Positions 1-64,000 of a stretch of 64,000 bases of DNA are shown here, one piece after another. The DNA lies in NCBI GenBank assembly GCA_964533575.1, contig CAZHMG010000006.1, positions 51 to 64,050 on the forward strand, read 5' to 3'. Under the pieces are notes generated by a model. The model was not told the origin of the DNA. It did no database searches and saw nothing but the letters and a program-made list of their open reading frames with translations. Made by a program: the position numbers and the translations under genes. Position 1 is the stretch's first letter. Every line of letters begins with the position of its first letter. Source of the DNA: an uncultured Thermoleophilia bacterium (GTDB lineage: Bacteria > Actinomycetota > Thermoleophilia > UBA2241).

Positions 1-663
1 GGAGCCAAGCGCTACTACGCTGAGATCATGATGCCGTTCGGAGCACAGGTGACGAAGAACATCGAGAAGGTGATGCAGTATCCGATCTCACTGATCTGTC
101 CCAGTCATGGTCCTGTGTACGATGACCCGGCATTCATCGTGGCCGCCTACCGCGACTGGGCGACGGGGGATCCGCAGAACACCGTGTGCTTGCCGTATGT
201 CTCGATGCACGACAGCACGCGCATGATGGTTGATCATCTGACCGCGTCGCTTATCGATCGCGGCGTGGCGGTGGAACGCTTCGACCTCGTGTCCCTCGAC
301 GCCGGTGAGCTGGCGAGCTCGCTCGTCCATGCCGGGACCATCGTGCTCGGCACGCCGACAATCCTCACCGGTCCTCATCCCCTCGCCGCATACGCAGCCT
401 TTCTCGCGAACGCCCTGCGTCCTCGAGCCAAGTTCGTGACGATCATCGGCTCTTACGGCTGGGCCGGCCAGACGGTCGACATCCTCACCGGCATGATGAC
501 CAAACTCAGCGTCGAAGTGCTCGAGCCGGTCATGGCCAAGGGCATGCCACGCTCCGATGACTTTGCCGCGCTCGATACTCTCGCCGACACGATCGCAGTG
601 AAGCACGCGGACTTGGCCTCACGCAATTTCGCCGACTTGACCGTCTGCCATTTCGACACCTGA
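1..663 (+). CDS. fprA: FprA-family flavodiiron protein, C-terminal part (5' end outside window)
   Basis: Frame 1 is open from base 1 (GAKRYYAEIMMPF). It contains ICPSHGP (metallo-beta-lactamase diiron His) and a flavodoxin domain (YVSMHDST, IGSYGW). Confidence 0.85.
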   Translation, partial: GAKRYYAEIMMPFGAQVTKNIEKVMQYPISLICPSHGPVYDDPAFIVAAYRDWATGDPQNTVCLPYVSMHDSTRMMVDHLTASLIDRGVAVERFDLVSLDAGELASSLVHAGTIVLGTPTILTGPHPLAAYAAFLANALRPRAKFVTIIGSYGWAGQTVDILTGMMTKLSVEVLEPVMAKGMPRSDDFAALDTLADTIAVKHADLASRNFADLTVCHFDT

Positions 664-678
664 GGCTGATCCGCCGGC

Positions 679-1509
679 GTGCTGACCGTCCTGGCAGGCC
701 TGTCGTCGGCGTTCGCCTATGCGGCGAGCGACCTGTTCTCGCAGAGGGTGACCCGGCGGGCGCGTGCGCTCACGCAGGTCGTGTGGGTCCTGACGACCGG
801 CGCCCTCATCATCCTGCCGGTCGCCCTGCTCGTGGACGGCTGGCCTCAGGACGGCCAATGGCGATCGGCAGGAATGGCCGCCCTCGCCGGCGTGGCCTAC
901 GTCGCCGCCTTCTCATGCCTCCTGCGCGGCCTGCAGACCGGAGACCTCGGTCTCGTCTCGACCCTCAACTCGCTCCAGGGCGCTTACGCCGTCCTTGCGT
1001 TCGTCCTTCTGGGCCAGCCCGTGTCACCGGCGCTCGGATTGGCGCTGGCGTTGTGCGCCGCCGGAGCCGCCCTCACGTCCTTGCAGGACCGCGCCAGCAC
1101 GACGGCGGGCGCGGCTTGGGCGTTCGCCTCCGGCCTTCTCTTCGCCACCGTGATGGTCTGCTATAGCTACGCCGATGGGATCAGCTGGCTTTCACAGACG
1201 GCGATCTCCCGGTTCGTGTCGCTGATCCTCGCGTTGCCGATCGCGATGATGACTGGCGGCTTTGCGCTTCCCAAGGGCTTGCGACCTGTCGCCGTGGGCG
1301 CCGGTGCTCTGGAGCTCTGCGGCCTGCTCCTGTTGACGGCGTCGTTGTCGCTGGGACCGTTGACGGTGGCGGGTGTTACGACTACTCAGTTCGGAACCTT
1401 CGCGGTGCTTCTCGGGTTCGCGTTCCTCCGCGAGCGACCGCGGCGTCATCAATGGGTTGGTATCGCCTGTACCCTGCTCGGCGTGACCGCGCTGGCGGCG
1501 CTTGCATGA
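679..1509 (+). CDS. DMT/EamA-family transporter
   Basis: About 10 hydrophobic helices in two repeats, with a C-terminal FLRERP..QWVGI EamA-type signature. Confidence 0.8.
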   Translation: MLTVLAGLSSAFAYAASDLFSQRVTRRARALTQVVWVLTTGALIILPVALLVDGWPQDGQWRSAGMAALAGVAYVAAFSCLLRGLQTGDLGLVSTLNSLQGAYAVLAFVLLGQPVSPALGLALALCAAGAALTSLQDRASTTAGAAWAFASGLLFATVMVCYSYADGISWLSQTAISRFVSLILALPIAMMTGGFALPKGLRPVAVGAGALELCGLLLLTASLSLGPLTVAGVTTTQFGTFAVLLGFAFLRERPRRHQWVGIACTLLGVTALAALA

Positions 1510-1578
1510 AGCACGTGTGCACAACCGCGGCGCCTTGGGCAGGATGGGCATACGTGCGGCGCGACGGGACGGGAGCCC

Positions 1579-4500
1579 ATGCTGCTGATGGATGACAAGG
1601 CGAACACCCCGGGCCGGGACATCGAGGTCCTCTGCTTCGACTGGGACAGCATCAGGCGAGAGGATGGAGGAGAGGATGTCGCGGAGGCGCGCAGCCTCAT
1701 TCAGCGGCTGTGCGCCGTGGGACTCGACATCGCCCTCCTGAGCGATTCCGACGTCGCTGCGGTCGACGACGAGCTCCGTGCGCGGGCGGACGTCGAGGGC
1801 CGCCTCTTCCTCTTCCTGTCGGGGGGTTCGGAAGTCTATGTGGTGGGGCCACAGGGCCCGCGGTTGCTCGCCAGACGGCAGGCGAGCGAGCAGGAGGAGG
1901 CCCAGATGGCGTCAGCTGCGGCGGCGTTCCGTGATGAGCTGGCAGGACGAGGACTTGACGTCTCTCTGACCTACGACGGCTTCAACCGCTGGCGAATCAC
2001 GCTTCCTCCCGGCGCGAAGGACGATGACGGTGAGGAGAAGTTGGTCCACCTCGCCCGGGAGCAGTTGCATGCAGCCGGATTACGGGACCGGGGGGTGAGA
2101 GTTGACGGGTATCAGCTGTATCTGGGCCACACCGATAGACGCAGCAGCCTGCGCGAGGTGATCCGGCATCTGATCCTCGAGCGCCGGCGCGAACTGTCCG
2201 ATCTTCTCGTCATCGGTGACGGTGTCGAGGAACTCGTCCGGCACGTCGCGCCTCGCGGCAGCCGCGGACGGCCGCTCGTGCTGGCCAATGAGCCGGGCGG
2301 ATGGGGCTTGGTGCTGCCGCTTCTCCGCGACCAGCTCGCGCGGCGGACGTCGGCCGCGTACGAGCGCTTCCCCGAGCCGGCACCAGACCCCGCTTGGCGT
2401 TACGAGGTGGTAGGGTTCGATCCATTTCGCGAGCGTGAGTCGGAGACGCTGCTGACCGTGTCCAACGGCGAGTCGGGGACTCGCGGGTCACTCGAAGAGG
2501 GATCTGGGGTCTCCACTCCCGGCACCTTCGTTGCCGGCGTCTTTGGCGACGGCACGGGAGAAATCCGTTTCCGCCAGCCCGTGCCGGCCGCGGACTGGGT
2601 CGGGTTGCGGCTCCTTGTCGGCGGCCTGCCGCTGTCTCTGGCGAACGGGGAGCTGATCGAGCATCGCCGCGTCCTCGACATGCGCCATGGAGTCGTTCAT
2701 CGAATCTGGCGGCAGCGTGACGGGATGGGACGTATCGTGACGGTACGCACAGCTCGCTTCGCGTCTCTCGCCGACCGTCAGATGCTCGCCCTTCGTGCGG
2801 AGGCGACAGCGGATAACTACTCCGGTCGCCTCATCTGGCAGTCCGCGGTGGGAATCTCGCATGCTGGCGGCCCTGTCAAAGAGATGGAGATCCATGACAT
2901 GCCGGATTCACGCCTGCTGGCGCGTACCATGGGCCGTAATGGCGGCGGGCATGTGCTCGCGCTGACCACGCAGCCCGCGTTCGGTTCGCCGATCGTGCGC
3001 TACGTGGATCAGGGCCGCGACGTCATCGGCGGCCTGCTGGAGCCCGGCGATCCCGCGACCGTCGATCGGCTCGCAGCCCTGGTGTCAGCGCGCACCCGCG
3101 TGCCGTCCGCCGCCGCAGTTGATCGAGTCCTCGAGAGGGCGATGCGTCTCGGCTACGACGAACTGCTGCGCCGCCATCGCGCCGCTTGGGAAGATCGATG
3201 GCGTGACGCCGATCTGGTGGTCGAGGGCGATGACGACGATCAGCAGGCCCTTCGATTCAGCATCTTCCACATGATCAGCACGGCCCACCCCACGAATGAC
3301 AGCGTCTCGGTGGGTGCGCGAGGCCTGAGCGGCATGTCCTACTTCCTGCATGTCTTTTGGGATACCGAGATCTTCGTGCTGCCATTCTTCATCTACACCC
3401 ATCCGCAGACAGCGCGAACGCTCCTTGCCTACCGCTTCCGAAACCTCGCGGGCGCTCGGGAGAAGGCGCGCCGTTTTGGTCACCGCGGCGCGCTCTACCC
3501 TTGGGAGTCTGCCGACAAGGGGGTTGAGACGACGCCGCCATACGGGCTCGGCCCCGGTGGGGAAGTGGTGCCCATCCTCTCCGGCCTCATGGAACATCAC
3601 ATTTCGGCTGACGTGGCCTGGGCTGTCTGGGAATACTGGAAGGCAACCGCGGACGACGCCTTCATGACGGGCATGGGCGTCGAAATGCTTCTCGAGACGG
3701 CGCGTTTCTGGGCCTCTCGATCCGTCCCCGACGACGAGGGCAGATACCATATCCGCCTCGTGGTCGGGCCTGACGAGTACCATGAGGCCATCGACGACAA
3801 CGCGTACACCAACGTTCTCGCGCGCTGGAACATCAGACGTGCTCTGGAGGCGTGGGCCTGGTTGCGGGAGGCCGACTCCGGCTACGCCGACGAGCTGTGG
3901 GAGCGCTTGGGTCTGAGTATGGGCGAGTTCGGGGAATGGAGCGCCGTGGCCGAGGGCCTCGTCGACGGCTTCGATCCGCAAACGCTCCTCTACGAGCAGT
4001 TCGAGGGTTTCTACGAGATGGATGATGTACCGCTCGAGAAGTTGCGGCCGCGCCCCATGGCTGCGGACATGCTGCTCGGGCGCGAGGCGACACTGCGTTC
4101 GAAAGTGATCAAACAGGCGGATGTGGTGATGCTCTCCCACGTCCTCTCAGACGAGATCGATGATGCGGTCACGGCCGCCAATTACGACTACTACGAGCCG
4201 ATGACCGCCCACGGCAGCTCCCTGAGTCCGGGAATGCACGCAGCCGTTGCGGCACGTCTCGGGCGAGTCGAGGATGCCGTCGACGACTTCAAGATGGCGG
4301 CGGCGATCGATCTCGGCGATACCATGGGCAACGCCGCGCGCGGCCTTCACCTTGCGACGATGGGCAGTCTGTGGCAGGCCGCGGTCATGGGGTTCGCAGG
4401 CATTCAGCGGCGAGACGAAGTTCTCCTCGTCGATCCCCACCTCCCGCCATCGTGGCGCGTGGTCAGGGTGCCGTTCCTGTTCCGCGGCGCCCGCCTTTCC

Positions 4501-4659
4501 TTTGACTTCGACCGCCGGGACGATGGCCTCGATCTGGGTATAAGCGTTGAACAGTCCGGCGTACGCGTCATCCTGGGCGGCGTGGAACACACGCTGCATC
4601 CGGGACGGCGTACCTTTCGCCGTGGCGAGGGGGGTGTGTGGCAGGAGGTTGACCCATGA
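1579..4659 (+). CDS. Glycoside hydrolase family 65 (trehalose/maltose/kojibiose phosphorylase-like) with an N-terminal HAD-like domain
   Basis: GH65 motifs ESETLLTVSNG..GTRG, GARGLSG..Y..HVFWDTE, GPDEYH, IKQADV and HGSSLS. The N-terminus has FDWD...VIGD HAD-like motifs. GGGAG RBS present. Confidence 0.9.
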   Translation: MLLMDDKANTPGRDIEVLCFDWDSIRREDGGEDVAEARSLIQRLCAVGLDIALLSDSDVAAVDDELRARADVEGRLFLFLSGGSEVYVVGPQGPRLLARRQASEQEEAQMASAAAAFRDELAGRGLDVSLTYDGFNRWRITLPPGAKDDDGEEKLVHLAREQLHAAGLRDRGVRVDGYQLYLGHTDRRSSLREVIRHLILERRRELSDLLVIGDGVEELVRHVAPRGSRGRPLVLANEPGGWGLVLPLLRDQLARRTSAAYERFPEPAPDPAWRYEVVGFDPFRERESETLLTVSNGESGTRGSLEEGSGVSTPGTFVAGVFGDGTGEIRFRQPVPAADWVGLRLLVGGLPLSLANGELIEHRRVLDMRHGVVHRIWRQRDGMGRIVTVRTARFASLADRQMLALRAEATADNYSGRLIWQSAVGISHAGGPVKEMEIHDMPDSRLLARTMGRNGGGHVLALTTQPAFGSPIVRYVDQGRDVIGGLLEPGDPATVDRLAALVSARTRVPSAAAVDRVLERAMRLGYDELLRRHRAAWEDRWRDADLVVEGDDDDQQALRFSIFHMISTAHPTNDSVSVGARGLSGMSYFLHVFWDTEIFVLPFFIYTHPQTARTLLAYRFRNLAGAREKARRFGHRGALYPWESADKGVETTPPYGLGPGGEVVPILSGLMEHHISADVAWAVWEYWKATADDAFMTGMGVEMLLETARFWASRSVPDDEGRYHIRLVVGPDEYHEAIDDNAYTNVLARWNIRRALEAWAWLREADSGYADELWERLGLSMGEFGEWSAVAEGLVDGFDPQTLLYEQFEGFYEMDDVPLEKLRPRPMAADMLLGREATLRSKVIKQADVVMLSHVLSDEIDDAVTAANYDYYEPMTAHGSSLSPGMHAAVAARLGRVEDAVDDFKMAAAIDLGDTMGNAARGLHLATMGSLWQAAVMGFAGIQRRDEVLLVDPHLPPSWRVVRVPFLFRGARLSFDFDRRDDGLDLGISVEQSGVRVILGGVEHTLHPGRRTFRRGEGGVWQEVDP

Positions 4660-5471
4660 CGCTGCTGATTGCCGTTTCAAACGTCGACAGGGATGCCGAG
4701 CTGATCGAATCCGGTCGTGCGCTGGCTGCCGCCGCCGGCTGGGATGTTCTTGCGGTTCATGTTCGCGAAGCCGAATGGGGCTTGGGTGGGGGGGACATCG
4801 ACGGCGTGGAGCTCCTGAACCTGGAGGGGGAGCCGGCCGACGCGCTCGTCACACTGATCTCCAATGCCACGATTGACTGCGTCGGCGTAGGCCTGTCGCT
4901 TGCCGACGGGTCCCCATTCGGGTCGATCGCGCGCTCGCTCCTCGAGCACTTCTCGCATCCGATCCTGCTGGTGAGGCCCGGCATGAGGCCGGTGACGGAA
5001 CTGCAGCGTCTTCTCGTCCCGCTCGAGGGAACGCCCTCCTCGTCTGCCGCGATGCTCTTCGTCGAAAGCGCCTTGTGCGTGCCTGGGCGCGAAATCACCA
5101 TGCTCCACGTAGCCACCGGGAGCGCCCCAGCTGAGGCCGGGAGTCTGCCGGCTCCGCGGTTCATCGACCAGGAGCAGTACGAGTGGAGTGACTGGCAGGA
5201 CGAGTTCTCCATGCGCTTCTCTCAGCGTGCGGAAGGGTGCCGCCATCGCGTTGATGTGGTCGTCGGCGATCCGCCCGGCGCGATCGCGGAGGAGGCCCGG
5301 GCCAGGGACGTCGACCTCATCGTGCTGACGTGGAAGGGCAGCTTCGCGGCCGGGCACGGCCCGGTCGTCAGGCGCCTGCTCGACGTTGCGCCGTGCCCCT
5401 TGGTGCTGGTCCCGTCCACGTGGACGTCAGGCGAGCACGACGTGGCTGCGTCGCTTGGAGCGCACCTGTGA
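4656..5471 (+). CDS. Universal stress protein (tandem USP domains)
   Basis: LLVPLEGT, LIVLT, GPVVRRLL..APCPLVLV. ATGA overlap with the GH65 stop. Confidence 0.75.
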   Translation: MTLLIAVSNVDRDAELIESGRALAAAAGWDVLAVHVREAEWGLGGGDIDGVELLNLEGEPADALVTLISNATIDCVGVGLSLADGSPFGSIARSLLEHFSHPILLVRPGMRPVTELQRLLVPLEGTPSSSAAMLFVESALCVPGREITMLHVATGSAPAEAGSLPAPRFIDQEQYEWSDWQDEFSMRFSQRAEGCRHRVDVVVGDPPGAIAEEARARDVDLIVLTWKGSFAAGHGPVVRRLLDVAPCPLVLVPSTWTSGEHDVAASLGAHL

Positions 5472-5474
5472 CGG

Positions 5475-6245
5475 TCAGGCTTGCCCTCTCTCCGGCAGTC
5501 GCCGGGAGAACACCATAACGAGGACGGCGCCGACAGCCATGCCTGCGAGCGAGACCCACTGCGGCTGCGTGAGCCCCGCATACCACTCAGGGTTGCGGCG
5601 GACGAACTCAACCAGCAGGCGCTCCGCTCCGGAGAGGATCAGGAACCAGCCAAACGTCCACCACCCGGAATGGTTTCTGCCGGCGAGCCACCAGAGCAAC
5701 CATATGATGGGAATCATCATCAGGACCTCGTAGATGGGGGTTGGGTGTACGGTGACTCCCGGGGGAGTCGGCACCGTCCCCTGCGGATACCCCATTGCCC
5801 AAGGGAGCGAGGAGGGGCGGCCGTAGTCCCCGTCACCGGCGAGCTGACAACCGATGCGGCCGATGGCGTAGCCGGCGGCGGTTGCCGGCGCCATGGCGTT
5901 GGCGATCACGCCGAGCGGGACGCGACGGACGAGCGTCCACGCCACGACGGCGAGGAAACCGCCGATGAGTCCCCCATACCAAGTGAAGCCGATGCCGCCG
6001 AACAATGCGCCCGTCAGATCGTCCTGAACTGAGCTCCAGTGTTCGGCGAGGTAGTAGATGCGCGCACCGACGAAGCCACCGGCGCCGGCCGCGATGATGA
6101 GCTCGTAGGCGAAATCGGGGTCGACGCCGCGGCGCCTGATGAGCGGGCGCACGACGAAGATGCCAGGAAGGATCAGCGACAGGGCCGCCATGAGGCCAAA
6201 GCTATGGATGCGAAGGCCGCCGATTTCGAAAAGTATTGGTCTCAT
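5475..6245 (-). CDS. lgt: Prolipoprotein diacylglyceryl transferase
   Basis: MRPILF, GARIYY, GFTWYGG, AIGRIGC, HPTPIYE, ERLLVEFVR. Confidence 0.92.
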   Translation of the reverse strand: MRPILFEIGGLRIHSFGLMAALSLILPGIFVVRPLIRRRGVDPDFAYELIIAAGAGGFVGARIYYLAEHWSSVQDDLTGALFGGIGFTWYGGLIGGFLAVVAWTLVRRVPLGVIANAMAPATAAGYAIGRIGCQLAGDGDYGRPSSLPWAMGYPQGTVPTPPGVTVHPTPIYEVLMMIPIIWLLWWLAGRNHSGWWTFGWFLILSGAERLLVEFVRRNPEWYAGLTQPQWVSLAGMAVGAVLVMVFSRRLPERGQA

Positions 6246-6289
6246 CTCCCCAGTCTAGGCGGGCGAGGCGGGAAGGGGCAATCCGGTGT

Positions 6290-7276
6290 TCAAAAGGCCG
6301 GCGGGCGCACGGAGGCCAGTGCCGTCAGCTCGCGAGCGAGCGCGGGATCGAAGTGGCCCGTGAGGGGAGATGCCGCGTTGGCGGCTGCGACGCCCGCAGC
6401 TGCCGCCAGCGCGGCTTGCGCCGGCTCTCCGGCCTCGAGCGCAACCATCAGCGCCGCCGCGAAGCAGTCGCCTGAGCCGACGGCGTTCCTGACACTGATG
6501 GACGGCGTCAGTATGTGCCATTGCTTGCCGGCGCACAGCGCGACTGCGCCGGCCGCGCCCAGCGTGACAATCGCGTCTCGGGCTCCGGCTGCAGTCAGTC
6601 GCGCGCACAGCTCCAGTCCCTCGGCGGCGGGCTCCGCTCCGGACCGCCAGCCTTCGTCATCGCACGGGCAGGGTGAAGCGCCGACGGCGGAGCGAGCCTC
6701 GGCGAGGTTGACCTTCACGATGTCTGGCCGCGCGGCAAGGCTCTCAACGAGTTGCACGCCGGTGGCGTCGACGAGGACTCGGTACCCGGCTTCGCGCAAC
6801 TCCCGGCAGATGGTCGCATAGAAGCCGTTGGTCGAACCGGGCGGGACCGCGCCGTCTACGATGGCCCACTCGATCGCCCGGGCAGGGCGCGAGCGCACGG
6901 CGGCGTGAAGCGCGTCCTCATCGGTGCCACGGATCACCGGACCGTGTTCGAAGAGACGGGTGGTGACGCCGTCATTGGTCAGAAGGACCGTCGAGATGCG
7001 GGTTTCGCCGTCGCAGATGACCAGGGCTGTGGTCAGACTCTCCTCCGCCGCAAGATCGGCGAACATGCGTCCCGTCAAGCCGGCCGCGAACCCTATGAGG
7101 ACGTCCTGCCTGGAAGCGTTTCGGCTACGAAGCGCTTGCAGGGCCCGGACGACGTTGGCCCCCTTGCCCCCTGCCTGTGTGCTGAGCGCGCGGCAGCGTG
7201 TCAATCCCCCCGAGGAGAGCTCTCCCGCCGTCAGCACTCTGTCGACGGCGAGATTGGGGCAGACGACGAGGGTCAT
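6290..7276 (-). CDS. PfkB/1-phosphofructokinase-family hexose kinase
   Basis: NLAVD, AGGKGANV, VDAT, KVNLAE, VTLGAAGA and the NAVGSGD anion hole. Start set at ATG 7276. Confidence 0.85.
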   Translation of the reverse strand: MTLVVCPNLAVDRVLTAGELSSGGLTRCRALSTQAGGKGANVVRALQALRSRNASRQDVLIGFAAGLTGRMFADLAAEESLTTALVICDGETRISTVLLTNDGVTTRLFEHGPVIRGTDEDALHAAVRSRPARAIEWAIVDGAVPPGSTNGFYATICRELREAGYRVLVDATGVQLVESLAARPDIVKVNLAEARSAVGASPCPCDDEGWRSGAEPAAEGLELCARLTAAGARDAIVTLGAAGAVALCAGKQWHILTPSISVRNAVGSGDCFAAALMVALEAGEPAQAALAAAAGVAAANAASPLTGHFDPALARELTALASVRPPAF

Positions 7277-7389
7277 GTGATTGTGCAAGAGTCGGTCACT
7301 TCATCGGGTAGGGTATACGTCGTCCTGCCCGGAGCCAAACGATGGCGGGACGCGCTGGGCGGCTCAGTCCCTCCGCGTACAATGCTGGT

Positions 7390-8637
7390 ATGCGATCCTT
7401 CCTGATCAGGGAGCGCCTGAGGCGCGCGTTCGTGTGGATCGGCGTCGCGTTGCTGTCCACGGCCGCGCTCGCCGCCTGTGGTTCGACCAGCGACAGCGAA
7501 ACCACGATCTCGCTCCCAGTCCAGGAAGCGGTCACGACTGCTGAGGCCCAAGCGATGTTCGACGAGGCCGCTCGAGCACTGCACAGCCGGGACCTCTCCG
7601 CATATCGCGCCGCCGTGCCGGCTGAACGCGAAGCAGTGCGGCGCTCCCTCAGCCAGATCTATCGCCGCCTCTCGCCGCTCCCGTGGGACTCATTCGCGTT
7701 TGTCGTGACGCCCGTCGCGGGCCGTGAAGAGCAGTTCGCGGTCAAGGCGGTTGGACGGCTCGGCGGCGCCGGCCCGCCAGACCGGATAGGCGCTTTTCGC
7801 ATCTTCCTTATGCAGCGCAATGGAGACGGGGTGATCGCCGTCGCCGACGAGACGCCCCTGGACGCTCGCCGACAGTACCTCATGGCCTTCAGCGATCCCG
7901 TTGCCGTACGCGCCAACGACCTGGTTGTCGTGGCCGATCGCGCGACGATCGGGCGGGCGGAGTCGCTGGCCGCAGCGGGTCTGACTGCGCGGAAACGGCT
8001 GAAGACGGTCCTGGGCATCGCGTCTCGTGAGCCCGTCTTCGTGGCGTTGTACTCCTCGGCCGACCAGCTCCGCGACGCGCTGGGCGGCGGGCCGTCAGAG
8101 CAGCGAATCAAGTTCTTCTCCAGCCCTCCGCCGCGCCTGAGTTCGGCTCCTTGGCGCACCCGCGACATCGGCGTCCTTGCCCCCACCCTGGAAGGGACGG
8201 CCGACTGGATGCCGCTGATGCTGGCCCACGAGCTGACCCACGCCTACACGGTTCGCTGGTTCAAGAACACGGAGCATGCGCCGACACTCCTGCTTGAGGG
8301 GCTGGCGACAGCGGTCGAGGGTGACCGTGATTTCGCGCCGCTGCGCCAGGAGGTCAGCACGGGCAACAAGGTCTGGCCTCTCGCAGAGACGCTGGCGACA
8401 GGCAGCCTGTGGATGGGCAGCTCAACGGAGGAGGTTCACCTCGCCTACCTCGAGGGCAGTTCCCTCGTCCAGTACGTGATCGATCGGTGGGGCTTGCCGA
8501 AGGTGAAGCCCTTCTTCGTCGCGATCGCCGATTCGGATCTGACGAGGAACGAGCTGGACAAGGCCTGCCGGGAGATACTGGAGATGAGCTGGGCAGAGTT
8601 CTACCGCGGTTGGAAGGCCTACGTGCTCACGTTGTGA
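7390..8637 (+). CDS. Lipoprotein with a C-terminal HExxH (peptidase MA/gluzincin-like) domain
   Basis: Signal peptide with lipobox LAAC, then HELTHAY followed by LLEGLA. TACAAT (7378-7383) lies 6 nt before the ATG. Confidence 0.7.
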   Translation: MRSFLIRERLRRAFVWIGVALLSTAALAACGSTSDSETTISLPVQEAVTTAEAQAMFDEAARALHSRDLSAYRAAVPAEREAVRRSLSQIYRRLSPLPWDSFAFVVTPVAGREEQFAVKAVGRLGGAGPPDRIGAFRIFLMQRNGDGVIAVADETPLDARRQYLMAFSDPVAVRANDLVVVADRATIGRAESLAAAGLTARKRLKTVLGIASREPVFVALYSSADQLRDALGGGPSEQRIKFFSSPPPRLSSAPWRTRDIGVLAPTLEGTADWMPLMLAHELTHAYTVRWFKNTEHAPTLLLEGLATAVEGDRDFAPLRQEVSTGNKVWPLAETLATGSLWMGSSTEEVHLAYLEGSSLVQYVIDRWGLPKVKPFFVAIADSDLTRNELDKACREILEMSWAEFYRGWKAYVLTL

Positions 8638-8722
8638 AGCACGCGCGGCCGCGTCTCTGGTTGCGCTTCCGCCTGTAAAGGGGTACACGGTATGGTGGAG
8701 TATTCCTCGGGAAGGAGACGGC

Positions 8723-10051
8723 ATGAGGTGGTCGAGAAGACGCAGTGGAATCCTCGTGGCGCCCGTGATCGTCGCGATCGCCCTGATTGTGGGCGTCGGC
8801 TCAGTCGCCGGGGCCGGCTCGAGTGGGACCCTCCCTCAAATGGCTCCGGAAGAGATCTTGGCCACCATGGCCCAGAGCGACCTGTCGTCGCTGAGCGTCA
8901 GTGGCGAGATCTCTTGGCGGAACGATCTTTTCGGAACCATGGAGATGCCGTCTGACCTCGCCCAGATCCCAGCCCAGTCGCCGCTGCTGAGCAGCGGCTC
9001 GGGGCGGTTGTGGGCCAGCCGGGACGGCGTACGCATCGAGTCTCAGGGGAGCGGCGGCGACGAGATCGCGACCGTCAGCAGGGCGTCGCGAACGGCGTGG
9101 GTATTCGACTCCGCCGCGAACACCGCTCGCCGATACGAACTGACGGGCGAAGAGATGACGTCTCCGTCGTCGTCCCCATCCGCCGGCGCGACCCTCGCGC
9201 CGGTGATGGCGAAGGCATGGCTCCAGCGCCTGTCCCTCTACGCGACCGTGGAGGTTGCGGGTCAGGAGGCGGTGGCAGGACGTTCGGCGTATCTTCTGCG
9301 CATGACGCCGCTCAGCGACGACACTGCGCTTGGGTACGTCCAGGCGGCTGTCGATGGCGAAACCATGCTACCGCTGCGGCTGGAGGTATTCGCGCGAGGC
9401 TATGCGCAGCCGACTCTTCGTCTCGGCTTCGACACCATCTCGTACGCGGACGTCGACGCGTCGCTCTTCGAGTTCACTCCGCCGGACGGCACCGACGTCA
9501 AGACGAAGACGATCGACCCATCGAAGATGCGCGCCGACGGAGAAAGAGATGTGGACGCGGGGAGCAGAGCGGGGGCGCGAAACGAGACCGACAAGGCGCG
9601 CAGAGAGCTGGCGCGCCGTGCGTTGCTCACCATGGAGCAGGCGCAGCGCCTGGTCGACTACGATCTGGCCCGGGCGCGTGACTACGCCGCTCGCCCCTTC
9701 CGCTGGGCGTATGTCTTCGCTGATGAGGGACCGCTGACGGCGCGGGGCGAGGCGCTCTTGACGATGGCTGGGCAAGACGAGACAACTGGGCTCGGCCGCG
9801 TGACGGCTCTTCTTTACGGCTCGGGCTTCGGCGCCATCACGTTGCTGCAGACGAGGACGACGCCGGAACTGACCGAGCAACTGAAGCAGCTACCCGTACT
9901 CGTGCAGACAGAGGCGGGCGGCAGCTCCGTCCGTTCGATCTTCACGCCGCTTGGGGGTGCCGTCGTCTGGCAGCAGGGTGAAACGACGCTCCTCGCTGCC
10001 GGACTGGTGACCCAGACGGAGCTCGAGGAGTTCGTGGACGCGGTGCGTTGA
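8723..10051 (+). CDS. Secreted LolA/RseB-fold-like (DUF2092-like) protein
   Basis: N-terminal signal/TM segment, beta-rich repeats (GRLWAS..GVRIE, VAGRSAYLLRMTP, VDGETMLPLRLEV, FEFTPPDG). GGAAGGAG RBS. Confidence 0.6.
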   Translation: MRWSRRRSGILVAPVIVAIALIVGVGSVAGAGSSGTLPQMAPEEILATMAQSDLSSLSVSGEISWRNDLFGTMEMPSDLAQIPAQSPLLSSGSGRLWASRDGVRIESQGSGGDEIATVSRASRTAWVFDSAANTARRYELTGEEMTSPSSSPSAGATLAPVMAKAWLQRLSLYATVEVAGQEAVAGRSAYLLRMTPLSDDTALGYVQAAVDGETMLPLRLEVFARGYAQPTLRLGFDTISYADVDASLFEFTPPDGTDVKTKTIDPSKMRADGERDVDAGSRAGARNETDKARRELARRALLTMEQAQRLVDYDLARARDYAARPFRWAYVFADEGPLTARGEALLTMAGQDETTGLGRVTALLYGSGFGAITLLQTRTTPELTEQLKQLPVLVQTEAGGSSVRSIFTPLGGAVVWQQGETTLLAAGLVTQTELEEFVDAVR

Positions 10052-10068
10052 ACGCTTGATACTGACAA

Positions 10069-11106
10069 GTGACCACGAGCAGACAGACTGAGGCAGCAGA
10101 GGGATCGCGCCCCGGACAGCGGATCTGTCCGGGGCGCGATCCCATCCTGACCACCCACGCCCTCGTCAAGGAGTTCGGCCCCCTGCGGGCCGTGGATGAT
10201 CTGGACATCTCCGTGTGCAGAGGCGACGTCTTCGGCTTCCTCGGGCCAAACGGCGCCGGCAAGACGACGGTCATCCGGCTCATCCTCGGATTGATACGGC
10301 CGACGAGCGGCTACGCCGAGATCGCCGGGCACCGTGTGCCGGGGGATCTGCAGGGCGCCCTTCGTCATGTCGGCGGCTTTGTTGATGACCCCACCTTCTA
10401 TCCGCTCATGAGCGCGCGGCGTAATCTCCGTCTTCTCGGAAGTATGAGTGGCCCCGTCAGCGGTGACCGCATTGACGAGGTGCTCGAAATCGCAGGGCTG
10501 AGCGATCGCGCCGACAGCCGCGTTGGCGGCTTCAGCCACGGCATGAAGCAGCGTCTCGGCATCGCCCAGGCGCTGCTTCACTCACCAGAGCTCATCGTTC
10601 TGGACGAACCCACCAGCGGCCTCGATCCTCGTGGTATGAAGGACGTTCGGGAACTGATCCGTCGCCTCGGCGCGACCGGCACCACCGTGTTCTTGAGCTC
10701 GCACCTGCTGCACGAAGTCGAGCAGGTGTGCACGCGTGCCGTGATCATCAATCGCGGACGTGTCGTCGTCCAGGGGCCCGTCTCCCAGTTGCGGCCCCAG
10801 AGCGACGCGGTGAAGGTGCTCACAGACGATCAGGCGCGCGCGGCGGAGGTCCTGCGCGCCCAGTTTGGCCTTGAGGGGGTGCGGGAGGACGAGGGCTACC
10901 TCGTGGTGCAGGCCGGTCAGGAATCCGTCGCTGAGATGGTGCGCGGGCTGGTGCGGGACGGCAGGGGTGTTCGCGCCGTCGTGCCGGCCCCGGAACAGGG
11001 TCTCGAGGACTTCTTCCTCGAACTCACGGGAGCCGATGACAGGCGTCCGGCTGCCAGGAAGCAGCAGGGCGGCCTGAAGCGTCTGCTGGCGGGGCGAGGA
11101 CGATGA
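10069..11106 (+). CDS. ABC transporter ATP-binding protein (ABC-2/BcrA-like)
   Basis: GPNGAGKT, FSHGMKQR, LDEPTSGLDP, SSHLL. Confidence 0.92.
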   Translation: MTTSRQTEAAEGSRPGQRICPGRDPILTTHALVKEFGPLRAVDDLDISVCRGDVFGFLGPNGAGKTTVIRLILGLIRPTSGYAEIAGHRVPGDLQGALRHVGGFVDDPTFYPLMSARRNLRLLGSMSGPVSGDRIDEVLEIAGLSDRADSRVGGFSHGMKQRLGIAQALLHSPELIVLDEPTSGLDPRGMKDVRELIRRLGATGTTVFLSSHLLHEVEQVCTRAVIINRGRVVVQGPVSQLRPQSDAVKVLTDDQARAAEVLRAQFGLEGVREDEGYLVVQAGQESVAEMVRGLVRDGRGVRAVVPAPEQGLEDFFLELTGADDRRPAARKQQGGLKRLLAGRGR

Positions 11107-12008
11107 GCTCGACGGCGGACACCACGGCCAAAAGGGCGAACTCGGTCGAGGCGGCTGCGGCGCATGGCAGCACGCTGCCGATGATGCAGGGTCATGCGTG
11201 GGGACCGCTGCGCCGCGAATGGCTCAAGCTCCTCTATCAGCGGCGTTCCTACGTGATCTGGGCGGGCGCCTTCGCCATTCCCTTCCTGACGGCTCTGGCG
11301 CTCTACCTCGCCGATGAGGGCCCGGGTGCGGGCGAGGGTCCGCTGTTCATGTCGCTCGTCACGAGCAACGGCATGTACGTGGCGCTGGCGTCACTCTCAG
11401 CATTGCTGCCGTTCCTGCTGCCGCTTGCCGCGGCCATGGTGGCAGGATACATGATTGCCGGTGAAGCTGAACTGGGAACTCTGCGCATCATTCTGCTGCG
11501 TCCGGTCAGACGAGGCTCGATGCTGCTCGCCAAGTGGAGCATCGCGATGGTGTATCTCGCTGTCGGGTTCGGTCTCATGCTCGCCGGCGGGCTGCTGTTC
11601 GGCGCATTATTCTTTGAGCTCAAACCTATGGTGACGCTCTCCGGCACAACGGTCGGCATCTGGCGTGGTCTGGGACTGACAATCCTCTGCTGCCTCTATG
11701 GGCTGGCGGCTATGGCCTGCATGGTGTCCCTGGCGCTCCTCTTCAGTACGCTGACCGACTCGAGCCTGACTGCGCTGATCGCCACGTTCGTCGTGTACAT
11801 CGTCATCCAGGTCGTGATTTCGTTCAGTTACTTCGACTGGCTTGCCCCTTGGGTCTTTCCTCACTATTTCCTCGAGTACGTGAACTTCTTCCGTGACCCG
11901 ATCCACTGGGATCCGATAGTCCAAGGACTGGCGGCTTTCGGCGCGTGGAGCGCTGCTCTGACGTTTGCGGCCTATGTTGTGTTCCGCCGCAAGGACGTGT
12001 TGTCGTGA
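11103..12008 (+). CDS. ABC-2 type permease
   Basis: About 6 TM segments, IAGEAELGTLR..LLRPV.R...LLAKW, C-terminal FRRKDV. ATGA overlap. Confidence 0.85.
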   Translation: MSSTADTTAKRANSVEAAAAHGSTLPMMQGHAWGPLRREWLKLLYQRRSYVIWAGAFAIPFLTALALYLADEGPGAGEGPLFMSLVTSNGMYVALASLSALLPFLLPLAAAMVAGYMIAGEAELGTLRIILLRPVRRGSMLLAKWSIAMVYLAVGFGLMLAGGLLFGALFFELKPMVTLSGTTVGIWRGLGLTILCCLYGLAAMACMVSLALLFSTLTDSSLTALIATFVVYIVIQVVISFSYFDWLAPWVFPHYFLEYVNFFRDPIHWDPIVQGLAAFGAWSAALTFAAYVVFRRKDVLS

Positions 12009-13156
12009 CAACAGGGCCGGGACAGATTCCCAAGGTCATGCGGGCCGTGCAGTTGACCAAGCCCGCTCCCGTTTCCGAGGCCCCCCTGCGCCTCGTCGAA
12101 CTCCCGGTGCCTGCTCCAGGTCCGGCTGACGTACTGCTGCGCGTCCGCGCCTGCGGCGTCTGCCGCACCGACCTGCACATTGTTGAGGGCGACCTCCCGC
12201 CGCATCGCTCGCCCGTCGTGCCCGGGCATCAGGTCGTCGGCGAGGTCGTGGCATTCGGCGACGGCGCGCGGAATGTCTCGCCGGGAGGCGAGACCGGATC
12301 CGCGCCGCTAAGCCTGAACGAGCGTGTGGGTGTTCCTTGGCTGCACAGGACGGACGGCTCCTGCCGGTTCTGTCGCCGGGGCGACGAGAATCTGTGCGAG
12401 CATCCCCTCTTCACCGGGTGGGATGTGGACGGTGGCTTCGCCGAGTACATGGTGGCGCCCGCCGCCTTCGTCTATCGCCTGCCCGCGAACATGGGCGACC
12501 TCGCCGCAGCGCCTCTGCTCTGCGCGGGCATCATTGGCTACCGCTGTCTGCGACTGGTCGGCATAGTAGGCCGCGAAAGCGGTTTGCCGGGCAGTGGCCG
12601 GACGGTCAGTGGGCGAGCCGGGCAGGACCTGCCGGCTCCGTTGCCGTCGCCGGGAGGCGTTCGCCGTGTCGGCATCTATGGCTTTGGATCTGCCGCATCC
12701 TTGTGCACCCAGGTCGCGCTGTGGCGAGGCTGGGATGTCTACGCGTTCACGCGCGGCGCCCCTCATCGCGACCTCGCTCTCGAGCTCGGGGCCGTCTGGG
12801 CTGGAGAGACCGACGATGACCCTGGCGTACGGCTGGACGCAGCGATCGTCTTCGCGCCGGCAGGCGAGCTGGCGATCGCTGCCCTGCGCCGCTTGGACAA
12901 GGGCGGTATCGTCGCGCTCGGCGGGATCTACAGTACGCCGATCCCGCCGATCGAGTATCCGTGGATCTACCAGGAACGCGTCGTGCGCAGCGTGGCCAAT
13001 TCGACGCGTCAGGATGGGCGGGAGCTCTTGCGCGACGCCGCCCTCATCCCAGTGCAGAGCCGCGTGCAGGAGTATCCGTTCGAGGAGGCCAACAGAGCGC
13101 TCCTCGACCTGAAGCAGGATCGAGTGCGGGGGTCGGCGGTCCTGCGAGTGGGCTAG
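12005..13156 (+). CDS. Zinc-dependent alcohol dehydrogenase family protein
   Basis: CGVCRTDLH, PGHQVVG, structural-Zn C..C..C.......C, APLLCAG, GIYGFG. GTGA overlap start at 12005; alternative ATG at 12038. Confidence 0.88.
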   Translation: MTTGPGQIPKVMRAVQLTKPAPVSEAPLRLVELPVPAPGPADVLLRVRACGVCRTDLHIVEGDLPPHRSPVVPGHQVVGEVVAFGDGARNVSPGGETGSAPLSLNERVGVPWLHRTDGSCRFCRRGDENLCEHPLFTGWDVDGGFAEYMVAPAAFVYRLPANMGDLAAAPLLCAGIIGYRCLRLVGIVGRESGLPGSGRTVSGRAGQDLPAPLPSPGGVRRVGIYGFGSAASLCTQVALWRGWDVYAFTRGAPHRDLALELGAVWAGETDDDPGVRLDAAIVFAPAGELAIAALRRLDKGGIVALGGIYSTPIPPIEYPWIYQERVVRSVANSTRQDGRELLRDAALIPVQSRVQEYPFEEANRALLDLKQDRVRGSAVLRVG

Positions 13157-13509
13157 GTCCGGCGCGATTGGTGGGATGGGACGTCGTACCCACGGGGGAC
13201 AGGTCGTGCCGCGTTGCCTGCCAAGGGCAACGTTTCCTGTCTTCCGGCACGCGTCGCCCGGTCGGAGTCTGAAACCGAAGCGGCTCTGGCCGAACGACAG
13301 AGCTCAGCTTCTCGTCGGCAACCGGAACCCGCCAATCCCGGTCGAGGCCCTTCCGGCAGTGGGCCGCTGAGCGGCTGGCAACCGGCTTCATTCTCACGGC
13401 CCCTCTGAAGGCGGTCCCAGATGGGGAGAAACAGGTGAGGCGGAGGACCTGAGGCGAGATCGGGTCTGTGGCAGCACTGCACAAGGCGCAGGTCTGCCAC
13501 GCCCTCGCG

Positions 13510-13776
13510 CTAGCCGCCGGCGATCGGCGACACCAGGTCCAGACGGTCCCCAGCCTCGAGCTTCGTCGTCATGGCTTCGGGCGCCGGCAGGGATGATCCG
13601 TTCAGCAGCACATGAACAAGGAGCTGCCTGCCCGAGAGGATCCGCCCCGCAAACCGGGGGATCGTGACGGCCACCTGCAGGACGGCGTCTCCGACCGTTG
13701 CCGCCTCTGACTCGAACGTCCGCGCCGGCTCGGGCGCAGTGAGGGTCGACGGCAGGACAACGGTCACGCGCGGCAT
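13510..13776 (-). CDS. MoaD/ThiS-family sulfur carrier protein
   Basis: 88 aa beta-grasp pattern (TVGDAV, VLLNG, LEAGDRL) ending in IAGG. Confidence 0.8.
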   Translation of the reverse strand: MPRVTVVLPSTLTAPEPARTFESEAATVGDAVLQVAVTIPRFAGRILSGRQLLVHVLLNGSSLPAPEAMTTKLEAGDRLDLVSPIAGG

Positions 13777-13819
13777 CTCGGCCCGTCCGCCTGGGATTCT
13801 CCTCGCAGGCTTCGCCTTC

Positions 13820-14750
13820 TCAAGCGATCATCCGCTCAACGGCTCGAAAGGCGGCCTGCCGGATCTGCTCCGGCACGGAGACCTCGTGCTCGAGGACGTC
13901 GTCCCATTCCTCCTCCAGCGTCGCGACGCACTTCTCAAGCGTCGTCCGCTTCATATTGGGGCAGATGGCCGTGCGTGAAGCCGGTACGAAGGTACGGTCG
14001 GGGTAGGACATTCGCAGGCGATGCAGCATGCCGGTTTCGGTGGCGACGACGAACGTCCGGGCCGCGCTGGTGGAGGGATGGCGCAGCATGCCGGACGTGC
14101 TGGTCACGACGTCGGCGATCTCCAGCACCTCGCGACGGCACTCCGGATGAGCCATGAGGACCGCGCCGGGATGCTCAGCGAGCACCTGTGCAATCTCGGC
14201 CGCGCTGAAAGCATCGTGCACATGACAATAGCCCGGCCACAGGATCATGGTGTCCGTGCGGCCCGTGCTCCGCGCCACATAGTCTCCGAGATTGCGATCC
14301 GGGACGAAGATGATCCTCTGATCCTTGGGGAATCGATTCACGACTTCGATGGCATTCGCGCTCGTGCAGCAGACGTCCGTCTCGGCCTTCACGGCTGCAG
14401 ACGTGTTCACGTAGGCAACAACGACGGCATCCGGATGCTCCGCCTTCAGGGTTCGCAGGCCGGCCGCCGTCACCATGTCGGCCATCGGGCAGCCCGCATG
14501 CTTGTCCGGCATGAGCACGGTCTTGTGGGGCGAGAGGATGTACGCCGTCTCGGCCATGAAGTGCACGCCGCAGAAGAGGATGACACTATGGTTGTCGTTC
14601 GCCGCGATCCTCGCCAGCTCGAGCGAATCGCCAGTGTAGTCTGCTGCGCCCTGGACCTCGGCGCGCTGGTAGTTGTGTCGCGAGGCTGACGGTGTCGCGC
14701 TCGACGGCGAGGCGGCGAAGGCGCTGCTGGGGATCGTTCAGTTCAGGCAT
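13820..14750 (-). pseudogene. nadA: Quinolinate synthase NadA with a single-base (+1) frameshift near 14678
   Basis: GGAG RBS, ATG at 14750, MPELNDPQQRLRRLAVERDTVSLA, one extra base, then HNYQRAEVQ..DYTGDSLELAR..FCGVHFMAETA, GCPMAD, YVNTSA, CHVH, AHPEC, CPNMK. The span is 931 nt (3n+1). The ORF track recovers only 13820-14566. Confidence 0.88.
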
Positions 14751-14822
14751 GTGAGGCTCCCGATCGTCGCCACGAATGCTGAGGGGCCGGTGGTGTGTCG
14801 TCCGCCGGCCCCCACCCGACGA

Positions 14823-15788
14823 TTATAGCCGTCCGGCATGCTCGACGGCGTCGTCTGGTGCCCCGGCATCAGCGCGCTCCAGCCGTTCCGCGTCTGCTCC
14901 GGCTTCGTCTATCAGCCGCGGCCCCGCGTCTTCTGCCGGCCGGCGCTCCAGCGCCCGATTCAGCTCCACGCCGATGAGGGCGCCGACGTTCAGGATCCAG
15001 ACCCAGACCAGGAAGGCCACCGCCGCGCCCAGCGTCCCGTAGACCTTGTTGTAGGAGGCGAAATTGGCGAGGTAGAAGCTGAAGCAGATCGAAGCGATGT
15101 ACCAGAGGACCAGGGCCGCGCAGGCGCCTGCGGTGAGGCGCCAGAGCCTCGGCTGACGGCGTGACGGGGCGAATCTGTAGAGCAGTGTGAGCATGACGAG
15201 GGCGGCGATGAAGAGCAGCGGTGACGCGGATTCGGACCACGTGTACAAGGCACCGTCCTCGAAGCCGAGGCTGCGGGCAATGGTGTCGCCGAGTGGACCC
15301 AGGAGGGTCACCATGGCCGCCGCTGTGGTGAAGAGGACGATGAGGAGAAGCGCGAGGCCGACCCGCACGGGCAAGCCCTGCCAGTAGGATCGCCGGGCGG
15401 GAGGATCGTAGATCCTGTCCGAGGCCCACATGAAAGCCATGACGTAGCCGGATGCCGACCAGAGTGAGACGATGACGCCTGCCCCCAGATAGATGCCGGT
15501 GGCTCGCGAATCGAGGATGCTCGTGAGGACGCCGCCGACGAGGTCGACAGCCCACTCCGAATCAGTCCGATCGGCGACGCCGTCCAGCAGTTGCGACAGC
15601 GTATCTGGCGAGAGCCCGATGAATCCCAGCAGCGCGACGACGATGAACAGGGCCGGAAAAAGCGAGAGGACGGTGTAGTAGGTCAGCGCGGCGGACATCT
15701 GCATCACGTTGTGATTGAGAAAGTCGTTCACGAGCGCGAAAGCGTGCCGTCGAGCGCTGCCTGCATATCTTCGGAACTGGACCTTCAC
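14823..15788 (-). CDS. YihY/virulence factor BrkB family membrane protein
   Basis: SAALTYYTVLSLFP, SLWSASG, YNKVYGTLGAAVAFLVWVW, IGVELN. Confidence 0.9.
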   Translation of the reverse strand: MKVQFRRYAGSARRHAFALVNDFLNHNVMQMSAALTYYTVLSLFPALFIVVALLGFIGLSPDTLSQLLDGVADRTDSEWAVDLVGGVLTSILDSRATGIYLGAGVIVSLWSASGYVMAFMWASDRIYDPPARRSYWQGLPVRVGLALLLIVLFTTAAAMVTLLGPLGDTIARSLGFEDGALYTWSESASPLLFIAALVMLTLLYRFAPSRRQPRLWRLTAGACAALVLWYIASICFSFYLANFASYNKVYGTLGAAVAFLVWVWILNVGALIGVELNRALERRPAEDAGPRLIDEAGADAERLERADAGAPDDAVEHAGRL

Positions 15789-15854
15789 CGCTCGCCTGCC
15801 CTAATTTGAGGACTGAAGCTAGCCTACAGTACGCGCAGTGGGTTGGGAGGACCG

Positions 15855-16529
15855 TCAGGAGGCGTCCGGAGCGATCGCCCCGCCTTCTCCCTCGCGCACA
15901 GCCCTCAACCTTTCCTTGAAGCCGGTCTCCTCCATGATCGTCTGGACCTCCTTCACTGCGTCCTCTGGGGGAAAGAGGGGCCCGAGTCCCAGTTCAGCCC
16001 GGATCTCGAGCAGGTGCTCCATATAGGAGGTCCAGTGTTCGCCCCATGCGTCGGCGATGGCCGGGAAGAGCAGGTGCGGATCCCCGCCCATGCCTTTCTC
16101 GTAGAATGTGGCACACCACTCTGCGAACGGCTTCACGTGCCTGTGCGCTTGGCCGCTCTCGACCTGAAGGCCGCGCAGGACCTGATTGATGACCGCCACG
16201 CTGTTGTGCCTGGGGCAACGACTCTGGCACGTGTAGCAGTAGTAGCAGAACCAGAGGGAATCCTCCGTCAGGAGGCTTTCGTCCCCGTCGAGGGCTCGTC
16301 GTGCGATCTCGCGGGGCGAGTAGTCGGTGAACCGCGCGGCGGGACAGCCGGACGTGCAAATGCCGCACTGGATGCAGCTGCGAAACCCTTCTCTGTGATC
16401 GTGCATCCGCGGGTCATCGAGTATTCGCTGAACGAGATCCGGATTGCGTCTGGGCGCCTGCGCGAAGCTGTTATCGGCGATGACAGCGTAGGGATTCACA
16501 GGCGGCGCAGACTGAGCCTCATCGGTCAT
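15855..16529 (-). CDS. hdrC: Heterodisulfide reductase subunit C-like (2x[4Fe-4S])
   Basis: CIQCGICTSGCP and WFCYYCYTCQSRCPR. GGAGG RBS, with ATG 16529 overlapping the upstream stop. Confidence 0.82.
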   Translation of the reverse strand: MTDEAQSAPPVNPYAVIADNSFAQAPRRNPDLVQRILDDPRMHDHREGFRSCIQCGICTSGCPAARFTDYSPREIARRALDGDESLLTEDSLWFCYYCYTCQSRCPRHNSVAVINQVLRGLQVESGQAHRHVKPFAEWCATFYEKGMGGDPHLLFPAIADAWGEHWTSYMEHLLEIRAELGLGPLFPPEDAVKEVQTIMEETGFKERLRAVREGEGGAIAPDAS

Positions 16530-17734
16530 TGCTGGTCCTCCGGAACGTTCGGGGCTGCCCGGAAGAACTCGGGCCAGAAGTGTACAGTCACCGGACAATT
16601 CAGCTCTCTGGCGGCGGAGCGGAGATTGTCGCAACAGAGAGAGCAGGTGCTCACGACGGGCGAATCATGCGTTGCGGCGAAGTCGAGGAGCATCGCGCTC
16701 GCTTTGGTCGCGCCGCGGTACATCCCGCCCAGCGCCCCGCAGCACCCGTTGTGGAGACTCGGATAGGTTCGACGGACCTTGACGCCGGCGAGGCGTGCAG
16801 CAGCGCCGAGTGCGGACAGGGACTGGTCCCGCCGCGCGAGACAGCCAACGTAGGGGACGAAGGAGGGCGACGCAGCCTGCAGGGCGATGCCGCTTCTCTG
16901 AGCCTGCGCGACCAAGGTATCCCACAGCGGGACCGTGGAGACGCCCGCCTTCTCGAGCGTGGCATCACAGGCTGGGCATGCCGTCTGTATGGTCTCCTCG
17001 CTATGGTACCTACTGCCGACGGCGCCCCGGCTGGGATGGCCGCAGCAACCGGCGTCCGCCAAATCCAGGCGGACGCCGAATCCCGCGGCCACATCGTGCA
17101 CCAGGCCGTGCAGCTCGCCGTCCTGCGGCAGAGAGCAGCCTGCGTAGAAGGGCAGGGAGACGACATCGCCGGCTGCCTGGTGTCTCGCAGGGGAGCCCAG
17201 TCGCGCCGCGTCATCCATCCCCGCTGTGGCTCCGGGCAGCTTGCGGGCGAGCGGCAGCTTCTGCCGTGCGAGTCGCATGCCCATGGCGATCATGCCCGGT
17301 TTGTCCTTTGGCACATGGCCATGGGCCATCATTCCGACACCCAGCCGCATCGAATCAATGCGCGGCTGTCGATGCAGTTGTGCAGCGGCAAGGTCCGCCG
17401 CCGATCGCTCAGGGCACCGGATGGTGGTTCCATGCTCGCGCTCGAGCTGCCGCAGGCGGCGAAGGATACCCGCCACGTCTATCTCCATGCGACAGACGTC
17501 GCTGCAGGCCCCGCATCCAGTGCAGCGCCAGAGGTCGTCGCTCTTCAGGACGGCCTCGATGTCGCCGGCCAAGATAAGCCGCACGAGCCTGCGAGGCCCG
17601 CGATACAGCTCGCGTCCGCTCGGGCAGGAGGACGTGCAAGTGCCGCACTGGTAGCAGGGATAACACTCCCGGGCCAGGCTCTTGAACTCGGCCTGCACTG
17701 CCGCCGGGTATGGCTGTCTACCGCTGGTCGCCAC
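16526..17734 (-). CDS. HdrC-like dicluster domain fused to two compact CCG domains (HdrC/B or HdrD-like)
   Basis: CYQCGTCTSSCP, WRCTGCGACSDVC, then FYAGC..GCCG..ACPAC and YVGC..GCCG..TCSLC. Confidence 0.78.
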   Translation of the reverse strand: MATSGRQPYPAAVQAEFKSLARECYPCYQCGTCTSSCPSGRELYRGPRRLVRLILAGDIEAVLKSDDLWRCTGCGACSDVCRMEIDVAGILRRLRQLEREHGTTIRCPERSAADLAAAQLHRQPRIDSMRLGVGMMAHGHVPKDKPGMIAMGMRLARQKLPLARKLPGATAGMDDAARLGSPARHQAAGDVVSLPFYAGCSLPQDGELHGLVHDVAAGFGVRLDLADAGCCGHPSRGAVGSRYHSEETIQTACPACDATLEKAGVSTVPLWDTLVAQAQRSGIALQAASPSFVPYVGCLARRDQSLSALGAAARLAGVKVRRTYPSLHNGCCGALGGMYRGATKASAMLLDFAATHDSPVVSTCSLCCDNLRSAARELNCPVTVHFWPEFFRAAPNVPEDQQ

Positions 17735-20165
17735 AGCCGTTCTCTCCCGTTCGGCCCAGGCCGCACGCCAGGTGGCCTGCAGGGGCGCCGATAAGATCCA
17801 TCTCGCGGTCGATCATCTCTCCGGAGGGGGCTCCTCCCGCTGCTCGGGCGTGGAACATCCGTATCTGCCGCCCGACGTTCTGGCGGTCCACAGCGCAGAG
17901 GTGCCAGAGTTCGAGCGGCAGCGGCGTTCCGGACGCCTGGAGGAGCTCGTCGGCCACGGCCAGCTGCTCTGCCGCGCTGACGTCGCCGCTGCGGTACTGG
18001 CAGCGGCCCGAAGCGCAGCCGGCAAGGAAGACGCCGGCGGCGCCCAAACGAGCTGCTTCAACGATGTGCAGGGCGCTCACGCGTCCGAGGCACGGCAGCT
18101 CGACGAGGCGCACGGACTCAGGGTAGCGATCGCGGCGCTGGCCGCTCAGCCCGATCGCCGCGCCTGCACACTCTCTGCAGTAGAAGCCCACGACCGGCTT
18201 CTCGACGCCCTCCATGACGAGCGCGAGCCGCCCGAAGAGAGAATCGTCACTGAGATTGTGGGTGATGGCCATCTCGGGACAGTTCGCGACACAGATGCCG
18301 CATGCCCTGCATGTCTCCGGGTCGATGACGGCCAGCTTCGCGTCGTCTTTGGCGGTGGCCGGACGTGGCACACCTGCCCGCCGATCGACCAGAGTGATCG
18401 CTCCGAATGGGCAGCGTGTGACGCAGGTGTCGCAGCCGATACAGCGCTCCGCCTCCACGGATGACGCGGCGGTGCCTCTTCGTCCGGCGGAGGTCAGGAA
18501 GTTGTGTATCTCTGTAGCGACCGCCGAGGCCTCTGTGTTGACCTCGATGAGGGCTTTCGGCCCTGCCGCGGACCCGCAGACGAAGATGCCCTCGCTGCTG
18601 GTCTCGGTCGCCCGGTTCTTGCGGTCAAGGATTTCGATGAACCCATCCGCGTCAAGCGCGACGCCGAGTGTCTGCGCGACTTCTGGGGCATCAGACGTCG
18701 GGACCATCCCAGTGCTCAGCACGACCAGATCGGGCCGAAGTACGCGTTTCCGCGCGGCTGTCACGTCCTCCACTTCGATGACAGGCCGTCCGCTTGCGTC
18801 GAACTGGACCTCCGGCGGGGTGCCGCGGAGGAACTCCACTCCCGCTTCGCGCGCCGCCAGGAACCAGTTCTCGTAGCCGACGCCCGCCGTCCTCATCTCC
18901 AGGTAACAGATGATGATCCTCATGTCGGGGAAGAGCGCGCGCAGCCGGATGGCGTGCTTGAGAGCGATCATGCAGCACAGGCGAGAACAATGGGGGAGGT
19001 GCCGGCGATCTCGCGATCCAGCGCACTGCACCATGACGAGTTCCTCGACTGGCGTGTGCCCGAGCGAAGCCTGTGCCGCCCAGTCATCCATGCGCTCGGC
19101 CAGCTCGACCTGCGTGATGACACCTTCATGGCCATAGCCCAGATACGAGAAGTATTCCTCAGGGGCGGGGCGACAGCCAGTTGCCGCAAGGATGGCTCCC
19201 GCGTTGACAGTCGCGCGTTCCGGAGACTGTGAGAAGTGGATGGCGTCGACCGGACAGGCGTCCGCGCAGGCGCCGCAGAAGGTGCATGTGTCCAGGTCGA
19301 TCGTGCGCAGGACGCGGCCGTCGTAGAACTCGCTGAAGATCGTCTTCGTGCCCGGTTCCGAGGAGTCCGCCGGGCAGACCGTCTCGCAGATGCCGCAGTT
19401 CACACACGCGTCCGTGACGATGTTGGGGAGGCGCTTGATGTTCACTTGGTAGTCTCCCGGATGACCGGTCACCGACTCGACAGTGGCACGGCGATGAATC
19501 CTCAGGTTCGGATGGTCAATAGCCACGTTGCGGTGAAAGCACTTCCGGGTTCCTGCCTGGGCATCGGTGGTTGGAAGACACTGGCCGCAGTCGTTCGTGG
19601 GGAAGACCGTGCCGATGCGGGCGGCTCGGCCGCCGAGGAAGGGCCGCCGCTCGACCAGCTCCACGAGATGACCCATCTGGGCGAGTTCGGCGGCGGCCTG
19701 CGTTCCGGCGACGCCGCCGCCGATGACGACGACCGTGTTCTCGCGCTTGGCGTGGCTCATCATGTTTGATTGAGGGGCGGGATACGCTATGGCGGAGGCG
19801 ATGATGCGTTGCGCCTTTTCCGTGACCGTCGGCACATCATCGCCGTGCACCCAGCTGCAGCCCTCGCGAATATCGGCTATCTCGAGGGCGAGGCCGCGCA
19901 CGAACAGCTTGTGGAGCCGCCGCTCGGCAAAATCCTCCGAGCAGCCCGCGAAGACGAGGCGGCTCGCCTCTCCGCCTTGTTCCATCAGCTCCAGCAGCTG
20001 CGCCTGCCCCTCGCGACTGCACCAGTGGCGCCCGCGGACGACGTCTGCCGTCAGGCTTGCCTCGGCCGTGACCCGGTCAAAGTCGATGTTGGCCATCGTC
20101 CCCGCGCATTCGCACAGGAGCAGGAGCGGCCGCTCGCGACCTGTCTCCGCCGGCGGGGTGATCAC
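17718..20165 (-). CDS. hdrA: Heterodisulfide reductase subunit A family protein
   Basis: LCECAG, VIGGGVAG, TVFPTNDCGQC, QCAGSRD..HCSRLCCMIALKH, and four CxxCxxCxxxCP motifs. The C-terminal MvhD-like segment has FYCREC..LVELPCLGRV. Confidence 0.9.
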   Translation of the reverse strand: MITPPAETGRERPLLLLCECAGTMANIDFDRVTAEASLTADVVRGRHWCSREGQAQLLELMEQGGEASRLVFAGCSEDFAERRLHKLFVRGLALEIADIREGCSWVHGDDVPTVTEKAQRIIASAIAYPAPQSNMMSHAKRENTVVVIGGGVAGTQAAAELAQMGHLVELVERRPFLGGRAARIGTVFPTNDCGQCLPTTDAQAGTRKCFHRNVAIDHPNLRIHRRATVESVTGHPGDYQVNIKRLPNIVTDACVNCGICETVCPADSSEPGTKTIFSEFYDGRVLRTIDLDTCTFCGACADACPVDAIHFSQSPERATVNAGAILAATGCRPAPEEYFSYLGYGHEGVITQVELAERMDDWAAQASLGHTPVEELVMVQCAGSRDRRHLPHCSRLCCMIALKHAIRLRALFPDMRIIICYLEMRTAGVGYENWFLAAREAGVEFLRGTPPEVQFDASGRPVIEVEDVTAARKRVLRPDLVVLSTGMVPTSDAPEVAQTLGVALDADGFIEILDRKNRATETSSEGIFVCGSAAGPKALIEVNTEASAVATEIHNFLTSAGRRGTAASSVEAERCIGCDTCVTRCPFGAITLVDRRAGVPRPATAKDDAKLAVIDPETCRACGICVANCPEMAITHNLSDDSLFGRLALVMEGVEKPVVGFYCRECAGAAIGLSGQRRDRYPESVRLVELPCLGRVSALHIVEAARLGAAGVFLAGCASGRCQYRSGDVSAAEQLAVADELLQASGTPLPLELWHLCAVDRQNVGRQIRMFHARAAGGAPSGEMIDREMDLIGAPAGHLACGLGRTGENGCGDQR

Positions 20166-20593
20166 AGGCCTGCGGCCTCAGGTGTCGCACGTGCGTCTTC
20201 TGTGCGCGGTGGACGTCCTTCGATCGCTTGTACCGGGCAGCCACGAACGCATGTGCCACAACCGAGGCACAGGTCGGGAGAGTAGACAATGGTTCGATAC
20301 ACCGTGACGCGCGGCGGAACCTGAACCGGCCCGTCCGGCGCCTGGCGCATGAGGCGCCGAAGCGCGTCGCCGAGAGCGCCACGGCGACTTTCCGGCGGCG
20401 CCTCGAGCAACTGCATCACGTCGAAGGTGTCCCCTCGTCTTGATGCGCCCGATGGACAGTTCACGGCACACCGGCCGCAGCCCACGCAGAGTTTCTCGTG
20501 CCGGACGATCTCACAGCCGATCCCAGAGGTACCCGATGCCAGGTGACCCGGCAGGCGGGACACGATGGCGCGTCCGCGGTCGTTCAGCGGCAC
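20162..20593 (-). CDS. 4Fe-4S dicluster ferredoxin-like protein
   Basis: CVGCGRCAVNCP and CLGCGTCVRGCP. Start placed at GTG 20593 after GGAGTGAGG. Confidence 0.75.
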   Translation of the reverse strand: MPLNDRGRAIVSRLPGHLASGTSGIGCEIVRHEKLCVGCGRCAVNCPSGASRRGDTFDVMQLLEAPPESRRGALGDALRRLMRQAPDGPVQVPPRVTVYRTIVYSPDLCLGCGTCVRGCPVQAIEGRPPRTEDARATPEAAGL

Positions 20594-21048
20594 GACTCGG
20601 CCCTCACTCCGCCGGCCGCGACTGCCACTTCGGGACGCATCGCGGCTGAGTCCGCCCGCTTCAGGGGCGGCAAAGCCTGGATGGTCCGGTCCATCTCCTT
20701 CACCGCCGCGACAAACCGTGGCGGCTCCCCGGCGCTCATGGTGAACATTCGGCATCGTTCCGGCTCGACCCCCACGCTGGTCAGCAGCCGCTGCACGAAC
20801 TTGACCCGGTCAATGGCGTTGAAGTTGCCTTCGCGGTAGTGGCACTGCCCCTCGAGACAGCCCGCCACCATGACGCCGTCCGCGTTCTCGGCCAGCGCCG
20901 CCAGAATATGCATTGGACTTACGCGCCCCGTGCAGGGCATGAGCACGAGGCGCACACTCGGGGGGAGAGAAGTCCGCGAGTTGGCGCTGGCATCGGCCGC
21001 CGCGTAGGCGCACTCGCGGCAGCAGAAGGCGACGATGGAGCGGTCCAT
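20584..21048 (-). CDS. mvhD: MvhD/FlpD-family [2Fe-2S] subunit
   Basis: IVAFCCRECAYAAAD, MPCTGRV, ADGVMVAGC..GQCHY..GN, MSAGE. TGATG overlap at 21048. Confidence 0.9.
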   Translation of the reverse strand: MDRSIVAFCCRECAYAAADASANSRTSLPPSVRLVLMPCTGRVSPMHILAALAENADGVMVAGCLEGQCHYREGNFNAIDRVKFVQRLLTSVGVEPERCRMFTMSAGEPPRFVAAVKEMDRTIQALPPLKRADSAAMRPEVAVAAGGVRAESCR

Positions 21049-24000
21049 CAGACGGTCGCTTCCGCCAGCACTTCGGCGTCGCTGAAGCCGCCCAGTTGCA
21101 TCGCGCCAGTCGGGCATTCAGCCGAACAGATGCCGCAGCCGCGACAGATGTTCGGATTGACGACGGCATGGCTCGCCGCCCCCGCCGTCAGCGTGATGGC
21201 CATCTGCGGACACGAGGTTTCACACACGCCGCAGCCGATGCACACGGTGGGATCGCTTGCCGCCACCTGCGCTGCGGTGAGGGTGAATCCCGATGAGAGC
21301 ATGGAGATGGCGCGTGCCGCCGCCGCTTTCGCTTGCGCGATCGATTCGGGAATCGTCTTCGGGCCCTGTGCCGTTCCGGCCACGAACATCCCGCTACGTT
21401 GCGTGTCGACCGGACGCAGCTTCGGGTGGTACTCGCGGATGAACCCCGCGGAGGCGGTCTGGAGTCCGGCGACGTGAGCGATATCGCGCGTGCCCTGCGA
21501 CGCCTCAAGGCCGGCCGAAAGTACGACCAGGTCGAACAGCTCCTCCTGCTTGCGACCGGTCATGGTGTCTTCGAGCCGCACGCGCAGGCTGCCGTCCGGC
21601 TCCTCCAGGATCTCGCCGACCCGGCCGCGCACGTAGCGCACCCCGCGCCCCTGCACGAGGCGGTAGTACTCCTCGTGGGCCTTGCCCGGGGCACGAAGAT
21701 CCGTGTAGGCGATGGTGACCTCGGCCTGCGGGTCGTGCTGGCGTATGAGTGATGCGTGGAGGGTGGCAAACAGACAGCAGACCGCAGAGCAGTGCTCATT
21801 GCCCGTGGCGGTGCAGTCGCGCGAGCCGACGCACTGGAGCATGAAGATCTTCTTGGGACGGGCTCCGTCTGAGGGGCGCACGAGCTCGCCTGCGGTCGGC
21901 CCCGAGGCCGCGAGCAGCCGTGCGACCTGGCTCTGTGTGAGCACATTGCGATAGCGGTCGTAGCCCAGCGGCTCCTTGCGGCTCGCATCGAACTCCTGGT
22001 GGCCCGTCGCCAGGATGACCGCGCCGACGGTGAGCTCCTCGCTCGTCTCCTGCTGCTCCCAATCGATTGCGCCGGACGGGCATGCTCTGACGCAGGAGTC
22101 GCACTCGCTGCAGATGGCGCAGTTGAGACATCGCTCGGCCTCCGCCACGGCTTGCTCGGCAGTGTAGCCCAGGCTCACCTCGCCCCAGTGATCACGACGG
22201 GCCAGGCCGTCGGCGAGGGCCATCGGTACACGCTGGCCGATCTCGATGGCCGCGAGCTCGGCGCCAGTCGGCCGTGCGGCTTCGCGCTCCACCGGCCAGA
22301 CCGGCAGGAGCCGCCCCCCGCGCAGATGATTATGAATGGCGGCGGCCCCCCGGCGTCCGGCGGCCACCGCTTCGATCGCCGTGTAGTAGCCGAGGGCGGC
22401 CGCATCGCCTCCGGCGAAGACGCCTTCGCGGCTCGTCATCATCGTCTCTCTGTCAATGAGGATCTGGCCGTTCTCCACGCGCAGCCCCTCACAGCCGTGG
22501 ACAAAGTCGTCCACGAGGGCCTGACCCACCGCGAAGATCACCATGTCGGCGGCGAGCTCGAAGTCGGAGCCCTCAACCGGGACGGGCTGGCGGCGGCCTG
22601 AGGCGTCAGGTCGTCCCAGCTCGCATCTCTGCAGCGCCAAGCCCGCAACCCGGTCGTCGCGCTTCGTGATCTCGAGGGGCTGCACGAGAAACTCCACTTT
22701 CAGCCCCTCCTCGCGGGCCTCGTGGACCTCGCCTGCGTTGGCCGGCATCTCAACTCTGCCGCGGCGATAGGTCAACGTGACGTTGGGCTCAAAGCCCGCC
22801 TGACGCTGCAGGCGGATGGCGCTGCGAGCCGCATCGAGCGCGACGTCGCCTCCGCCCACAACGACGACACACTCCCCGACCTCCGGAGTGGCTCCGAGGT
22901 TGAGCGCTCGCAGGAACTCCACCGCTCGCGTCACGCCGCGCAGGTCGTCGCCCGGCAGGCTGACGGAGGCGCTCTGCTGGAGACCCGTCGCAAGGTACGC
23001 GGCGCCGAAGCCGTCGTTGAGCAATCCGTCAATGGAGAAGTCCACGCCGGCGCGCTGGTTGAGCCTGAGTTCGACGCCGAGAGCGAGGATCTGGTCGATC
23101 TCGCGCTGGATGACTTGGTGCGGAAGACGATAATCGGGGATGCCGGTGCGCAGCATGCCTCCGGCTACCGGCTGCGCTTCGAAGACGGTGGCCCGATAGC
23201 CGAGGTGCGCGAGATCGCGGGCGCAGGTGAGGCCGGCGGGGCCGGCTCCGATGATGGCCACGCGTTCCGTGTGCACTGTCTGCGCCGGCTGGACCGGCAC
23301 CCCTGGCCCAACCGTGTCGGCGACGAACCGCTTGAGCGCGGCGATCGCGATCGGCGCGTCCACTGAGCCGCGAGCACAGGCTGTTTCACAGAGGTGGGTG
23401 CAGATGCGCCCGCAGACACTGCTGAACGGGTTGGGCTCGCTCGCGACCCGGTAGGCGTCCTCGAATCGTCCCGCCGCGACCAGGGCGACATACCCCTGGG
23501 CCGAGGTGTGGACGGCGCACGCGCTCTTGCAGGGACTCCAGCCCTTCTTTTCGATGGCGAACGTAGCGGGTACCGCGCCGGCGAACGGGCGCGAAACCGC
23601 CGTGCGAGTCGCAACGCCGAACTCGAAATCGCTCGGACACTCGACCGGACACACTGCCGCGCACTCGCCGCAGCCGACGCAGGCCTCGGTGACATAGCGC
23701 GGCTTGTGCCGCAGTCTGACGCGGAACTCGCCGGGGGGCCCCGAGATCTCGTCAACCTCGGTCAGCGTGTGCACGTGGATGCGCCCTTCAAGCGCTGTGC
23801 TGGTGAGGCGCGGCGCAAGTGAGCACATGGCGCAGTCTTCGGTTGGGAAGGTCTTGCTGAGGCGCGCCATGTATCCGCCGAGAGACTGCTCGCGCTCGAT
23901 GAGATGCACGTCGATGCCGCTCCCAGCCAGCTCCTCCGCAGCCGTCATACCGGCGATGCCGCCACCCACAACCATTGCCGTCCGATGGAGGAAGGTCCGG

Positions 24001-24404
24001 GTACGGGGCAGATCGTGCTGATGGCGGGCGCGGGCGACGGCGCCGGCGACGATCGTTCGTGCCTTCTCCTGGGCCGCCTCCGGTTCGTCCCGATGGACAA
24101 ATGAGCATCCCTCGCGGATGTTGGCGAACGACACTGCATTCTCACCGAGCTTCAGATCGCGCGCGATGCGTTCGAAAGTGGGTCCCTGAAAGCGCGGCGA
24201 GCAACTCGCGATGACCAGATGATCCAAGCCACGGTCCTCGACCGCGCCGGCGATGAGATCGTGACCCTCGGTTCCGCACATGAACTGGCTGGCCGCTACC
24301 GTGCTCACGCCCTCGAACTGGCGAATGTGCTCGGCGAGGGCGGGCAGATCGATGACGCCGCTGATGTTGCCCCCACACTGGCAGAGGAAGACCCCCGCCC
24401 TCAT
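21048..24404 (-). CDS. HdrL-type protein: HdrA with an inserted GltD/NfnB-like NAD(P)H oxidoreductase module
   Basis: HdrA N-terminus (GVFLCQCGGNI, VGGGIAG, SKTFPTEDCAMC). Insert: PCKSAC..NPFSSVCGRICTHLCETAC, IIGAGPAG, VGGGDVALD, YRR. Then HdrA C-terminus (QCVGSRD, CSAVCC, two terminal ferredoxin motifs). Confidence 0.88.
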   Translation of the reverse strand: MRAGVFLCQCGGNISGVIDLPALAEHIRQFEGVSTVAASQFMCGTEGHDLIAGAVEDRGLDHLVIASCSPRFQGPTFERIARDLKLGENAVSFANIREGCSFVHRDEPEAAQEKARTIVAGAVARARHQHDLPRTRTFLHRTAMVVGGGIAGMTAAEELAGSGIDVHLIEREQSLGGYMARLSKTFPTEDCAMCSLAPRLTSTALEGRIHVHTLTEVDEISGPPGEFRVRLRHKPRYVTEACVGCGECAAVCPVECPSDFEFGVATRTAVSRPFAGAVPATFAIEKKGWSPCKSACAVHTSAQGYVALVAAGRFEDAYRVASEPNPFSSVCGRICTHLCETACARGSVDAPIAIAALKRFVADTVGPGVPVQPAQTVHTERVAIIGAGPAGLTCARDLAHLGYRATVFEAQPVAGGMLRTGIPDYRLPHQVIQREIDQILALGVELRLNQRAGVDFSIDGLLNDGFGAAYLATGLQQSASVSLPGDDLRGVTRAVEFLRALNLGATPEVGECVVVVGGGDVALDAARSAIRLQRQAGFEPNVTLTYRRGRVEMPANAGEVHEAREEGLKVEFLVQPLEITKRDDRVAGLALQRCELGRPDASGRRQPVPVEGSDFELAADMVIFAVGQALVDDFVHGCEGLRVENGQILIDRETMMTSREGVFAGGDAAALGYYTAIEAVAAGRRGAAAIHNHLRGGRLLPVWPVEREAARPTGAELAAIEIGQRVPMALADGLARRDHWGEVSLGYTAEQAVAEAERCLNCAICSECDSCVRACPSGAIDWEQQETSEELTVGAVILATGHQEFDASRKEPLGYDRYRNVLTQSQVARLLAASGPTAGELVRPSDGARPKKIFMLQCVGSRDCTATGNEHCSAVCCLFATLHASLIRQHDPQAEVTIAYTDLRAPGKAHEEYYRLVQGRGVRYVRGRVGEILEEPDGSLRVRLEDTMTGRKQEELFDLVVLSAGLEASQGTRDIAHVAGLQTASAGFIREYHPKLRPVDTQRSGMFVAGTAQGPKTIPESIAQAKAAAARAISMLSSGFTLTAAQVAASDPTVCIGCGVCETSCPQMAITLTAGAASHAVVNPNICRGCGICSAECPTGAMQLGGFSDAEVLAEATV

Positions 24405-25366
24405 CGGGCGCCTGCCGTCCGCCGGGCTCCGATGCGCTCGAGGAAGGGCTCGACGTCCTGGGAATGCGATTGGACGCCGACGTCCTTCTCCGGGTCTGCC
24501 CCAAGAGCCAGGGCGAGAAGCTGCTGAACGTGAAGGTGAACGAACGGGTACTCCTCGCCACTCGAGGCGGAGATCATGTCATGGTAGCGGTCGAACTGAA
24601 CATGACAGTTCGGACACATGTGAACGAGCACGTCGACATTCTCCTGTGCGAGCCGGCGCAGCTTCTGCTGGGTCACCGCCATCGAGATGGACGGATTGAC
24701 GAAGCGGTTGCGGAAGCCGGCGCCACAGTGAAGGGTCTTTTCGTTGTAGTTGCCGGTGGGGGTGACCCCGGCAGGCATGAGCAGCTCCTCGGGCACCATG
24801 AAGTTCTCGTTGCTCCCCAGTGCGTCCTCCGGAAAGACCTTGCAGTAGTGGCAGGCGGGGTGCGTCGCGACCCTGACTCCGTCGAGCCGGCGACGGACGA
24901 GTTGCGGAATCGAGTCGTGGGCTCCCCAGAGGATGTCCAAGGTGTGCTTGTGCGCGACCTTGTCGGCGATCTCGTCGTCGTACTGCCGCCCGACCTTCTC
25001 CAGAACCTCGTTGGCGTCGTTGCGGTACTGGTCCACGTCGAGGATGGCTTCTGCCTTCTTGTTGATCGCATAACAGGTGGAGCAGAGGTAGCACATGGTG
25101 GGGTGCTCGTTCTCCACTGCGACGCATGCGTTGCGGGCGGCAAGTGCCACGGTCGTCTCGATGGGCATGAGATCAGAGTAGTACCCGAGACCGGTGCAGC
25201 ACGTCTGCTCCGGATGAATCGTGAATTCGATGTCAAAGCGCTCAAAGAGCCATTTGGTGGCAGCTTCGACTCCAGGATACTCAGCGGAAACGAGGCAACT
25301 GCGGAAGAGGAGGACACCGCCGTCCGTGCGAGGGACGTCGGGAGTCTTGCGGTAACGTTTGGTCAT
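24401..25366 (-). CDS. hdrB: Heterodisulfide reductase subunit B (two CCG domains)
   Basis: FRSC..QTCCTG..LCSTC and HPACH..LHCGAG..MCPNCHVQFD, QLLALALG. Confidence 0.88.
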   Translation of the reverse strand: MTKRYRKTPDVPRTDGGVLLFRSCLVSAEYPGVEAATKWLFERFDIEFTIHPEQTCCTGLGYYSDLMPIETTVALAARNACVAVENEHPTMCYLCSTCYAINKKAEAILDVDQYRNDANEVLEKVGRQYDDEIADKVAHKHTLDILWGAHDSIPQLVRRRLDGVRVATHPACHYCKVFPEDALGSNENFMVPEELLMPAGVTPTGNYNEKTLHCGAGFRNRFVNPSISMAVTQQKLRRLAQENVDVLVHMCPNCHVQFDRYHDMISASSGEEYPFVHLHVQQLLALALGADPEKDVGVQSHSQDVEPFLERIGARRTAGAR

Positions 25367-25398
25367 CTCTTCCCTTCGATCATCGGCTCACTGTGTGC

Positions 25399-25427
25399 AT
25401 TATCCATAAGGTAAGCTACTTCCGCAA
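25399..25427 (-). promoter_or_regulatory. Putative sigma70/sigmaA promoter of the hdr operon
   Basis: Minus strand TTGCGG-17 nt-GATAAT, about 35 nt upstream of the hdrB ATG. Confidence 0.5.
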
Positions 25428-25571
25428 ATAAGACTCTGTGATTGCGGTGGACACTCGGATAAGTCTTGAGAGGAGCGCCGGCGGTTTGCGGAAACGGAGC
25501 CGTGGGTACACACACGCATTCCGTCGCTCATGCTCGCTTCGAGCCGTGGCCCCCGCCTGACAGGAGGACGT

Positions 25572-25820
25572 ATGGGCCGGATCCATCCGTTGAGTCGTCC
25601 TGCTTCCGCGGAGGAGGGTTCCACGACGCCTTCTTCCACATCCCCAGTTCTTCGCGATGTTTCCGCCGCGCCCTTCAGCACATGCAGCCTGTGCGGCGCG
25701 ACGCTCACACTGGAGACATTGCGATATCAGGTTGTATCTCCGCTTTCCGGCGAGGGACCGCTCACCGTCTGTCGCACATGCCGGCGGGCAGCCTTGGGTG
25801 AGGGGTACAGGCCGGCGTAA
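25572..25820 (+). CDS. Small (82 aa) CxxC...CxxC zinc-ribbon-like protein
   Basis: AGGAGG RBS before ATG 25572. TCSLCG and VCRTCR motifs. Confidence 0.6.
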   Translation: MGRIHPLSRPASAEEGSTTPSSTSPVLRDVSAAPFSTCSLCGATLTLETLRYQVVSPLSGEGPLTVCRTCRRAALGEGYRPA

Positions 25821-26027
25821 CAGTTCGCTGCAACTCGGTTATAGCGCGAGCCCCTCGCCAGAGTGGCGGCACGCAGGTGGGCGGCGTCTCACACCGTTCT
25901 TGCTTGATTCCGCCTGGCAGCGCACCGTCTGCTAGAATCTGGCAGCGCCCTGCTTCCGCATCGCTCGTCGCGAGCGCCTGACGTTCGCTTCCAGCCGTCG
26001 TAACCCGGTCTACTCGGAGGGCCTGCC

Positions 26028-27320
26028 GTGCCTCTTACGCCTGACGACATCCACGAACTTCTGCTGACGGGCGACGCCCTCCGGCTTGCTCGCGCGCTCC
26101 GCTTTGCCGCCAGTCGCGAGGAGGCTCGCGCCGCCCATTTCGCTCTCGTGGCGCTCGGTGAGCCCGCCGTGCCGGCGCTCATGGCCTATCTGAAGGACGA
26201 TCTCACCGAGCGAGGCCAGCGCGCATGGTGGACCTTGATTCGAATAGGCCAACCGGCAGGAGCCGATCTGGCTGACTGCGCGCGCTTTGCCTCGGCGCCG
26301 GCAGCGCGCGCCGCCGCCGTCTGGGTGCTAGCGCACCTCCGCGACCGGTCGGTCGACCGTCATCTGGTGCGGGCTCTCGACGACCCTGATCCGCAGGTCC
26401 AGCTGCCCGCGACGCTGATGCTCGGCTATCGCCGCTGCCCGGAGGCCGTTCCGGCCCTCCTGCGCGTCCTGACTCTGGGGCGCTACGACGATCCACGGGC
26501 GCCACATCCTGATCAGCTCGCCCTGCCTCTCCCGGACATGTTCCTGTTCGGCGAAGTCACATCCGACGACGCAGGTGAGTGCGAGAAGAGCCGGCCTCCC
26601 GAACCTTCGCCTCAACTGTACGTGCATCATGACGGTCAGCCTGCCGATGACCTCGAGATCTGTCTGTCGGCCATGGGTGATGACTTCGGAGACGCCGATT
26701 TCTCGGTGTGCGCGTCGTGCGACGAGTTCACGCCCTCCTGGGTGGTCAGGCCGTGGCATCATTGGAGCGCGACAGACGTGCGAGAGGCTGCCGCGCTCTC
26801 ACTTGCCCGTATCTGCGATCCGCGCGCTGTGGAAAGCCTTGCCGCCTGCGCCTTGGACGAGGACGAGCCTGTGTCCCTGCGTCGAATGGCGATCATGGCC
26901 CTCGGCTGCGTCGGCGACGAGCGTGGCTTCGATGCGGTCTACGCGGCGCTCCGTGACGACGACCTAAGGGACGAGGCGTTCAAGTCCCTCGGAGTCTTCG
27001 CCGATCGTCGCGCGCTGCAGCCGCTCCTGCGAGGAGCCTTCTCTGCGGACTACACGCGGTATGGGGCCATCAACGGCCTGTGTCTCTACAAAGACCCCGC
27101 GGTTCTGCCTCACCTGCATCGCCTGGTAGAGGATGACGACACGCTGGTTGTGCGTTATGCGGTCGAGGGACTGGCCCGGCTGGGTTCCCAAGCTGCCTTG
27201 GAGAGGCTGGCCGAGCAGCTCACGCACGGTGATCCCGAGGTTCGTCTCGAGGCGGCCGAGTGGCTGCGCCAGGCACAGGACTGGCGGGAAGCCTCGCGGT
27301 GGGACGGGAGCAAACGCTAG
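26028..27320 (+). CDS. HEAT/PBS-lyase repeat protein
   Basis: Repeated units of type L..AL.D.D..V...A...LG, AVPALL, AVESL. GGAGG RBS. Confidence 0.8.
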   Translation: MPLTPDDIHELLLTGDALRLARALRFAASREEARAAHFALVALGEPAVPALMAYLKDDLTERGQRAWWTLIRIGQPAGADLADCARFASAPAARAAAVWVLAHLRDRSVDRHLVRALDDPDPQVQLPATLMLGYRRCPEAVPALLRVLTLGRYDDPRAPHPDQLALPLPDMFLFGEVTSDDAGECEKSRPPEPSPQLYVHHDGQPADDLEICLSAMGDDFGDADFSVCASCDEFTPSWVVRPWHHWSATDVREAAALSLARICDPRAVESLAACALDEDEPVSLRRMAIMALGCVGDERGFDAVYAALRDDDLRDEAFKSLGVFADRRALQPLLRGAFSADYTRYGAINGLCLYKDPAVLPHLHRLVEDDDTLVVRYAVEGLARLGSQAALERLAEQLTHGDPEVRLEAAEWLRQAQDWREASRWDGSKR

Positions 27321-27358
27321 TCTAGGCGACGCCCCGTTCTGCAGGAATGGCCGGAGGC

Positions 27359-27796
27359 CTAGTACTTCCCGAGCAGCTTCCAGATGATGCGGTGCGGCGA
27401 GTGCATGCTGAAGCCCTTGACGTTGTACATCACCGCGCAGTGGCCGGTGATCACGTGCATGCCTCTCCGCTCAGCCTCGGCGAGGGCCTCGGGAGTATCT
27501 GTCATCTGGTGGATCCAGATCTCCGTTATCCCGGCGTCGGCTGCTTTGGCGACCCACGCGGCGGTCTCCTCTTTCGGCAGTTCCAGCACCACGGCGTCAA
27601 TGGGGCCGGGCAAGTCGGCGAAGTCCTGAAACGCCGTGTCCCCTTCCACATCCTCGCTTTCGGGATCGACCGCGTACGCTGTCTTGCCGCGCTCCTTGAG
27701 CGCCCTGTAGGTGATCGTCGGGAACGGCCGCTGCGCTTGATGGCCCACTACGGCATACCTCTCGCGTTCCCAGAACCTTTCGCACTCCGATGCCAT
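27359..27796 (-). CDS. CoA-binding domain protein (YccU-like)
   Basis: YAVVG, YRAL..RG..AYAVDP, DLPGPIDAVV, IWIHQ, GHCAVM. GAGGAGG RBS before ATG 27796. Confidence 0.8.
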   Translation of the reverse strand: MASECERFWERERYAVVGHQAQRPFPTITYRALKERGKTAYAVDPESEDVEGDTAFQDFADLPGPIDAVVLELPKEETAAWVAKAADAGITEIWIHQMTDTPEALAEAERRGMHVITGHCAVMYNVKGFSMHSPHRIIWKLLGKY

Positions 27797-27807
27797 TGAA
27801 GCCCTCC

Positions 27808-28611
27808 TCACTCCATTGCGCTGGACGCGCCAATCTTCCGCAACGCTTTGCGGACGGCGCTGACATTCATTCCGTTCCTGATCTTCGAGGAGTACATGAT
27901 GCGGATGGCGGCGCCGTCGTCCCGGCTCCATGAGTTGATGGAGGCCGCGTAGTAGAGGACTGAGCGTGTTCGATCCTCGGGTTGCGTGAAGTGGCCCTTG
28001 AAGCCGAGCGCGTGCGTCAGCTCGTGGATGACAACCGGCTGCCGCTGCGCCGGAGACTTCAATATGCCCGCATTGATCTTGATCGCTGCGCTAACGAGGC
28101 CTGGGGCGCCGGTGTAGAAGCGCGTCTCGCAGTTCCCAACGGAGTTGCTGCCCACGGTCAGAGTGTAGGCCTCGTGGGACAGATACTCGATCGTGACTTC
28201 AGCGGGCCCGTCGACGACGGCGAATCGCGTGGCCGACTGCATGCGATTGAGCCGCGAGACGATTCTGCGAACGTACGCTTCCATCCCCGGACCGCCGTTG
28301 TTGACGACGTCGATTCGCACGCGTCGCTTGGTCCACTTGGTCACTTGACCTGGGTACGAGTCCGGTCCGTCTCCCTCGCTGAAGGCGAGTCTCGTGAAGT
28401 ACCGCTGGAACCAGGGCCGGGCAGCCACCTTACGTGTATACGCCGGCAAGGATTCGGTTGAGGCGCTCGCAGCTGCGCGGCGATCCTGCAGACGAAGGAA
28501 CGCTTCGAGTTGCGGTACGAGCCACTGTTGCGGCGCCACGTACACGGACACGAGTGCCGCGGCAACGGCGAGCAAAAGCAAGAGGGAGATGAGTCTTCGC
28601 ACAGTTCGCAT
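27808..28611 (-). CDS. Membrane-anchored putative zinc metallopeptidase (DUF2927/matrixin-like)
   Basis: N-terminal TM segment, VTKWTK, HELTHALGFKGH, SVLYY, D.AAIRIMY. Confidence 0.6.
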   Translation of the reverse strand: MRTVRRLISLLLLLAVAAALVSVYVAPQQWLVPQLEAFLRLQDRRAAASASTESLPAYTRKVAARPWFQRYFTRLAFSEGDGPDSYPGQVTKWTKRRVRIDVVNNGGPGMEAYVRRIVSRLNRMQSATRFAVVDGPAEVTIEYLSHEAYTLTVGSNSVGNCETRFYTGAPGLVSAAIKINAGILKSPAQRQPVVIHELTHALGFKGHFTQPEDRTRSVLYYAASINSWSRDDGAAIRIMYSSKIRNGMNVSAVRKALRKIGASSAME

Positions 28612-28637
28612 CGCTGGGCTCCTCCGCAGGCCCGGGA

Positions 28638-30692
28638 TCAGACCATGTTCTCGACCACTGGCGGCTCGAGGCTGTCGGCGGGCGTGAAGCCGAAGATGCG
28701 GCCGTAGAAGGACAGCACCGCTTCGTGCGCACGGACGATGTTCTCCGCCTTGCGGAACCCGTGCTGCTCACCGGGAAATGCGAGGTATGCGAACGGGAGG
28801 CCATCGGCCCGCAGGGCGGCGACGATGATCTCCGCCTGCTCTGGCGGCACGATGGCATCCTCGAGACCCTGGAGAAGAATGACTGGGCAGGCGATGTCGC
28901 GTACGTGATGGATGGGTGAGCGCTCTCGAAGCGCGTCAACTCCCTCGGGATAGGGGCCAACGAGCCCATCGAGGTAGCGCGACTCGAACTTGTGGGTTCC
29001 TCCAGTTGCGAACACCTCCAGATCCGCGAGACCATAGTACGACGCGCCGGCGCTGAAGAAGCGGTGTCGCGTCAGCGCGTTGAGCGTCGTGTATCCGCCG
29101 GCGCTGCCGCCTTGAATGGCGATGCGGGCCGGATCGGCTTGGCCGCGATTGACGAGATAGCGCGCGGCGTTGATGCAGTCCACCGTGTCGACGATGCCCC
29201 AGTTGCCGCGCAGCCGTTCCCTGTACGCGCGGCCATAGCCGGTGGATCCGCCGTAGTTGACGTCCACGACCGCGACGCCGCGTGTCGTCCAGAATTGGAC
29301 GTCGAGGCTGAGAATCGACTCTCTGGCGGACGTCGGGCCGCCGTGACACATGACGACGAGCGGCGGCCACTGGTCTTCCGGCCCCTGAAAACCCGGATTG
29401 GCCGGCGGATAGTACAGGGCGTGGGCCCGCAGACCGGAGGTATGCTTCTCGAGTTCCTGCAGAATCGGGCCGGACACCGTTCCGGGCTCGTAGGACGTCG
29501 GGAACAGGATCGGTTCGGGCCGGGACAGGTACGTGCGATCAAACGTCAGATCCGTGCCCCGACGGATTCGCTCGAGCTCTCCGGTTTGGACGTCCACCAG
29601 CGCCACCGTCGAACCCTCGCCGGGACTTCCCCCGATCAGCGCGACCGTGTCGCCGCATGTCGCAATATGAGAGAACGTACTGTAGTCGCATGGGATCACG
29701 CGGAGGCCGGGGATGTCCGGCTCGATGATGGCGAGATGGTCCAAACCATTCTCGCTGTAGAAGCAGACGATGCTGCCATCGGGGCGGAATGCATAGCTCT
29801 GCAGACCGAAGACCCAGCCTGGCTTGGCGAATTCGGCGGCCAGCGGGGCAAGCGGTGTCGCCTCGACGGCGCTCGCATCCTCTGGTGCATCAAGCGCGCC
29901 GCTGCGATACAGGTTCCACCAGCCGGTCCGGTCACTGACGTAGTGCAGTCTGCCGTCTCCGTCCCATGCCGGCTGCGCAATGCTCTCGCTCGGGCCGCCC
30001 GCGACCCGGCGGGCGCGACCCAGCCCCGTGGCCGACAGTTCGCCGACCCACAACTCCGTCCCGTCCCAGGGCATCTGCGGATGGTCCCAGCACAGCCAAG
30101 CCAGCAGTCGCCCGTCCGGGCTGACGCGCGGAGCCGCGTAGAAGTCCCGACCTCCGGTGAGTACGAGCTGATCGGTACCTCGAGGGCTGGTCAGGACCGC
30201 GACGAGCTCATTCGTGACGGAGCCGTCCTCGTGGCTTTCGCGAACGGCGACGAGCAGGCGTCCATCGGGCGTAACCCGCCCGTCGGAAAAGCGCAGTGCG
30301 CGAGCCCTCGCCGGCGGACGGGTGATCGGCTGTGGATCCGCGATCTGATCATTCCCGATGTCCTGCCGGTAAAGACGTTGATCGTCGAATTCGCTGTAGA
30401 TGACGGTCGTGCACCGCGACGTGGCGTGGAGCGCATAGGAGCCGCCCCCATATTCATGCACGAGGGTGCGGGCGCTATGCCCTGGCGGCGTCACATCCTG
30501 GGTCACTCCGTCCGCCGTTCGCTGCACAAGGACGTATCGGCCGTCCTCCATCGGCCGAAGCTCCAGCCAGAAGACGCCGCCGCCTGCGGCCTGCAGGCCG
30601 CCGAGGGCGACGCCGGCTTCGGCCACGAGGTTGGCCGTGATGGGCGAAACCCATGATCCGTATGGCGCAATGATGGGTTGGGCAGACGTCAT
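28638..30692 (-). CDS. S9 prolyl oligopeptidase family peptidase
   Basis: APYGSW.SPI, HGGPT, NYGGSTGYGR, GGSAGG nucleophile, LQGLED, GEQHGFR. Start at ATG 30692 with GGAG RBS. Confidence 0.92.
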   Translation of the reverse strand: MTSAQPIIAPYGSWVSPITANLVAEAGVALGGLQAAGGGVFWLELRPMEDGRYVLVQRTADGVTQDVTPPGHSARTLVHEYGGGSYALHATSRCTTVIYSEFDDQRLYRQDIGNDQIADPQPITRPPARARALRFSDGRVTPDGRLLVAVRESHEDGSVTNELVAVLTSPRGTDQLVLTGGRDFYAAPRVSPDGRLLAWLCWDHPQMPWDGTELWVGELSATGLGRARRVAGGPSESIAQPAWDGDGRLHYVSDRTGWWNLYRSGALDAPEDASAVEATPLAPLAAEFAKPGWVFGLQSYAFRPDGSIVCFYSENGLDHLAIIEPDIPGLRVIPCDYSTFSHIATCGDTVALIGGSPGEGSTVALVDVQTGELERIRRGTDLTFDRTYLSRPEPILFPTSYEPGTVSGPILQELEKHTSGLRAHALYYPPANPGFQGPEDQWPPLVVMCHGGPTSARESILSLDVQFWTTRGVAVVDVNYGGSTGYGRAYRERLRGNWGIVDTVDCINAARYLVNRGQADPARIAIQGGSAGGYTTLNALTRHRFFSAGASYYGLADLEVFATGGTHKFESRYLDGLVGPYPEGVDALRERSPIHHVRDIACPVILLQGLEDAIVPPEQAEIIVAALRADGLPFAYLAFPGEQHGFRKAENIVRAHEAVLSFYGRIFGFTPADSLEPPVVENMV

Positions 30693-30721
30693 GGCGCTCC
30701 TATCGTATCCCTGAACGTGGA

Positions 30722-30755
30722 AGAGGCGCGATGAAGTACTTGTCATCGCGCCTCT
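30722..30755. terminator. 13-bp perfect hairpin between rlmKL and the S9 peptidase (possible terminator)
   Basis: AGAGGCGCGATGA-8 nt-TCATCGCGCCTCT. The U tract on the minus strand is weak. Confidence 0.4.
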
Positions 30756-30879
30756 CGCGCTGAGGGGGTACAGCGCGGCCCGCCCTCGCAGAGGATGTGC
30801 TCACACGCATCAGGGTACCCATCCACCTTGGAAGGCAAGCCGTTAGGACAGGAAAGATTGCCTGTCTCACGACCTTCGA

Positions 30880-33213
30880 TCAGGCCCGCACTGAGGCCTC
30901 GCTCTCGATGCGGAAGACGTGATGACGTGCCGCTGACCGCTCGCAGTCGAAGGGCAGCGTCATTCTGGACAGATCTTCCATCCGTACGTCGCTCAGGTCC
31001 TGGGTCGCGAGATGGAAGCCGCGGCGGTTGGTCGAGAACAGGAGGATGCCGTCCGGTGCCAGGAGGCGGCGGATGATCAGGCGGATGAGGTCGGCGTGGT
31101 CGCGCTGAACGTCGAAGGTCGCGCGACCCATCCGCTTCGAGTTGGAAAATGTGGGCGGATCGAGCCAAATGAGATCCCACTCGCCCTCAGCCTCCGCCAC
31201 CCAGCGAAGGCAGTCGGCTTGCACCAGACTGTGGGTTGCGGCGCTCTGGGCGTCGTCAGCACGATCCACCGTTCCCTTGAAGCCGTTGATTGCCAGATTT
31301 CGTTCGGCCCACTCGAGGTAGGTCGAGGAGAGGTCGACGCTCATTGAGGAGGATGCTCCGCCGGCGAGGGCGTTGACCGTCATTGTCCCAGTGTAGGCGA
31401 ACAGGTTCAGAAAGCGCCGGCCGCCGGCCAGGCTTCTCACCAGGCGGCGAGTCAGTCTCTGGTCTATGAACAGGCCCGTGTCGAGGTAGTCCGTGAGATT
31501 CACCAAGTAGGTCAGGCCGTCCTCCGACACGGGATGAAGCCGGCCGCGTCCGCCTTGGCGCTCGTACTGCTTCGCTCCACGCTGCCGGCGGCGCTGTTTG
31601 AGGACGATCCGATCGGCCGTGATTGCGAGCACATCCGTGATCACGGCAAGGGCCTCGTCCAGACGCCGCTGGACCTTGGATGGATCGATTTCCGGAGGAG
31701 CGGCATACTCCTGCACGTGGACCATGTCACCGTACACGTCGACGACAAGGTTGTAGTCGGGCAGGTCGGCGTCGTAGAGGCGGTAGCACGAGATGTCTTG
31801 GCGGCGCAGTTCCCGCGCCAGTCTCTTATGGTTCTTGCGCAGCCGGTTCGCGAGCTGCTCGGCCCCGCCGCCCGGCAGCACGCCGAGCGGCCGAGCAGGG
31901 GCCGGTGTCGCCTCCGCGGGGGTGAGTGACCGCACGTCCTCCTCCCCGCGCACGTGTGATTCGGCCCCAGCTCTGGTTGATGAGCGCGCAGCAGCCCGAG
32001 CTGAGCGCGGCGCGGACGTCAACTCACGGCCCTCGGACGAAAAGTAGGCGAGAGTGCAGCGAATCGGGCCGTTGTACATCGTCGTCTTGCGGCCGACGGC
32101 CAGTCCCAGAGCCTCCAGCTGTTCCTGTCCGACGGCCAGAACGCCGGCACGCCACCCCCGGAAGTCGCAGCGCAACTGCCGGCCGAGAAGCCGGCATACT
32201 GCTATCGCTTCCTCTCGCTCGCCGAGCCGCTCGCCGTAGGGGGCATTCGTGACGAGCAGGCCGCCGTCGGCTGCCGGACGGAGCTGAGCGAGCTCGGCTC
32301 GTTCCAGAGCGACGATGTCGTGCAATCCGGCGCGCTCGACGCACGCTTGTGCGACGCGTAGCGCGTGCGGATCCCGGTCGCTGCCGCAGATGAACCCACG
32401 GTTGCGCCGCTCCCTCAATCGCGCCAGGCCCGCCTGCCGCCTCCCGACGGCGTCGTCGACCAACGCGCGCCAAACGGCGTCTTGATGACCGTTCCAGCGG
32501 AGGAAGCCGAAGCCCTGGCCGCCTTCGGCCCGCGCCAGGCCAGGGGCGATGTCGCCGGCGATGAGAGCCGCTTCGATCGGCAGTGTGCCGGAGCCGCAGA
32601 GCGGGTCGAGGAACATGGCGCCGCCGGCGGCCTCCCGAGGCCATTCGGCATAAAGGAGCATTGCCGCCGCCAGATTCTCCTTGAGCGGCGCCTCGACTTG
32701 GACCTTGTCCAGCCGGTAGCCACGGCGGTGCAGGCTGTCGCCGCTGAGGTCGATGGCCAGCGAAACTCGATCGCGGGACAGATGCGCGTTCACGCGAAGG
32801 TCCGGCGCACGTGTGTCAACGGAGGGTCGGGAGCCGTAGTGCGTCTCGCGGAACTGATCGACGATCGCGTCTTTGACGCGGACGGCCCCGAACCTCGAGT
32901 CGCGAATGCTGTCGCTGGTGCCGGTGAAGCTCACGGCGAGCGTGGCGGCGACCCTCATGTGCTCACTCCACGGGACCGATCGCACCGTGGCGTACAGCTG
33001 CTCAGCATCTCTCGCGCGGCCAGTCGCCACCTGCAGCAGGATACGACTGGCCAGCCGAGACCAGAGACACGCGCGATATGCTGTCTCCAGAGATCCCACG
33101 AACGCGACGCCGGCCGGCTTCTGCCGCAGGTCGCGGGCGCCGAGCGCACGCAGCTCGCCGGCGAGCAGCGATTCCATGCCTTTCGGGACGGTGGCGAAGA
33201 GAGGAAAGTCCAT
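30880..33213 (-). CDS. rlmKL: Bifunctional 23S rRNA m2G2445/m7G2069 methyltransferase RlmKL
   Basis: RACLWSRLASRIL, THUMP region, SLHRRGYR, APLKENLAA, DPLCGSGT, NAPYGER. Second domain: RLYDAD, DYLDTGLFIDQR, FLNLFAYTG, LDPPTFSNSK. Confidence 0.93.
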   Translation of the reverse strand: MDFPLFATVPKGMESLLAGELRALGARDLRQKPAGVAFVGSLETAYRACLWSRLASRILLQVATGRARDAEQLYATVRSVPWSEHMRVAATLAVSFTGTSDSIRDSRFGAVRVKDAIVDQFRETHYGSRPSVDTRAPDLRVNAHLSRDRVSLAIDLSGDSLHRRGYRLDKVQVEAPLKENLAAAMLLYAEWPREAAGGAMFLDPLCGSGTLPIEAALIAGDIAPGLARAEGGQGFGFLRWNGHQDAVWRALVDDAVGRRQAGLARLRERRNRGFICGSDRDPHALRVAQACVERAGLHDIVALERAELAQLRPAADGGLLVTNAPYGERLGEREEAIAVCRLLGRQLRCDFRGWRAGVLAVGQEQLEALGLAVGRKTTMYNGPIRCTLAYFSSEGRELTSAPRSARAAARSSTRAGAESHVRGEEDVRSLTPAEATPAPARPLGVLPGGGAEQLANRLRKNHKRLARELRRQDISCYRLYDADLPDYNLVVDVYGDMVHVQEYAAPPEIDPSKVQRRLDEALAVITDVLAITADRIVLKQRRRQRGAKQYERQGGRGRLHPVSEDGLTYLVNLTDYLDTGLFIDQRLTRRLVRSLAGGRRFLNLFAYTGTMTVNALAGGASSSMSVDLSSTYLEWAERNLAINGFKGTVDRADDAQSAATHSLVQADCLRWVAEAEGEWDLIWLDPPTFSNSKRMGRATFDVQRDHADLIRLIIRRLLAPDGILLFSTNRRGFHLATQDLSDVRMEDLSRMTLPFDCERSAARHHVFRIESEASVRA

Positions 33214-33269
33214 CCCGATAGGCTACCACGGCACACGAGCCCGACTCCGCTGGGCTCCTGCGCTTCGAG

Positions 33270-33550
33270 TCGCCCATCCTTGGTGCATCGTATGCAACAG
33301 CTCGACACTATCCGCGTTCGGTGAGCCGGCTTGGGCCGTGTCATTCTGTGGGACGTCGATCCTCAGGACGGGCAGGACCCGGCAGCTGCCCTGACAGCGG
33401 CACGCGCCTGCTCGGGGTGCAGCCAGGGTCGATCGTGGTCATGCACCTTCGTCCTCACACGGCTGAGGACCTGTCGATCATCCTCCGGGGGCTGCGAAAG
33501 CGGGGGTACGAAGCGGTGTCGCTGCCGGAGTTCTCTTCGCGCGGCCGGCT
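33270..33550 (+). pseudogene. Degenerate C-terminal relic of a NodB polysaccharide deacetylase
   Basis: AGLGRVILWDVDPQD in one frame, then LGVQPGSIVVMHLRPHTAEDLSIILRGLRKRGYEAVSLPE in another. There is an upstream in-frame TGA and no N-terminal half. Confidence 0.6.
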
Positions 33551-33551
33551 G

Positions 33552-35444
33552 TCACTTAGACGTGGACGGACTGTCCATCCGTGTCACGGCGAGAAACACG
33601 TCTCCGTAGCGCTCGAGTTTGGTCTGGCCGACACCGTTGATGCCGAGCAGCGCCTCAGGTGTGCGGGGTTTGAGCGCCGCCATCTCGGCCAGTGTGGCGT
33701 CGCTGAACACGACGTAGGCTGGGACGCCGGCGCTTTCCGCGAGCCGCTTGCGGAGATCGCGCAGTTCGGCGAAGAGTGCCTGCTCCTCTGCGGAAAGGAC
33801 AGGCGGGCCGGCTTGGGTTCGCGCGTGACGTCCCCGTTTCGCGGGGACGCGTGTGCGCGGCCTGGCCAGTTCGAGAGTAGCTTCTCCCCGCAGCAGGGGG
33901 CGTGCCTTCGTGGAGAGACCAAGCACCGAGTACCGTGCGAGGTCCTGGGAGAGGTAGCCTATGTGGACGAGTTGCCGGAGAAGGCCCATCCAATGGTCGC
34001 GTGTCAGGTGGCTGCCGATCCCGAACGTCGAGAGCCGCTCGTGCCCGCGGGCGACCACCTTGTCGGTCAGCACGCCCGACAGAACGTCGGCGACGTGGCC
34101 CGCGCCGAAGCTCTGCCCGACCCGATAGACGCACGAAAGCGCCATACGCGCCTCCTCCGTCGCGTCGTATGTCTCTGGAGGATCGAGACAGATGTCGCAG
34201 TTGCCGCACGCTTGGTCGAGTCCCTCTCCGAAGTAGCCGAGAAGTGCCTGCCTGCGGCAGGAAAGCGCGTCGGCGTACGCGATCATGCTCTCGAGCTTGT
34301 GAAGCTCCACCCGCACCTGTTCATGGTCGCGACCGGCAGAACCGTCGTTCCCGCTGCGCTCGATGAGCGATCGCACGACGGGTGCGTCGCCCAGGCCGAA
34401 CAGGAGCAGGGCCTCCGCGGGCAGCCCGTCACGTCCCGCACGGCCCGTCTCCTGGTAGTAGCTCTCGACGCTCTTCGGGAGGTCGTAATGGACCACGAAG
34501 CGCACATTGCTCTTGTCGATTCCCATGCCGAATGCGACGGTTGCGACGATCACGAGGATGTCGTCACGGGCAAACGCGTCCTGTACCCTCCGGCGATCCT
34601 CGGCGGGAAGCCCGGCATGATAGGCGGCGGCCGGTATGCCGGCGGCGCTGAGCTTGCCGGCAACGTCCTCGGTACGCTTGCGGCTCAGGCAGTAGATGAT
34701 GCCGGCCTCCGATCCATGGCCCTGAAGGAACCTCTTGAGCTGCTGCAGCGGCTCGCGCTTCTCGACCACGGTGTAGCGGATGTTCGGCCGGTCGAATCCG
34801 GTGATGAAGCAAGGAGCCTGAAGGAGCCCCAGACGCATTCGGACGTCCTCGCGTGTCTGAGGATCGGCAGTCGCCGTGCACGCGATGACCGGTGTGTCCG
34901 GGAACAGCCTGCCCAACTCCCCGAGACGGACGTATTCCGGCCGGAAGTCATGGCCCCACTGGCTCACGCAGTGCGCTTCGTCGATCGCGATGAGCGACAA
35001 GCCGGCGCCGTTCGCGACCAGATGATGGAGACGGTCGAGAAAGGCTTCGGTCATGAGGGTCTCGGGGGCGACATAGAGCAGATCGAGCGCGCCGTCGGCA
35101 AGGCGCGAGAGAACCATGCGAGCCTGGTCCGGTGGGAGCGACGAGTTGAAGGCCGCGGCGCTGACCCCGGCGGCCGTCAGCGCGTCGACTTGGTCTTTCA
35201 TGAGGGAGATGAGCGGTGAGACGACCATTCCCGTGCCGGGACGGACGAGGGACGGAAGCTGATAGCACAATGACTTCCCGCCGCCCGTCGGCATGAGCAC
35301 GAAGGCATCGCCACCGTCCAGGAGATGCCCGACGATGCGTTCTTGTGCCGGCCGGTAGTCGCTGAACCCGAACACGTCGCGCAGCGCGGTTCGCGCCCGC
35401 GCGCGGAGATCGGCATCGTGCTGATGGCGAGCGGAGGTAGTCAC
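33552..35444 (-). CDS. recQ: DNA helicase RecQ with RQC and HRDC domains
   Basis: MPTGGGKSLCYQ, IDEAHCVSQWGHDFRPEY, ATVAFGMGIDK, QETGRAGRDG, CGNCDIC, C-terminal HRDC. Confidence 0.96.
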   Translation of the reverse strand: MTTSARHQHDADLRARARTALRDVFGFSDYRPAQERIVGHLLDGGDAFVLMPTGGGKSLCYQLPSLVRPGTGMVVSPLISLMKDQVDALTAAGVSAAAFNSSLPPDQARMVLSRLADGALDLLYVAPETLMTEAFLDRLHHLVANGAGLSLIAIDEAHCVSQWGHDFRPEYVRLGELGRLFPDTPVIACTATADPQTREDVRMRLGLLQAPCFITGFDRPNIRYTVVEKREPLQQLKRFLQGHGSEAGIIYCLSRKRTEDVAGKLSAAGIPAAAYHAGLPAEDRRRVQDAFARDDILVIVATVAFGMGIDKSNVRFVVHYDLPKSVESYYQETGRAGRDGLPAEALLLFGLGDAPVVRSLIERSGNDGSAGRDHEQVRVELHKLESMIAYADALSCRRQALLGYFGEGLDQACGNCDICLDPPETYDATEEARMALSCVYRVGQSFGAGHVADVLSGVLTDKVVARGHERLSTFGIGSHLTRDHWMGLLRQLVHIGYLSQDLARYSVLGLSTKARPLLRGEATLELARPRTRVPAKRGRHARTQAGPPVLSAEEQALFAELRDLRKRLAESAGVPAYVVFSDATLAEMAALKPRTPEALLGINGVGQTKLERYGDVFLAVTRMDSPSTSK

Positions 35445-35498
35445 GATCCGAGTCTAACAAGGTTGAAGGACGGCGAGACGATGTGCGACAAGGGTCAG

Positions 35499-35534
35499 GA
35501 AAGCGGGGGGCGAACAGAATGCTCGCCCCCCGCT
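35499..35534 (-). terminator. Intrinsic terminator after the Fe-S protein gene
   Basis: AGCGGGGGGCGA..TCGCCCCCCGCT stem followed by TT on the minus strand. Confidence 0.7.
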
Positions 35535-35556
35535 CACGTCAGACCGTGTGTGGATG

Positions 35557-35940
35557 CTACCCGTGAATCAACGTGGGCAGGCAGCGTGCGCACGCCCAGA
35601 GGCTCTCGCCCTTGAGCCGGCACGGGAAGAGCACACCCTGATCCTCGTCCCTGCCGCAGTGGAAGCACGTCTGCTTCATGCGGACGCTCGCAGCGAGCGT
35701 GGCGGCCACCTTCTCCGCGGCGGCTTCCTCGTCGAACGCAGGAGCCTCGCGTTTCTCAATTGTCAGAGCGCCCTCCGGACACACGGCCAGACAGAAGCCG
35801 GCGCCGTCGCACAGGTCCTCCTTCATCACCTTCGCCTTGCCGTCGACGATCTCGATGGCGCCCTCGGCGCATGGGGTGACGCACAAGCCGCACCCCGTGC
35901 AGAGCTCTTCGTCGATACGAACGATGCTGCGAACTGGCAT
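35557..35940 (-). CDS. 4Fe-4S binding protein with a C-terminal CxxC...CxxC module
   Basis: IDEELCTGCGLCVTPCAEGAI, CDGAGFCLAVCPEGAL, TCFHCG..ACARC. True start is ATG 35940; the ORF-track extension to 36423 overlaps mttB. Confidence 0.8.
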   Translation of the reverse strand: MPVRSIVRIDEELCTGCGLCVTPCAEGAIEIVDGKAKVMKEDLCDGAGFCLAVCPEGALTIEKREAPAFDEEAAAEKVAATLAASVRMKQTCFHCGRDEDQGVLFPCRLKGESLWACARCLPTLIHG

Positions 35941-36028
35941 GAGAGATCTCGCTTTCGCTAAAACACTACGAGGACAGTGGATATAGTAGCGTACGGCGAA
36001 GCAGTCGGCCATTGGTGTCGATCGTGGC

Positions 36029-37438
36029 TCAAGCCCGCGTTCTCCCGACAGCGACTCTGTCGAGAGTCGCGGACAGCTCCTCTCGTGTCGATGTGGAGAG
36101 GGCGAATTCACGCGGAGCCTCAACGAGCTCGCGCGTCCGCTCCCGCAGGCGCTCGCCGAGCGTCCGGCTGCCGGCCGCTTCCCAGCGATCGTAGACGGTG
36201 TGATCGAAGAGCCGGGTGTGCCAGAAGTCGCGGAGATGCCGCCGTGTGTATTTGGTGGCGAGGTGGTTGCCGCCTGGTCCAACGGCGGCAATCTCGCCCA
36301 GCGCCAGCGCTTCGTCGTCCAGTGAGACTTCCTGCATGAAGGCACGGGTCCAGCCCACCAGCTCGGCGCCCAGGACGATGCTCTCGTGCGAACTCTGCAA
36401 ACCCGACTCCATGTAGCCGACATCGTGCAACAACGTGCCCCTGGATAGCCCGCCGGCCAAGGCCGTCAAGGCGGCCTCAAGCGCCCACTGCTCGTCGAGA
36501 CCCTTGGCGTCGCCGCAGGCGGCGTAGTTGAAGCTCGGCAGCCCGTAGTGATGAGCCATGTCGCAGCCGAGTTGCTGGGCCAGAAACGGCTCCGGCGCGG
36601 CGTAGACCTCGGTGCCCGTACTCATGTCGATTGCGCCGGCGCCGGCGCCGTAGATGAACGGCGCGCCGGGGTTGACGTACTGGTGCAGGACGAGGCCGCT
36701 CAGCACCTCGGCGTTGCCGACGACGACCGCTGCCGCCACCGATCTCGGGGCGGTCGTGCCGCAGTTCGGCGCCGGGGCGTAGATGAGCGGCACCTGCAGC
36801 TCCGCGCAGCGCACGACCTTGCTCAAGGCGTCCCGGTCGTGCATGAGCGGCGGGGAGGGCATGGCGTAGATGGCGATGCTCTCGCGTTCGCCGCACGCGC
36901 CGGCCATGCCGACGAGATCGTCCAGCACGTCGCCGTCCCTGGGCGCCACGATGAGCGGCTTACCGGTCCCCGCCAGCATGGCCGCCACCGGCGCGAGGTC
37001 ATCGACCGCGAGCGGGACGTCCTCCGGCAAGCCCATCGACATGACGAAGTCCAGCTGTGGAAGCTTCTCCGTCAGAGCCGCCATCGACTCGATATCGTCC
37101 ATGCGCGCGCGCCGCCGCCGCCCGGTCACCAGGTCCTGATGGTAGAGGCAGTCAGAGCCGGTTCCATAGAACACGTTGCCGTCGGCCAGTTCGAGGACTT
37201 CATCCCGGCCACGAGACTTGAGCATCCATCGCGAGGGCGAGCTGCGCAGTGCATCGTCCACGAGCTCACCGTTCAGACGGACTCGATCGCCGTCCACTTG
37301 CGCTCCAAGCGCGCGGAAGAGATCCCGGCCCTCGTCCCAGTGGACCGCCACGCCGACCTCCGACAACACCTGCAGGGTCGCCTCGTGCACTCGCGCGCAC
37401 GCGGCATCGTCCCAGACCCTCAGAAACGCGCTGTACAT
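36029..37438 (-). CDS. Trimethylamine methyltransferase (MttB) superfamily protein, non-pyrrolysine
   Basis: VHEATLQVLSEVGV, TAPRSVAAAVV.GNAEVL, GLP, DAK..D.Q..E, LHDVGYMESGL..S.E, FL..T..H-like end. No internal TAG. Confidence 0.88.
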   Translation of the reverse strand: MYSAFLRVWDDAACARVHEATLQVLSEVGVAVHWDEGRDLFRALGAQVDGDRVRLNGELVDDALRSSPSRWMLKSRGRDEVLELADGNVFYGTGSDCLYHQDLVTGRRRRARMDDIESMAALTEKLPQLDFVMSMGLPEDVPLAVDDLAPVAAMLAGTGKPLIVAPRDGDVLDDLVGMAGACGERESIAIYAMPSPPLMHDRDALSKVVRCAELQVPLIYAPAPNCGTTAPRSVAAAVVVGNAEVLSGLVLHQYVNPGAPFIYGAGAGAIDMSTGTEVYAAPEPFLAQQLGCDMAHHYGLPSFNYAACGDAKGLDEQWALEAALTALAGGLSRGTLLHDVGYMESGLQSSHESIVLGAELVGWTRAFMQEVSLDDEALALGEIAAVGPGGNHLATKYTRRHLRDFWHTRLFDHTVYDRWEAAGSRTLGERLRERTRELVEAPREFALSTSTREELSATLDRVAVGRTRA

Positions 37439-37671
37439 ACAAATCCCCCCTGGCGGGCCGAATGCCTTGCTCTTGTCGAATGTCCGTTATGGAGCGGCAC
37501 CTGGTTCGTCTGCCGTGAACCCCTTACGGAGCCGATTCTGCTGCCGCCCGGCGCAGGGGGTCAACCTGTGGACGGAAGGACGATGCACGGATGGTCCTAT
37601 CCGTGGACGAGCGCCGTTGCTAGACTCGTTTGCGATCGAAGGGTCTGCACGGGAATGACAGGGGGATCGAG

Positions 37672-38244
37672 GTGGGCAAGCAGAAGAAGGGGAAGAAGAA
37701 AGCCGGTCGTCCTGCCGCTCTCGCAGAGGCAAGGCCGATTCCGGATGCGGTCGACGAGATTGTTGCCGAGTGGCGGCAAATGCATCCCGACCTCGACGTG
37801 AGCGCGATCGCCGTCGTCTCGCGGATCAACCGGCTCGCGGCGCGCTTTTCGCAGGCGCTGGAGGAGACCTGCGAGGGGTCCGGGCTCACGAGGGCCGGCT
37901 ACGAGGCTCTCGCCGCCTTGGCGAGGGCCGGCGGGTCGAGCGGTCTCTCCCAGACCCAGCTGATGCGCGCATTGGCGCTCAGCCCAGGCACGGTGAGCGT
38001 ACGCGTCTCACGCCTCGTGCAGGAAGGGCTCGTCTCGCGGGCAAGGGATCCTGAGAATCCGCGAGGCGTGATCGTGACCCTCACCAGAGAGGGTGCGGCA
38101 GCCTTCGAGCACGCCCTCGGCTCCCATGTCGACACGCAGCGGCAGCTTCTCGAGGCGCTCAACGGTTCCGAGCGGGAAACGCTCGCTGATCTGCTGCGCC
38201 GGCTGCTGGAGCCAGTTCATTCTCCCGCGCACGGGGTACAGTAG
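37672..38244 (+). CDS. MarR-family regulator (TamR/PecS/UrtR-like N-terminal helix)
   Basis: DAVDEIVAEW..HPDLD, LSPGTVSVRVSRL..GLV.R..DP.NPRG. GTG 37672 follows a G-rich RBS. TGcTAGACT extended -10 at 37618-37626. Confidence 0.85.
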   Translation: MGKQKKGKKKAGRPAALAEARPIPDAVDEIVAEWRQMHPDLDVSAIAVVSRINRLAARFSQALEETCEGSGLTRAGYEALAALARAGGSSGLSQTQLMRALALSPGTVSVRVSRLVQEGLVSRARDPENPRGVIVTLTREGAAAFEHALGSHVDTQRQLLEALNGSERETLADLLRRLLEPVHSPAHGVQ

Positions 38245-38306
38245 CAGGAGGCTGCGGGGGGAGCTGTCTCCACGGCCGGTTCATCCGCGGCGGTCAGGAG
38301 GCCTGA

Positions 38307-40007
38307 ATGGATTCGTTCTCGGTGCTCGTCGGCGGAAGGGCGGGCGACGGGATCGTCGAAGCCGGCAGGACGATCGCCTACGTCCTGAACCAGCTCGGGT
38401 ACTCCCTCTACCAGCATATTGATTCGCCGTCGCTGATCCGGGGCGGACACAACTTCGTCATCGTGCGCGCTCACCGCCGTCACATCGGCGCTCATCGGGA
38501 TCATGTGAACGTGCTGATTGCGTTCAATCAGGAAACCGTCGACAGACACGAATGGCGGCTCAAGGACGAGCCGGTCGTCGTGTACGACAGCGAGTCGGTC
38601 GATGGCTCGAGTCTTCCGCCACGAGCGCATGCCGGATGCACGGGCGTTCCGGTCAAGGCCATCCTGCGCGAGGAAGACGCGCTCCCTGTCATGCGCAACT
38701 CGGTCATTCTGGGCGCGTTCTGCAAAGCGCTCGCGATCCCGTGGGCGGTGCTGGAAGAAGTGATGATCCGGCATCAGCCCAAAGGGACCGAGCTGAACCT
38801 CAAGGTCGCCCGGCGCGGGTACGACGTCGCCGCCGAAAAGCTCGTCATCCACCTGCCGGGAGGACCGCCGCGGCCCATCATGGCGGGACTGGAAGCCATG
38901 GGCCTCGGCCTCATTGAGGCCGGTCTGAGGGCGTACGCAGGCTACCCGATGACGCCGACCTCCGGTCTCCTGCACTTCTTGGCTGAGCAGGCGCCACGGT
39001 TCCGGCTCAAGGTCTACCAGCCGGAAGGTGAGATTGCGGTGATGCTGATGGCTCTGGGCCATGCCTACGCCGGCGAACGCGTTGCGGTCGGCACGTCAGG
39101 CGGCGGCTTCTCCCTCATGGTCGAGGGGCTGAGCCTTGCCGGGCAGGCGGAGCTCCCCATCGTCATCGTGCTCGGGCAACGGCCCGGTCCGAGCACCGGC
39201 CTTCCGACCTACACCGCCCAAGGGGACCTCGACTTCGCGATCAGCGCCGGTCAGGGAGAGTTCCCGCGCGCTGTGATCGCGCCGGCCGATGTCGAGCAAG
39301 CTTATGCATGGAGCAGACTCGGGCTGGACCTCGCATGGCGTTACCAGCTCCCCGTCATCATGCTCGGCGACCGGACGCTGAACGACAATGCGCAGAGCTT
39401 CGACGGCGAGGAGGTTCCGCAGCTCCCGCGCCTGCAGCAGGTGGACTGGGACGGCACGGCGGCGGACGAGGAGGTGGATCTCGCCTATAGACGCTATGCG
39501 ATCACCGCCGATGGCGTGTCACCCCTCGCGTTTCCCGGACGCGGAGGCGCCGTCGTGAAGGGCAACAGCTACACGCATGACGAGTGGGGGATCACGACGG
39601 AGGACCCGGGAATGACGATGCGCATGCAGGAGAAGTGGCTGCGAAAGGCAGCCGCCATGGCCGACGAGCTTGAGGGTCTGACGCTCGTGAACGTGTATGG
39701 AGACCCGGGAGCGTCCTCGGCTGTGGTGACGTGGGGCTCGCCGACGGGCGCCTTGCGCGAGATCGGCGAGCTGTCCGGCATTCGAGTGGTCCAGCCGGTC
39801 GTGCTGTGGCCCTTCCCTGCCAAGCAACTGCGCCGGGCGCTCGAGGGATGCAAGCGCGTGGCTGTGGCGGAAGTCAACGCGACCGGGCAGCTTGCCGGCC
39901 TCATGGAGCGCAACGGATTCAAGGTCGACGCCCGACTGAACCGGTACGACGGAAGACCGTGGCCGGTCGGCGAGCTCAAATGGCGCGTCGAGGAGGTGCT
40001 GGCATGA
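38307..40007 (+). CDS. 2-oxoacid:ferredoxin oxidoreductase alpha subunit (gamma-alpha fusion)
   Basis: GG.AGDGI, SLIRGGHN, YAGYPMTP, TSGGGFSLM.E, QRPGPSTGLPT, VAEVNATGQL. Confidence 0.92.
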   Translation: MDSFSVLVGGRAGDGIVEAGRTIAYVLNQLGYSLYQHIDSPSLIRGGHNFVIVRAHRRHIGAHRDHVNVLIAFNQETVDRHEWRLKDEPVVVYDSESVDGSSLPPRAHAGCTGVPVKAILREEDALPVMRNSVILGAFCKALAIPWAVLEEVMIRHQPKGTELNLKVARRGYDVAAEKLVIHLPGGPPRPIMAGLEAMGLGLIEAGLRAYAGYPMTPTSGLLHFLAEQAPRFRLKVYQPEGEIAVMLMALGHAYAGERVAVGTSGGGFSLMVEGLSLAGQAELPIVIVLGQRPGPSTGLPTYTAQGDLDFAISAGQGEFPRAVIAPADVEQAYAWSRLGLDLAWRYQLPVIMLGDRTLNDNAQSFDGEEVPQLPRLQQVDWDGTAADEEVDLAYRRYAITADGVSPLAFPGRGGAVVKGNSYTHDEWGITTEDPGMTMRMQEKWLRKAAAMADELEGLTLVNVYGDPGASSAVVTWGSPTGALREIGELSGIRVVQPVVLWPFPAKQLRRALEGCKRVAVAEVNATGQLAGLMERNGFKVDARLNRYDGRPWPVGELKWRVEEVLA

Positions 40008-40849
40008 GACCTCTGGACACCTATGCCGAGAATACCTGGTGCCCTGGGTGCGGCGACTTCGCCATTCTCAACGCGATCAAGGCGGTCTTCCGGCAGCTGA
40101 TCGAGGAGGGCACGCCTCATGAGAATATCGTCCTCGTCTCGGACATCGGGTGCGCCGGGAAGATCATGGACTACGTGGGAGTCAACAGCTTCGACTCGCT
40201 GCATGGCCGCTCTGTTCCCACCGCTCAAGGGATCAAGCTCGCCAACGCCGATCTCAAGGTGGTCGTGCACGTCGGCGACGGTGGCGCCTATGCGGAGGGG
40301 CTCGAACACATGATGTTCGCCGCCAAACGCAACACCGACATCACGGTGATAGTCCACAACAACGGCGTGTACGGCCTGACGGTGGGCCAAGCAGGACCGA
40401 TGACGCCCCCCGGCTTCACTGGTCGCTCGACTCCGTACGGGAGCGAGACAGCGCCCTTCAATCCCCTCGACCTGCTGTGGACGGCAGGGGCCTCCTGGCT
40501 GGCCCGTGGATACACGCACGGCATCGATCTGCTCAAGCATCTGTTTCGGGAAGCGATTCTGCATCCCGGATTCAGCGTGGTCGACACCCTTCAGGTATGC
40601 GTCACCTTCCGCAATATGTACCAGTGGTACAACGACCGTGTCTATGAGCTCGAGGGACATGACCCCCGGGACGAGCGGCAGGCGCTCGCCAAGATCCGCG
40701 AGTGGGACTACATGTCCGACGGGCCTGTGGCGCTGGGCGTCATGGCCGTGCGTGATCTGCCGATGTTCGGTGCCGAATTCGCCAAGTACGAGCCGGGTCT
40801 CGTCGACGTCGAGGCGGAGGTGAAGGCGGTCATCGACGGGCTGATCTGA
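40004..40849 (+). CDS. 2-oxoacid:ferredoxin oxidoreductase beta subunit
   Basis: TWCPGCGDF, SDIGC, LHGR, GDGG.YAEG, NNGVYGLT.GQ, QVCVTF. ATGA overlap at 40004. Confidence 0.92.
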   Translation: MRPLDTYAENTWCPGCGDFAILNAIKAVFRQLIEEGTPHENIVLVSDIGCAGKIMDYVGVNSFDSLHGRSVPTAQGIKLANADLKVVVHVGDGGAYAEGLEHMMFAAKRNTDITVIVHNNGVYGLTVGQAGPMTPPGFTGRSTPYGSETAPFNPLDLLWTAGASWLARGYTHGIDLLKHLFREAILHPGFSVVDTLQVCVTFRNMYQWYNDRVYELEGHDPRDERQALAKIREWDYMSDGPVALGVMAVRDLPMFGAEFAKYEPGLVDVEAEVKAVIDGLI

Positions 40850-40949
40850 GCGAAGGCCAGGAGCGTCATGATGCCGTCGCGGTTGCGGCGATCGGACGTC
40901 CGGCTCAGCGTCTCGGGTGTCGACGCGCCGACCCTCGCCCGGCCCTCGA

Positions 40950-40978
40950 TTGACCGCCGCATGCCACGGTTGTAGCCT
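40950..40978 (+). promoter_or_regulatory. Promoter of the cob operon
   Basis: TTGACC-17 nt-TAGCCT directly upstream of the riboswitch. Confidence 0.65.
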
Positions 40979-40982
40979 TCAT

Positions 40983-41122
40983 GCGTTGTCTCTCAGCCGC
41001 TGGGAAGCCGGTGCAATGCCGGCGCTGCCCCGCAACTGTAGGCGCGGACGACCGCCGCACTCAGCCACTGTCATCGGACGGGAAGGCGCGGCCAGTAGGA
41101 CGAAGCGCGAGCCAGGACACCA
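40983..41122 (+). ncRNA. Cobalamin (B12) riboswitch
   Basis: GGGAA-GCCGGTGCAATGCCGGC-GCTGCCCCGCAACTGTA ... GCCACTG ... GGGAAGGCG ... AGCCAGGACACC. It sits upstream of corrinoid genes. Confidence 0.92.
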
Positions 41123-41165
41123 TGGCTGGGGGAGCATCGCGACAGAGCCTCGAGGGAGGGCTGCG

Positions 41166-41906
41166 GTGGGATTCGAGGATCGACTCATCCTCGTCACGGG
41201 CGGGGCCCGTAGCGGCAAGAGCAGGTATGCCGAACGGCTCACCGCCATGGTGGCGGAAGGGGCACAGGGTTCCCGCGACGGGGTGATAGAGCCATGCCGC
41301 GTCGTCTACCTGGCGACGTCCGAAACGAACGACGAGGAGATGGCGGCGCGCGTCGCCGCTCATCGTGCGTCCCGCCCTGCAGGCTGGACAACTGTCGAAT
41401 GCCCGGTCGAGGTGCCGGCAGCGCTGCGCGCCGAGACGGCCACACGGGGTCCTGCCGTCTTCCTGCTCGACTGCGTAACCTTCTGGGTGAGCAATCTCAT
41501 CTTCGCCGGTGGCGACCTTGGCGGGACGGACCCTGGCGAGGACTTCAACTACGACAAGTCCCTGCTGACGGCGCGGCAGGAGACGGAAGCGGCCAGCCGG
41601 GTGGAGCACGCCGTCGACGATCTGCTTGCGGCGCTCTCCGGCACCGGATCCACGCTGATCGCGGTGTCCAATGAAGTCGGCCTCGGCGTCGTCCCGGAGT
41701 ATCCTCTCGCGCGTCTCTATCGAGACCAGCTGGGCTGGGTGAACCAGCGCCTGGCACTCGAGGCCGAGCATGTCTACTTTCTCGTTTCTGGCCTGCCGCT
41801 CGACGTGAAACTGCTGGCGGCGCCGCTTTCCTCGCCGTCGCGGACGGCCGTCCGGCTCCGTTCGACCGAATCCCTCCCCCGACCCTCGTCCAAGGAGACC
41901 CAGTGA
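41166..41906 (+). CDS. cobU: Adenosylcobinamide kinase/adenosylcobinamide-phosphate guanylyltransferase
   Basis: LVTGGARSGKS.YAE, YLATS, EM..RV..HR, LLDCVT, VSNEVGLG, RDQLG.VNQ. GTG 41166 after GAGGGAGG. Confidence 0.93.
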   Translation: MGFEDRLILVTGGARSGKSRYAERLTAMVAEGAQGSRDGVIEPCRVVYLATSETNDEEMAARVAAHRASRPAGWTTVECPVEVPAALRAETATRGPAVFLLDCVTFWVSNLIFAGGDLGGTDPGEDFNYDKSLLTARQETEAASRVEHAVDDLLAALSGTGSTLIAVSNEVGLGVVPEYPLARLYRDQLGWVNQRLALEAEHVYFLVSGLPLDVKLLAAPLSSPSRTAVRLRSTESLPRPSSKETQ

Positions 41907-42988
41907 TCTCGCCGCTTGAGCACACCATCAGTCAGATCCGGCCGCTGGATGCCGAGGCAATGCAAGCGGCGGAGGCGCGACAGATGCAGCTCACCAAGCC
42001 CCCGAGGGCGCTTGGGCGTCTGGAATCGCTCTCCATCCGCCTTGCCGGCATCAAGGCGGTGCCGCTACCGAGAATCGAACACAAGGCCATCGCCGTCATG
42101 GCCGCGGACCACGGCGTCACCGCGGAAGGCGTGAGCGCTTTCCCGCCCGAGGTGACCCCCGCGATGGTGCTGAACTTCGCTGCCGGCGGGGCCGCCATCA
42201 ACGTGATCGGGCGCCACGTGGGTGCGCGCGTGATCGTCACGGATGTCGGCGTGAACGCCGATCTGTCCGGCACGCGCGGGGTTCGTCACAGGAAGATCCG
42301 TATGGGGACAGCCAACATGGCCGATGGTCCGGCGATGACGCGCGACGAGTGTCTCGCGGCAATCGCCGTCGGCATGGAGCTCGTCGAGGAGGAGGTGGCT
42401 GAGGGCCTCGACATCATCGCGACGGGTGAGATGGGCATCGGGAATACAACCGCAGCCTCCGCCGTGATCGCTGCTCTCACCAGCGCGCCAGTCGCACTGG
42501 TGACAGGACGCGGAACCGGCATCAGCGCGGAGGCATTGCCCGCGAAGGTGGCCGTCATCGAGCGGGCGCTCGCCGTGAATCAGCCAGATGCCGGCGACCC
42601 GGTCGACGTGCTCGCCAAGGTCGGCGGGCTGGAGATCGCCGCCATGACGGGCGTGTTCCTCGGTGGTGCCGCCCATCGAACGCCGGTCATCATGGACGGC
42701 TTCATCAGCGCGGCCGCCGCATTGGCGGCCGTCCGCCTTTGTCACGAATGCGTCGACTACATTCTCCCCAGCCACGTGAGCATCGAGATCGGGCATCAGG
42801 TAGTGCTTGACGAACTTGGCCTGACGCCCCTCTTCGATCTGCAGATGCGCCTCGGCGAGGGCACCGGCGCAGCCCTCTCGATGAGCATCATCGAGGCCGC
42901 GGCCCGCATCCTTGCCGATATGGCGACGTTTGAAAGCGCCGGAGTGGCAGGCGATCCGAACGCGGTCCACGCAGAACTCCGCAGCTGA
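41903..42988 (+). CDS. cobT: Nicotinate-nucleotide--dimethylbenzimidazole phosphoribosyltransferase
   Basis: LTKP..ALGRLE, AADHGV, GGAAIN, GEMGIGNTT, GRGTG, DGFIS, MRLGEGTGA. Confidence 0.95.
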   Translation: MISPLEHTISQIRPLDAEAMQAAEARQMQLTKPPRALGRLESLSIRLAGIKAVPLPRIEHKAIAVMAADHGVTAEGVSAFPPEVTPAMVLNFAAGGAAINVIGRHVGARVIVTDVGVNADLSGTRGVRHRKIRMGTANMADGPAMTRDECLAAIAVGMELVEEEVAEGLDIIATGEMGIGNTTAASAVIAALTSAPVALVTGRGTGISAEALPAKVAVIERALAVNQPDAGDPVDVLAKVGGLEIAAMTGVFLGGAAHRTPVIMDGFISAAAALAAVRLCHECVDYILPSHVSIEIGHQVVLDELGLTPLFDLQMRLGEGTGAALSMSIIEAAARILADMATFESAGVAGDPNAVHAELRS

Positions 42989-43006
42989 AGCGCCCTGCCG
43001 CGGTCA

Positions 43007-43858
43007 ATGGAGGACGGCGCCGAGAATATGCGACCAGACGGGCTCGACAGCGGAGCCGCGCCCGCGCATGAGTGGGCCGGCGGCCGCGTCAGACACGCCA
43101 CCCTCGCGGTTACGTTTCTGACCGGCATTCCGCTGCGGCAGCGAGGCGAGTCGCGTCCTGCCGACCTGTGGCGCAGCATGGGCTGGTACCCGCTCGTGGG
43201 CCTGATGCTCGGCGCCGCGGCATGGGGAGCCTACTCGATCCTCATCGTGATTCTGCCGGGCCTGGTGGCCGCCGCCACCGTGGTTCTTCTGCTCGAGGTC
43301 GTCACGCGCGGCCTGCACATGGATGGGCTCATGGACACGGCGGACGGTCTGTTCAGCGGTGCACCCCGTGATCGCGCTCTGGAAATCATGAAGGACAGCC
43401 ACGCCGGCGCCATGGGCGTTCTCGCTGCGATCCTGGTCGTCACGCTGAAGATCACAGCCTTGGGCTCGCTGGCCGGTCCGGACGCCGCGCTTCCCCTGAT
43501 CGCGGGGTGGGCGATTGCGCGAGCGCTGCCCCCGCTGGACGTGTACATTTGGCCGTATGCGAGGCCGGCTGGCACTGGTGAGGCTTTCACCAGGGAGCGG
43601 ACACTGGGCCCGGTCGCGCTGGCAGGTGGGTTCGTCGCGCTCGCGCTCGTTCTGGCCGGGGTCCTGGCCTCGGGGATCGGTGGCGCGGGCAGCTGGTGGG
43701 GCGGGATTGTCATGGCGGGGGCGTGTCTTGCGGTGGTCCTCGGCGTGCATGTCGTCGTCGCGAAGCGCCTCGGTGGCTTGACTGGCGACGTCTACGGCAT
43801 GGGCGTCACGCTGGCCGAGACGATCGCGCTCGTTGTCGGTTGCGCTCTGGCGCAGTGA
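43007..43858 (+). CDS. cobS: Adenosylcobinamide-GDP ribazoletransferase (cobalamin synthase)
   Basis: FLT.IP, TRGLHMDGLMDTADG, IMKDS.AGAMG, GGLTGDVYG. The start may be ATG 43028. Confidence 0.93.
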   Translation: MEDGAENMRPDGLDSGAAPAHEWAGGRVRHATLAVTFLTGIPLRQRGESRPADLWRSMGWYPLVGLMLGAAAWGAYSILIVILPGLVAAATVVLLLEVVTRGLHMDGLMDTADGLFSGAPRDRALEIMKDSHAGAMGVLAAILVVTLKITALGSLAGPDAALPLIAGWAIARALPPLDVYIWPYARPAGTGEAFTRERTLGPVALAGGFVALALVLAGVLASGIGGAGSWWGGIVMAGACLAVVLGVHVVVAKRLGGLTGDVYGMGVTLAETIALVVGCALAQ

Positions 43859-43875
43859 CGTCAGGAAGGGACGGG

Positions 43876-44607
43876 ATGAGACTCTATCTTGTGAGGCACG
43901 GAGCCTCGACGGGAAACACTCCGGGGAATCTTCTCGGGCATGCGCCTCATCCGCTCACTCCCGTCGGTATGGTCCAAGCCCGCGCCGTGGCCGCGCGTTT
44001 GGCGCCGCTGGGACCGATGCCGGTCTATTGCAGCGACCTTCTGCGGGCGCGCCAGACCGCGGAGTGCATCGCCGCCGTGTGGCCGTCCGCGTTGCCGGGA
44101 GAAGCGGACGGCGTCGCTGTTCTGCCCTTGGACGACCCAAGACTTCGGGAGCTCGACCTCGGCCGTTTCGAGGGACGCTCGTGGGACGAGTTCCTCGGCG
44201 ACGAGGAGTTGAATGCGGCGATGATCGCCGACCCGCTTCACACTGCGTTGCCTGGCGGCGAGTCACTGGCGCAGATGAAGGAGCGCGTCCTCGCAGCGAT
44301 CGACGACATCGTCGCCCGTCACGCCGCTGAGGCCGGCACACCTCCGCCCTCGACGCGGGCTTCGGTTCCGCTCGGTGCTCTCACTCCGGCCGGGTCTGAT
44401 GTCGCGGTCTGTGTCGTCGCTCACGACGGCCCCCTCAGAGTCATCCTGAACCACTTCCTTGGGGTGCTGCCCGAGAAGTGGTGGGCGCTGACGACAACGC
44501 ACGGAGGCCTTTCGATGCTCGAGTGGTCGAACGGCTGGGTGAACGTCCGCTTCGTGAACGGGACCAGCCACCTTGCAGGTGTCGGCGGGAAGACCAGCTC
44601 GTCATGA
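43876..44607 (+). CDS. cobC: Histidine phosphatase, probable alpha-ribazole phosphatase
   Basis: LYLVRHG, SDLLRARQTA, LRELDLG.FEG, PGGES, VAHDG. Located inside the cob operon. Confidence 0.8.
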   Translation: MRLYLVRHGASTGNTPGNLLGHAPHPLTPVGMVQARAVAARLAPLGPMPVYCSDLLRARQTAECIAAVWPSALPGEADGVAVLPLDDPRLRELDLGRFEGRSWDEFLGDEELNAAMIADPLHTALPGGESLAQMKERVLAAIDDIVARHAAEAGTPPPSTRASVPLGALTPAGSDVAVCVVAHDGPLRVILNHFLGVLPEKWWALTTTHGGLSMLEWSNGWVNVRFVNGTSHLAGVGGKTSSS

Positions 44608-45551
44608 TGCTCGCGCCGTACGATTGGCCGATGGCGCTTGCGATGGTGCTGCTCGCAGGCGTGCTCGACGTCGCCTTTGGCGAACCGCCGGCCCGTCTTC
44701 ATCCCGTGGTCTGGCTGGGGCGGCTGATCGGCGCCATCGAAGCGCGGCGGCCGCACTGCAGGCCGCGCCAGGAGCTTGCCTACGGCGTCCTCATCGTGGT
44801 CGTCGTGGTTTCCGTCTCCGTCGCCGCGGGCCTGTTGCTCGTCGTCGTGATGAGGTGGCTGCCGTGGTTCTTTGCGCTACCGCTGGGCGCCGTCATTCTC
44901 AAGACCACCTTCTCCCTCCGAGGGCTGGTCGCGGCGGCCAACGAGGTACGGCGCGCCCTCGTCGGCGACCTCGACGCTGCTCGTGCCAGCCTTGTCGCGC
45001 TGGTGAGCCGGGACCGCGAGCTGGACTCCCCAGGCATCGTCTCTGCCACTGTCGAATCTCTTGCGGAGAACCTCGTCGACAGCGTCGTCTCGCCGTTGCT
45101 GTACTTCGCGCTGTTCGGTCTGCCGGGAGCGCTTGCTTACCGCGCCGTCAACACGATGGACGCGATGATCGGCTACCGGGGCGAGTACGAGTTCGTCGGC
45201 AAAGCGGCAGCGCGTTCGGATGACGTCCTCAACTGGATCCCGGCGCGCCTCACGGGGCTGCTGCTCGTGGCCTTGGCCTCGGTGCGTGGCACGGCGCGGA
45301 TCGCATGGACAACACTGCGCAGCCAGCGGCATCTCTCCGACAGCCCGAACAAGCTCTGGACGATTGCCCCGATGGCAGGCGCCCTGCGGGTGCGGCTGTG
45401 TCGCCCCGGATCGTATGCGGTCGGTCAACCCGTTCGTCCCCTCACCACAGCCGTCATCGGCGAGGCGGCTGCCTTGGTCTGGGCTGGCGGCGGGATCGTC
45501 ATCAGCGCCGCCGCCGCGCTCTCCGCCTTCGTCGCTTGGGCAGTGTGGTGA
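44604..45551 (+). CDS. cbiB: Adenosylcobinamide-phosphate synthase
   Basis: D..FGEPP..LHPVVWLG, ARASL..LVSRD, ESLAEN..D, YRAVNTMDAMIGY, DD.LNWIPARL, SPN. Confidence 0.93.
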   Translation: MMLAPYDWPMALAMVLLAGVLDVAFGEPPARLHPVVWLGRLIGAIEARRPHCRPRQELAYGVLIVVVVVSVSVAAGLLLVVVMRWLPWFFALPLGAVILKTTFSLRGLVAAANEVRRALVGDLDAARASLVALVSRDRELDSPGIVSATVESLAENLVDSVVSPLLYFALFGLPGALAYRAVNTMDAMIGYRGEYEFVGKAAARSDDVLNWIPARLTGLLLVALASVRGTARIAWTTLRSQRHLSDSPNKLWTIAPMAGALRVRLCRPGSYAVGQPVRPLTTAVIGEAAALVWAGGGIVISAAAALSAFVAWAVW

Positions 45552-45554
45552 TCG

Positions 45555-46637
45555 GTGCGCAGAGTCGCTGCTGCGGTGCACGGCGCCGTCGATCCGCAAG
45601 CGCTGCTCTCCGAGGGCGTGAGCCCCGAGGACATCATTGATTTCAGCTCCAATCAGGCCCCCGCCGGTATCGCCGCGGAGGTCGCGAGGGCCGTGCGGGC
45701 CGCCAGGTTCGACGCCTACCCGGATCCCCGAGCCTTCGACTTCTGCAGGGCGGCGGCTGCCCGTCACGGCGTGGGCGAGAGTTGTGTGGTGGCAGGCAAC
45801 GGTACGACGGAGCTGATTCGGCTCATTGCACAGCTCACACTCGGACCCGGCGATGTCGCAATGTCGCTGGCGCCTTCGTTCGGCGAGTACGTGGTCGCGA
45901 CGGCGCTCACGGGCGCTCGCCTGTCCGAAGTGCGACTCGTGAGCACTGGTGCCGGCGACGGCTTTCACTACGAAAGCGGCGCCGTCGCGGCGGCGCTAGA
46001 GGAGATGGCGCCGCCTCTCTGCTGGATCTGCTCCCCAAACAACCCCACCGGCGCCCTGGTGTCTCCCGCGGAGATCGTCTCTCTCGTCCGCGGGCATCCC
46101 GGAACGCTGTTCGTGCTCGACGAAGCGTACTGCGACCTGCTGGCGGAACCGCAGTGGTCAACGGAGCTCCTCGGCGGCGGCAATCTCGTCGTGCTCCGGT
46201 CGATGACCAAGGTCTGGGGTCTCGCGGGTCTACGCCTCGGGTACGCTCTCGCCCACGAAGAGGCGGCTGCGGCGCTGCGCGCCGCAGCTCCGCCTTGGAG
46301 CGTGAATGCGTGCGCTCAAGCCGCCGGCGTGGCCTGCTTCCGAGAAGCTGGACATTACCGGCGCAGCATGGACCTCTTGCTAAGCGAGCGCGATCGCATG
46401 ACAGGTGCGCTACGGCGGTCAGGCTGGATCGTTGAGCCGTCCCAAGCCGGCTTCTTCCTCGTGAGGGTGGGAGACGCCATGGCGACGAGGCGACGCCTGC
46501 TCCAGCACGGGCTCCTGCTGAGGGATTGCGCCTCGTTCGGCCTGCCTGACTGTCTGCGGCTCAGTCCTCGCGGTCCTGGCGATAACGACCGCCTCCTCGC
46601 CGCCTTCGCCACGCTGCACCCGGCCACGTACCACTGA
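45555..46637 (+). CDS. cobD: L-threonine-O-3-phosphate decarboxylase (PLP, HisC-like)
   Basis: VHGA, DFSSN, YPD, GNGTTELI, CSPNNPTG, DEAY, LRSMTK.WGLAGLRLGY. Located in the cob operon. Confidence 0.82.
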   Translation: MRRVAAAVHGAVDPQALLSEGVSPEDIIDFSSNQAPAGIAAEVARAVRAARFDAYPDPRAFDFCRAAAARHGVGESCVVAGNGTTELIRLIAQLTLGPGDVAMSLAPSFGEYVVATALTGARLSEVRLVSTGAGDGFHYESGAVAAALEEMAPPLCWICSPNNPTGALVSPAEIVSLVRGHPGTLFVLDEAYCDLLAEPQWSTELLGGGNLVVLRSMTKVWGLAGLRLGYALAHEEAAAALRAAAPPWSVNACAQAAGVACFREAGHYRRSMDLLLSERDRMTGALRRSGWIVEPSQAGFFLVRVGDAMATRRRLLQHGLLLRDCASFGLPDCLRLSPRGPGDNDRLLAAFATLHPATYH

Positions 46638-46694
46638 CAGGCGCCGGTTCACTGCTCTCACCGCGCCCAAGCGAAGTCCGAGCGCTGGCCTGCA

Positions 46695-46724
46695 TTGACG
46701 CTCAGCTGTTCGGGTTGATAGTCT
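46695..46724 (+). promoter_or_regulatory. Promoter of the fur-DUF71-btu operon
   Basis: TTGACG-18 nt-TAGTCT with an extended TGn motif. Confidence 0.6.
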
Positions 46725-46734
46725 CTCTCAAAGA

Positions 46735-46755
46735 GAATGAGAAACGTTCTCATTC
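46735..46755. promoter_or_regulatory. Fur-box-like operator
   Basis: Perfect palindrome GAATGAGAA-ACG-TTCTCATTC between the promoter and the fur start. It resembles the AATGATAATCATTATCATT Fur-box pattern. Confidence 0.75.
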
Positions 46756-46773
46756 CGAGAAGGAAGGCCGGAT

Positions 46774-47211
46774 GTGAGCGGAGTGATGCCGCAGGATATC
46801 GAGGAACTGTTCCGCTGCAAGGGCATCCCGTTCACCCGGCAGCGTCACTTGATCTGGGAGTACTTCGCCGCCGGCGATCGGGCGGCTACGATCGCCGAGG
46901 CGGCAGAGGCTCTGCGCGACTCCGATGTCGGTCAAGCCACTGTCTACCGTACCGTGACCCTTCTCTCAGACCTTGGTCTGCTGGCCCGAGTTCAGGATCG
47001 CGGCGGGCAAATCTGCTACACCGCGCCGCCCATCGGCCACAGCCACCCACTCGTCTGCGGGATCTGCCGTCGCGTTGTTCGTTTCGACGGCGACGGCGAT
47101 GTCGCGGCACTGGAAGAGCATCTGTCCGCAACGACGGGCTTCTCCATCTATGGCCACCATCTCGAGGTGTACGGCATCTGCCCTGACTGTCGCGAAGCGA
47201 ACGAGCGATGA
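46774..47211 (+). CDS. Fur-family transcriptional regulator (atypical metal sites)
   Basis: T.QR..I, VGQATVYRT..LL, HSHPLVCGIC, GHHLEVYGICPDC. Confidence 0.9.
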   Translation: MSGVMPQDIEELFRCKGIPFTRQRHLIWEYFAAGDRAATIAEAAEALRDSDVGQATVYRTVTLLSDLGLLARVQDRGGQICYTAPPIGHSHPLVCGICRRVVRFDGDGDVAALEEHLSATTGFSIYGHHLEVYGICPDCREANER

Positions 47212-47912
47212 CGGAAGGGGAGCTGAAGGGCAGACGATTCTTCTGTTCGTGGAGCGGCGGTAAGGACGCGTGTCTCGCGCTGCATCGGGCCGTTGCCGCC
47301 GCGGGCAGGCCTGTCGCTCTCCTGTGCATGCTGCAGGAGGACGGCGTGTCGAGCCGCGGTCACGGCCTGCCGCTGAGCGTCCTTGAAGCCCAGGCGGCGG
47401 CACTCGGGCTTCCGCTCATGACGAGGGCGACGAGCTGGGCTGAGTACGAACGACACTTCCTCGATGCCGTGCGGGAGCTTCGCGCCCAAGGCGTTGAAGC
47501 CGGCGTCTTCGGTGACATCGACCTGCAGGAGCATCGCGACTGGGTGGAGGCTGTGTGTGCCGAGGTGGGACTGTCCTGCCATCTGCCGTTGTGGCATGAG
47601 CCGCGGCGGCGGCTCGTGGAGGAACTCATCAGCTCCGGCGTATCCGCCACCGTCGTCGCTGTCGATGCCTCCAGGCTCGGCGAAGAGTTCCTTGGCCGAA
47701 CCGTCGACTCGGCGCTCGTCGCCGACCTTGTCGCCTCCGGCGCAGACGTCTGCGGCGAGGAAGGCGAGTATCACACCGTGGTGACGACCGCGCCTCTCTT
47801 TCGAGCGCCTGTTTCTCTGCGCTGGCATGGCCACGAGCAGCGCGACGGTCATTGGGTCCTGAGATTTGATTCCGTTCATTCAACAGATCGTCGAGGGGGT
47901 TCCGATTCATGA
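47208..47912 (+). CDS. DUF71/diphthine--ammonia ligase-like PP-loop ATP pyrophosphatase
   Basis: SWSGGKDA, SRGHG, QA.ALGLP, VFGDID, PLW, FLGR, D.CGEEGEYHT.V. Confidence 0.88.
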   Translation: MTEGELKGRRFFCSWSGGKDACLALHRAVAAAGRPVALLCMLQEDGVSSRGHGLPLSVLEAQAAALGLPLMTRATSWAEYERHFLDAVRELRAQGVEAGVFGDIDLQEHRDWVEAVCAEVGLSCHLPLWHEPRRRLVEELISSGVSATVVAVDASRLGEEFLGRTVDSALVADLVASGADVCGEEGEYHTVVTTAPLFRAPVSLRWHGHEQRDGHWVLRFDSVHSTDRRGGSDS

Positions 47913-48877
47913 ACGTGCTGCGCCTGCGTCGCCCAACCATCCGCGTCATTGTCCTGCTGGCAGCTCTCGCCCTGATCGCTGCCGCCGCCCTCGTCTCAGG
48001 CGGGTGTGGGGCGAGTGATGCGGCCGGCTTGAGTCCTTCTCCATCTGCCTCATCCGGCCCCATCACCGTGACCGATGACGGGGGCGAAGAAGTCACGCTT
48101 GCGGAGCCTGCCGAGCGCGTTGTCAGCCTCGCTCCCGCCAATACGGAGATGGCATACGCCATCGGCGGCGGGGACAAGATGGTGGGCGGCACCAGCTATG
48201 ACGACTACCCGGAAGATGCGAAGGCGTTGCCCAAGATCGGCGACTTCTCCAGCCCGAGCACTGAGCGCATTGTTGCGATGAAGCCCGACCTCGTGCTGGC
48301 GGCTGGCGGCATCCAAGCCGGCCTCCGCAGCAAATTGGAGAAGCTCGGCATGGAGGTGTATGTCATAGACCCCTCCACCTACGAAGCTGCGGTAGACGAC
48401 GTCCGTGAGCTCGGGCAGCTCATGGGTGTACAGGCTCAAGCCGAACAGGTCGCGCAAGACATGGAAGCCGCGGCGGTCGACGTGACGGCGAAGGTGGGAT
48501 CTCTCGACAAGGCGGTGACGTTCGTGGAGATCTACAGCCAGCCTCTCATGACCGCTGGCTCAGATTCTTTCATCGCCGACCTCGTGGCTCGCGCAGGAGG
48601 CGTCAATCTGGGAACCTCCGCAGGCCCGGGCTACCCGACGTTCAGCAGCGAAACCCTGATCACTGAGGACCCAGCCGTCTACATCGCCGTCTCCGGGGCG
48701 CAGAGCACACCGGGGGAGATCGCCGACAGACCTGGGTACGCGGGCTTGAGCGCCGTCAAGAACGAACGCGTCTACGTTATCGAGGACAACCTCATCGCGC
48801 GGCCTGGTCCGCGGCTGGCGGAAGGTCTGCAGCAGCTCGCCCAGATGATTCATCCAGAGGCGTATCAGGCCCAGTGA
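47909..48877 (+). CDS. Cobalamin/iron-chelate ABC substrate-binding lipoprotein (BtuF-like)
   Basis: Lipobox SGGC, VTDDGG, RVVSLAPANTE, E.IVAMKPDLV, RPGPRL. Confidence 0.88.
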   Translation: MNVLRLRRPTIRVIVLLAALALIAAAALVSGGCGASDAAGLSPSPSASSGPITVTDDGGEEVTLAEPAERVVSLAPANTEMAYAIGGGDKMVGGTSYDDYPEDAKALPKIGDFSSPSTERIVAMKPDLVLAAGGIQAGLRSKLEKLGMEVYVIDPSTYEAAVDDVRELGQLMGVQAQAEQVAQDMEAAAVDVTAKVGSLDKAVTFVEIYSQPLMTAGSDSFIADLVARAGGVNLGTSAGPGYPTFSSETLITEDPAVYIAVSGAQSTPGEIADRPGYAGLSAVKNERVYVIEDNLIARPGPRLAEGLQQLAQMIHPEAYQAQ

Positions 48878-49869
48878 TCGGGCGGGCACGCATTGGGGGC
48901 GGGCTTGGCCTTGCCCTTGCGGTCCTTCTGTTTGTGGCGTGTCTGATAGCGTCACTCCTGTTCGGCCCGGCCTCGCTACCGCTCGGTGAGCTCGTCGAGC
49001 ACATCCGTACGGGGCCGGGCGCGGACACCGCGGGGTCTGTCATCTTCTGGGAGATCCGCCTGCCGCGCGTTCTGCTGGCGTTCCTGGTAGGCGCGTCACT
49101 CTCGGTGGCCGGCGTTATCCTGCAGGATCTGTTTCTGAATCCGCTCACCGACCCGTACGTCACGGGGGTGTCCTCGGGGGCGGCGCTCGGGGCCACTATC
49201 GGCATCGTCTTGAAGCTCGCGCCGCTGCCCTGGGTCACGGTGCTCGCTCTGGCCGGCGGTTTCGCGACGCTCGCCGTGGTCTGGGTGGCGGCCCGGCGCC
49301 GTGGCAGGATCGACATCTACGTCCTGCTGCTGGCTGGAGTAACCATTTCCTACCTGGTCACGGCCGCCATCAGCGTGATGATGATTCGTGCGGGCGAGGA
49401 CATGTACGCGATCGTCTACTGGCTCCTTGGAAGCTTCAGCGGGCGTACCTGGCAGGAGGTGCAGGTCGCTCTGTTCGTCCTGCCGTTCCTGGTCGTGCCG
49501 TTCTTCTTCCTTGACGAGATGGACATTCTCCTGCAGGGGGAGAAGCGGGCCCTCGAGCTGGGTGTCGAGGTCGAGCGGGCCAAGCGCATTCTGCTGGTCA
49601 CGGCGGCGGCACTCACGGCGATTGCCGTGAGCGTGTCCGGCATCATCGGCTTTGTCGGCCTCGTCGTACCTCATATCGTACGGCTCCTGGTGGGCCCGGG
49701 GCACCGCCGCCTGATTCCCATCGCCCTGCTGGGCGGCGCCGCGCTGATGGGAATCGCCGACCTGTTGTCCCGCACGATGTTTGCGCCGACAGAGGTACCG
49801 GTCGGCGTCGTCACGACGTTCGTCGGCGCGCCGCTGTTCGTCTACCTGCTGCGGAGAAGGCGGGCATGA
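48874..49869 (+). CDS. FecCD/BtuC-family permease
   Basis: IRLPRV, NPL.DPY..GVSSGA, GIIGFVGLVVPH, EVPVGVVT..GAP.F. Confidence 0.92.
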   Translation: MIGRARIGGGLGLALAVLLFVACLIASLLFGPASLPLGELVEHIRTGPGADTAGSVIFWEIRLPRVLLAFLVGASLSVAGVILQDLFLNPLTDPYVTGVSSGAALGATIGIVLKLAPLPWVTVLALAGGFATLAVVWVAARRRGRIDIYVLLLAGVTISYLVTAAISVMMIRAGEDMYAIVYWLLGSFSGRTWQEVQVALFVLPFLVVPFFFLDEMDILLQGEKRALELGVEVERAKRILLVTAAALTAIAVSVSGIIGFVGLVVPHIVRLLVGPGHRRLIPIALLGGAALMGIADLLSRTMFAPTEVPVGVVTTFVGAPLFVYLLRRRRA

Positions 49870-51104
49870 GCGGCGCACCGTCGACGGCCCTGATCTCCGT
49901 TCGTGATCTGAGCTTCGCCTACGACGCGCGTCCGGTCCTCAAGCGCGTCTCGTTCGAGGCCGAGGCGGGCGACTTCGTCGGCGTGGTCGGTCCCAACGGG
50001 AGCGGGAAGAGCACCCTGCTCGACCTGATTGACGGTGTGCTCAGACCGGCGTCGGGCCAGGTGGAGGTCGCCGGACGGCCCACGGATGCCTACAGGAGAC
50101 GCGACATGGCGCGTCAGGTCGCCCTGGTCCCACAGCATTTCGCCCTCGAGTTCGACCTCGGCGTCCGAGAAGTCGTGGAGATGGGCGCGTACTGCCGCGC
50201 CGGGGAGGGCGGTTCGCAGGACGAGGCTGAGCAGATGCTTGCGCGGCTAGGTGTGAGCGGGCTGATCGATCGCCGCTTCTCCGAGCTCTCGGGCGGCGAG
50301 AAACAACTCGTCGTCCTCGCCCAGGCCCTGATGCAGGGGGCGCCTCTGCTGCTGCTCGACGAACCCGCCTCCGCGCTCGACGTCTCCCACCAGCTACGAC
50401 TGTTCGACCTGCTCAAGAAGCTCAACGCGGACGGCCTGACGGTCGTGTGCGTGCTCCACGACCTGAACCTCGCTCTCCACTACTTCGACCGGCTGCTCGT
50501 CTTCTCTGATGGCGAGGTGGCGGCATATGGTCCTCCCGAGGTGGTGCTGCGGCCGGAGATCGTGGAGGCCGTTTACGGCATACGGGCGTTCCTGCACAGA
50601 CATGCCGGCCGCACGTATCTGACATTCTCGCCTCGCGCTCGGGGTGAGCGCCGGGGCCGGGTGCATGTCATCTGCGGGGGCGGCACCGGGTCTGGCCTGA
50701 TGCGCGACTTGGTAGACGCCGGATACGACGTATCCGCCGGCGTCCTCAACGCTCTCGATACCGATGAGGAGACAGGGCGGGAGCTAGGCTTGCCGATGGC
50801 CGTCGAAGCGCCGTTCTCGCCCATCGGCGATGAGACGCACCGCGAGAATCTGGCGCTCATCGACGCCGCGGAAGTCGTGGTCGTCGCGGCCGTTCCCGTG
50901 AGCCACGGCAACGAGCGCAATCTCGTCGCGGCCCTGCAGGCGGCCGCCGCCGGCAAGCCGGTCTGGGTCGCATCCGGCATTTTCGACAGTGACTTCACAG
51001 GGATGACCGCGAGTCTGGCGACTGCCGGCGTGCAGTTCTATGGCCTGCAGTCCGAACTGTTCTCTGCGCTGAAGAGCCGCCCGGATCAGTGCTATCCGAG
51101 CTGA
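49866..51104 (+). CDS. BtuD/FecE-type ATPase with a roughly 150 aa C-terminal extra domain
   Basis: GPNGSGKS, LSGGEKQ, LDEP...LD, LHDLN. The extension has VHVICGGG.G, SAGVL...DTD, PFSPI and GNERNL. Confidence 0.9.
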   Translation: MSGAPSTALISVRDLSFAYDARPVLKRVSFEAEAGDFVGVVGPNGSGKSTLLDLIDGVLRPASGQVEVAGRPTDAYRRRDMARQVALVPQHFALEFDLGVREVVEMGAYCRAGEGGSQDEAEQMLARLGVSGLIDRRFSELSGGEKQLVVLAQALMQGAPLLLLDEPASALDVSHQLRLFDLLKKLNADGLTVVCVLHDLNLALHYFDRLLVFSDGEVAAYGPPEVVLRPEIVEAVYGIRAFLHRHAGRTYLTFSPRARGERRGRVHVICGGGTGSGLMRDLVDAGYDVSAGVLNALDTDEETGRELGLPMAVEAPFSPIGDETHRENLALIDAAEVVVVAAVPVSHGNERNLVAALQAAAAGKPVWVASGIFDSDFTGMTASLATAGVQFYGLQSELFSALKSRPDQCYPS

Positions 51105-51142
51105 ACAGGCAGGGAGTTACAGTCCAGCCCTTGCCTTCGACA

Positions 51143-51580
51143 TCAAACCGTCATGGCGCGCAACTCCGCGGCTGCTGCGCGCGCCTGATCCGCCGATTTC
51201 GCAAACGCCCGGGCGGAGTCGCCTAGCGCCTCCGCACACTCGCGGGCGAAGTCCTCATGAAAGCGCGCGGTTTCGAGCTCGGCATCGATGAGCTGCTCGA
51301 CGGCAGTGGGCCAGTTCGTTGCCGGCTCGACTCCCAGCTTGCTCACATAGTCGCGGCCGTCCAGCGATCGCAACGGGGAATTGGCGCCGCCACGCCTGAC
51401 GGCGAGCTTCTCGACGCGATCGTCATGGGCGCACACCAGTTCCTCCAGCTTCGCCTGCCACACATCATCAGGCGCGAGCACTCCGGCTGCGGCGGCGAAG
51501 TCGGCGCAGGCGCGTTCCGCCTCGAGGGCGAAGCTGAATGCGGATGTGCAGGTGATGATCTCGGGGAACTGGCGTGCCAC
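51143..51580 (-). CDS. Hypothetical helical protein, possibly ferritin-like
   Basis: All-alpha pattern with FALEAE, AHDDR, DAELE..FH. GTG overlaps an AGGAG RBS region downstream of the SBP gene. Confidence 0.5.
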   Translation of the reverse strand: MARQFPEIITCTSAFSFALEAERACADFAAAAGVLAPDDVWQAKLEELVCAHDDRVEKLAVRRGGANSPLRSLDGRDYVSKLGVEPATNWPTAVEQLIDAELETARFHEDFARECAEALGDSARAFAKSADQARAAAAELRAMTV

Positions 51581-51598
51581 GGTGACTCCTCTCGATAA

Positions 51599-53287
51599 CT
51601 ACTTCTTCCAGTACTGCGCGATATCAAGTTGATACACGTTGTGCAGATAGAAGCCGGCCACCTGCCTTGAACAGGCGCTCGTCTGCATGAAAGAGACGAG
51701 AGGTACGTAGGGGACTTCGGCGGCGATTGTACGTTGCATCGCCTGGTACGCGAGAATGCGCGCCTGATGATCCGGCAGCTGGTTGGCCTTGGCGCGCTGC
51801 TCCTCCAGAGCGGGGCTCCACCAGCGGCTCAGATTGGTGCCTTCTGGCTCTGCGGCCCGCCTGCTGCAGAGTTCTTGCACCCACTCATCGGGGTCCGGCA
51901 TCGAGGCCTGCCACGTGATGACCCCTAGCGTCGGCCGACGCCCTGTATCGATCTGCCGCTGGTACCGTTCTGTAGACAGGACTTCGAGACGGGTGTTCAC
52001 GCCGACGGCGGCGAGGTCATTCCGCAACGCTCCCACGAGTTCCGTGGTCTGGGCTCCTCGCTCGACCGTGAGCGTCACATCAAGGCCGGATTGATAGCCG
52101 GCTTGAGCCAGCAGTCTCCTGGCCTTTGCCGGAGAGTAGGCGCGGAAGGCAGTGCTGCTCTCATGCCCCGGCAGTCCGGCAGGGTAATACTGCCACAGCG
52201 CTTCGAGGCGCTCGTTCTGAAGGGTCGCCAAGCGCTCGCGGCTGATCGCCCAGGCCAGGGCGCGACGGACGCGCACATCGTCGAACGGCTTCCTTTTCGT
52301 GTTCATGAACAGGTACGAGGCCGCCAGCTGGGGACGGGAATGGACCTGCCCCCGCAAAACGGAATCAGCGGTGAAGTCCGCGAGCGCGTCCGCGGACAGG
52401 CCGTAGGCAAGGGCGTCGACTGCGCCCGTGCGAATCCCGGCCGCGCCCGCGGCCGGTGTCAGACCGAGCTCACAGTCGACCGCGTCCACGTGAGGCTTGC
52501 CGGTCTCCCAGTAGAGCGGGTTCCGGGCCAGCTTGATTCGGACTCCTGGGTCCCACTTCAGGAAGACGAAAGGCCCCGTCCCCAATGGATGACGTTCGAA
52601 CTCCTCGCCCCACCGCTCGACCCATTCCCGCGCCACGATGTGGCTGGACTGGTCCGCGAGGAGGTTGAGGAACGAAGGATCGGCTCTTCGCAGCCGGATT
52701 CTGACGGTAGCGTCATCGATCACGTCGACCCCTTCGATCTCACCGGCCTTTCCCATGCGGAACTGGACTGCGCCTGCGATGCCCATGTACCGGTCACGCG
52801 TCTTCTGAGGCGCCGCCCTCAGAAGACGCTCGAGCGTGTACTTGACGTCTGCCGAGGTGACCTGACGGTTGAGCGGCGGCTGGAACTTGACGCCCCTTCG
52901 AAGCGTGAAGGTGTACGTTCTGCCATCGGCCGAGATCCCGCCGTTGGCTTCGCTGGGCATGTGGCCGGCCAGACACGGGATCAGGACCGTTCCGTCCTCG
53001 CCCTGCTTGCCGTCGTATTGCAGCAGGCCTTGATAGACGGCATGCACGATGCTGCGCTCGGTGGTGTCCTCGGCTCGCGCGGGATCGAGGCTTTCAGGCT
53101 GCGCCAAATATGCGACGGTCAGCGTCCCGCCCGCCTTTGGCGTCTCGGATGTGGGCAGGACGACATTCGCCGCCGTTCCGTCCGTCGGTGAGCCACAGGC
53201 CGCCGCGAACAGGCCCAGTGCTGCGACCGCCATCAAACAGACGGCCAGCGCGATGGCATTTCTCGTTCCGCTGGCCGTCTTGGTCAC
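51599..53287 (-). CDS. Family 5 ABC substrate-binding lipoprotein (OppA/DppA-like)
   Basis: Lipobox AAAC, SLDPA, S.DG.TYTF.LR.GVKF, T.ADV.YT..R, GTGPF, PF.DVRVR.A. Confidence 0.9.
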   Translation of the reverse strand: MTKTASGTRNAIALAVCLMAVAALGLFAAACGSPTDGTAANVVLPTSETPKAGGTLTVAYLAQPESLDPARAEDTTERSIVHAVYQGLLQYDGKQGEDGTVLIPCLAGHMPSEANGGISADGRTYTFTLRRGVKFQPPLNRQVTSADVKYTLERLLRAAPQKTRDRYMGIAGAVQFRMGKAGEIEGVDVIDDATVRIRLRRADPSFLNLLADQSSHIVAREWVERWGEEFERHPLGTGPFVFLKWDPGVRIKLARNPLYWETGKPHVDAVDCELGLTPAAGAAGIRTGAVDALAYGLSADALADFTADSVLRGQVHSRPQLAASYLFMNTKRKPFDDVRVRRALAWAISRERLATLQNERLEALWQYYPAGLPGHESSTAFRAYSPAKARRLLAQAGYQSGLDVTLTVERGAQTTELVGALRNDLAAVGVNTRLEVLSTERYQRQIDTGRRPTLGVITWQASMPDPDEWVQELCSRRAAEPEGTNLSRWWSPALEEQRAKANQLPDHQARILAYQAMQRTIAAEVPYVPLVSFMQTSACSRQVAGFYLHNVYQLDIAQYWKK

Positions 53288-53412
53288 TGTCCCTCCGGCG
53301 ATGCGTGATTTCAGTCTACCGCACGCATCGTCTCGCCGACGGGGGAGCTTGCCGCCTCGCCGGACGTTGCCGCATGAAGGCCGAAAGAATATCGGCTTGG
53401 ACCTGCTGTGCT

Positions 53413-54510
53413 TCAGCTGGTCGGACGCTCGCCGAGCGTGACGTCCAGTGTGCGTTCATCACCATCGCGCACGATGACGAGCTGGACGGTCTCCCCTGGC
53501 TCCTGAACGCGGAGGTATGCGAACAGGTCGACTTCCGAGTCGACCTGGCGATCCCCTATCTGGATGATGATGTCTCCCTGTCTGACTCCCGCCTCGGCTG
53601 CAGGTGACCCCTGCTCGACCTGTACGACAAGGGCGCCTTCCGATCGGCTCAGGTCATACTCCTGCTGCAGGCTTGGCGTGATGGTCGTCGTCTGGATGCC
53701 GAGGTAGCCGTAGCTGACTCTGCCGTCTTCTATGATCTGATCCACAACATGGATGACGGTGTCCGACGGGATGGCGAAGCCGATGTTCTGGGCCCTTGTC
53801 TGAATGTCGGCGGCGGCCACGTTGATACCGATCACACGCGCTTGCGCATCGGCCAGCGCTCCGCCCGAGTTGCCGGGGCTGATGGCGGCGTCAGTCTGGA
53901 TCAGATCGACCGTACCGAGCGATCCTGCGGTCGGTACTTGGCGATTGATGGCACTGACAATGCCCATGGTCACCGAGCCTTGCAGGCCAAGGGGAGTGCC
54001 GAGCGCGAACGCGTATTCGCCGACGCGGACGTCAGACATATCGGTGAGGAAGGTTGCTGCAGGCAGATCCTGTCTGTTGATCTGTACGACAGCGAGATCG
54101 GAGAGGGCATCACGACCGATGAGCTCCGCGTCGAAGCTCTGACCTGTTGCGAGGGTGACTGTGATGTTCGGCGCGGGCTGATTGCCGCCGGCGGTCACGA
54201 CGTGATTATTGGTCACGATCATCCCATTCGCGCGGTAGATGACACCCGAACCGATGCCCATGCCCTGCCCTTGGGCATCGGCAACCGCGACGTCCACAAC
54301 GCTCGGCTGCAGGGCTTCAGCGACGGCGATGGCGGGGCTGTCACCTGCTGCTGCCACCACCGGTCCGGTCGCTGCCGGCGCGTCTGCCGGTGGGGTGGCG
54401 GAATCGGTGCCTGCGGACCCGCAAGCAGCCGCCACCAAGAGGAGGAGTGCGAGAACCGACAGTGATCCGATCCTTCTCGCGTGGTTCATGCGCTTTCCGG
54501 CGGTCTTCAT
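53413..54510 (-). CDS. HtrA/DegP-like serine protease with a PDZ domain (lipoprotein)
   Basis: AGGAGG RBS and ATG 54510, lipobox AAAC, catalytic triad TNNHVV / DLAVV / ISPGNSGG, PDZ (YLGI, SPAAEAG...GD.I). Confidence 0.92.
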   Translation of the reverse strand: MKTAGKRMNHARRIGSLSVLALLLLVAAACGSAGTDSATPPADAPAATGPVVAAAGDSPAIAVAEALQPSVVDVAVADAQGQGMGIGSGVIYRANGMIVTNNHVVTAGGNQPAPNITVTLATGQSFDAELIGRDALSDLAVVQINRQDLPAATFLTDMSDVRVGEYAFALGTPLGLQGSVTMGIVSAINRQVPTAGSLGTVDLIQTDAAISPGNSGGALADAQARVIGINVAAADIQTRAQNIGFAIPSDTVIHVVDQIIEDGRVSYGYLGIQTTTITPSLQQEYDLSRSEGALVVQVEQGSPAAEAGVRQGDIIIQIGDRQVDSEVDLFAYLRVQEPGETVQLVIVRDGDERTLDVTLGERPTS

Positions 54511-54587
54511 CGTTCCTCCTGTGCGGCTTTGCCCGTGTGTACCCCTATTCCCGCAACGCTGCGCCTGGCTACCGTGCGCCGAAGGCG

Positions 54588-55355
54588 TCACATGGTTGTG
54601 TGTGCTCCCGCATCGACGTGGAGGATCTCGCCGGTGATTGCTCGTGCGAGATCGCTGAGCAGGAAGACGGTCGCGTCCGCGACCTCTTCCGCATCCACAT
54701 TGCGGCGCAGCGGCGTGTGGCCGGCGAGCAAATCCAGCATGCCCCCGAAGTCCTTGATCGTTCTCGCCGCGACAGTGGCGATGGGACCGGCTGAGATCGC
54801 GTTGACCCTGATGTTGCCCGGGCCAAGATCGGCGGCCAGGTAGCGGACGACGCTCTCGAGCGACGCCTTCGCGGGACCCATGACGTTGTAGTTGGGGACG
54901 ACGCGCCATGAGCCTGCGTACGTCATCGTCACGATGGCTCCATTGTGCTTCATGAGCCGTCGCGCCTCCCGGCTCACGGCAATCAGCGAGTACGAACTGA
55001 TGTCGTTGGCCTGGGCGAAGCCGGCCCGCGTCGTCTCGACGAAGCTGCCCTGCAGATCCTCGGCCGGCGCCCACGCGACGCTGTGAACCAGACCATCCAG
55101 CGTGGGCGTGACGATCGCCAGTGCGTCGATGGCTTCACGAATTGCGTCATCGTCGGCAACGTCGCACTCGATCATGGGCGCTCCGCCCAGTTCATCTGCG
55201 AGCGGCCGGACCCGTCCCTTGAGACGCTCGGACTGATACGTCAGGGCGACGGCGCCGCCATGGCGCTTGATCGCCAAGGCGACAGACCAGGCGATGGAGC
55301 GAGAGTTGGCGGCACCCATCACGAGATAGGTGCGTCCCTGCAGAAGACCGGTCAT
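54588..55355 (-). CDS. fabI: Enoyl-ACP reductase (NADH)
   Basis: GAANSRSIAW, CDV, VHSVAWA, DISSYSL, YNVMG.AKASLE, VNAISAGPI.T. ATGA overlap at 55355. Confidence 0.93.
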   Translation of the reverse strand: MTGLLQGRTYLVMGAANSRSIAWSVALAIKRHGGAVALTYQSERLKGRVRPLADELGGAPMIECDVADDDAIREAIDALAIVTPTLDGLVHSVAWAPAEDLQGSFVETTRAGFAQANDISSYSLIAVSREARRLMKHNGAIVTMTYAGSWRVVPNYNVMGPAKASLESVVRYLAADLGPGNIRVNAISAGPIATVAARTIKDFGGMLDLLAGHTPLRRNVDAEEVADATVFLLSDLARAITGEILHVDAGAHTTM

Positions 55356-56059
55356 GAGCCCTGCTCCTTCAGCGAGACTGGTACCCCGATGTGCGGCGGC
55401 TTCTCTGCAACCAGAAGGAATTGCCGCGCCCAATAATCGCGGAAGACGTACAGAGAGAACAACAGACAGGCGGCACGGATCGATCGGTAGCGCGTGAAGT
55501 ACGGTTCGACGCGCAGGACGTGCAGCCCCGCTCCTTCGAGGAGTGCCGTCATGTCCCGCTTGCCGAAGAAGCGCACATGAGTGTAATCGAAGATGCCGGA
55601 ATTGCGGCGAGGCCAGCGTTTGAACAGCAGATTATAGAAGACGACGACGTGCGCGACGTTAGGGATCGAGGCGACGACGAGACCACCCGGACGCAGGTGA
55701 GTCACGCTGCGGGCAAGCACCACGTGCGGCTCGACCAGATGCTCGAGGACGTCGCTGGCGAGGATGACATCGAACAGTTCGGGACCTAACACCACTGGGT
55801 CGAAGTCGGCGAGATCGCTCTGGACTACGGCATCCAGACGCCGGCGTGCTTGCTCGCACGCCGCGGCATCGCGCTCCACGCCTGCGACCCACGCAGCCCC
55901 GGCTCCTTTGAGGAGCTCCCCGTTATGGCCGCCGCCGCAGCCCAGATCGAGGATGCGGAGTCCACGCGGGTCGAAGAGTGCGAGGAACGCCGGCTTCGCG
56001 TCGCCGAAATATCGGCCACGGAATTCCTGGCTCAGCTGCGTCGTGGCGGGAGGCCTCAT
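55352..56059 (-). CDS. Class I SAM-dependent methyltransferase
   Basis: ILDLGCGGG, GVE, FDVILASDVLEHL..P, LRPGG..VASIPN, D.THVRFF. Confidence 0.85.
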   Translation of the reverse strand: MRPPATTQLSQEFRGRYFGDAKPAFLALFDPRGLRILDLGCGGGHNGELLKGAGAAWVAGVERDAAACEQARRRLDAVVQSDLADFDPVVLGPELFDVILASDVLEHLVEPHVVLARSVTHLRPGGLVVASIPNVAHVVVFYNLLFKRWPRRNSGIFDYTHVRFFGKRDMTALLEGAGLHVLRVEPYFTRYRSIRAACLLFSLYVFRDYWARQFLLVAEKPPHIGVPVSLKEQGS

Positions 56060-56108
56060 GCGCCCGAATCATAGCAGGGCGCCTCGCACGATGAGGTTTC
56101 TTGCCTGC

Positions 56109-56999
56109 TCAGGGCAGACGAACCTTATCCGGATCGACTTCTGCCGGTAGCGGGAGGGCGATTGCGTCGCGGCCGCTGTCGACAAAGAGCAGTTCGTCAT
56201 ACGGCGCCGGGGAGCTGGGATCGGGGGACGCTTGCGCTGGTGGAGACGAGCCTGGTGAGGCAGCCGTGCCGGGACTGAGACTCGGCTCGACCTTCCCAGG
56301 GCCGGCCTCTCCCCTGCCGAGATCGTCCGGGGCGAGGTACAGCACATGCAGCACGCCTGCTTGAGCCGGCGTGGTCTGCACACGCAGGCGGAGAACGGCG
56401 GGAGCAGAGCCCCGGAGCACGCGTATGACGTCGAAGCGCTGGAATCCATCCCTAACGATGCTCGCGCGCGCGACGAGCACAACACCATAGTGCCGCAGTG
56501 CCGGCTTGTCGGGAAGACGCTCCACACTGCCGACGGTGTCGTCCGCACGCGACGGGGTTGCCAGCTCCGGGGCTGCGTTGTCCCCGACGTTGACGGCGGT
56601 TCCATTCTGCTGCTGCAGAGCCACCCCTCCGGCAAGGGCAAGCAGCAGCGCTGCCGCGGCCGGCACAAGTATGCGGAGTCGGCGAGATGCCTTCGGCCGG
56701 CGCAGATGTTCAGCCGGCGAGGCCGGCGAAGCGGGTTGCAGGTAGGGGGTCAACCCCCTCCAGGCCTGTCGACGGACGTCGGTGTACTCCTCGTCGGGCG
56801 CGGGAACGGCGCGCCTGATCTGCCCTTCGATCACGTTAATCTCAGCGCGCAACGCGTCGATTCGGCTTCGGAGCGCCTCGTCCGCCGCCGCTGCCGTCTC
56901 GAGATCGGGATCGTCATCGAGGCCGAGCACGTGGGCGAGCAGGCGGTCGTCGTCGGGCACGAGCGGCTGCCTTCCTTCGCGCGGCGGGAGCTCAGTCAT
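56109..56999 (-). CDS. Putative anti-sigma factor (single TM)
   Basis: Overlaps the ECF sigma stop. Cytoplasmic helical N-terminus (LLAHVLG..D), one TM (ILVPAAAALLLALAGG), and a Pro-rich extracellular part. Confidence 0.6.
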   Translation of the reverse strand: MTELPPREGRQPLVPDDDRLLAHVLGLDDDPDLETAAAADEALRSRIDALRAEINVIEGQIRRAVPAPDEEYTDVRRQAWRGLTPYLQPASPASPAEHLRRPKASRRLRILVPAAAALLLALAGGVALQQQNGTAVNVGDNAAPELATPSRADDTVGSVERLPDKPALRHYGVVLVARASIVRDGFQRFDVIRVLRGSAPAVLRLRVQTTPAQAGVLHVLYLAPDDLGRGEAGPGKVEPSLSPGTAASPGSSPPAQASPDPSSPAPYDELLFVDSGRDAIALPLPAEVDPDKVRLP

Positions 57000-57528
57000 G
57001 ACGGTCGAACCCCCGTTCATCAAGGGAGGTCCTGAGCCGCTTCATCGCAGTGTGCAAACGCGACTTCACGGTGCCGACCGGGACATTCTGCGCGGCAGCG
57101 ATCTCGTCGAGCGCAAGGTCTGCGAAGAAGCGAAGGGCGACGCACTCGCGCAGATCGGGCGGGAGCGTCCCCAGCGCGTGCCGCAGGGCAGGATCGGCCG
57201 GACCACCGGGAGCATCGGCAGCGCCATCGACCGCGACATTCTGCAGCTTGTCGAGCAGCCCCAGTCGTGTCCGGCGCCGCCTGCCATGATCCCGCCCGGT
57301 ATTGAGGATGATGCTGTAGAACCACGGCAAGAGCGTCGCCTCGGGCGGGATGCTCGACCTGAACACCTTGATGAAGACGTCCTGCACAGCGTCGTCTACC
57401 TCCTCGCAATACCCTTGGAGGAAGAGGATCCGCCGCGCTTGTGGGGCGTAGCGGCGGAAGAATTCGACTCGTGCCTCTGGTTCACCCCTGCGTAGGCGGT
57501 CCGCCAGGCCGTGCGGCAGGTCCTCGAT
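56992..57528 (-). CDS. ECF (sigma-70 group 4) sigma factor; predicted start is non-canonical ATC
   Basis: LADRLRRGEPEA..EFFRRY, VDDAVQDVFIKVF, LLPWFYSI..N..RDH.RR, LP...RECV.LRF, L.EIA......GTVKSRLH.A. No ATG/GTG/TTG lies in frame upstream of 57387. Confidence 0.85.
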   Translation of the reverse strand: MEDLPHGLADRLRRGEPEARVEFFRRYAPQARRILFLQGYCEEVDDAVQDVFIKVFRSSIPPEATLLPWFYSIILNTGRDHGRRRRTRLGLLDKLQNVAVDGAADAPGGPADPALRHALGTLPPDLRECVALRFFADLALDEIAAAQNVPVGTVKSRLHTAMKRLRTSLDERGFDRHD

Positions 57529-57612
57529 CGTCTTCCTCCCAATGCAGAGTGAGAGACGCAGGCGCTCCCAAGCGCGTTCGCGCCGACTGCGAGGAAGTAT
57601 AGCGCCCCGGCG

Positions 57613-58518
57613 TCACAGGCCCAGGAGTCGCACTTCCTCGACCAGCGCGTGGCCGCTGTCTTCACGCACGCGCCGCTTAACCTCGTCCGCGAGGGCAACG
57701 ATGTCGGCGGCTGTCGCGCCGGGGAGAGCTATGAAGAAGTTCGCGTGCTTCTCGCTGACTCGGGCCTTGCCGAAGGTGAGGCCCTTAAGGCCGGCCGATT
57801 CGATCAGTGAGGCCGCCGGAAGCTCACGTGAGGGGTTCTTGAAGTAGCTGCCGCAGGTCGCATACTCGAGCGGATGCTTGCCGCGGCGGAGCTCGGCATC
57901 GGCGGTCACTTGCGCGCGCAATCCATCTGGCTCTCCTGGTTGCAGAGCAAACGTCGCCGACAGGACGATCAGGTCGGGCAGTTGCTTGAAAAGGCTGGTG
58001 CGATAGCCGAACTCCAGCTCGCCGGGCGCCTTGACATGCTCGGTTGCTCCGTCGAGGAGGTGCACGCCGAGGAGCGCCTCGCTGACAGAGCGGCCATACG
58101 CCCCGGCGTTGCCGACAACCGCCCCGCCGACGGAGCCCGGGATGTTGCCGGCAAATTCGAGACCGGCCCACCCGAGATCGGCCAATTCGGCGACGAGCGT
58201 CGGCAGCTCGGCCCCGGCTTCGACGCGCAGCACACGATTGTCGATGCTCCACGAACCGTTGCGTGTGAGGATGGTCAAACCGGACAACCCGGTGTCGGCC
58301 ACCAGGACGTTGGTTGCTTGCCCGAGAACCGTCAGAGGAATGCCGTGCTCTCGTGCGGCTCTCACTCCATGGACGAGTTGGTTCGTCGTGGTGGCACGCA
58401 AGAGGAACTCGGCGGGGCCTCCGACATGATACGCGCACAGCGGCGCGAGAGGCACCGCCTCCTCAAGACCGGGCAGCTCTCGCTGCAGGACATCGCGGAT
58501 TCGACTCATGACGGCCAT
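57613..58518 (-). CDS. murB: UDP-N-acetylenolpyruvoylglucosamine reductase
   Basis: YHVGGPA, LGQATNVLV.D, GLEFAGNIPGSVGGAVVGNAGAYG, F.YRTS, GSYFKNP, SEKHANF, EEV..LG. The start may be ATG 58509. Confidence 0.93.
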   Translation of the reverse strand: MAVMSRIRDVLQRELPGLEEAVPLAPLCAYHVGGPAEFLLRATTTNQLVHGVRAAREHGIPLTVLGQATNVLVADTGLSGLTILTRNGSWSIDNRVLRVEAGAELPTLVAELADLGWAGLEFAGNIPGSVGGAVVGNAGAYGRSVSEALLGVHLLDGATEHVKAPGELEFGYRTSLFKQLPDLIVLSATFALQPGEPDGLRAQVTADAELRRGKHPLEYATCGSYFKNPSRELPAASLIESAGLKGLTFGKARVSEKHANFFIALPGATAADIVALADEVKRRVREDSGHALVEEVRLLGL

Positions 58519-58553
58519 GGTACCAGCATCGATATGGCGGCGGCCCGAGCCCC

Positions 58554-58582
58554 TTGACGGCACGAAGAGCGGGCCATAAAAT
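58554..58582 (+). promoter_or_regulatory. Strong sigma70/sigmaA promoter of rrf2-metY
   Basis: TTGACG-17 nt-TAAAAT. Confidence 0.75.
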
Positions 58583-58640
58583 ATCCAAAGCCTAGGAACA
58601 ACTAGGAATGGATGGTGGCGCACTTTGTGGGCGGAGGCCT

Positions 58641-59060
58641 GTGCAACAGTGCTCGTCGAAAAGCGACTACGCGATAAAGGCGCTGGTGTGTCTTGCTTTG
58701 GACGGCGGTGACGAGCCGGTTCAGGCGCGGCGGATCGTCGCCTTCGCGGGCATCCCTCCGAAGTACCTCGACCAGGTGATGCATGACCTCCGGCACGGCG
58801 GCTTGGTCGAGAGCAGACGTGGCTCCGGCGGGGGCTATGTCTTGGCGCGCCCCCCCGAGAAGATCAGCTTCCTGGATGTGACTGATTTGATTGACGGCTC
58901 GCATGGCGGTAAAGGTCGAATGCGTGACGGCGGCCAGGCGGAACTCCTGGTCACACCCGTGTGGGACGAGGCGAGGGAGTGCCTGCGCCGGATCCTTCGC
59001 TCGGCGACGATTGCCGACGCGGCGGCCCGCGCCTCCACCGAACCGATGTATCACATCTGA
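58641..59060 (+). CDS. Rrf2-family regulator without Fe-S cysteines (CymR-like)
   Basis: [38 protein letters not shown]-terminal MYHI. GGAGG RBS before GTG 58641. Confidence 0.88.
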
Positions 59061-59071
59061 CAGGAGACCCC

Positions 59072-60370
59072 ATGAGCTCAAATAATGCACCGACGTTCAC
59101 CGGGTTCGAAACGCTCGCGCTTCATGCCGGCCAAGAGCCTGACTCGGCGACGAATGCCCGCGCAGTGCCCATCTACCAGACCACATCCTACGTGTTCAAC
59201 GACGCGGAGCATGCCGCCGACCTCTTCAGCCTGCGGCAGGCGGGAAACATCTACACGCGCATGATGAACCCCACGACGGATGTGTTCGAGAAGCGGGTCG
59301 CCGCTCTCGAGGGGGGCGTGGGCGCGTTGGCCTTCTCATCTGGTTCTGCAGCCATCACCTTCGCCGTTCTCAACATCGCCGGCGCCGGCGATCACATCGT
59401 CAGCGCCAACAGCCTGTACGGTGGCACGTACAATCTCTTCGTGCACACGCTGCCACGCTTTGGACTCGAAATCGACCTTGTGGACCCGGCTGATCCCCAG
59501 AACTTCCGGCACGCGATCAAGCCCAACACCAAGGCGATCTACGCCGAAACCGTCGGTAACCCGAAGCTCGACACGCTGAACATCAAAGCCGTCGCGTCGG
59601 TCGCCCACGAAGCGGGCATTCCCCTCATCATCGACAATACCCTGACGACGCCCTATCTCGTGCAGCCGTTCGACCATGGCGCGGACATCATCGTGCACTC
59701 AGCCACGAAGTTCATGGGCGGCCACGGTACGTCCATCGGCGGCGTGGTTGTCGATGGCGGCTGCTTCGACTGGACACAGAACGACAAGTTCCCGGGACTC
59801 GTCGAGCCTGATGTCAGCTATCATGGACTGAGGTTCTGCGAGGCGCTGGGATCGGCCGCCTATATCGTCAAGCTGCGTGTCAGCCTTCTGCGCGACATCG
59901 GAGCGGCGCTCTCCCCGTTCAACGCGTTCCTTCTCTTGCAGGGTCTGGAGACTCTGCCGCTTCGCATGGAGCGCCACAGCGCCAATGCCTTGCGGGTGGC
60001 GCAGCACCTCGAGCAGCACCCGAACGTGAGCTGGGTGAGCTATCCCGGGCTTGCGTCTCACCCTGCGCATGAAACGGCGCGCACGTACCATCATCGCGGC
60101 CTCTACGGGGCGATCATAGGGTTCGGCATCAAGGGCGGGCGTGAGGCGGGACGCCGCTTCGTCGAGAGCACCACGCTGCTGTCGCACCTCGCCAACATTG
60201 GGGACGCCAAGTCTCTCGTCATTCATCCGGCCACGACGACACATTCGCAGCTGAGCGCAGAGGAGCAACTGCTGGCCGGAGTGAGCGATGACTTCGTCCG
60301 TCTCTCGATTGGTCTCGAGACGATCGGAGACATCCTCGAGGACATCGACCTGGCCCTCGCTCCGGCGTGA
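59072..60370 (+). CDS. metY: O-acetylhomoserine aminocarboxypropyltransferase (sulfhydrylase)
   Basis: [60 protein letters not shown]. Confidence 0.95.
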
Positions 60371-60491
60371 CGGTCATCGCCTGGGCCGTGCCGAGGAGGA
60401 ATGAGGGAAGGCGCACGATGTGCGCCGCGCGTAGAATGGGGGACGGGCGGCTCGTTCACGCCGCCGATCCTTCCTCCGTCCGCAGCAAGCA

Positions 60492-61697
60492 ATGACCGAC
60501 GCCAGAGACAAGCTGACCAAAGAGATCGGCGACGTGCCGATCGGTACGGGCGACGACGTCGCCTCGGCCGGTATCGTCAGCCCCCAGTTCGTCACCTTCT
60601 CCCAGCCGACCGAGCGTCTTAAGCTGGAGGGCGGCGGCCGACTCGGTCCGTACACGCTGGCCTATCAGACCTACGGGAACCTCAGCGAGCGCCGTGACAA
60701 CGCCATCCTCGTCACTCATGCCTTGTCGGGGGATGCACATTGCGCGGGACTTCACCAAGCCACGGACAAACGTCCAGGCTGGTGGGACATGATGGTTGGT
60801 CCCGGCAAAGCTCTGGACACCGACAAGTACTTCATCATCTGCTCGAACGTGATCGGCGGCTGCAGCGGCTCCACAGGTCCATCCTCCATCAACCCAGCCA
60901 CGGGTCGGCCCTTCGGCACCGACTTCCCCATCATCACCATCGGCGACATGGTGAATGCCCAAGTCATGCTGATCGACCACATGGGCATCAGCAAGCTGCT
61001 CGCCGTGGTGGGCGGCTCCATGGGCGGCATGCAGGTGCTGGAATGGGCGATCTCACACAGTGGCCGGCTGCATCTCTGCGTGCCACTTGCAACAGCCGCG
61101 CGGCAGCCGACGCAGGCAATAGCCTTCAACGAAGTCGGCCGCCAAGCCATCATGGCCGATCCAAATTGGAGTGAAGGCCACTACTACAGCGGATCTGCGC
61201 CGGCCAAGGGCCTCAGCGTCGCGCGTATGCTGGGTCACATCACCTACCTCAGCGACGAGGCCATGCAGGAGAAGTTCGGACGCCGGCTGCGGAACATCCA
61301 CGATTATTCGTTCACGTTCTCGGCCGACTTCGAGGTTGAGAGCTACCTGCGCTACCAGGGGTTGTCGTTCACGGACAGATTTGATGCGAACACGTATCTC
61401 TACATCACTCGAGCGCTCGATTACTTCGACCTTACCAGGCAGCACGGGAGCCTTGTGCAGGCCTTCCGAGGTGTCAGGGCCCGCTTCCTCGTGCTGGGTT
61501 TCACGAGCGACTGGCTGCATCCGCCCTATCAGCTCAAGGAGATCGTGAGCGCGTTGCGGGCCAGTCACAAACACGTGAGCTACTATGAAGTCGAGAGCCA
61601 TTATGGCCACGACGCCTTCTTGCTCGAGCGCGAGAAGATGGAAGGTGTCGTCGCCGCCTTCCTGGCCAGTGGCGCCCGCACCTACTCTCTCGGCTGA
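60492..61697 (+). CDS. metX: Homoserine O-acetyltransferase
   Basis: HALSGD.H, GWWD..VGPG, SNVIGGC.GSTGP, GGSMGGMQ, ARM..HITY, YGHDAFLLE. Confidence 0.95.
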   Translation: MTDARDKLTKEIGDVPIGTGDDVASAGIVSPQFVTFSQPTERLKLEGGGRLGPYTLAYQTYGNLSERRDNAILVTHALSGDAHCAGLHQATDKRPGWWDMMVGPGKALDTDKYFIICSNVIGGCSGSTGPSSINPATGRPFGTDFPIITIGDMVNAQVMLIDHMGISKLLAVVGGSMGGMQVLEWAISHSGRLHLCVPLATAARQPTQAIAFNEVGRQAIMADPNWSEGHYYSGSAPAKGLSVARMLGHITYLSDEAMQEKFGRRLRNIHDYSFTFSADFEVESYLRYQGLSFTDRFDANTYLYITRALDYFDLTRQHGSLVQAFRGVRARFLVLGFTSDWLHPPYQLKEIVSALRASHKHVSYYEVESHYGHDAFLLEREKMEGVVAAFLASGARTYSLG

Positions 61698-61701
61698 TCA
61701 C

Positions 61702-62298
61702 ATGCGACGGATCGACTACGCGCTGATCGAAGGCCTCGTCCCGACGGGGGCGACCGTTCTTGATCTCGCCTGTGGAGACGGAGAGCTGCTCCACGAGCTC
61801 ATGACCACGAAGAGAGTGCACGGCAGCGGGGTCGAGGTCTCCAAGGAAGCCGTTGAAGCGTGTGTCGGCAAAGGTCTGTCGGTGTTCCACGGCGACCTCG
61901 ATGAGGGTCTGGCCGACTTTGCCGATGGGTCACACGACGTCGTCATCCTGAGCATGAGTCTGCAGCAGCTGCGTCGGCCGCGAATGATCGTTCGCGAGAT
62001 GGCGCGCGTCGGAAGTCGATGCATCGTCAGTTTCCCGAACTTCGCTCACTGGGTGCCGCGAGTGCAGCTTGCCCTGGGCGGGCATATGCCGGTGTCTCGG
62101 GAGTTGCCGTACGAGTGGTGGGATACCCCCAACATACACCTCTGCACCATCAAGGACTTCCGCGGGCTCTGTCGGCAGGAGGGGTTCGTGATCGAGCAGG
62201 AACTCTTCCTCACGAACGTCCGAAAGGAGCCGTCCCGTCGCGTACTCGCCCCCAATCTCATGGCCCGTATCGCCATCTTCCTGGTCCGTCGCCAGTGA
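61702..62298 (+). CDS. metW: Methionine biosynthesis protein MetW
   Basis: VLDLACGDGELL, GDLDEGL..F.D.S.D.VILS, SFPNFAHW, WWDTPNIHLCTI.DF. Confidence 0.92.
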   Translation: MRRIDYALIEGLVPTGATVLDLACGDGELLHELMTTKRVHGSGVEVSKEAVEACVGKGLSVFHGDLDEGLADFADGSHDVVILSMSLQQLRRPRMIVREMARVGSRCIVSFPNFAHWVPRVQLALGGHMPVSRELPYEWWDTPNIHLCTIKDFRGLCRQEGFVIEQELFLTNVRKEPSRRVLAPNLMARIAIFLVRRQ

Positions 62299-62444
62299 CG
62301 CCAGCAAACTTTGTGACGACGTTCAAAGGGGCTACACTGTGGGTACGCTTTGCGCCCCGAAGACCGGCGTGAGTGTCACAGGGGGGCGCCATCCAGCCCT
62401 CCAGTGCGACAAGTGGATGCGCCGCGAGACAGAAGGAGACAGAA

Positions 62445-62795
62445 GTGCCTCAGGGTAAAGTCAAATGGTTCTCGGCCGAGAAGGCCTACGGCTTCATCGA
62501 GCAGGAGAACGACAACGACATCTTCGTGCATGTCACCGGTCTGGCTCACGGCGTGACCACCCTCGAGAAGGATCAGCTCGTCGAGTACGAGACGGAGCAG
62601 GGGCGCAAGGGACCGCAGGCGACGAACGTCAGGCCTACGGCGGCGCCCGCCTCAGGCGTCGAGCAGGAGACGCCGCAAGAAGAGGCGGAAGAAGCTGCTG
62701 AGGAAGCGGAAGCAGAGGAAGCGGAAGCAGACGAAGCGTCAGAAGACGAAGCGTCAGAAGAGGAAGCGTCAGAAGAAGAAAAAGAAGAAGACTAG
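62445..62795 (+). CDS. Cold-shock domain protein with an acidic low-complexity tail
   Basis: GKVKWF..EK.YGFI (RNP1), DIFVH (RNP2), GRKGPQATNV, then about 50 aa rich in E/A/S. AAGGAG RBS and GTG 62445. Confidence 0.92.
   Translation: MPQGKVKWFSAEKAYGFIEQENDNDIFVHVTGLAHGVTTLEKDQLVEYETEQGRKGPQATNVRPTAAPASGVEQETPQEEAEEAAEEAEAEEAEADEASEDEASEEEASEEEKEED
62703..62777 (+). repeat. Five tandem 15-bp coding repeats
   Basis: GAAGCGGAAGCAGA(G/C) x2 then GAAGCGTCAGAAGA(C/G/A) x3, encoding EAEAE/EAEAD/EASED/EASEE/EASEE. Confidence 0.9.
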
Positions 62796-62811
62796 CAGCG
62801 ACATCTGCGGC

Positions 62812-62860
62812 AGGGCCAGCTGCCCCGGGAGTGTTCCGGGCAGCTGGCCCTTCGTTTCTT
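62812..62860 (+). terminator. Intrinsic terminator of the csp gene
   Basis: GGGCCAGCTGCCC..GGGCAGCTGGCCC stem followed by TTCGTTTCTT. Confidence 0.75.
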
Positions 62861-62896
62861 CCGATCCGGATCGTTGAGGCATGATAGGGAGGGGCA

Positions 62897-63544
62897 ATGA
62901 TCGACGGCATCCACTGGCTCGGGCACGACACGTTCCGCATTGAAGGCTCGAGCATCGTGTACTTCGACCCGTGGAAGCTTCCGCGCTCGGCTCCGCCCGC
63001 GGACGTCATCCTCGTCACGCACGAACACTACGATCACTTCAGCGTCAAGGACATCGAAGCGGTTTCCCATCAGGGAACCGTGCTCGTGGGACCGTCATCC
63101 GTCACCAGCGCCCTCGAGAACGTGAAGGGGCTTTCGCTCATCACGATCGAGGCTGGACAGACGGTTCAGGCGGGTGCAGTCACCGTAACGGCGTTTCCCG
63201 CCTACAACACAGATAAGTTCCGGTCTCCCGGCGAGCCGTTCCATCCCAGGCAGGCGGGAGGGCTCGGATACGTCATCGACATGGATGGGCGGCGGATCTA
63301 TCATGCCGGCGATACGGACAGGATTCCGGAGATGGGCGCAGTGTACTGCGACGTCGCATTCCTCCCGATCGGCGGGACGTACACGATGACAGTGGACGAA
63401 GCCGCGATCGCGTGCGAACTCATACACGCCTCGGTGGCTGTGCCCATGCACTACGGAGACATCGTCGGGAACCGGGCGGACGCTGCGCGCTTTGCCGAGG
63501 CGAGCCGTCTTCCCGTGACCATCCTGGTGCTCGAGCGCTGTTAG
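62897..63544 (+). CDS. MBL-fold metallo-hydrolase
   Basis: WLGH..F.I, FDPW, LVTHEHYDH, YHAGDT, LPIGG.YTM, PMHYG. Confidence 0.88.
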   Translation: MIDGIHWLGHDTFRIEGSSIVYFDPWKLPRSAPPADVILVTHEHYDHFSVKDIEAVSHQGTVLVGPSSVTSALENVKGLSLITIEAGQTVQAGAVTVTAFPAYNTDKFRSPGEPFHPRQAGGLGYVIDMDGRRIYHAGDTDRIPEMGAVYCDVAFLPIGGTYTMTVDEAAIACELIHASVAVPMHYGDIVGNRADAARFAEASRLPVTILVLERC

Positions 63545-63566
63545 CGCCCGGAAGCAGGGAGGATCG

Positions 63567-63779
63567 TCAGTCCTCGGCCCACTCGAGGACAACCGCCTCT
63601 TCAGGGCAGGCTTCGGCGGCGCGCTCCACGGCGTCCCACAAGGTCTGGTGCGGCAACGGCTCGAGCACCTCAGCCAAGCCGTCGTCCCGCAGGAAGAACA
63701 CGTCCGGGCAGACTTGTTCGCAGGCGCCAACCCCGGTACAACGCTCGTAGTCTATGGAGGCTTTCAGCTTGTGTGACAT
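63567..63779 (-). CDS. Monocluster ferredoxin (probably [3Fe-4S])
   Basis: CTGVGACEQVCPDVF ... ACPEEA; the second motif Cys is replaced by Val. TACTCT lies 6 nt before ATG 63779. Confidence 0.85.
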   Translation of the reverse strand: MSHKLKASIDYERCTGVGACEQVCPDVFFLRDDGLAEVLEPLPHQTLWDAVERAAEACPEEAVVLEWAED

Positions 63780-63814
63780 AGTCCGAGAGTACACGGGAAA
63801 AACGGGAGGGCAGA

Positions 63815-64000
63815 ATGCTCAGCGAGGGAGACAAGGCTCCGGCGGTGATCGGCACCTCGTATGACGGCAGGACGTACAACCTCGGGGCTCCCGGGAAGCC
63901 GACGGTCCTCTGGTTCTATCCAAAGGCGGCGACCGGCGGTTGAACCACCGAAGCCGTTGAGTTCAACGGCCTGCTGGAGGAGTTCGAGCGCGTGGGGGTG
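63815..64000 (+). CDS. BCP/AhpC-TSA peroxiredoxin with selenocysteine at the peroxidatic position (3' end outside window)
   Basis: MLSEGDKAP..VLWFYPKAATGG-TGA(63941-63943)-TTEAVEFNGLLEEFERVGV matches the BCP motif FYPKxxTPGCTTEA. The frame stays open after the TGA. GGAGG RBS. Confidence 0.85.
63953..63970 (+). promoter_or_regulatory. Bacterial SECIS-like hairpin
   Basis: GCCGTTG-AGTT-CAACGGC begins 9 nt after the TGA. The loop starts 16 nt after the TGA and has G at position 2, followed by U. Confidence 0.75.

Follow-up and report, generated by a model that had tools for sequence, protein, structure and literature searches.

HdrA2B2C2 of Methanosarcina acetivorans is a proven bifurcating ferredoxin/F420H2:heterodisulfide reductase (PMC5296606). 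HdrL was named in 2009 in Desulfobacterium autotrophicum, where it occurs in an HdrL-MvhD arrangement (PMC2702500), and the HdrABC/HdrL cluster of Syntrophobacter fumaroxidans (Sfum_0819-0824) has been seen in proteomes, expressed as a set (PMC5947623). For these clusters of the Desulfobacterota, NAD(P)H confurcation or bifurcation has been proposed, with DsrC as the proposed substrate (PMC2702500, PMC5947623). HdrA-NfnB fusions are described from ANME-1, and the same work suggests, for ANME Hdr clusters outside the HdrA-NfnB set, that paralogous HdrA proteins form heterodimers, and hence asymmetric complexes (PMC9012536). In BamE, of the class II benzoyl-CoA reductase, two HdrA units are fused into a pseudo-dimer, in which one FAD has the Lys and bifurcates and the other lacks it and is non-bifurcating (cryo-EM preprint 10.64898/2026.04.10.717634). 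The general kind of gene set discussed below is already known from genomes, and none has been purified or biochemically characterised with a known partner, although the type of arrangement is in the literature.

The window analysed here is a 64-kb stretch of DNA from an uncultured rock/soil actinobacterium of the class Thermoleophilia. Its seven-gene hdr-like block occupies positions 25366..15855 of the minus strand, and all seven ORFs are present (Table 1), encoding, by Pfam and NCBIfam, HdrB, HdrL, MvhD, a 2x[4Fe-4S] ferredoxin, an HdrA-MvhD fusion, HdrC fused to two CCG domains, and HdrC (G1 to G7). Each adjacent pair overlaps by 1-17 nt, the successive junctions being ATGA, TGATG, 10 nt, GTGA, 17 nt and ATGA, and the order, domain content and translational coupling are as originally predicted. 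The same seven-gene order recurs in five relatives (L001-L005; Thermoleophilia/Gaiellaceae-type MAGs), whose HdrL proteins are 66-80% identical to G2, and in a sister operon, L084, in which the corresponding HdrA has no NAD(P)H module. This recurrence argues against a chance arrangement; on sequence grounds the seven genes are a real, conserved operon. The promoter-like element upstream of hdrB was missed by a simple consensus scan, and an ATTTG...TAT.GATAAT block 5' of hdrB is kept in five loci (alignment A3). Terminators within the operon showed no excess over chance. No RNA run was found to contain the locus.

Table 1. Features of the hdr-like operon (positions in the 64-kb window)
Feature	Coordinates	Strand	Description
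Promoter-like element	25399..25427	-	TTGCGG, 17 nt, GATAAT; ~32 nt 5' of hdrB ATG; putative function
G1 HdrB	24401..25366	-	321 aa; two CCG domains; Pfam CCG E 1.1e-17
G2 HdrL	21048..24404	-	1118 aa; HdrA N-part, GltD/NfnB-like module (~aa 289-760), HdrA C-part (Pfam, NCBIfam)
G3 MvhD, [2Fe-2S] adaptor	20584..21048	-	154 aa; Pfam FlpD E 1e-43; NCBIfam VhuD 128 bits; TGATG junction to G2
G4 2x[4Fe-4S] ferredoxin	20162..20593	-	143 aa; GTG start; 10-nt overlap with G3
G5 HdrA-MvhD fusion	17718..20165	-	815 aa; HdrA2-like; FlpD aa 658-771, E 1.6e-22
G6 HdrD-like	16526..17734	-	402 aa; HdrC-like 2x[4Fe-4S] domain, two short 5-Cys CCG motifs, no membrane part
G7 HdrC	15855..16529	-	224 aa; NCBIfam hdrC_Methbact 208 bits, HdrC 156 bits

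The set had been described as free of a hydrogenase, Fdh or Flx partner, and this was borne out for the window. No member of the hydrogenase, Fdh, Flx, MetF or DsrC families was found among the 47 window ORFs scanned (at least about 100 aa), and no classical donor module stands beside the operon in six related loci. There is also no sign of CoM/CoB metabolism within the window. Elsewhere the window has genes for an MttB-family methyltransferase, for cobamide and for a 2-oxoacid:ferredoxin oxidoreductase, which point to methyl-group and ferredoxin metabolism in the host.

The reading that we prefer, and to which we give an even chance, is an asymmetric NADPH-, ferredoxin- and disulfide-linked complex carrying out flavin-based bifurcation or confurcation. 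The seven gene products would form one soluble, oxygen-sensitive Hdr-type iron-sulfur flavoprotein complex that exchanges electrons among NADP(H), ferredoxin and, at its CCG sites, one or two substrates of the thiol/disulfide type, through bifurcation or, in the reverse direction, confurcation. The presence of all domains, the conserved order and the overlapping junctions support this reading, as do the conserved promoter-like element, the lack of excess internal terminators and the joint expression of the S. fumaroxidans cluster.

The pyridine-nucleotide site would be provided by G2, in which the inserted ferredoxin domain of an HdrA2-type backbone is split by a GltD/StnC/NfnB-like 2x[4Fe-4S]+FAD+NADP(H) module. 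Among PDB chains the flanks match HdrA (9sfi_A, 574 bits; 5odc_A, 536 bits), and the insert matches 9bov_A (389 bits), NfnA 9n5u_A (358), StnC 8oh5_C (318) and NfnB 4ylf_B (291), in line with the GltD/NfnB-like site expected of an HdrL protein. In StnC and in NfnA, a subunit of NfnABC, the GltD-like chain is an NADP(H)-binding site. Since the insert is closest to these chains and retains the YRR motif, which we take as a pointer to NADPH, this cofactor appears more likely than NADH. The nearest inserts come from Anaerolineae, and the module looks laterally acquired. Because L084 matches the operon gene for gene with this insert missing, the module is seen as an add-on to a two-HdrA core and not as its defining input, which counts against an NADPH-driven complex as the best reading. 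The claim of a complete NAD(P)H-linked machine is accordingly upheld for the parts list, with its own pyridine-nucleotide site, and weakened by the sister operon that does without that site.

In the HdrA tree the backbones of both G2 and G5 fall into the clade holding Methanosarcina HdrA2 (SH-aLRT 97). G5 matches NCBIfam HdrA2 over aa 17-771 (472 bits) and, in the PDB, HdrA 5odc_A (291 bits), with MvhD chains matching aa 655-760. The closest similarity of G7 and G1 is to the Methanosarcina HdrC2 and HdrB2 genes: G7 is 42% identical to the HdrC beside Methanosarcina HdrA2 (L071), and G1 is 39% identical to Methanosarcina HdrB2. By these placements G1, G2, G5 and G7 are of the Methanosarcina HdrA2B2C2 type and not orthologues of the deltaproteobacterial HdrL; an AU test on a group named after seeing the tree rejects joining G2 with the Desulfobacterota HdrL proteins (p = 0.0035). 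As the M. acetivorans member of this type is proven to bifurcate, the relationship supports bifurcation here.

The same relationship can be read another way, in which the primary two-electron partner, as donor or acceptor, is F420, bound as in M. acetivorans HdrA2B2C2 at the HdrA2-like flavin that G5 carries, and the NADP(H) module has been added as a further outlet, the whole acting as an F420H2/NADP(H)/ferredoxin/disulfide redox balancer. F420 is made by many Actinobacteria, and since the core of L084 exists without any NAD(P)H site, a donor other than NAD(P)H is needed there and may be primary. In addition to the HdrA2B2C2-type affiliation of G5, G1 and G7, HdrA2 alone binds F420 with a Km of 6.4 uM, for which NAD is no substitute (PMC5296606). 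Against this, G5 sits on a very long branch with ~31% identity to archaeal HdrA2, the 64-kb window showed no gene for F420 biosynthesis or F420-dependent enzymes, and the F420 site of HdrA2 is unmapped, which precludes a comparison of residues. We consider F420 an improbable primary partner.

The two HdrA subunits differ at the Lys beside flavin N5, which is present in G5 (CCMIALK) and is Leu in G2 (CCLFATL). All other HdrA rows of the alignment retain the Lys, except for an Arg in the G5 homologue of L084, and among the aligned HdrAs the change to Leu is confined to the G2 clade. The pair would thus be unequal, paralleling the bifurcating and non-bifurcating FADs of BamE, and this supports an asymmetric HdrA pair; the weight put on the Lys derives from structures of other enzymes. 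In canonical Hdr the HdrA subunit forms a homodimer (PDB 5odc family), and the operon could instead specify two independent homodimeric complexes with a substrate each, an NADPH-linked (HdrL-MvhD-HdrBC)2 and an (HdrA-MvhD-G6)2 served by the ferredoxin G4. With two MvhD domains and two CCG modules in the operon, each HdrA could have one of both, and in three deltaproteobacterial loci (L008, L010, L062) an HdrL-MvhD block likewise occurs with an HdrA-HdrC-HdrB block. An HdrL homodimer, however, would have no canonical bifurcation site, as HdrL has lost the Lys characteristic of bifurcating flavins of the Hdr type. The obligate partners HdrB and HdrC are encoded by G1 at one end and G7 at the other, a point in favour of a single assembly, and all seven overlapping genes are inherited together, including in L084, which has no insert. 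With BamE as a precedent for an asymmetric pair, separate complexes seem rather unlikely.

The CCG proteins were predicted to be two different outlets, and the modules of both G1 and G6 are indeed under purifying selection. G1 scores 345 bits against NCBIfam HdrB, below the cut-off of 450, and 148 bits against HdrB 5odc_B. Its first CCG motif is complete and its second is HCG (Cys to His), invariant in 6/6 operons (the window and L001-L005), at a position where Methanosarcina HdrB2-type proteins have TCG; this degenerate motif counts against the preferred reading. G7 is expected to be the partner of G1. In G6, all 18 of the 18 motif Cys, including both complete 5-Cys motifs, are invariant in 21 relatives (alignment A1); NCBIfam finds HdrC matches. 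The best Foldseek matches of its AF2 model (pLDDT 76.6) are the CCG proteins EtfD of M. smegmatis (9ojn) and LutA (9a6l_A), followed by HdrC chains. That these are not HdrB, and that Pfam misses or barely sees the CCG domains of G6, would fit a system with no disulfide at all, in which G6, and perhaps G1/G7, couple to a non-thiol partner such as a quinone, ETF, an organic acid or, via an unlinked MetF, methylene-tetrahydrofolate. CCG proteins act in this manner in EtfD, LutA, GlpC, GlcF and SdhE, and the methyl-group and ferredoxin genes of the window lean the same way. Such coupling nevertheless strikes us as quite improbable, as G1/G7 closely resemble genuine HdrB2C2, a reductase of CoMS-SCoB, G6 is devoid of a membrane part, and metF, metV, etf and lut are adjacent to the operon in 0/6 loci.

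For the asymmetric complex that we prefer, we infer that G2 and G5 form the HdrA heterodimer. NADPH would be oxidised at the GltD/StnC-like FAD of the G2 insert, from which single electrons would cross the insert's pair of [4Fe-4S] clusters and then the split ferredoxin domain to reach an MvhD [2Fe-2S] cluster (G3 or the tail of G5), and pass on to the FAD of G5. This FAD, with its conserved Lys near N5, would be the bifurcating flavin, the G2 FAD being non-bifurcating or structural. The high-potential electron might travel via G7 (HdrC) and reach the non-cubane cluster site in G1 (HdrB), and/or go to the HdrD-like G6, and the low-potential electron might exit by way of the ferredoxin domain inserted in G5, with G4 or free ferredoxin as its acceptor. 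G4 has two CxxCxxCxxxCP motifs (Pfam Fer4 families, E ~1e-13) and a homologue at the same position in L001-L005 and L084.

MvhAGD-HdrABC (PDB 5ODC and later) comprises the same subunit families and cofactor motifs, up to 574 bits in the G2 flanks; the present set differs in having no MvhA/MvhG, a proposed hetero HdrA pair, NADP(H) in place of H2 and the degenerate second HdrB CCG. BamDEF(GHI) shares the asymmetric HdrA pair, an MvhD-like adaptor (BamF), an HdrB/C-fusion output (BamD, cf. G6) and a dedicated pyridine-nucleotide input, but its HdrA units are fused and domain-permuted, its NADH module is separate and HydABC-like rather than GltD-like, and its low-potential output, a tungsten ring reductase, is absent here. 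The HdrA-NfnB proteins of ANME-1 (HdrA9-11) have a ~500-aa NfnB-like insertion within the inserted ferredoxin domain (PMC9012536); they are archaeal genome predictions with CoM-SH/CoB-SH as the proposed substrates, and the loci compared here contain none from ANME-1. In the Desulfobacterota (D. autotrophicum HdrL1-3; Sfum_0819-0824), the GltD-like NAD(P)H module of HdrL interrupts the inserted ferredoxin domain where that of G2 does; after the hdrL gene come mvhD, a gene for an Fe-S protein and another hdrA accompanied by hdrC/hdrB, and, as in the present operon, there is no hydrogenase catalytic subunit. Trees separate the backbone of this HdrL, not orthologous to G2 (identity <=45%), and it keeps the flavin-N5 Lys; the gene order is different, the loci sampled showed no fusion of the G6 type, and DsrC, the substrate proposed there, is not evident in our window. 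With M. acetivorans HdrA2B2C2 the operon has in common the HdrA clade, an HdrA-MvhD fusion (HdrA2, as G5), and a second CCG pair whose first Cys is replaced. There, however, a single HdrA is present, whereas here there are two, one with an NADP(H) module and without the flavin-N5 Lys, and the actinobacterial operon in addition encodes a separate MvhD together with a ferredoxin and an HdrD-like protein. What this locus adds to the known systems is the HdrA2B2C2-type backbones, an NADPH module that looks laterally acquired, and the exchange of Lys for Leu in the HdrL paralogue alone.

The seven genes of the operon (see the table) lie in a window of 66% G+C and overlap at all six junctions, from G1 to G7 by ATGA, TGATG, 10 nt, GTGA, 17 nt and ATGA; for G4, the GTG start was the choice that fits the neighbouring genes. 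The original prediction had described these genes and their coordinates correctly, as judged by the ORFs, their Pfam and NCBIfam domains and the overlapping junctions. Downstream of the operon are genes for a BrkB/YihY membrane protein and NadA, and upstream, beyond a 660-nt spacer, is a divergent HEAT-repeat gene. Elsewhere in the window are genes for RecQ, RlmL, Btu-like uptake proteins and methionine biosynthesis.

Positions of the operon, its genes and associated features (window numbering, or that of the locus named; L001 and L003, loci of relatives with the same gene order; L084, sister operon)
Feature	Position	Strand	Content	Match
Operon G1-G7	25366-15855	minus	seven ORFs with GC3 of coding type	
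G1		minus	HdrB, two CCG domains	Pfam and NCBIfam; NF041780, 345 bits (cut-off 450)
G2		minus	1118 aa; HdrA in two stretches, aa 1-287 and ~765-1115, flanking a GltD-like module	PRK12771, 483 bits
G3		minus	MvhD	FlpD, 1e-43
G4	start (GTG) 20593	minus	2x[4Fe-4S] ferredoxin	Pfam and NCBIfam
G5		minus	815 aa; HdrA with C-terminal MvhD domain (FlpD, aa 658-771)	HdrA2 model NF040770, 472 bits, aa 17-771
G6		minus	402 aa; HdrC-like dicluster domain, then two Cys-rich repeats	
G7		minus	HdrC	
Promoter-like block	25399-25427	minus	TTGCGG-17 nt-GATAAT	
Ferredoxin and corrinoid genes	36029-42988		MttB-family methyltransferase, MarR, two-subunit 2-oxoacid:ferredoxin oxidoreductase, cobamide-completion genes	
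Sister operon	L084:4638-12616		same seven genes, same order	
Protein upstream of hdrB	L001:6983-8383; L003:4814-6211 and 6400-7755		451-466 aa, homologous	no Pfam match
Genes convergent after operon	L003:18833-21490		ComA (phosphosulfolactate synthase), Fe-S protein, class V aminotransferase	PF02679 (ComA); PF04060 (Fe-S protein)

The window ORFs scanned gave no match to hydrogenase, formate dehydrogenase, Flx, MetF/MetV, CODH/ACS or Dsr families, and neither a hydrogenase nor Rnf is evident in the window. There is likewise no MvhAG or formate dehydrogenase input in these 64 kb, nor do the flanking regions of six related loci contain one, and over this range the predicted lack of a hydrogenase, Fdh or Flx partner was borne out. 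A system of the FlxABCD-HdrABC type is ruled out, since flxABCD-like genes are found neither in the window nor in the related loci. The methyltransferase, oxidoreductase and cobamide-completion genes located 11-18 kb from the operon show that both ferredoxin and corrinoid-dependent methyl transfer are in use in this organism.

Aa 16-636 of G5 align with 5odc_A, and the flanks of G2 (aa 2-287 and 765-1113) with 9sfi_A. Both have the HdrA domain set, consisting of the FAD fold, the N-terminal cluster domain and the inserted and C-terminal ferredoxin domains, and the best NCBIfam match of each is HdrA2. An sHdr system is ruled out because both proteins are full length compared with the short sHdrA (~350 aa); sHdrA 6tjr_A matches only part of G2 and of G5. 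The operon also differs from the sHdr order hdrC1B1A-hyp-hdrC2B2, and the ORFs scanned do not include one for a lipoate-binding protein.

Two trees were constructed, one from the flavin domain of HdrA (C-terminal half only; 157 rows, FastTree) and one from the whole HdrA backbone minus the insert (37 rows, 644 columns, IQ-TREE PMSF). In both, the Thermoleophilia G2 and G5 clades share an HdrA2-type clade (support 97) with HdrA-MvhD fusions from two euryarchaea, one of them Methanosarcina, apart from the collinear HdrL of Desulfobacterota, Chloroflexia and Bathyarchaeia. Joining the two HdrL groups costs 40 log-likelihood units (AU p = 0.0035, for a group picked after the tree was seen), and on the backbone tree and this test G2 is ruled out as an orthologue of Desulfobacterium HdrL. 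The AU test on insert-bearing rows alone is uninformative, because insert-less sequences nest within both HdrL groups. From these and the HdrB and HdrC comparisons below we conclude that the operon is based on the HdrA2B2C2 type.

The role of the Lys next to N5 of the bifurcating FAD was reportedly addressed by Wagner et al. in 2017, and its equivalent in the methanogen structure we take to be Lys409. A cryo-EM preprint on class II benzoyl-CoA reductase places a conserved Lys 3.4 Å from N5 of Hdr-type bifurcating flavins, while the second HdrA-like unit of BamE is without this feature and is non-bifurcating (10.64898/2026.04.10.717634). At the corresponding position G5 has Lys (ALK), as do all other HdrAs compared, including those of other HdrL lineages, save for one Arg in the G5 homologue of L084, a sister operon whose G2 counterpart has no insert. 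Every Thermoleophilia G2 has Leu at this position (ATL in the window), the insert-less L084 form (CCLFATL) included. Judged from this alignment, only the Thermoleophilia G2 clade has the Lys to Leu change, and it does so irrespective of the insert. A nearby Glu, at position 356 of 5odc, is uninformative, since the HdrA2 type, Methanosarcina included, has Ala there throughout. By the Lys criterion the operon pairs one HdrA predicted to carry the hallmark of bifurcation (G5) with one lacking it (G2). The rival to a heterodimer of these paralogues is that they form two independent homodimeric complexes; heterodimers of HdrA paralogues have been proposed for ANME Hdr clusters other than those with HdrA-NfnB genes (PMC9012536).

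The insert of G2, searched alone against the PDB, gave 9bov_A as its best listed score (389 bits), and also matched NfnA of the Bfu-type NfnABC (9n5u_A, 358 bits), StnC (8oh5_C, 318 bits), NfnB of NfnAB (4ylf_B, 291 bits) and GltD (6s6s_G, 195 bits). The Rossmann motifs and the YRR...EMPA segment are kept in all these matches. The paired Arg of YRR contacts the 2'-phosphate of NADP(H), and the homologous StnC, NfnA, NfnB and GltD chains bind NADP(H). NADPH is favoured over NADH as the likely cofactor of the insert because of these NADP(H)-binding homologues and the kept YRR. An NfnAB transhydrogenase is ruled out on gene content, as the operon and window contain no NfnA/PyrK-like ([2Fe-2S]/FAD) gene; the insert also scores higher to the GltD-like modules of StnC and of the NfnA of NfnABC than to NfnB. 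In a FastTree phylogeny of inserts only, the Thermoleophilia insert is sister to those of the ~1500-aa Anaerolineae HdrL (SH-like 95), and the NADP(H) module is a secondary and probably lateral acquisition.

HdrL proteins of ~1500 aa are encoded at many loci (L013, L014, L016-L030 and others) of Desulfobacterota, Chloroflexota, Acidobacteriota and Bacillota. In these proteins a flavin domain that bears the insert but lacks the N-terminal domain is joined to a further, incomplete HdrA unit, giving a fused pseudo-dimer whose predicted layout is reminiscent of BamE.

A 642-aa HdrA among the 50% representatives (P0244) is 69% identical to the G2 flanks, with the inserted ferredoxin domain intact and without the GltD module; its cluster has four members of 642-653 aa from independent sources. 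In L084, which comes from the same metagenome sample as L003, the first HdrA of the operon is a 653-aa protein of this kind, without a GltD/NfnB insert, and is sister to the insert-bearing forms on the backbone tree (support 88). G1, G6 and G7 of this operon are in pieces, probably through assembly frameshifts. The two-HdrA core thus exists without a pyridine-nucleotide site, and such a core needs another donor or acceptor. The original prediction, which had called the complex NAD(P)H-linked, is partly supported: the observation is confirmed and G2 does contain a GltD-like module, but the L084 core, which is without it, weakens the case for NAD(P)H as the defining property. One rival explanation is an F420-linked core. 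In M. acetivorans, HdrA2B2C2 splits the electrons of F420H2 between ferredoxin and heterodisulfide by bifurcation (PMC5296606). No F420 gene was identified in the window.

G1 and G7 are closest to the HdrB and HdrC adjoining the Methanosarcina HdrA2 (39% and 42% identity, respectively), and G7 has both [4Fe-4S] motifs. The first CCG motif of G1 is complete; the second is HCG in six of six operons (window and L001-L005) and TCG in the Methanosarcina locus (L071), and the remaining HdrB sequences compared read CCG, with a single exception. Recombinant M. acetivorans HdrB2 contains about 5 Fe and still reduces CoMS-SCoB, so by analogy a degenerate second motif would be compatible with activity. 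G6 is 61-73% identical among relatives, and neither its eight dicluster Cys nor its two 5-Cys CCG motifs vary in any of the 21 sequences compared. Its AF2 model (pLDDT 76.6) best matches M. smegmatis EtfD and LutA, followed by HdrC chains. By these motifs and fold matches G6 is a soluble, HdrD-like HdrC/CCG fusion. A rival to the reduction of a disulfide-type substrate is that the CCG proteins carry out chemistry without thiols.

HdrL of the G2 type forms more than 100 clusters at 90% identity, 64-87% identical and equal in length, and those with a named source come from Thermoleophilia, Gaiellaceae or Actinobacteria MAGs. Among 1.8 billion representatives at 50% identity, searched for HdrL-type proteins, every HdrL of Thermoleophilia belongs to a single cluster; the full-length HdrL-type proteins that come next (at most 45% identity) are from Thorarchaeota, Heimdallarchaeota, Dehalogenimonas, Caldisericota and marine Pseudomonadales. 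The exact seven-gene order recurs in L001/L002 (HdrL identity 80%), L003 (66%), L004 (70%) and L005 (67%), as well as in the insert-less L084. Flanking genes vary among the loci, so that no partner is conserved by adjacency. In a scan with one genome per species (80 loci, many phyla) the complete G1-G7 order was found in Actinomycetota only; the Desulfobacterota loci L008, L010 and L062 have the order HdrL-MvhD-gap-HdrA-like-HdrC-HdrB.

A second, unrelated HdrL type (36-39% identity) is present in Gaiellales/Thermoleophilia/Actinomycetota loci L042, L045 and L046. Its insert-bearing protein is ~900-940 aa long and lacks the N-terminal domain. The gene is followed by another that is HdrA-like, and an HdrC-like gene lies downstream; in L042 and L046, mvhD is found upstream. 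Two kinds of HdrL system may thus coexist in some Thermoleophilia. Three relatives have homologues of the 451-466-aa protein directly upstream of hdrB; it is duplicated in L003, where it adjoins a radical SAM gene, and has no homologue in the window. The ComA neighbourhood, found in L003 alone and absent from the window, makes a link to a sulfonate or thiol cofactor conceivable.

The promoter-like block ~32 nt before the hdrB start is kept as TTGnnn-17-GATAAT in the five-locus upstream alignment and is a candidate operon promoter. In L003-L005 its -10 region overlaps a TATCGATA palindrome. A consensus promoter scan made no call, terminator-like sites in a consensus scan were below chance expectation, with no internal terminator above chance, an Rfam scan of 13-27 kb returned nothing, and no Rex box was found upstream of hdrB. 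The operon sequence is present in DNA runs only (rock, soil, groundwater and wastewater metagenomes), and none of the RNA runs contained it.

From these parts and their conservation we infer the following route. NADPH would reduce the FAD of the G2 insert, from which single electrons would pass through the two [4Fe-4S] clusters of the insert, the split ferredoxin domain of G2 and an MvhD [2Fe-2S] cluster to the Lys-bearing FAD of G5, where bifurcation would take place. HdrC/HdrB and/or G6 would take up the high-potential electron and pass it to a disulfide-type substrate, and the low-potential electron would leave by way of the ferredoxin domain inserted in G5, for G4 or free ferredoxin; the reverse direction might also be used. 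As a reducer of ferredoxin, the 2-oxoacid:ferredoxin oxidoreductase of the window may be a physiological link.

In its fullest form, which we consider tentative and rather improbable as a whole, this proposal is that members of the Thermoleophilia run an asymmetric, hitherto unstudied "double Hdr". A heterodimer of a Lys-less HdrA bearing the NADPH module and a Lys-bearing HdrA-MvhD would have arisen from the archaeal HdrA2B2C2 type, with the module taken laterally from Chloroflexota HdrL, and would feed two different CCG sites. It would move electrons from NADPH (and possibly F420H2) to low-potential ferredoxin at the cost of an actinobacterial thiol/disulfide couple other than CoM/CoB or DsrC, perhaps one that is protein-bound or of mycothiol type. 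If true, this would enable soil and rock Actinobacteria to obtain reduced ferredoxin by bifurcation.

Methanogens are the one group in which bifurcation by HdrA is well understood, and HdrL-type genes have been listed since 2009 with no enzyme characterised. The operon is compact, highly conserved and widespread in uncultured Actinobacteria of soil, groundwater and rock, and its interest lies in its clean asymmetric design, its natural forms with and without the NADPH module and its abundance in uncultured Thermoleophilia. With the N5 Lys in one paralogue only, and sister operons with and without the module, it amounts to a natural experiment on the features that let an HdrA flavin bifurcate. 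Cultured Thermoleophilia are aerobes; the identity of the disulfide substrate would reveal how low-potential electrons are produced or disposed of in abundant, supposedly aerobic lineages, and would also test the asymmetric-HdrA principle of class II benzoyl-CoA reductase.

The general idea of such HdrL-type gene sets is already published, and the operon is not a new category. The name HdrL was coined in D. autotrophicum for an HdrA/glutamate-synthase fusion followed by mvhD, with NADH proposed as donor (PMC2702500). S. fumaroxidans has a six-gene HdrABC/HdrL cluster (HdrL, MvhD, Fe-S protein, HdrABC) without MvhA, which is abundant with sulfate and was proposed to confurcate, perhaps onto DsrC (PMC5947623). 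None of the D. autotrophicum, S. fumaroxidans and ANME systems has been purified (PMC2702500, PMC5947623, PMC9012536). The Thermoleophilia operon shares with the Desulfobacterota clusters an HdrA into which a GltD/NfnB-like NAD(P)H module is built, with mvhD as the next gene, but its G2 backbone is not of common descent with theirs and its insert is sister to those of Anaerolineae. Unlike methanogen MvhAGD-HdrABC, it has no MvhAG or Fdh input in the window and its host is an actinobacterium. With the HdrA2B2C2 type it has in common an HdrA fused to MvhD and nearby genes of the HdrB2/HdrC2 type.

Follow-up and report, generated by a model that had tools for sequence, protein, structure and literature searches.

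A soil actinobacterium carries a heterodisulfide-reductase operon of seven genes, in which the large NADPH-linked subunit HdrL and a second HdrA (HdrA2) probably form a natural pair with two related flavins, only one of which splits electrons, because HdrL has lost the lysine and the glutamate that border the bifurcating flavin of methanogen enzymes while the adjoining HdrA2 keeps the lysine. The initial annotation of this DNA had cast HdrL as a non-bifurcating NAD(P)H entry and wire, and HdrA2 as the bifurcating unit. Among the readings weighed here this model is the best supported, though unproven, and we give it a probability of about 0.45.

The operon occupies the minus strand of the window (the whole stretch of DNA analysed, 64,000 nucleotides) and reads HdrB, HdrL, MvhD, ferredoxin, HdrA2-MvhD, HdrD-like and HdrC-like throughout (Table 1). 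This order is conserved across orthologue loci, and the junction sequences place all seven genes in tight translational coupling; the hdrB-like stop overlaps the hdrL start (ATGA), and the ATG of mvhD overlaps the hdrL stop (TGATG). An hdrB-like gene lies upstream of hdrL at nearly all loci that reach far enough. The initial annotation had left out mvhD, which sits between hdrL and the ferredoxin gene, again conserved in the loci. The ferredoxin likely starts at the GTG at 20593; a longer open reading frame back to 20755 overlaps mvhD. Orthologues of the HdrC-like protein are about 230 aa long and hold the same operon position. No hydrogenase or formate dehydrogenase gene is present in the operon, and we propose that the product of the locus is a self-contained heteromeric Hdr-type complex.

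Table 1. Operon genes, domains and key residues of the two HdrA-type proteins, in window coordinates.
Feature	Position	Strand	Description
hdrB-like	24401–25366	-	321 aa, two CCG domains; Pfam CCG PF02754, E 1e-17
hdrL	21048–24404	-	1118 aa; HdrA with an NfnL/GltD-like NAD(P)H module inside its inserted ferredoxin domain; PDB and Pfam
HdrL residues 1–288	23541–24404	-	N-terminal [4Fe-4S] domain, FAD GxGxxG (G147..), C194 = C197 equivalent, first half of inserted ferredoxin domain; alignment to HdrA structures
HdrL insert, residues 289–755	22140–23540	-	two [4Fe-4S] clusters (Fer4_20), FAD, NAD(P)H fold
HdrL Lys358	23331–23333	-	
HdrL YRR	22761–22769	-	
HdrL residues 756–1118	21051–22139	-	second half of inserted ferredoxin domain, C-terminal TrxR-like FAD domain with [4Fe-4S] ligands (CVGSRD..C..CC), C-terminal ferredoxin domain
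HdrL motif, residues 820–831	21912–21947	-	NVLTQSQVARLL
HdrL Gln826	21927–21929	-	E354 position; alignment to solved HdrA
HdrL Ala828 (GCA)	21921–21923	-	E356 position; clade column A 62, S 10
HdrL motif, residues 872–884	21753–21791	-	CSAVCCLFATLHA
HdrL Leu882 (CTC)	21759–21761	-	K409 position; clade column L 66, V 4, A 2, K 0
mvhD, [2Fe-2S] protein	20584–21048	-	Pfam FlpD PF02662, E 1.6e-43; genome search match to MvhD domain of HdrA2
2x[4Fe-4S] ferredoxin	20162–20593	-	about 143 aa; Pfam Fer4 families; relatives 142–147 aa
HdrA2 fused to MvhD	17718–20165	-	815 aa; 5odc_A 2e-85 and MvhD chains; Pfam FlpD at 658–771
HdrA2 E354, A356, E357	19095–19106	-	
HdrA2 Lys403	18957–18959	-	K409 position
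HdrC/HdrB fusion, HdrD-like	16526–17734	-	402 aa; Pfam Fer4_8/Fer4_17; CCG recorded for orthologues; position conserved
HdrC-like dicluster protein	15855–16634	-	last operon gene; Pfam Fer4_8/Fer4_17; start uncertain

HdrL matches the solved HdrA chains 9sfi_A (4e-171) and 5odc_A (1.4e-159), each aligned in two stretches, residues 2–287 and 765–1113. We use the numbering of 5ODC_A, verified by rebuilding the chain, in which K409 is the K of CCMYAMKNS and E356 the second E of TALELERM. The HMMER alignments to 9sfi_A, 8rvv_A and 5odc_A are ungapped and of high confidence at both motifs. Relative to the HdrA of M. thermolithotrophicus, Leu882 of HdrL stands at K409 and Ala828 at E356, bearing out the loss of the pair that had first been noticed, and the R357 equivalent is kept. 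The alignment reveals no other basic residue in the two N5-contacting segments of HdrL. Only seven columns that are invariant in canonical HdrA are altered in the Lys-less clade, and every Fe-S cysteine remains intact, as do the FAD motifs GxGxxG/E173/GG; C46, C71, G150, G152, G155, E173, C197 and C246–C256 are invariant in both groups. As far as sequence can tell, the pattern is one of targeted change and not of decay.

As an explanation, sequencing error or pseudogenisation of a paralogue is negligible. We found no point in its favour, and the reading frame runs unbroken through 1118 codons, no base of the Leu codon CTC agrees with the Lys codon AAG, the cofactor ligands are all conserved, and the same state is seen in 72 species and more than 120 protein clusters. 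None of the 72 readable HdrL orthologues, drawn from 79 species genomes of Thermoleophilia, Gaiellaceae and Acidimicrobiales, carries Lys in the K409 column. The loss is a single inherited event, not 72 separate ones, and the Lys-less proteins group in a single clade, with support of 100/100 and a long stem (1.58 changes per site). Nor is the substitution a default of HdrL proteins, since a diverse set of other HdrL-type cluster representatives has Lys in 57/60 and both residues in 55/60, and archaeal type III HdrA retains both in 9/9 (PMC12054007). Within the genome studied here, Lys is present in the three other HdrA-like genes that are readable at this column, and two partial copies end before it.

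K409 lies about 3.2 Å from the flavin N5 (PMC13514486, PMC6405883), and PMC12054007, with reference to Wagner 2017, Ernst 2021 and Appel 2021, reports the proposal that K409 and E356 tell bifurcating from non-bifurcating HdrA. The rule invoked in the initial annotation is present in the literature as a structural proposal, and a biochemical or mutational demonstration that bifurcation needs K409 was not found there. The thioredoxin-reductase-type flavin of HdrL might still bifurcate if it could do without the pair, or if a residue that alignment cannot identify, possibly from a partner subunit, took its place in three dimensions. We consider this rather improbable. It would be in keeping with the 15–22% of archaeal HdrA that are without one of the two residues (PMC12054007), and with the conserved remainder of the flavin and cluster surroundings. 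The only clade-specific basic residues of the HdrL core, at Mt positions 108, 448 and 481 as known from sequence alone, could also be cited for it, but all of them lie outside the two N5-contacting segments. Moreover, the replacements are fixed and small or apolar (L/V/A and A/S), HdrL is always accompanied by a Lys-bearing paralogue, and the well-studied bifurcating flavins (NfnL, Etf, HdrA) all have Arg or Lys at N5 (PMC6405883; PMC12018979).

The corresponding motifs of HdrA2 are GVITQVELAERM (residues 348–359) and CSRLCCMIALKHA (residues 393–405), and its K409 column is Lys in 65/65 readable orthologues. HdrA2 had been described as keeping the Lys, with a Glu that is shifted or ambiguous. 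Both statements are accurate, the second because HMMER and BLAST insert a one-residue gap matching E357-R-M to E356-R-M, while an ungapped alignment puts A356 at E356. Across orthologues the E356 column holds A, S or T, and no more than 51/65 have an acidic residue directly after it, so that HdrA2 is non-canonical too by the strict rule of Lys plus Glu. The proposal that HdrA2 is the bifurcating unit gains from the lysine and loses from the glutamate being out of register.

In the PDB search, the insert region (residues 290–767) best matches 9bov_A (3e-115), 9n5u_A and 8oh5_C (range 3e-115 to 8e-94), then NfnL/NfnB (4ylf_B, 1e-85; 5jca_L, 5e-79). The best structural relatives are thus the NfnL-like domains of Bfu-type NfnA and StnC (PDB 9N5U, 8OH5, 9BOV), which, like the insert, have a Lys at the ligand position of the proximal [4Fe-4S] cluster, contain YRR as NADPH motif and carry the RCLxC segment C-terminally in the module. 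K358 corresponds to the cluster ligand Lys165 of T. sibiricus NfnA, and R426 to the N5 arginine of NfnL; this numbering was checked against R234/R239 and K165 in PMC12018979. The ligand position is Lys in NfnABC, with a non-bifurcating FAD, and Glu in bifurcating NfnL (PMC12018979). According to PMC12018979 and PMC10482914, the FAD of NfnA/StnC takes electrons from NADPH without bifurcation and passes them to a chain of clusters. By its matches and these residues, the insert is closest to this NADPH-oxidising, non-bifurcating type.

It is highly improbable that the insert FAD bifurcates as in NfnSL and that the HdrA-type flavins only relay electrons. The homology to NfnL/NfnB and the retained R426, the arginine that hydrogen-bonds N5 in NfnL, speak for such an arrangement. 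However, the same arginine is found in NfnA/StnC, where it is far from N5 (PMC12018979), the insert is closer to those domains and has Lys358 instead of Glu, and a Pfam scan found no NfnS-like partner gene in the operon. In addition, members of 642 aa that have no insert are nested at three places in the Lys-less clade and keep Leu/Ala; at the one locus examined, the operon gene order is seemingly the same or similar. Hence the Lys-less subunit has a broader role than NAD(P)H entry. The entry function assigned in the initial annotation agrees with the NfnA/StnC-type insert of this HdrL, but it does not define the subunit.

The GxGxxA at residues 517–522 and the YRR at 546–548, within TLTYRRGR, match the NADPH-dependent NfnL, NfnA, StnC and GltD. 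Many sister orthologues have C-I/A/V-E at the place of YRR, together with a five-residue deletion, and this C-x-E is an NADH-type signature. The preference for NADPH that had been suggested from the YRR fits these comparisons.

In the preferred reading, HdrL would be the electron-input subunit. Hydride from NADPH would pass to the FAD of the inserted module, which may act as a non-bifurcating two-to-one-electron converter, and electrons would move through its two [4Fe-4S] clusters, if occupied as predicted, to the HdrA-type cluster chain. The thioredoxin-reductase-type FAD of HdrL, whose N5 Lys and Glu are replaced by Leu and Ala, may serve as an ordinary relay or redox buffer and not as the bifurcating centre. 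HdrA2, the sole keeper of the N5 lysine of the two, is the candidate site of bifurcation or confurcation, where electrons would be split between the CCG-type disulfide reductase arm at high potential and the operon ferredoxin at low potential.

On the other hand, the operon might work without any bifurcation. HdrL would then join HdrB and the HdrC-like protein in a plain NADPH:disulfide (heterodisulfide-type) reductase, and HdrA2-MvhD, the HdrD-like protein and ferredoxin would form a second, ferredoxin-linked arm sharing the substrate. Under this scheme the bifurcating lysine is unneeded, because NADPH at -320 mV can reduce the disulfide exergonically. We regard it as possible but unlikely. 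The operon does encode two complete CCG and dicluster partner sets (HdrB plus HdrC-like; HdrD-like fusion) and two MvhD modules, the HdrB and HdrC-like pair could let HdrL reduce the disulfide directly with NADPH, and E356 is missing from HdrL along with K409 and from HdrA2 in register. Yet the strict K409 of HdrA2 argues for constraint on that flavin, the seven-gene coupling and conserved order suggest a single complex, and MvhD modules normally bridge HdrA protomers.

The HdrA of MvhAGD-HdrABC from Methanothermococcus thermolithotrophicus (PDB 5ODC; Wagner et al. 2017) shares with HdrL the domain order and cofactor ligands, namely the N-terminal cluster domain, the TrxR-like FAD domain (C386/C399/C403-404, C197) and the inserted and C-terminal ferredoxin domains, and an MvhD partner is encoded adjacent. 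HdrL differs from it at K409 and E356 and by the 467-residue NAD(P)H module in the inserted ferredoxin domain, and the operon has two different HdrA paralogues instead of a homodimer and is without a hydrogenase. An HdrA/GltD-type fusion followed by mvhD, a proposed NAD(P)H-to-Hdr link, is also found in Desulfobacterium autotrophicum HdrL (Strittmatter et al. 2009, PMC2702500), compared here by its description, and in type III HdrA (A9/A10; ANME-1, Bathyarchaeota; PMC12054007). In contrast to HdrL here, which lost both residues and has GxGxxA and YRR, the archaeal type III proteins keep both, and their GxGxxG is interpreted as NADH-type in PMC12054007; most bacterial HdrL-type representatives (55/60) likewise retain the pair. 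Compared with NfnA/StnC, the module is embedded in HdrA and not fused to a NuoG/Fdh-like domain, and its downstream acceptor would be an Hdr-type system instead of a HydBC-like flavobicluster. FlxABCD-HdrABC of Desulfovibrio, said to have been described by Ramos and co-workers in 2015, reportedly links NADH to ferredoxin and disulfide reduction by an HdrABC module without a hydrogenase. Its overall logic is that of the present locus, but the NAD(P)H dehydrogenase there consists of separate subunits, whereas here it is an insert in the Lys-less HdrA paralogue.

The nearest Lys-bearing HdrL found (P0161) belongs to an operon without a second HdrA, and this one outgroup stands behind the comparison with sister operons. 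Another Lys-bearing HdrL, P0136, adjoins an HdrA-like gene, so a second HdrA alone does not predict Lys loss. In the fused double-HdrA proteins ('type II HdrA'), whose two HdrA modules act as a pair, 28 of 77 representatives have Lys in one domain only and 0/77 have it in neither. One Lys per HdrA pair is a recurring pattern among these sequences, with the same asymmetry as here, although our operon encodes its two modules as distinct polypeptides, and it is the one without Lys that holds the NAD(P)H module.

HdrL is encoded by the second gene of a tightly coupled operon of seven genes, all on the minus strand, as a single uninterrupted ORF of 1118 aa. HMMER matched its residues 2–287 and 765–1113 to five solved HdrA chains, with E values from 1e-136 to 4e-171. 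Pfam and PDB searches revealed that the two parts of this match flank a GltD/NfnL-type module of approximately 470 residues (290–767), with Fer4_20 and Pyr_redox_2 at residues 290–683. The HdrA fold consists of a TrxR-like FAD domain (GxGxxG, the C386/C399/C403/C404 cluster, and C197), an N-terminal cluster domain, and inserted and C-terminal 2x[4Fe-4S] ferredoxin domains. HdrL shows this fold, with no variation in any ligand column across canonical HdrA and the Lys-less clade, which comprises the HdrL orthologues and relatives without Lys at the K409 column. The module, a GltD/NfnL-like NAD(P)H-FAD unit with two [4Fe-4S] clusters, lies within the inserted ferredoxin domain. This split architecture is that of ‘type III HdrA’ or HdrL (PMC2702500, PMC12054007), and mvhD, a gene missing from the initial annotation, follows directly downstream as in that class.

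Genes of the Hdr operon in the window
Gene	Position	Strand	Remark
hdrB-like (P0004)	24401–25366	-	ATGA overlap with hdrL
hdrL	21048–24404	-	second gene
mvhD ([2Fe-2S])	20584–21048	-	FlpD E 1.6e-43; ATG overlaps the hdrL stop (TGATG)
2x[4Fe-4S] ferredoxin	20162 to ~20593	-	between mvhD and the second hdrA
second hdrA fused to mvhD (HdrA2)	17718–20165	-	fifth gene
HdrC/HdrB fusion	16526–17734	-	sixth gene
HdrC-like dicluster protein	15855–16634	-	seventh gene

The ferredoxin ORF as called (197 aa, 20162–20755) overlaps mvhD; its start is probably the GTG at 20593. In the HdrB-like protein P0004, HCGAG replaces CCG in the second CCG domain, so one ligand of its second non-cubane cluster may be absent. 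The operon is flanked by unrelated genes (BrkB-like, NadA, HEAT-repeat, CoA-binding), in which we found no hint of the disulfide substrate. The nearest relatives are Thermoleophilia MAGs, and the seven-gene order is kept in every locus on a sufficiently long contig.

In HdrA of M. thermolithotrophicus (Mt; 5ODC chain A, whose numbering we use), K409 locates approximately 3.2 Å from the flavin N5 (PMC13514486; PMC6405883). It stabilizes the reduced flavin and is positioned by E356 (PMC12054007). The initial annotation had taken such a Lys/Glu pair as the mark of bifurcating HdrA, and this rule is found in the literature (PMC13514486, PMC6405883, PMC12054007); PMC12054007, with reference to Wagner 2017, Ernst 2021, and Appel 2021, reports the proposal that the presence or absence of K409/E356 divides bifurcating from non-bifurcating HdrA. 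To check the numbering, residues 9–634 of 5ODC_A were rebuilt from the HMMER alignment, and this places K409 at the Lys of CCMYAMKNS and E356 at the second Glu of TALELERM.

HdrL lacks the pair of the bifurcating flavin site, as the initial annotation had proposed. The motifs that it quoted are all in place, and an ungapped HMMER alignment, with top posterior probability at both motifs, pairs K409 with L882 (codon CTC) and E356 with A828. Of the neighbouring residues, E354 is replaced by Q826 and R357 is kept. In the alignment, no alternative Lys falls in the segments that contact N5: judged from sequence, the clade-specific basic residues correspond to Mt positions 108, 448, and 481, none within the N5-contacting segments.

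HdrA2, the second HdrA, keeps the Lys (K403, equivalent to K409), which is present in 65 of 65 readable orthologues. Its Glu had been described as shifted or ambiguous, and the alignments bear this out. HMMER and BLAST pair E357-R-M with E356-R-M through a one-residue insertion; the ungapped alignment gives A356 and E357 and agrees with the orthologue sequence TQVELAEML. In the ungapped family alignment (n=65), the E356 column holds A, S, or T, and the following residue is E in 45, D in 6, and L/S/T/A/R in 14 (acidic in 51/65). The E354 column holds E or D in all 65. The lysine of HdrA2 is strictly constrained, and its Glu partner is not.

According to PMC12054007, K409 is missing from about 15% of archaeal HdrA, and both K409 and E356 occur in 9 of 9 archaeal type III (GltD-insert) HdrA, whereas the window HdrL has neither. 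The substitution is also not the default of HdrL proteins. When 1.84 billion cluster representatives were scanned in full with HMMER, the best 150 matches contained 60 HdrL-type representatives, defined by the insert and the flanking TrxR C-part; 55 carry E and K, two carry K without E, and three lack K. These three are the Lys-less clade's own representative, P0144 (Thorarchaeota), and P0176. At K409, P0144 has Arg by MAFFT and Met by BLAST, and the state of this single distant sequence is best called non-Lys or uncertain. Within the Lys-less clade the change is fixed: each of the ~120 nearest clusters reads CC[L]F[A]TL[H/N] and TQ[S/G]Q[L/V][A/S]RLL. Across 79 species genomes (Thermoleophilia, Gaiellaceae, and Acidimicrobiales/Acidimicrobiaceae), the K409 column of the HdrL orthologues holds L in 66, V in 4, A in 2, and K in 0 (72 readable), and the E356 column holds A in 62 and S in 10.

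Maximum-likelihood analysis of the HdrA core puts all Lys-less proteins into one clade with a very long stem of 1.58 changes per site and 100/100 support. In this clade, only seven of the columns nearly invariant in canonical HdrA have another fixed residue, K409L being the most radical change, and all Fe-S cysteines and FAD motifs are retained. This amounts to a targeted alteration around the flavin and not to decay. The same retention speaks against an artefact or a pseudogene as the origin of the missing Lys, which we regard as negligibly probable. That the HdrL flavin bifurcates although the pair is missing is unlikely. What is said of the N5 lysine and its Glu in HdrA comes from structures and sequence surveys and not from functional tests.

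Within the same genome, HdrL has no Lys, three other readable HdrA-like genes have it, and two partial copies end before the column. Contig C25 of this genome carries, at ~230–6030, an HdrC/B-like gene, an HdrA with the canonical residues E354/E356/K409, mvhD, and the genes of the small and large subunits of a [NiFe] hydrogenase. A 1049-aa open frame on C25 was considered as a second HdrL and rejected, since the gene itself codes for an HdrA of ~560 aa that lacks the insert and belongs to this Mvh hydrogenase cluster. A separate cluster of hdrB-like, hdrA, and mvhD genes is found on contig C47 (~1340–4975).

The best PDB relatives of the HdrL insert are 9BOV_A (3e-115), NfnA 9N5U_A (9e-106), and StnC 8OH5_C (8e-94), which are NfnL-like domains of Bfu-type enzymes; NfnB (4YLF_B, 1e-85) and GltD rank lower. 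The EAxRCLxC segment, which is N-terminal in NfnB, is placed at the C-terminal end of the module in HdrL, as in 9BOV, 9N5U, and 8OH5. In NfnABC, the FAD of the NfnL-like domain is non-bifurcating and delivers electrons to the cluster chain. The proximal cluster is ligated by three Cys and Lys165, in contrast to a Glu in bifurcating NfnL, and a conserved Arg (R234 in T. sibiricus, R239 in S. ovata) lies far from N5 (PMC12018979). A passage of PMC10482914 describes StnC as having lost the ability to bifurcate.

In the chain numbering of our alignment, R234, R239, and K165 are reproduced, and for 9N5U the offset is 8 throughout. We therefore assign HdrL K358 to the Lys-ligand position of NfnA K165 and R426 (GIPDYRLP) to the conserved Arg. 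HdrL thus departs from the cluster-ligand feature of bifurcating NfnL/NfnB by having LKRF (K358). R426 stands at the position of the Arg that is hydrogen-bonded to flavin N5 in NfnL; the same Arg is present in NfnA and StnC, far from N5. No NfnS-like partner ([2Fe-2S] and a second FAD) was found among the seven operon genes or the immediate neighbours. With K358 as Lys ligand, YRR, and closest similarity to NfnA/StnC (PMC12018979 and the StnC passage of PMC10482914), the insert is by homology of the non-bifurcating NADPH-entry type, which makes bifurcation on its flavin very improbable.

An acidic residue ending beta-2 is the classical NADH signature. HdrL has no acidic residue there; instead, GGGDVA (GxGxxA) at residues 517–522 and the basic YRR after beta-2 at 546–548 align with the same residues in NADPH-dependent relatives. 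The predicted preference for NADPH, which the initial annotation had read from YRR, is well supported by homology. In the nucleotide fold of the Lys-less clade, YRR is found in 42 species, and Cys-Ile/Ala/Val/Pro-Glu or -Asp in >30 species, with a 5-residue deletion just upstream. The YRR versus C-x-E split also runs across diverse HdrL-type modules. Both types are interspersed on the core tree (HdrL residues 540–550, window ~22755–22785; loci L013–L091), which suggests module exchange or repeated switching.

Seven protein clusters of 641–642 aa in the Lys-less clade (P0130, P0276–P0281), one of them labelled Thermoguttaceae (Planctomycetota), have CCLFATLH and TQSQ.ARLL and no insert. They are nested at three tree positions. 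One such locus was examined (L012, 8001–9929), and its order is similar: CCG protein, Lys-less HdrA, MvhD-ferredoxin, and second HdrA. The notion of HdrL as an NAD(P)H entry consequently stands in part. The insert is of the NADPH-entry type by homology, but insert-less members with a similar operon at this one locus imply that the Lys-less subunit is more than a simple entry for NAD(P)H. The Lys-less partner of HdrA2 seems to carry the nucleotide module as an exchangeable add-on. At the end of the L012 contig (~13000–13136), the ORF of the second HdrA, a gene also split into 231 + 554 aa, enters a long (RE)n repeat, probably an assembly artefact.

We also compared the pairing with a second HdrA. 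The nearest Lys-bearing HdrL outgroup, the single protein P0161 (Pseudomonadales, A356/K409), is encoded in an operon of the order hdrC-hdrB-hdrL-mvhD, from which a second HdrA is absent. In fused double-HdrA representatives, the Lys is confined to one domain in 28/77 and absent from both in 0/77. Both patterns fit a division of labour between the two HdrA. A strict one-to-one relation of Lys loss to a neighbouring second HdrA was rejected, since the Lys-bearing HdrL P0136 also adjoins an HdrA-like gene. The Lys-less P0144 and P0176 occur in other gene contexts, on short contigs.

Taken as a mechanism, NADPH would reduce the FAD of the insert, and the two clusters of the insert would pass single electrons into the cluster chain of HdrL, where the Lys-less FAD would serve as a relay. 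The MvhD modules would form the bridge to HdrA2. Its Lys-bearing flavin would split the electrons, one branch going to a CCG-type disulfide reductase and the other to the operon ferredoxin, or work in reverse. We give NADPH entry via HdrL with bifurcation on the HdrA2 flavin a probability of about 0.45. The same subunits could also make up a non-bifurcating NADPH:disulfide reductase with a separate ferredoxin-linked arm; the Lys fixed in HdrA2 speaks against this arrangement, for which we see a modest chance.

Earlier work has described HdrL-type fusions, the K409/E356 criterion, and Lys-less variants of HdrA. Our literature search (Thermoleophilia and heterodisulfide reductase) returned no description of the operon. 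In the literature searched we found no account of a monophyletic subfamily of Lys-less HdrL/HdrA that is firmly paired with a Lys-bearing HdrA-MvhD and has a variable module; this combination may be mentioned in Appel et al. 2021. The pairing sits in a seven-gene operon widespread in uncultured Actinomycetota, with a module of NADPH type, of NADH type, or absent. More tentatively, and with some doubt, soil and peat Actinomycetota (Thermoleophilia, Gaiellaceae, Acidimicrobiales; matches also labelled Dormibacteria) might hold a new hydrogenase-independent class of Hdr complex. Its two diverged HdrA paralogues would bifurcate only on the Lys-bearing one, and the Lys-less one would be an obligate input adaptor with a repeatedly exchanged NADPH-type, NADH-type, or absent module. 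If true, this is a natural experiment on the function of the N5 lysine.

In anaerobic energy conservation, flavin-based electron bifurcation by HdrA has a central part. The operon provides a conserved natural pair of HdrA, probably of one complex, one with and one without the Lys, in which the nucleotide module varies across the clade, and is suited to testing directly if K409 is what sets a bifurcating flavin apart. It would also be informative on the way in which Hdr systems are connected to NAD(P)H when Flx, hydrogenase, and formate dehydrogenase partners are absent. Because it is widespread in uncultured Thermoleophilia and Acidimicrobiia of soils and peat, the operon may matter for the balance of NAD(P)H, ferredoxin, and thiol/disulfide under low oxygen in these abundant lineages.

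At locus L095 (11401–12952), an archaeal-looking HdrC-HdrB-HdrA/MvhD cluster (P0257, A356/K409) has TusA and DsrE genes next to it, suggesting that this relative acts on a sulfur-relay substrate. At locus L010 (2700–5234) of a Gaiellaceae MAG, precomputed Pfam matches show a SufB with an intein that bears a LAGLIDADG endonuclease domain.

Follow-up and report, generated by a model that had tools for sequence, protein, structure and literature searches.

A Fur-family regulator without the canonical metal site heads a corrinoid-type uptake operon in a family of Thermoleophilia

The window, a stretch of 64,000 nucleotides from an uncultured soil actinobacterium of the class Thermoleophilia, encodes a protein, here named FurX, that has the Fur fold, lacks the canonical regulatory metal site of the Fur family and is the first product of a five-gene corrinoid-type uptake operon. 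FurX is probably an autoregulated repressor of the Fur family that is specific to its lineage, controls the supply of cobalt and corrinoid and senses its signal via a histidine cluster of the site-3 type. The analysis shows that the protein belongs to the family, which ligands it has lost and kept, and that operators and synteny are conserved, and it covers distribution and phylogeny; that FurX represses, where it senses and what its effector is are the parts that we infer.

RESULTS

FurX is a divergent member of the Fur family

The furX gene is preceded by a Shine-Dalgarno-like element on the same strand:

46760 to 46767, + strand: Shine-Dalgarno-like AAGGAAGG, 6 nt before the GTG start (read from sequence).
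46774 to 47211, + strand: furX, starting with GTG, encoding a site-2-less Fur-family regulator of 145 aa (Pfam, alignments, tree, predicted fold).

With the GTG start, the N-terminus is equal in length to those of the homologues in the alignment. The assignment to the Fur family, made in an earlier note on this DNA, holds. FurX scored 52.5 bits on the Pfam profile FUR (PF01475), for which the cut-off is 23.1, with 119 of the 121 profile positions covered, and its AF2 model (pLDDT 80.4, pTM 0.74) displays the Fur fold, a winged-helix N-terminal domain being joined to an alpha/beta C-terminal dimerisation domain. The best 50 PDB matches listed for this model were all Fur-family proteins (PerR, Zur, Fur, Mur and Nur), each with a probability of 1.00, and the Zur protein of S. 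coelicolor (ScZur) was among the best structural matches. None of the NCBIfam equivalogs for Fur, Zur, PerR or Irr came near its cut-off with FurX: the iron-Fur equivalogs NF051892 and NF006999 scored 45.6 (cut-off 220) and 38.1 (cut-off 146), the Zur model 32 bits (cut-off 167), the best PerR equivalog 53.6 (cut-off 180) and the Irr models 22.9 bits (cut-offs 150-170).

The canonical regulatory site is lost and a histidine cluster is invariant

Residues were mapped by three alignments, which agreed with each other: HMMER against C. jejuni Fur (CjFur), HMMER against M. tuberculosis Zur (MtZur) and MAFFT against E. coli Fur (NC_000913). In all three, H32/H33, E81, H88, H90 and E101 are replaced by A37/A38, T83, S90, P92 and R103, respectively. 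The loss of the canonical regulatory site (site 2), first read by eye, was thus reproduced, and neither HMMER nor MAFFT restored a His or Glu ligand in it. A37 and P92 are invariant among 80 FurX homologues, and in the other three site-2 columns no homologue shown in the alignment carries a canonical ligand. The same columns make up the regulatory site of PerR (H37, D85, H91, H93 and D104 in B. subtilis numbering); in FurX they read A, T, S, P and R. Likewise, when FurX is aligned with 2O03 by HMMER, the M-site ligands of MtZur (D62, C76, H81 and H83) face A, P, S and P.

The second site, which had been described as kept, is kept in part. H89 corresponds to H87 of E. coli Fur, H91 replaces D89 and H128 corresponds to H125, and all three histidines are invariant; however, the E108 column is occupied by Ala112, which is variable. 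Conserved acidic residues of the FurX clade are found at D109 (column of E. coli S106, 100%) and E114 (column of E. coli Q111, 94%). Seen from MtZur, whose site 3 or D-site comprises H80, H82, E101 and H118, the three histidines are retained as H89, H91 and H128, while the Glu column is again Ala112, flanked by D109 and E114. Both CxxC pairs are intact, as had been claimed; C95/C98 and C136/C139 are invariant in the 80 homologues and constitute a predicted structural Zn(Cys)4 site. In addition to the four cysteines, the residues H89, H91, H128, H129, E131 and D109 show no exception in the 80 homologues. That lineages with an overall difference of 40% all share these six residues points to a binding site that has been preserved.

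FurX has GH-x-H and GH-x-LE motifs and a two-residue deletion in common with its zinc-linked relatives. A cysteine that precedes helix 5 in the znu-linked relatives is Gly108 in every FurX and lies there within an acidic FDGDGD insertion. Judged from the alignments, the invariant histidine cluster corresponds to Fur site 3, or the D-site of Zur, minus the thiolate. Loss of the thiolate is expected to disfavour tetrahedral zinc and would suit an N/O-rich site or the axial His ligation of a cobalt corrin.

furX heads a corrinoid-type uptake operon

Four genes follow furX on the same strand:

47208 to 47912, + strand: DUF71/Dph6-like PP-loop ATP pyrophosphatase of the DUF71-B12 type (Pfam PF01902, 1.8e-42), with an ATGA overlap with the furX stop.
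47909 to 48877, + strand: BtuF-like substrate-binding protein (Peripla_BP_2; NCBIfam BtuF and PGF-CTERM SBP below their cut-offs).
48874 to 49869, + strand: BtuC-like FecCD permease (FecCD 1e-89; best NCBIfam model BtuC PRK09535, 280 bits, below cut-off).
49866 to 51104, + strand: BtuD-like ATPase (ABC_tran; best NCBIfam model corrinoid ABC ATPase PRK09536, 288.8 bits, below cut-off).

All four junctions of furX-DUF71-btuF-btuC-btuD are 4-nt overlaps (ATGA or GTGA), and the proposal that furX heads a corrinoid-type uptake operon is supported for these five genes. The ATPase carries a C-terminal extension of ~150 aa; no Pfam match was found in its C-terminal 152 aa.

According to de Crecy-Lagard et al. 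(2012, PMC3541065), the DUF71-B12 subgroup clusters with BtuFCD and cbiB. The furX operon, in which the DUF71 gene (PF01902) adjoins genes of the btuFCD type, corresponds to the DUF71-B12/BtuFCD cluster as defined there, and the published clustering supports a corrinoid as the substrate of the importer. The BtuF, BtuC and BtuD models score below their cut-offs, and it is from this context that the importer would be one for corrinoids.

Transporters made up of Peripla_BP_2, FecCD and ABC proteins are often iron-regulated, and FurX might be an ordinary iron Fur that controls an importer for iron-siderophores or heme, the neighbouring cob genes being coincidental. The PDB matches of the binding protein would agree with this to some degree, since the best sequence match is 4m7o, annotated as iron-binding, followed in order by the BtuF proteins of Vibrio and E. 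coli and by ShuT. Furthermore, the ATPase reached 247.8 bits on a heme-ATPase model, near its cut-off of 261. However, five of five site-2 ligands are missing, the Fur, Zur, PerR and Irr equivalogs are all far below cut-off, and the operon includes a DUF71-B12 gene. Neighbourhoods with cob genes or cbiMNQO recur across the clade, and the same importer belongs to a B12-riboswitch-led operon in a genus devoid of FurX (both described below). An iron Fur is hence very improbable and close to refuted, and we continue with FurX as a regulator of cobalt and corrinoid supply.

The furX promoter is covered by two putative operators

The region upstream of furX contains the following elements:

46695 to 46724, + strand: promoter, with -35 TTGACG (46695-46700) and -10 region GATAGT/TAGTCT (46717-46724), by consensus scan and from relatives.
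46715 to 46731, + strand: putative operator O1, TTGATAGTCTCTCTCAA, an imperfect inverted repeat over the -10 region (conserved consensus TTGATAGnTTTTCTCAA).
46735 to 46755, + strand: putative operator O2, GAATGAGAAACGTTCTCATTC, a perfect 9-3-9 palindrome with the core TGAGAAACGTTCTCA at 46738-46752, unique in the genome and conserved.

The perfect palindrome between promoter and start had been noticed before; it was found again at 46735-46755, 13 nt after the promoter-like TTGACG-16-GATAGT. A scan of the window that allowed up to 3 mismatches gave no further match, the expected number being 0.01. In the host genome (2.5 Mb), too, nothing but the furX site matched the 21-mer with 3 mismatches or fewer, and no other perfect core was found, so that a search for a genome-wide regulon with the 21-mer and the 15-nt core returned the furX site only. 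Core matches with 1-2 mismatches amounted to 31 in the host genome against 10-22 in shuffles, which we read as no excess. The core is a 7-1-7 repeat, TGAGAAC-n-GTTCTCA. Such 7-1-7 inverted repeats are typical of the Fur, PerR and Zur boxes of B. subtilis; the half-site found here is FurX's own.

O1 is a second putative operator that was absent from the earlier note. It was recognised in an alignment of 56 distinct homologous upstream regions, anchored on the palindrome, in which a fixed architecture became apparent: TTGACG, 17 nt, TTGATAGnTTTTCTCAA (O1, including the -10 region), 5 nt and GTTGAGAACnGTTCTCAAC (O2). TTGAC is located at -49/-50 from the O2 centre in 49 of the 56 regions, and the O1 consensus begins 30-31 nt before the O2 centre, also in 49 of 56. 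The window has the same layout as its relatives. The centres of O1 and O2 are 22 bp apart, corresponding to about two helical turns, and the pair spans 41 bp.

In 57 of 80 loci a core with at most one mismatch adjoins furX, always at the same position, while the remainder of the 966 kb contains 3 such matches; autoregulation, implied earlier from the palindrome, is very probable on these grounds. Perfect cores were counted in 16 genomes: of the 12 found, 10 immediately precede furX, and a control search with the pattern reversed gave 0. This comparative evidence strongly supports FurX as a local, autoregulated repressor, with operator binding as the predicted step.

The two other perfect boxes, one intragenic (G026) and one in a heliorhodopsin promoter (G032), were read as chance matches. 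A box of the latter type is absent from 29 of 29 other heliorhodopsin loci, and ~0.4 chance sites are expected in 47 Mb.

FurX relatives are linked to cobalt and corrinoid genes and descend from Zur-like proteins

Hundreds of FurX homologues were found at 58-86% identity, almost all in Thermoleophilia MAGs. In a sample of 201 Thermoleophilia genomes, FurX occurred in 30 of the 36 belonging to the host's family and in 1 of ~165 elsewhere. The order furX-DUF71-btuF-btuC-btuD is kept in ~65 of the 80 fetched loci. Other members of the clade, with 58-64% identity and in many cases accompanied by another copy in their MAG, differ in their partners: some are the first gene of a cobalt ECF operon, cbiM-cbiN-cbiQ-cbiO, others are located before cobU, and yet others adjoin cobO, cbiJ-cobO, cobQ or cobA-hemD, two of them being divergent from a Cbl riboswitch. 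Taken together, ~75 of the 80 furX loci have a cobalt, corrinoid-uptake or cob-gene neighbour. Among those remaining, three are short loci whose neighbours could not be named (L073, L083 and L084) and two end without an identified neighbour (L054 and L085). A similarity search of the 80 loci revealed no ABC-transporter set beyond the btu/cbi type, and the loci annotated in detail held cob/cbi genes.

A maximum likelihood tree of the Fur family was calculated with EcFur, EcZur, MtZur, CjFur, RlMur, BsPerR, SpPerR and B. cereus Fur as references from retrieved sequences; ScZur, ScNur, BjIrr, PaFur, BsZur and MtFurA served as landmarks only. The FurX clade was monophyletic (99/97), and the references for Fur, Mur, PerR, Irr and MtZur fell outside it. 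Its nearest out-groups head znuABC operons, and the clade as a whole is nested in a radiation of znuABC-linked, Zur-like regulators; znuABC genes themselves were seen beside out-group relatives only. FurX thus appears to represent a Fur subfamily that is confined to one Thermoleophilia family and descended from Zur-like proteins.

Given this nesting, FurX could also be a zinc sensor, namely a Zur variant that works on the site-3/D-site only and ties corrinoid and cobalt import to zinc status. In the alignment H89, H91 and H128 match the H/H/H of MtZur site 3 and of the ScZur D-site, and ScZur is among the best structural matches. Against a zinc sensor, the cysteine of the znu-linked relatives has become Gly108 in every FurX, accompanied by the acidic DGDGD insertion, and the ABC-transporter sets that the similarity search revealed in the 80 loci are of the btu/cbi type, with cob/cbi genes in the loci annotated in detail. 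Moreover, the host genome contains a separate Zur-like paralogue (C36), which has residues of the D/C/H/H type and an ABC ATPase ~1 kb downstream. It is one of four Fur paralogues in addition to FurX, which is the most divergent of the five. We regard zinc sensing as quite unlikely and a function of FurX in cobalt and corrinoid supply as the better description.

A cobalamin riboswitch lies upstream of furX in the host and is missing from ten stand-alone furX operons

Upstream of furX the window contains:

40949 to 41139, + strand: cobalamin riboswitch at the head of the cob salvage operon (Rfam RF00174, 88.3 bits against a gathering score of 31.5).
41160 to 46637, + strand: cobU-cobT-cobS-cobC-cbiB-cobD for nucleotide-loop assembly and cobinamide salvage (Pfam/NCBIfam CobU, DBI_PRT, CobS, His_Phos_1 as ribazole cobC, CobD_Cbib and L_thr_O3P_dcar).

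The riboswitch, which was absent from the earlier note, is located 5.6 kb upstream of furX on the same strand and is the only cobalamin riboswitch of the host genome. The operon led by it ends 136 nt before furX, and the gap between the cobD end and the furX start shows no terminator by consensus scan and no unusually stable fold (z = +0.79). Hence, dual control is possible in the window: transcripts of the riboswitch-led cob operon may continue into the furX operon by read-through, and in the host genome much of the control may rest with the riboswitch.

Elsewhere in the clade the arrangement is different. None of 10 stand-alone furX operons has a riboswitch within 7 kb. In the genus G044, which belongs to the same family and is devoid of FurX, a riboswitch is followed by one intervening stretch and then by cobU-T-S-D-cbiB-DUF71-btuFCD in an uninterrupted row. 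An importer in a riboswitch-led row in one lineage, together with stand-alone furX operons without riboswitch in the other, suggests that FurX holds the regulatory place that the riboswitch has in the sister lineage. The earlier claim that the Fur protein, rather than a B12 riboswitch, controls the transporter therefore stands for the stand-alone relatives (10/10 without one), but not in this form for the window, with its riboswitch 5.6 kb upstream.

The host is represented by a MAG of 2.5 Mb (66% G+C, 96% complete). cbiC, cobQ, cbiJ and cobA were not found in it, and TP_methylase matches were limited to a single one; it encodes 15 proteins with a B12-binding domain. By its gene content the host is a predicted heavy corrinoid user that is obliged to import corrinoids, with corrin-ring synthesis absent. 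cbiC is absent from 24 of 31 FurX-bearing genomes, and most of these organisms are predicted corrinoid auxotrophs.

The position of the riboswitch also allows for a FurX that has no effector, or that responds to redox via its Cys4 site. In that case FurX would be a constitutive autoregulatory damper, and the B12 signal would reach the operon only by riboswitch read-through. The riboswitch-led operon ending 136 nt upstream on the same strand, the gap without terminator-like element or stable hairpin and the loss of site 2, which removes the usual allosteric switch, all agree with such a damper. However, read-through cannot be the general signal, given that 7 kb around each of the 10 stand-alone furX operons are free of riboswitches, and the invariance of H89, H91, H128, H129, E131 and D109 across lineages differing by 40% is not what a protein free of ligand would lead one to expect. 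We consider the damper unlikely and retain a FurX that is switched by a ligand at its histidine cluster.

DISCUSSION

In the mechanism that we propose, a FurX dimer, held by its Cys4 zinc site, would bind the tandem repeats, O1 over the -10 region and O2 over the transcription start. Binding would silence the promoter of furX itself and hence the whole translationally coupled series furX-DUF71-btuF-btuC-btuD, the products of which would import and probably rework corrinoids. DNA binding would be switched by a co-repressor at the site-3-type cluster of the dimerisation domain, formed by H89, H91 and H128 with H129, E131, D109 and E114 nearby, the interdomain site 2 being gone. This co-repressor would signal the sufficiency of cobalt or of corrinoid.

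Cobalt, nickel, a corrinoid or heme, or nothing at all had been suggested as effector. Cobalt and corrinoid fit the comparative genomics. Nickel, in contrast, is disfavoured by the cbiN gene that the ECF operons linked to FurX paralogues contain, and an empty site is unlikely in view of the invariant His/acidic cluster. Our tentative first choice, held with less than even odds, is Co(II); a corrinoid is almost as likely, another effector or none a little less so, and zinc is improbable. Co(II) would agree with the chemistry known from the Fur family and with those paralogues that are linked to cbiMNQO, whereas a corrinoid fits the auxotrophic hosts and the pattern of riboswitch replacement. 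It counts against Co(II) that a cobalt sensor for a corrinoid importer makes little physiological sense in a host without corrin synthesis; with most FurX hosts being corrinoid auxotrophs (24 of 31 without cbiC), a free-cobalt signal is hard to rationalise. It counts against direct corrinoid binding that there is no precedent in the Fur family apart from heme in Irr. Zinc owes its small chance to the Zur-like descent of FurX and to the resemblance of the remaining site to the Zur D-site.

A more specific version, which we hold to be possible but on the unlikely side, is that FurX binds a corrinoid directly via its invariant HxH and HH histidines, located where Irr binds its heme, and is the protein counterpart of the cobalamin riboswitch. 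Once loaded with B12, FurX would then repress cob genes as well as the import of corrinoids and of cobalt, in one Thermoleophilia family. The corrinoid auxotrophy of most FurX hosts and the FurX-less sister genus, with its importer in a riboswitch-led operon, favour this direct-corrinoid version.

In the literature searched, the coverage of which is incomplete, there is no description of a Fur-family regulator of cobalt or B12. The Fur-family sensors described there respond to Fe, Zn, Mn, Ni, peroxide or heme, and none is dedicated to cobalt or B12; a 2024 review lists Fur, Zur, PerR, Mur, Nur and Irr and no cobalt/B12 member. The cobalamin riboswitch is regarded as the element that governs the uptake of corrinoids and cobalt. 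If our proposal is true, the FurX clade extends a textbook regulator family by a class of effector new to it, shows that site 3 can suffice for the function of a Fur protein and exemplifies a riboswitch regulon taken over by a protein repressor. FurX also bears on the B12 dependency of abundant soil and peat Thermoleophilia that rely on the B12 of others.

Among known regulators, FurX resembles the Zur proteins of S. coelicolor (3MWM) and M. tuberculosis (FurB/Zur, 2O03) in its Fur fold, its Cys4 site and the His-x-His plus His of the dimerisation domain, and both are among its best sequence and structure matches. Unlike them, it is devoid of the M-site (D/C/H/H), has cobalt and corrinoid rather than zinc neighbours and has the half-site TGAGAAC. 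Akin to Irr of Bradyrhizobium and Rhizobium, FurX is a Fur-family protein, and the effector of Irr is a tetrapyrrole rather than a free ion. The HxH heme motif of Irr aligns with H89 and H91 of FurX, although this is a lead only. Irr is active in its ligand-free state, and heme inactivates it or brings about its degradation; it also has neither of the CxxC pairs, both of which are present in FurX, and in the tree the two proteins are on separate branches.

Importers of corrinoids, like ECF importers of cobalt, are typically controlled by the cobalamin riboswitch. The furX loci share these targets, btuFCD and cbiMNQO, with the riboswitch regulon (RF00174); their control would differ in that it is exerted by a predicted protein repressor and DNA operators, not by RNA. 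With the DUF71-B12/BtuFCD clusters, as portrayed in passages of PMC3541065, the furX operon and its neighbourhood share a DUF71 gene adjoining btuFCD and cbiB; those passages make no mention of a Fur-type regulator of the clusters. The Fur protein of Mycoplasma genitalium (MG_236) governs the uptake of nickel and an ECF system resembling CbiMNQO (PMC6968530), and is like FurX, as proposed here, in being a Fur-family repressor connected to an ECF transporter related to cobalt/nickel systems. However, MG_236 is the studied Fur-family regulator of its organism and is nickel-linked, with no corrinoid context, whereas FurX is a fifth, specialised paralogue.

Relatives of FurX in the host genome and beyond

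The 2.5-Mb host genome encodes four further Fur paralogues, located as follows.

C8:24369-25022, Fur paralogue
C1:118-687, Fur paralogue
C2:50981-51469, Fur paralogue
C36:14257-14742, Fur paralogue

Three of the four belong to a PerR/FurA-like group, two of these carrying long C-terminal tails, whereas the fourth resembles Zur (HGLDHC...HGH) and is followed after about 1 kb by an ABC ATPase. The nearest out-group of FurX is formed by Fur-family genes at the head of znuABC operons (P0130, P0131, P0133 and P0137), among them the following Marinithermus gene.

CP002630, locus L090, 6001-6438, P0131, out-group Fur-family gene

The classical M-site ligands of Zur are missing from the out-group proteins too, but these have in common the motifs GH-x-H and GH-x-LE and a Cys that is conserved ahead of helix 5. 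Possibly, these are Zur proteins whose zinc sensing relies on a site-3 position only.

Variation in FurX operators

Upstream of furX in one sub-group of loci (L034, L040, L041, L043, L049, L051, L052, L058, L061, L068 and L071), there is only a single degenerate operator, TTGATAATTTCTCTCAAC, fused to the -10 element. An ATG follows this operator within 3 nt, which suggests that the furX mRNAs of this sub-group are leaderless or near-leaderless and that the proteins are N-terminally extended. A FurX of 76% identity with a typical operator was found on a 4.7-kb contig (L054, JBLMXT010000279.1) in a MAG titled Deltaproteobacteria, an assignment that is probably a binning error.

A perfect FurX-type box was also located at a heliorhodopsin gene of one related genome (G032), downstream of the presumed promoter and ahead of the ribosome-binding site.

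L095 3805-3819 (G032, contig C2), perfect FurX-type box TTGAGAATGATTCTCAC, upstream of heliorhodopsin
L095 3023-3790, minus strand, heliorhodopsin gene

Since 29 other heliorhodopsin loci lack such a box, its presence here is probably due to chance, although it would merit a second look if FurX used light-labile AdoCbl.

Cobalamin use and genes of the btu and cob operons

The host genome encodes 15 B12-binding-domain (PF02310) proteins (e.g. C124:2624-2962, C12:39835-40173 and C14:41788-42117), and a search of the whole genome revealed a single cobalamin riboswitch and no corrin-ring synthesis genes. In the family sample, cbiC is absent from 30 of 37 genomes.

The following features lie at the end of the btu operon and just beyond it.

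50646-51104, plus strand, BtuD-like ATPase, C-terminal extension (150 aa)
51143-51580, minus strand, 145-aa ORF convergent with btuD

The BtuD-like ATPase is 412 aa long; its C-terminal extension has no Pfam match, but when the full-length protein is compared with PRK09536, the NCBIfam model of corrinoid ABC ATPases, the alignment reaches position 358 of 402. The convergent ORF, without a match in Pfam or NCBIfam, is conserved in the same place in over 30 of the related loci (53-69% identity) and may therefore be functionally part of the locus.

In the cob operon, the longest cbiB ORF starts at a GTG (44478) and overlaps cobC by 130 nt (44478-44607). As its Pfam match begins only at residue 58, the true start probably lies later.
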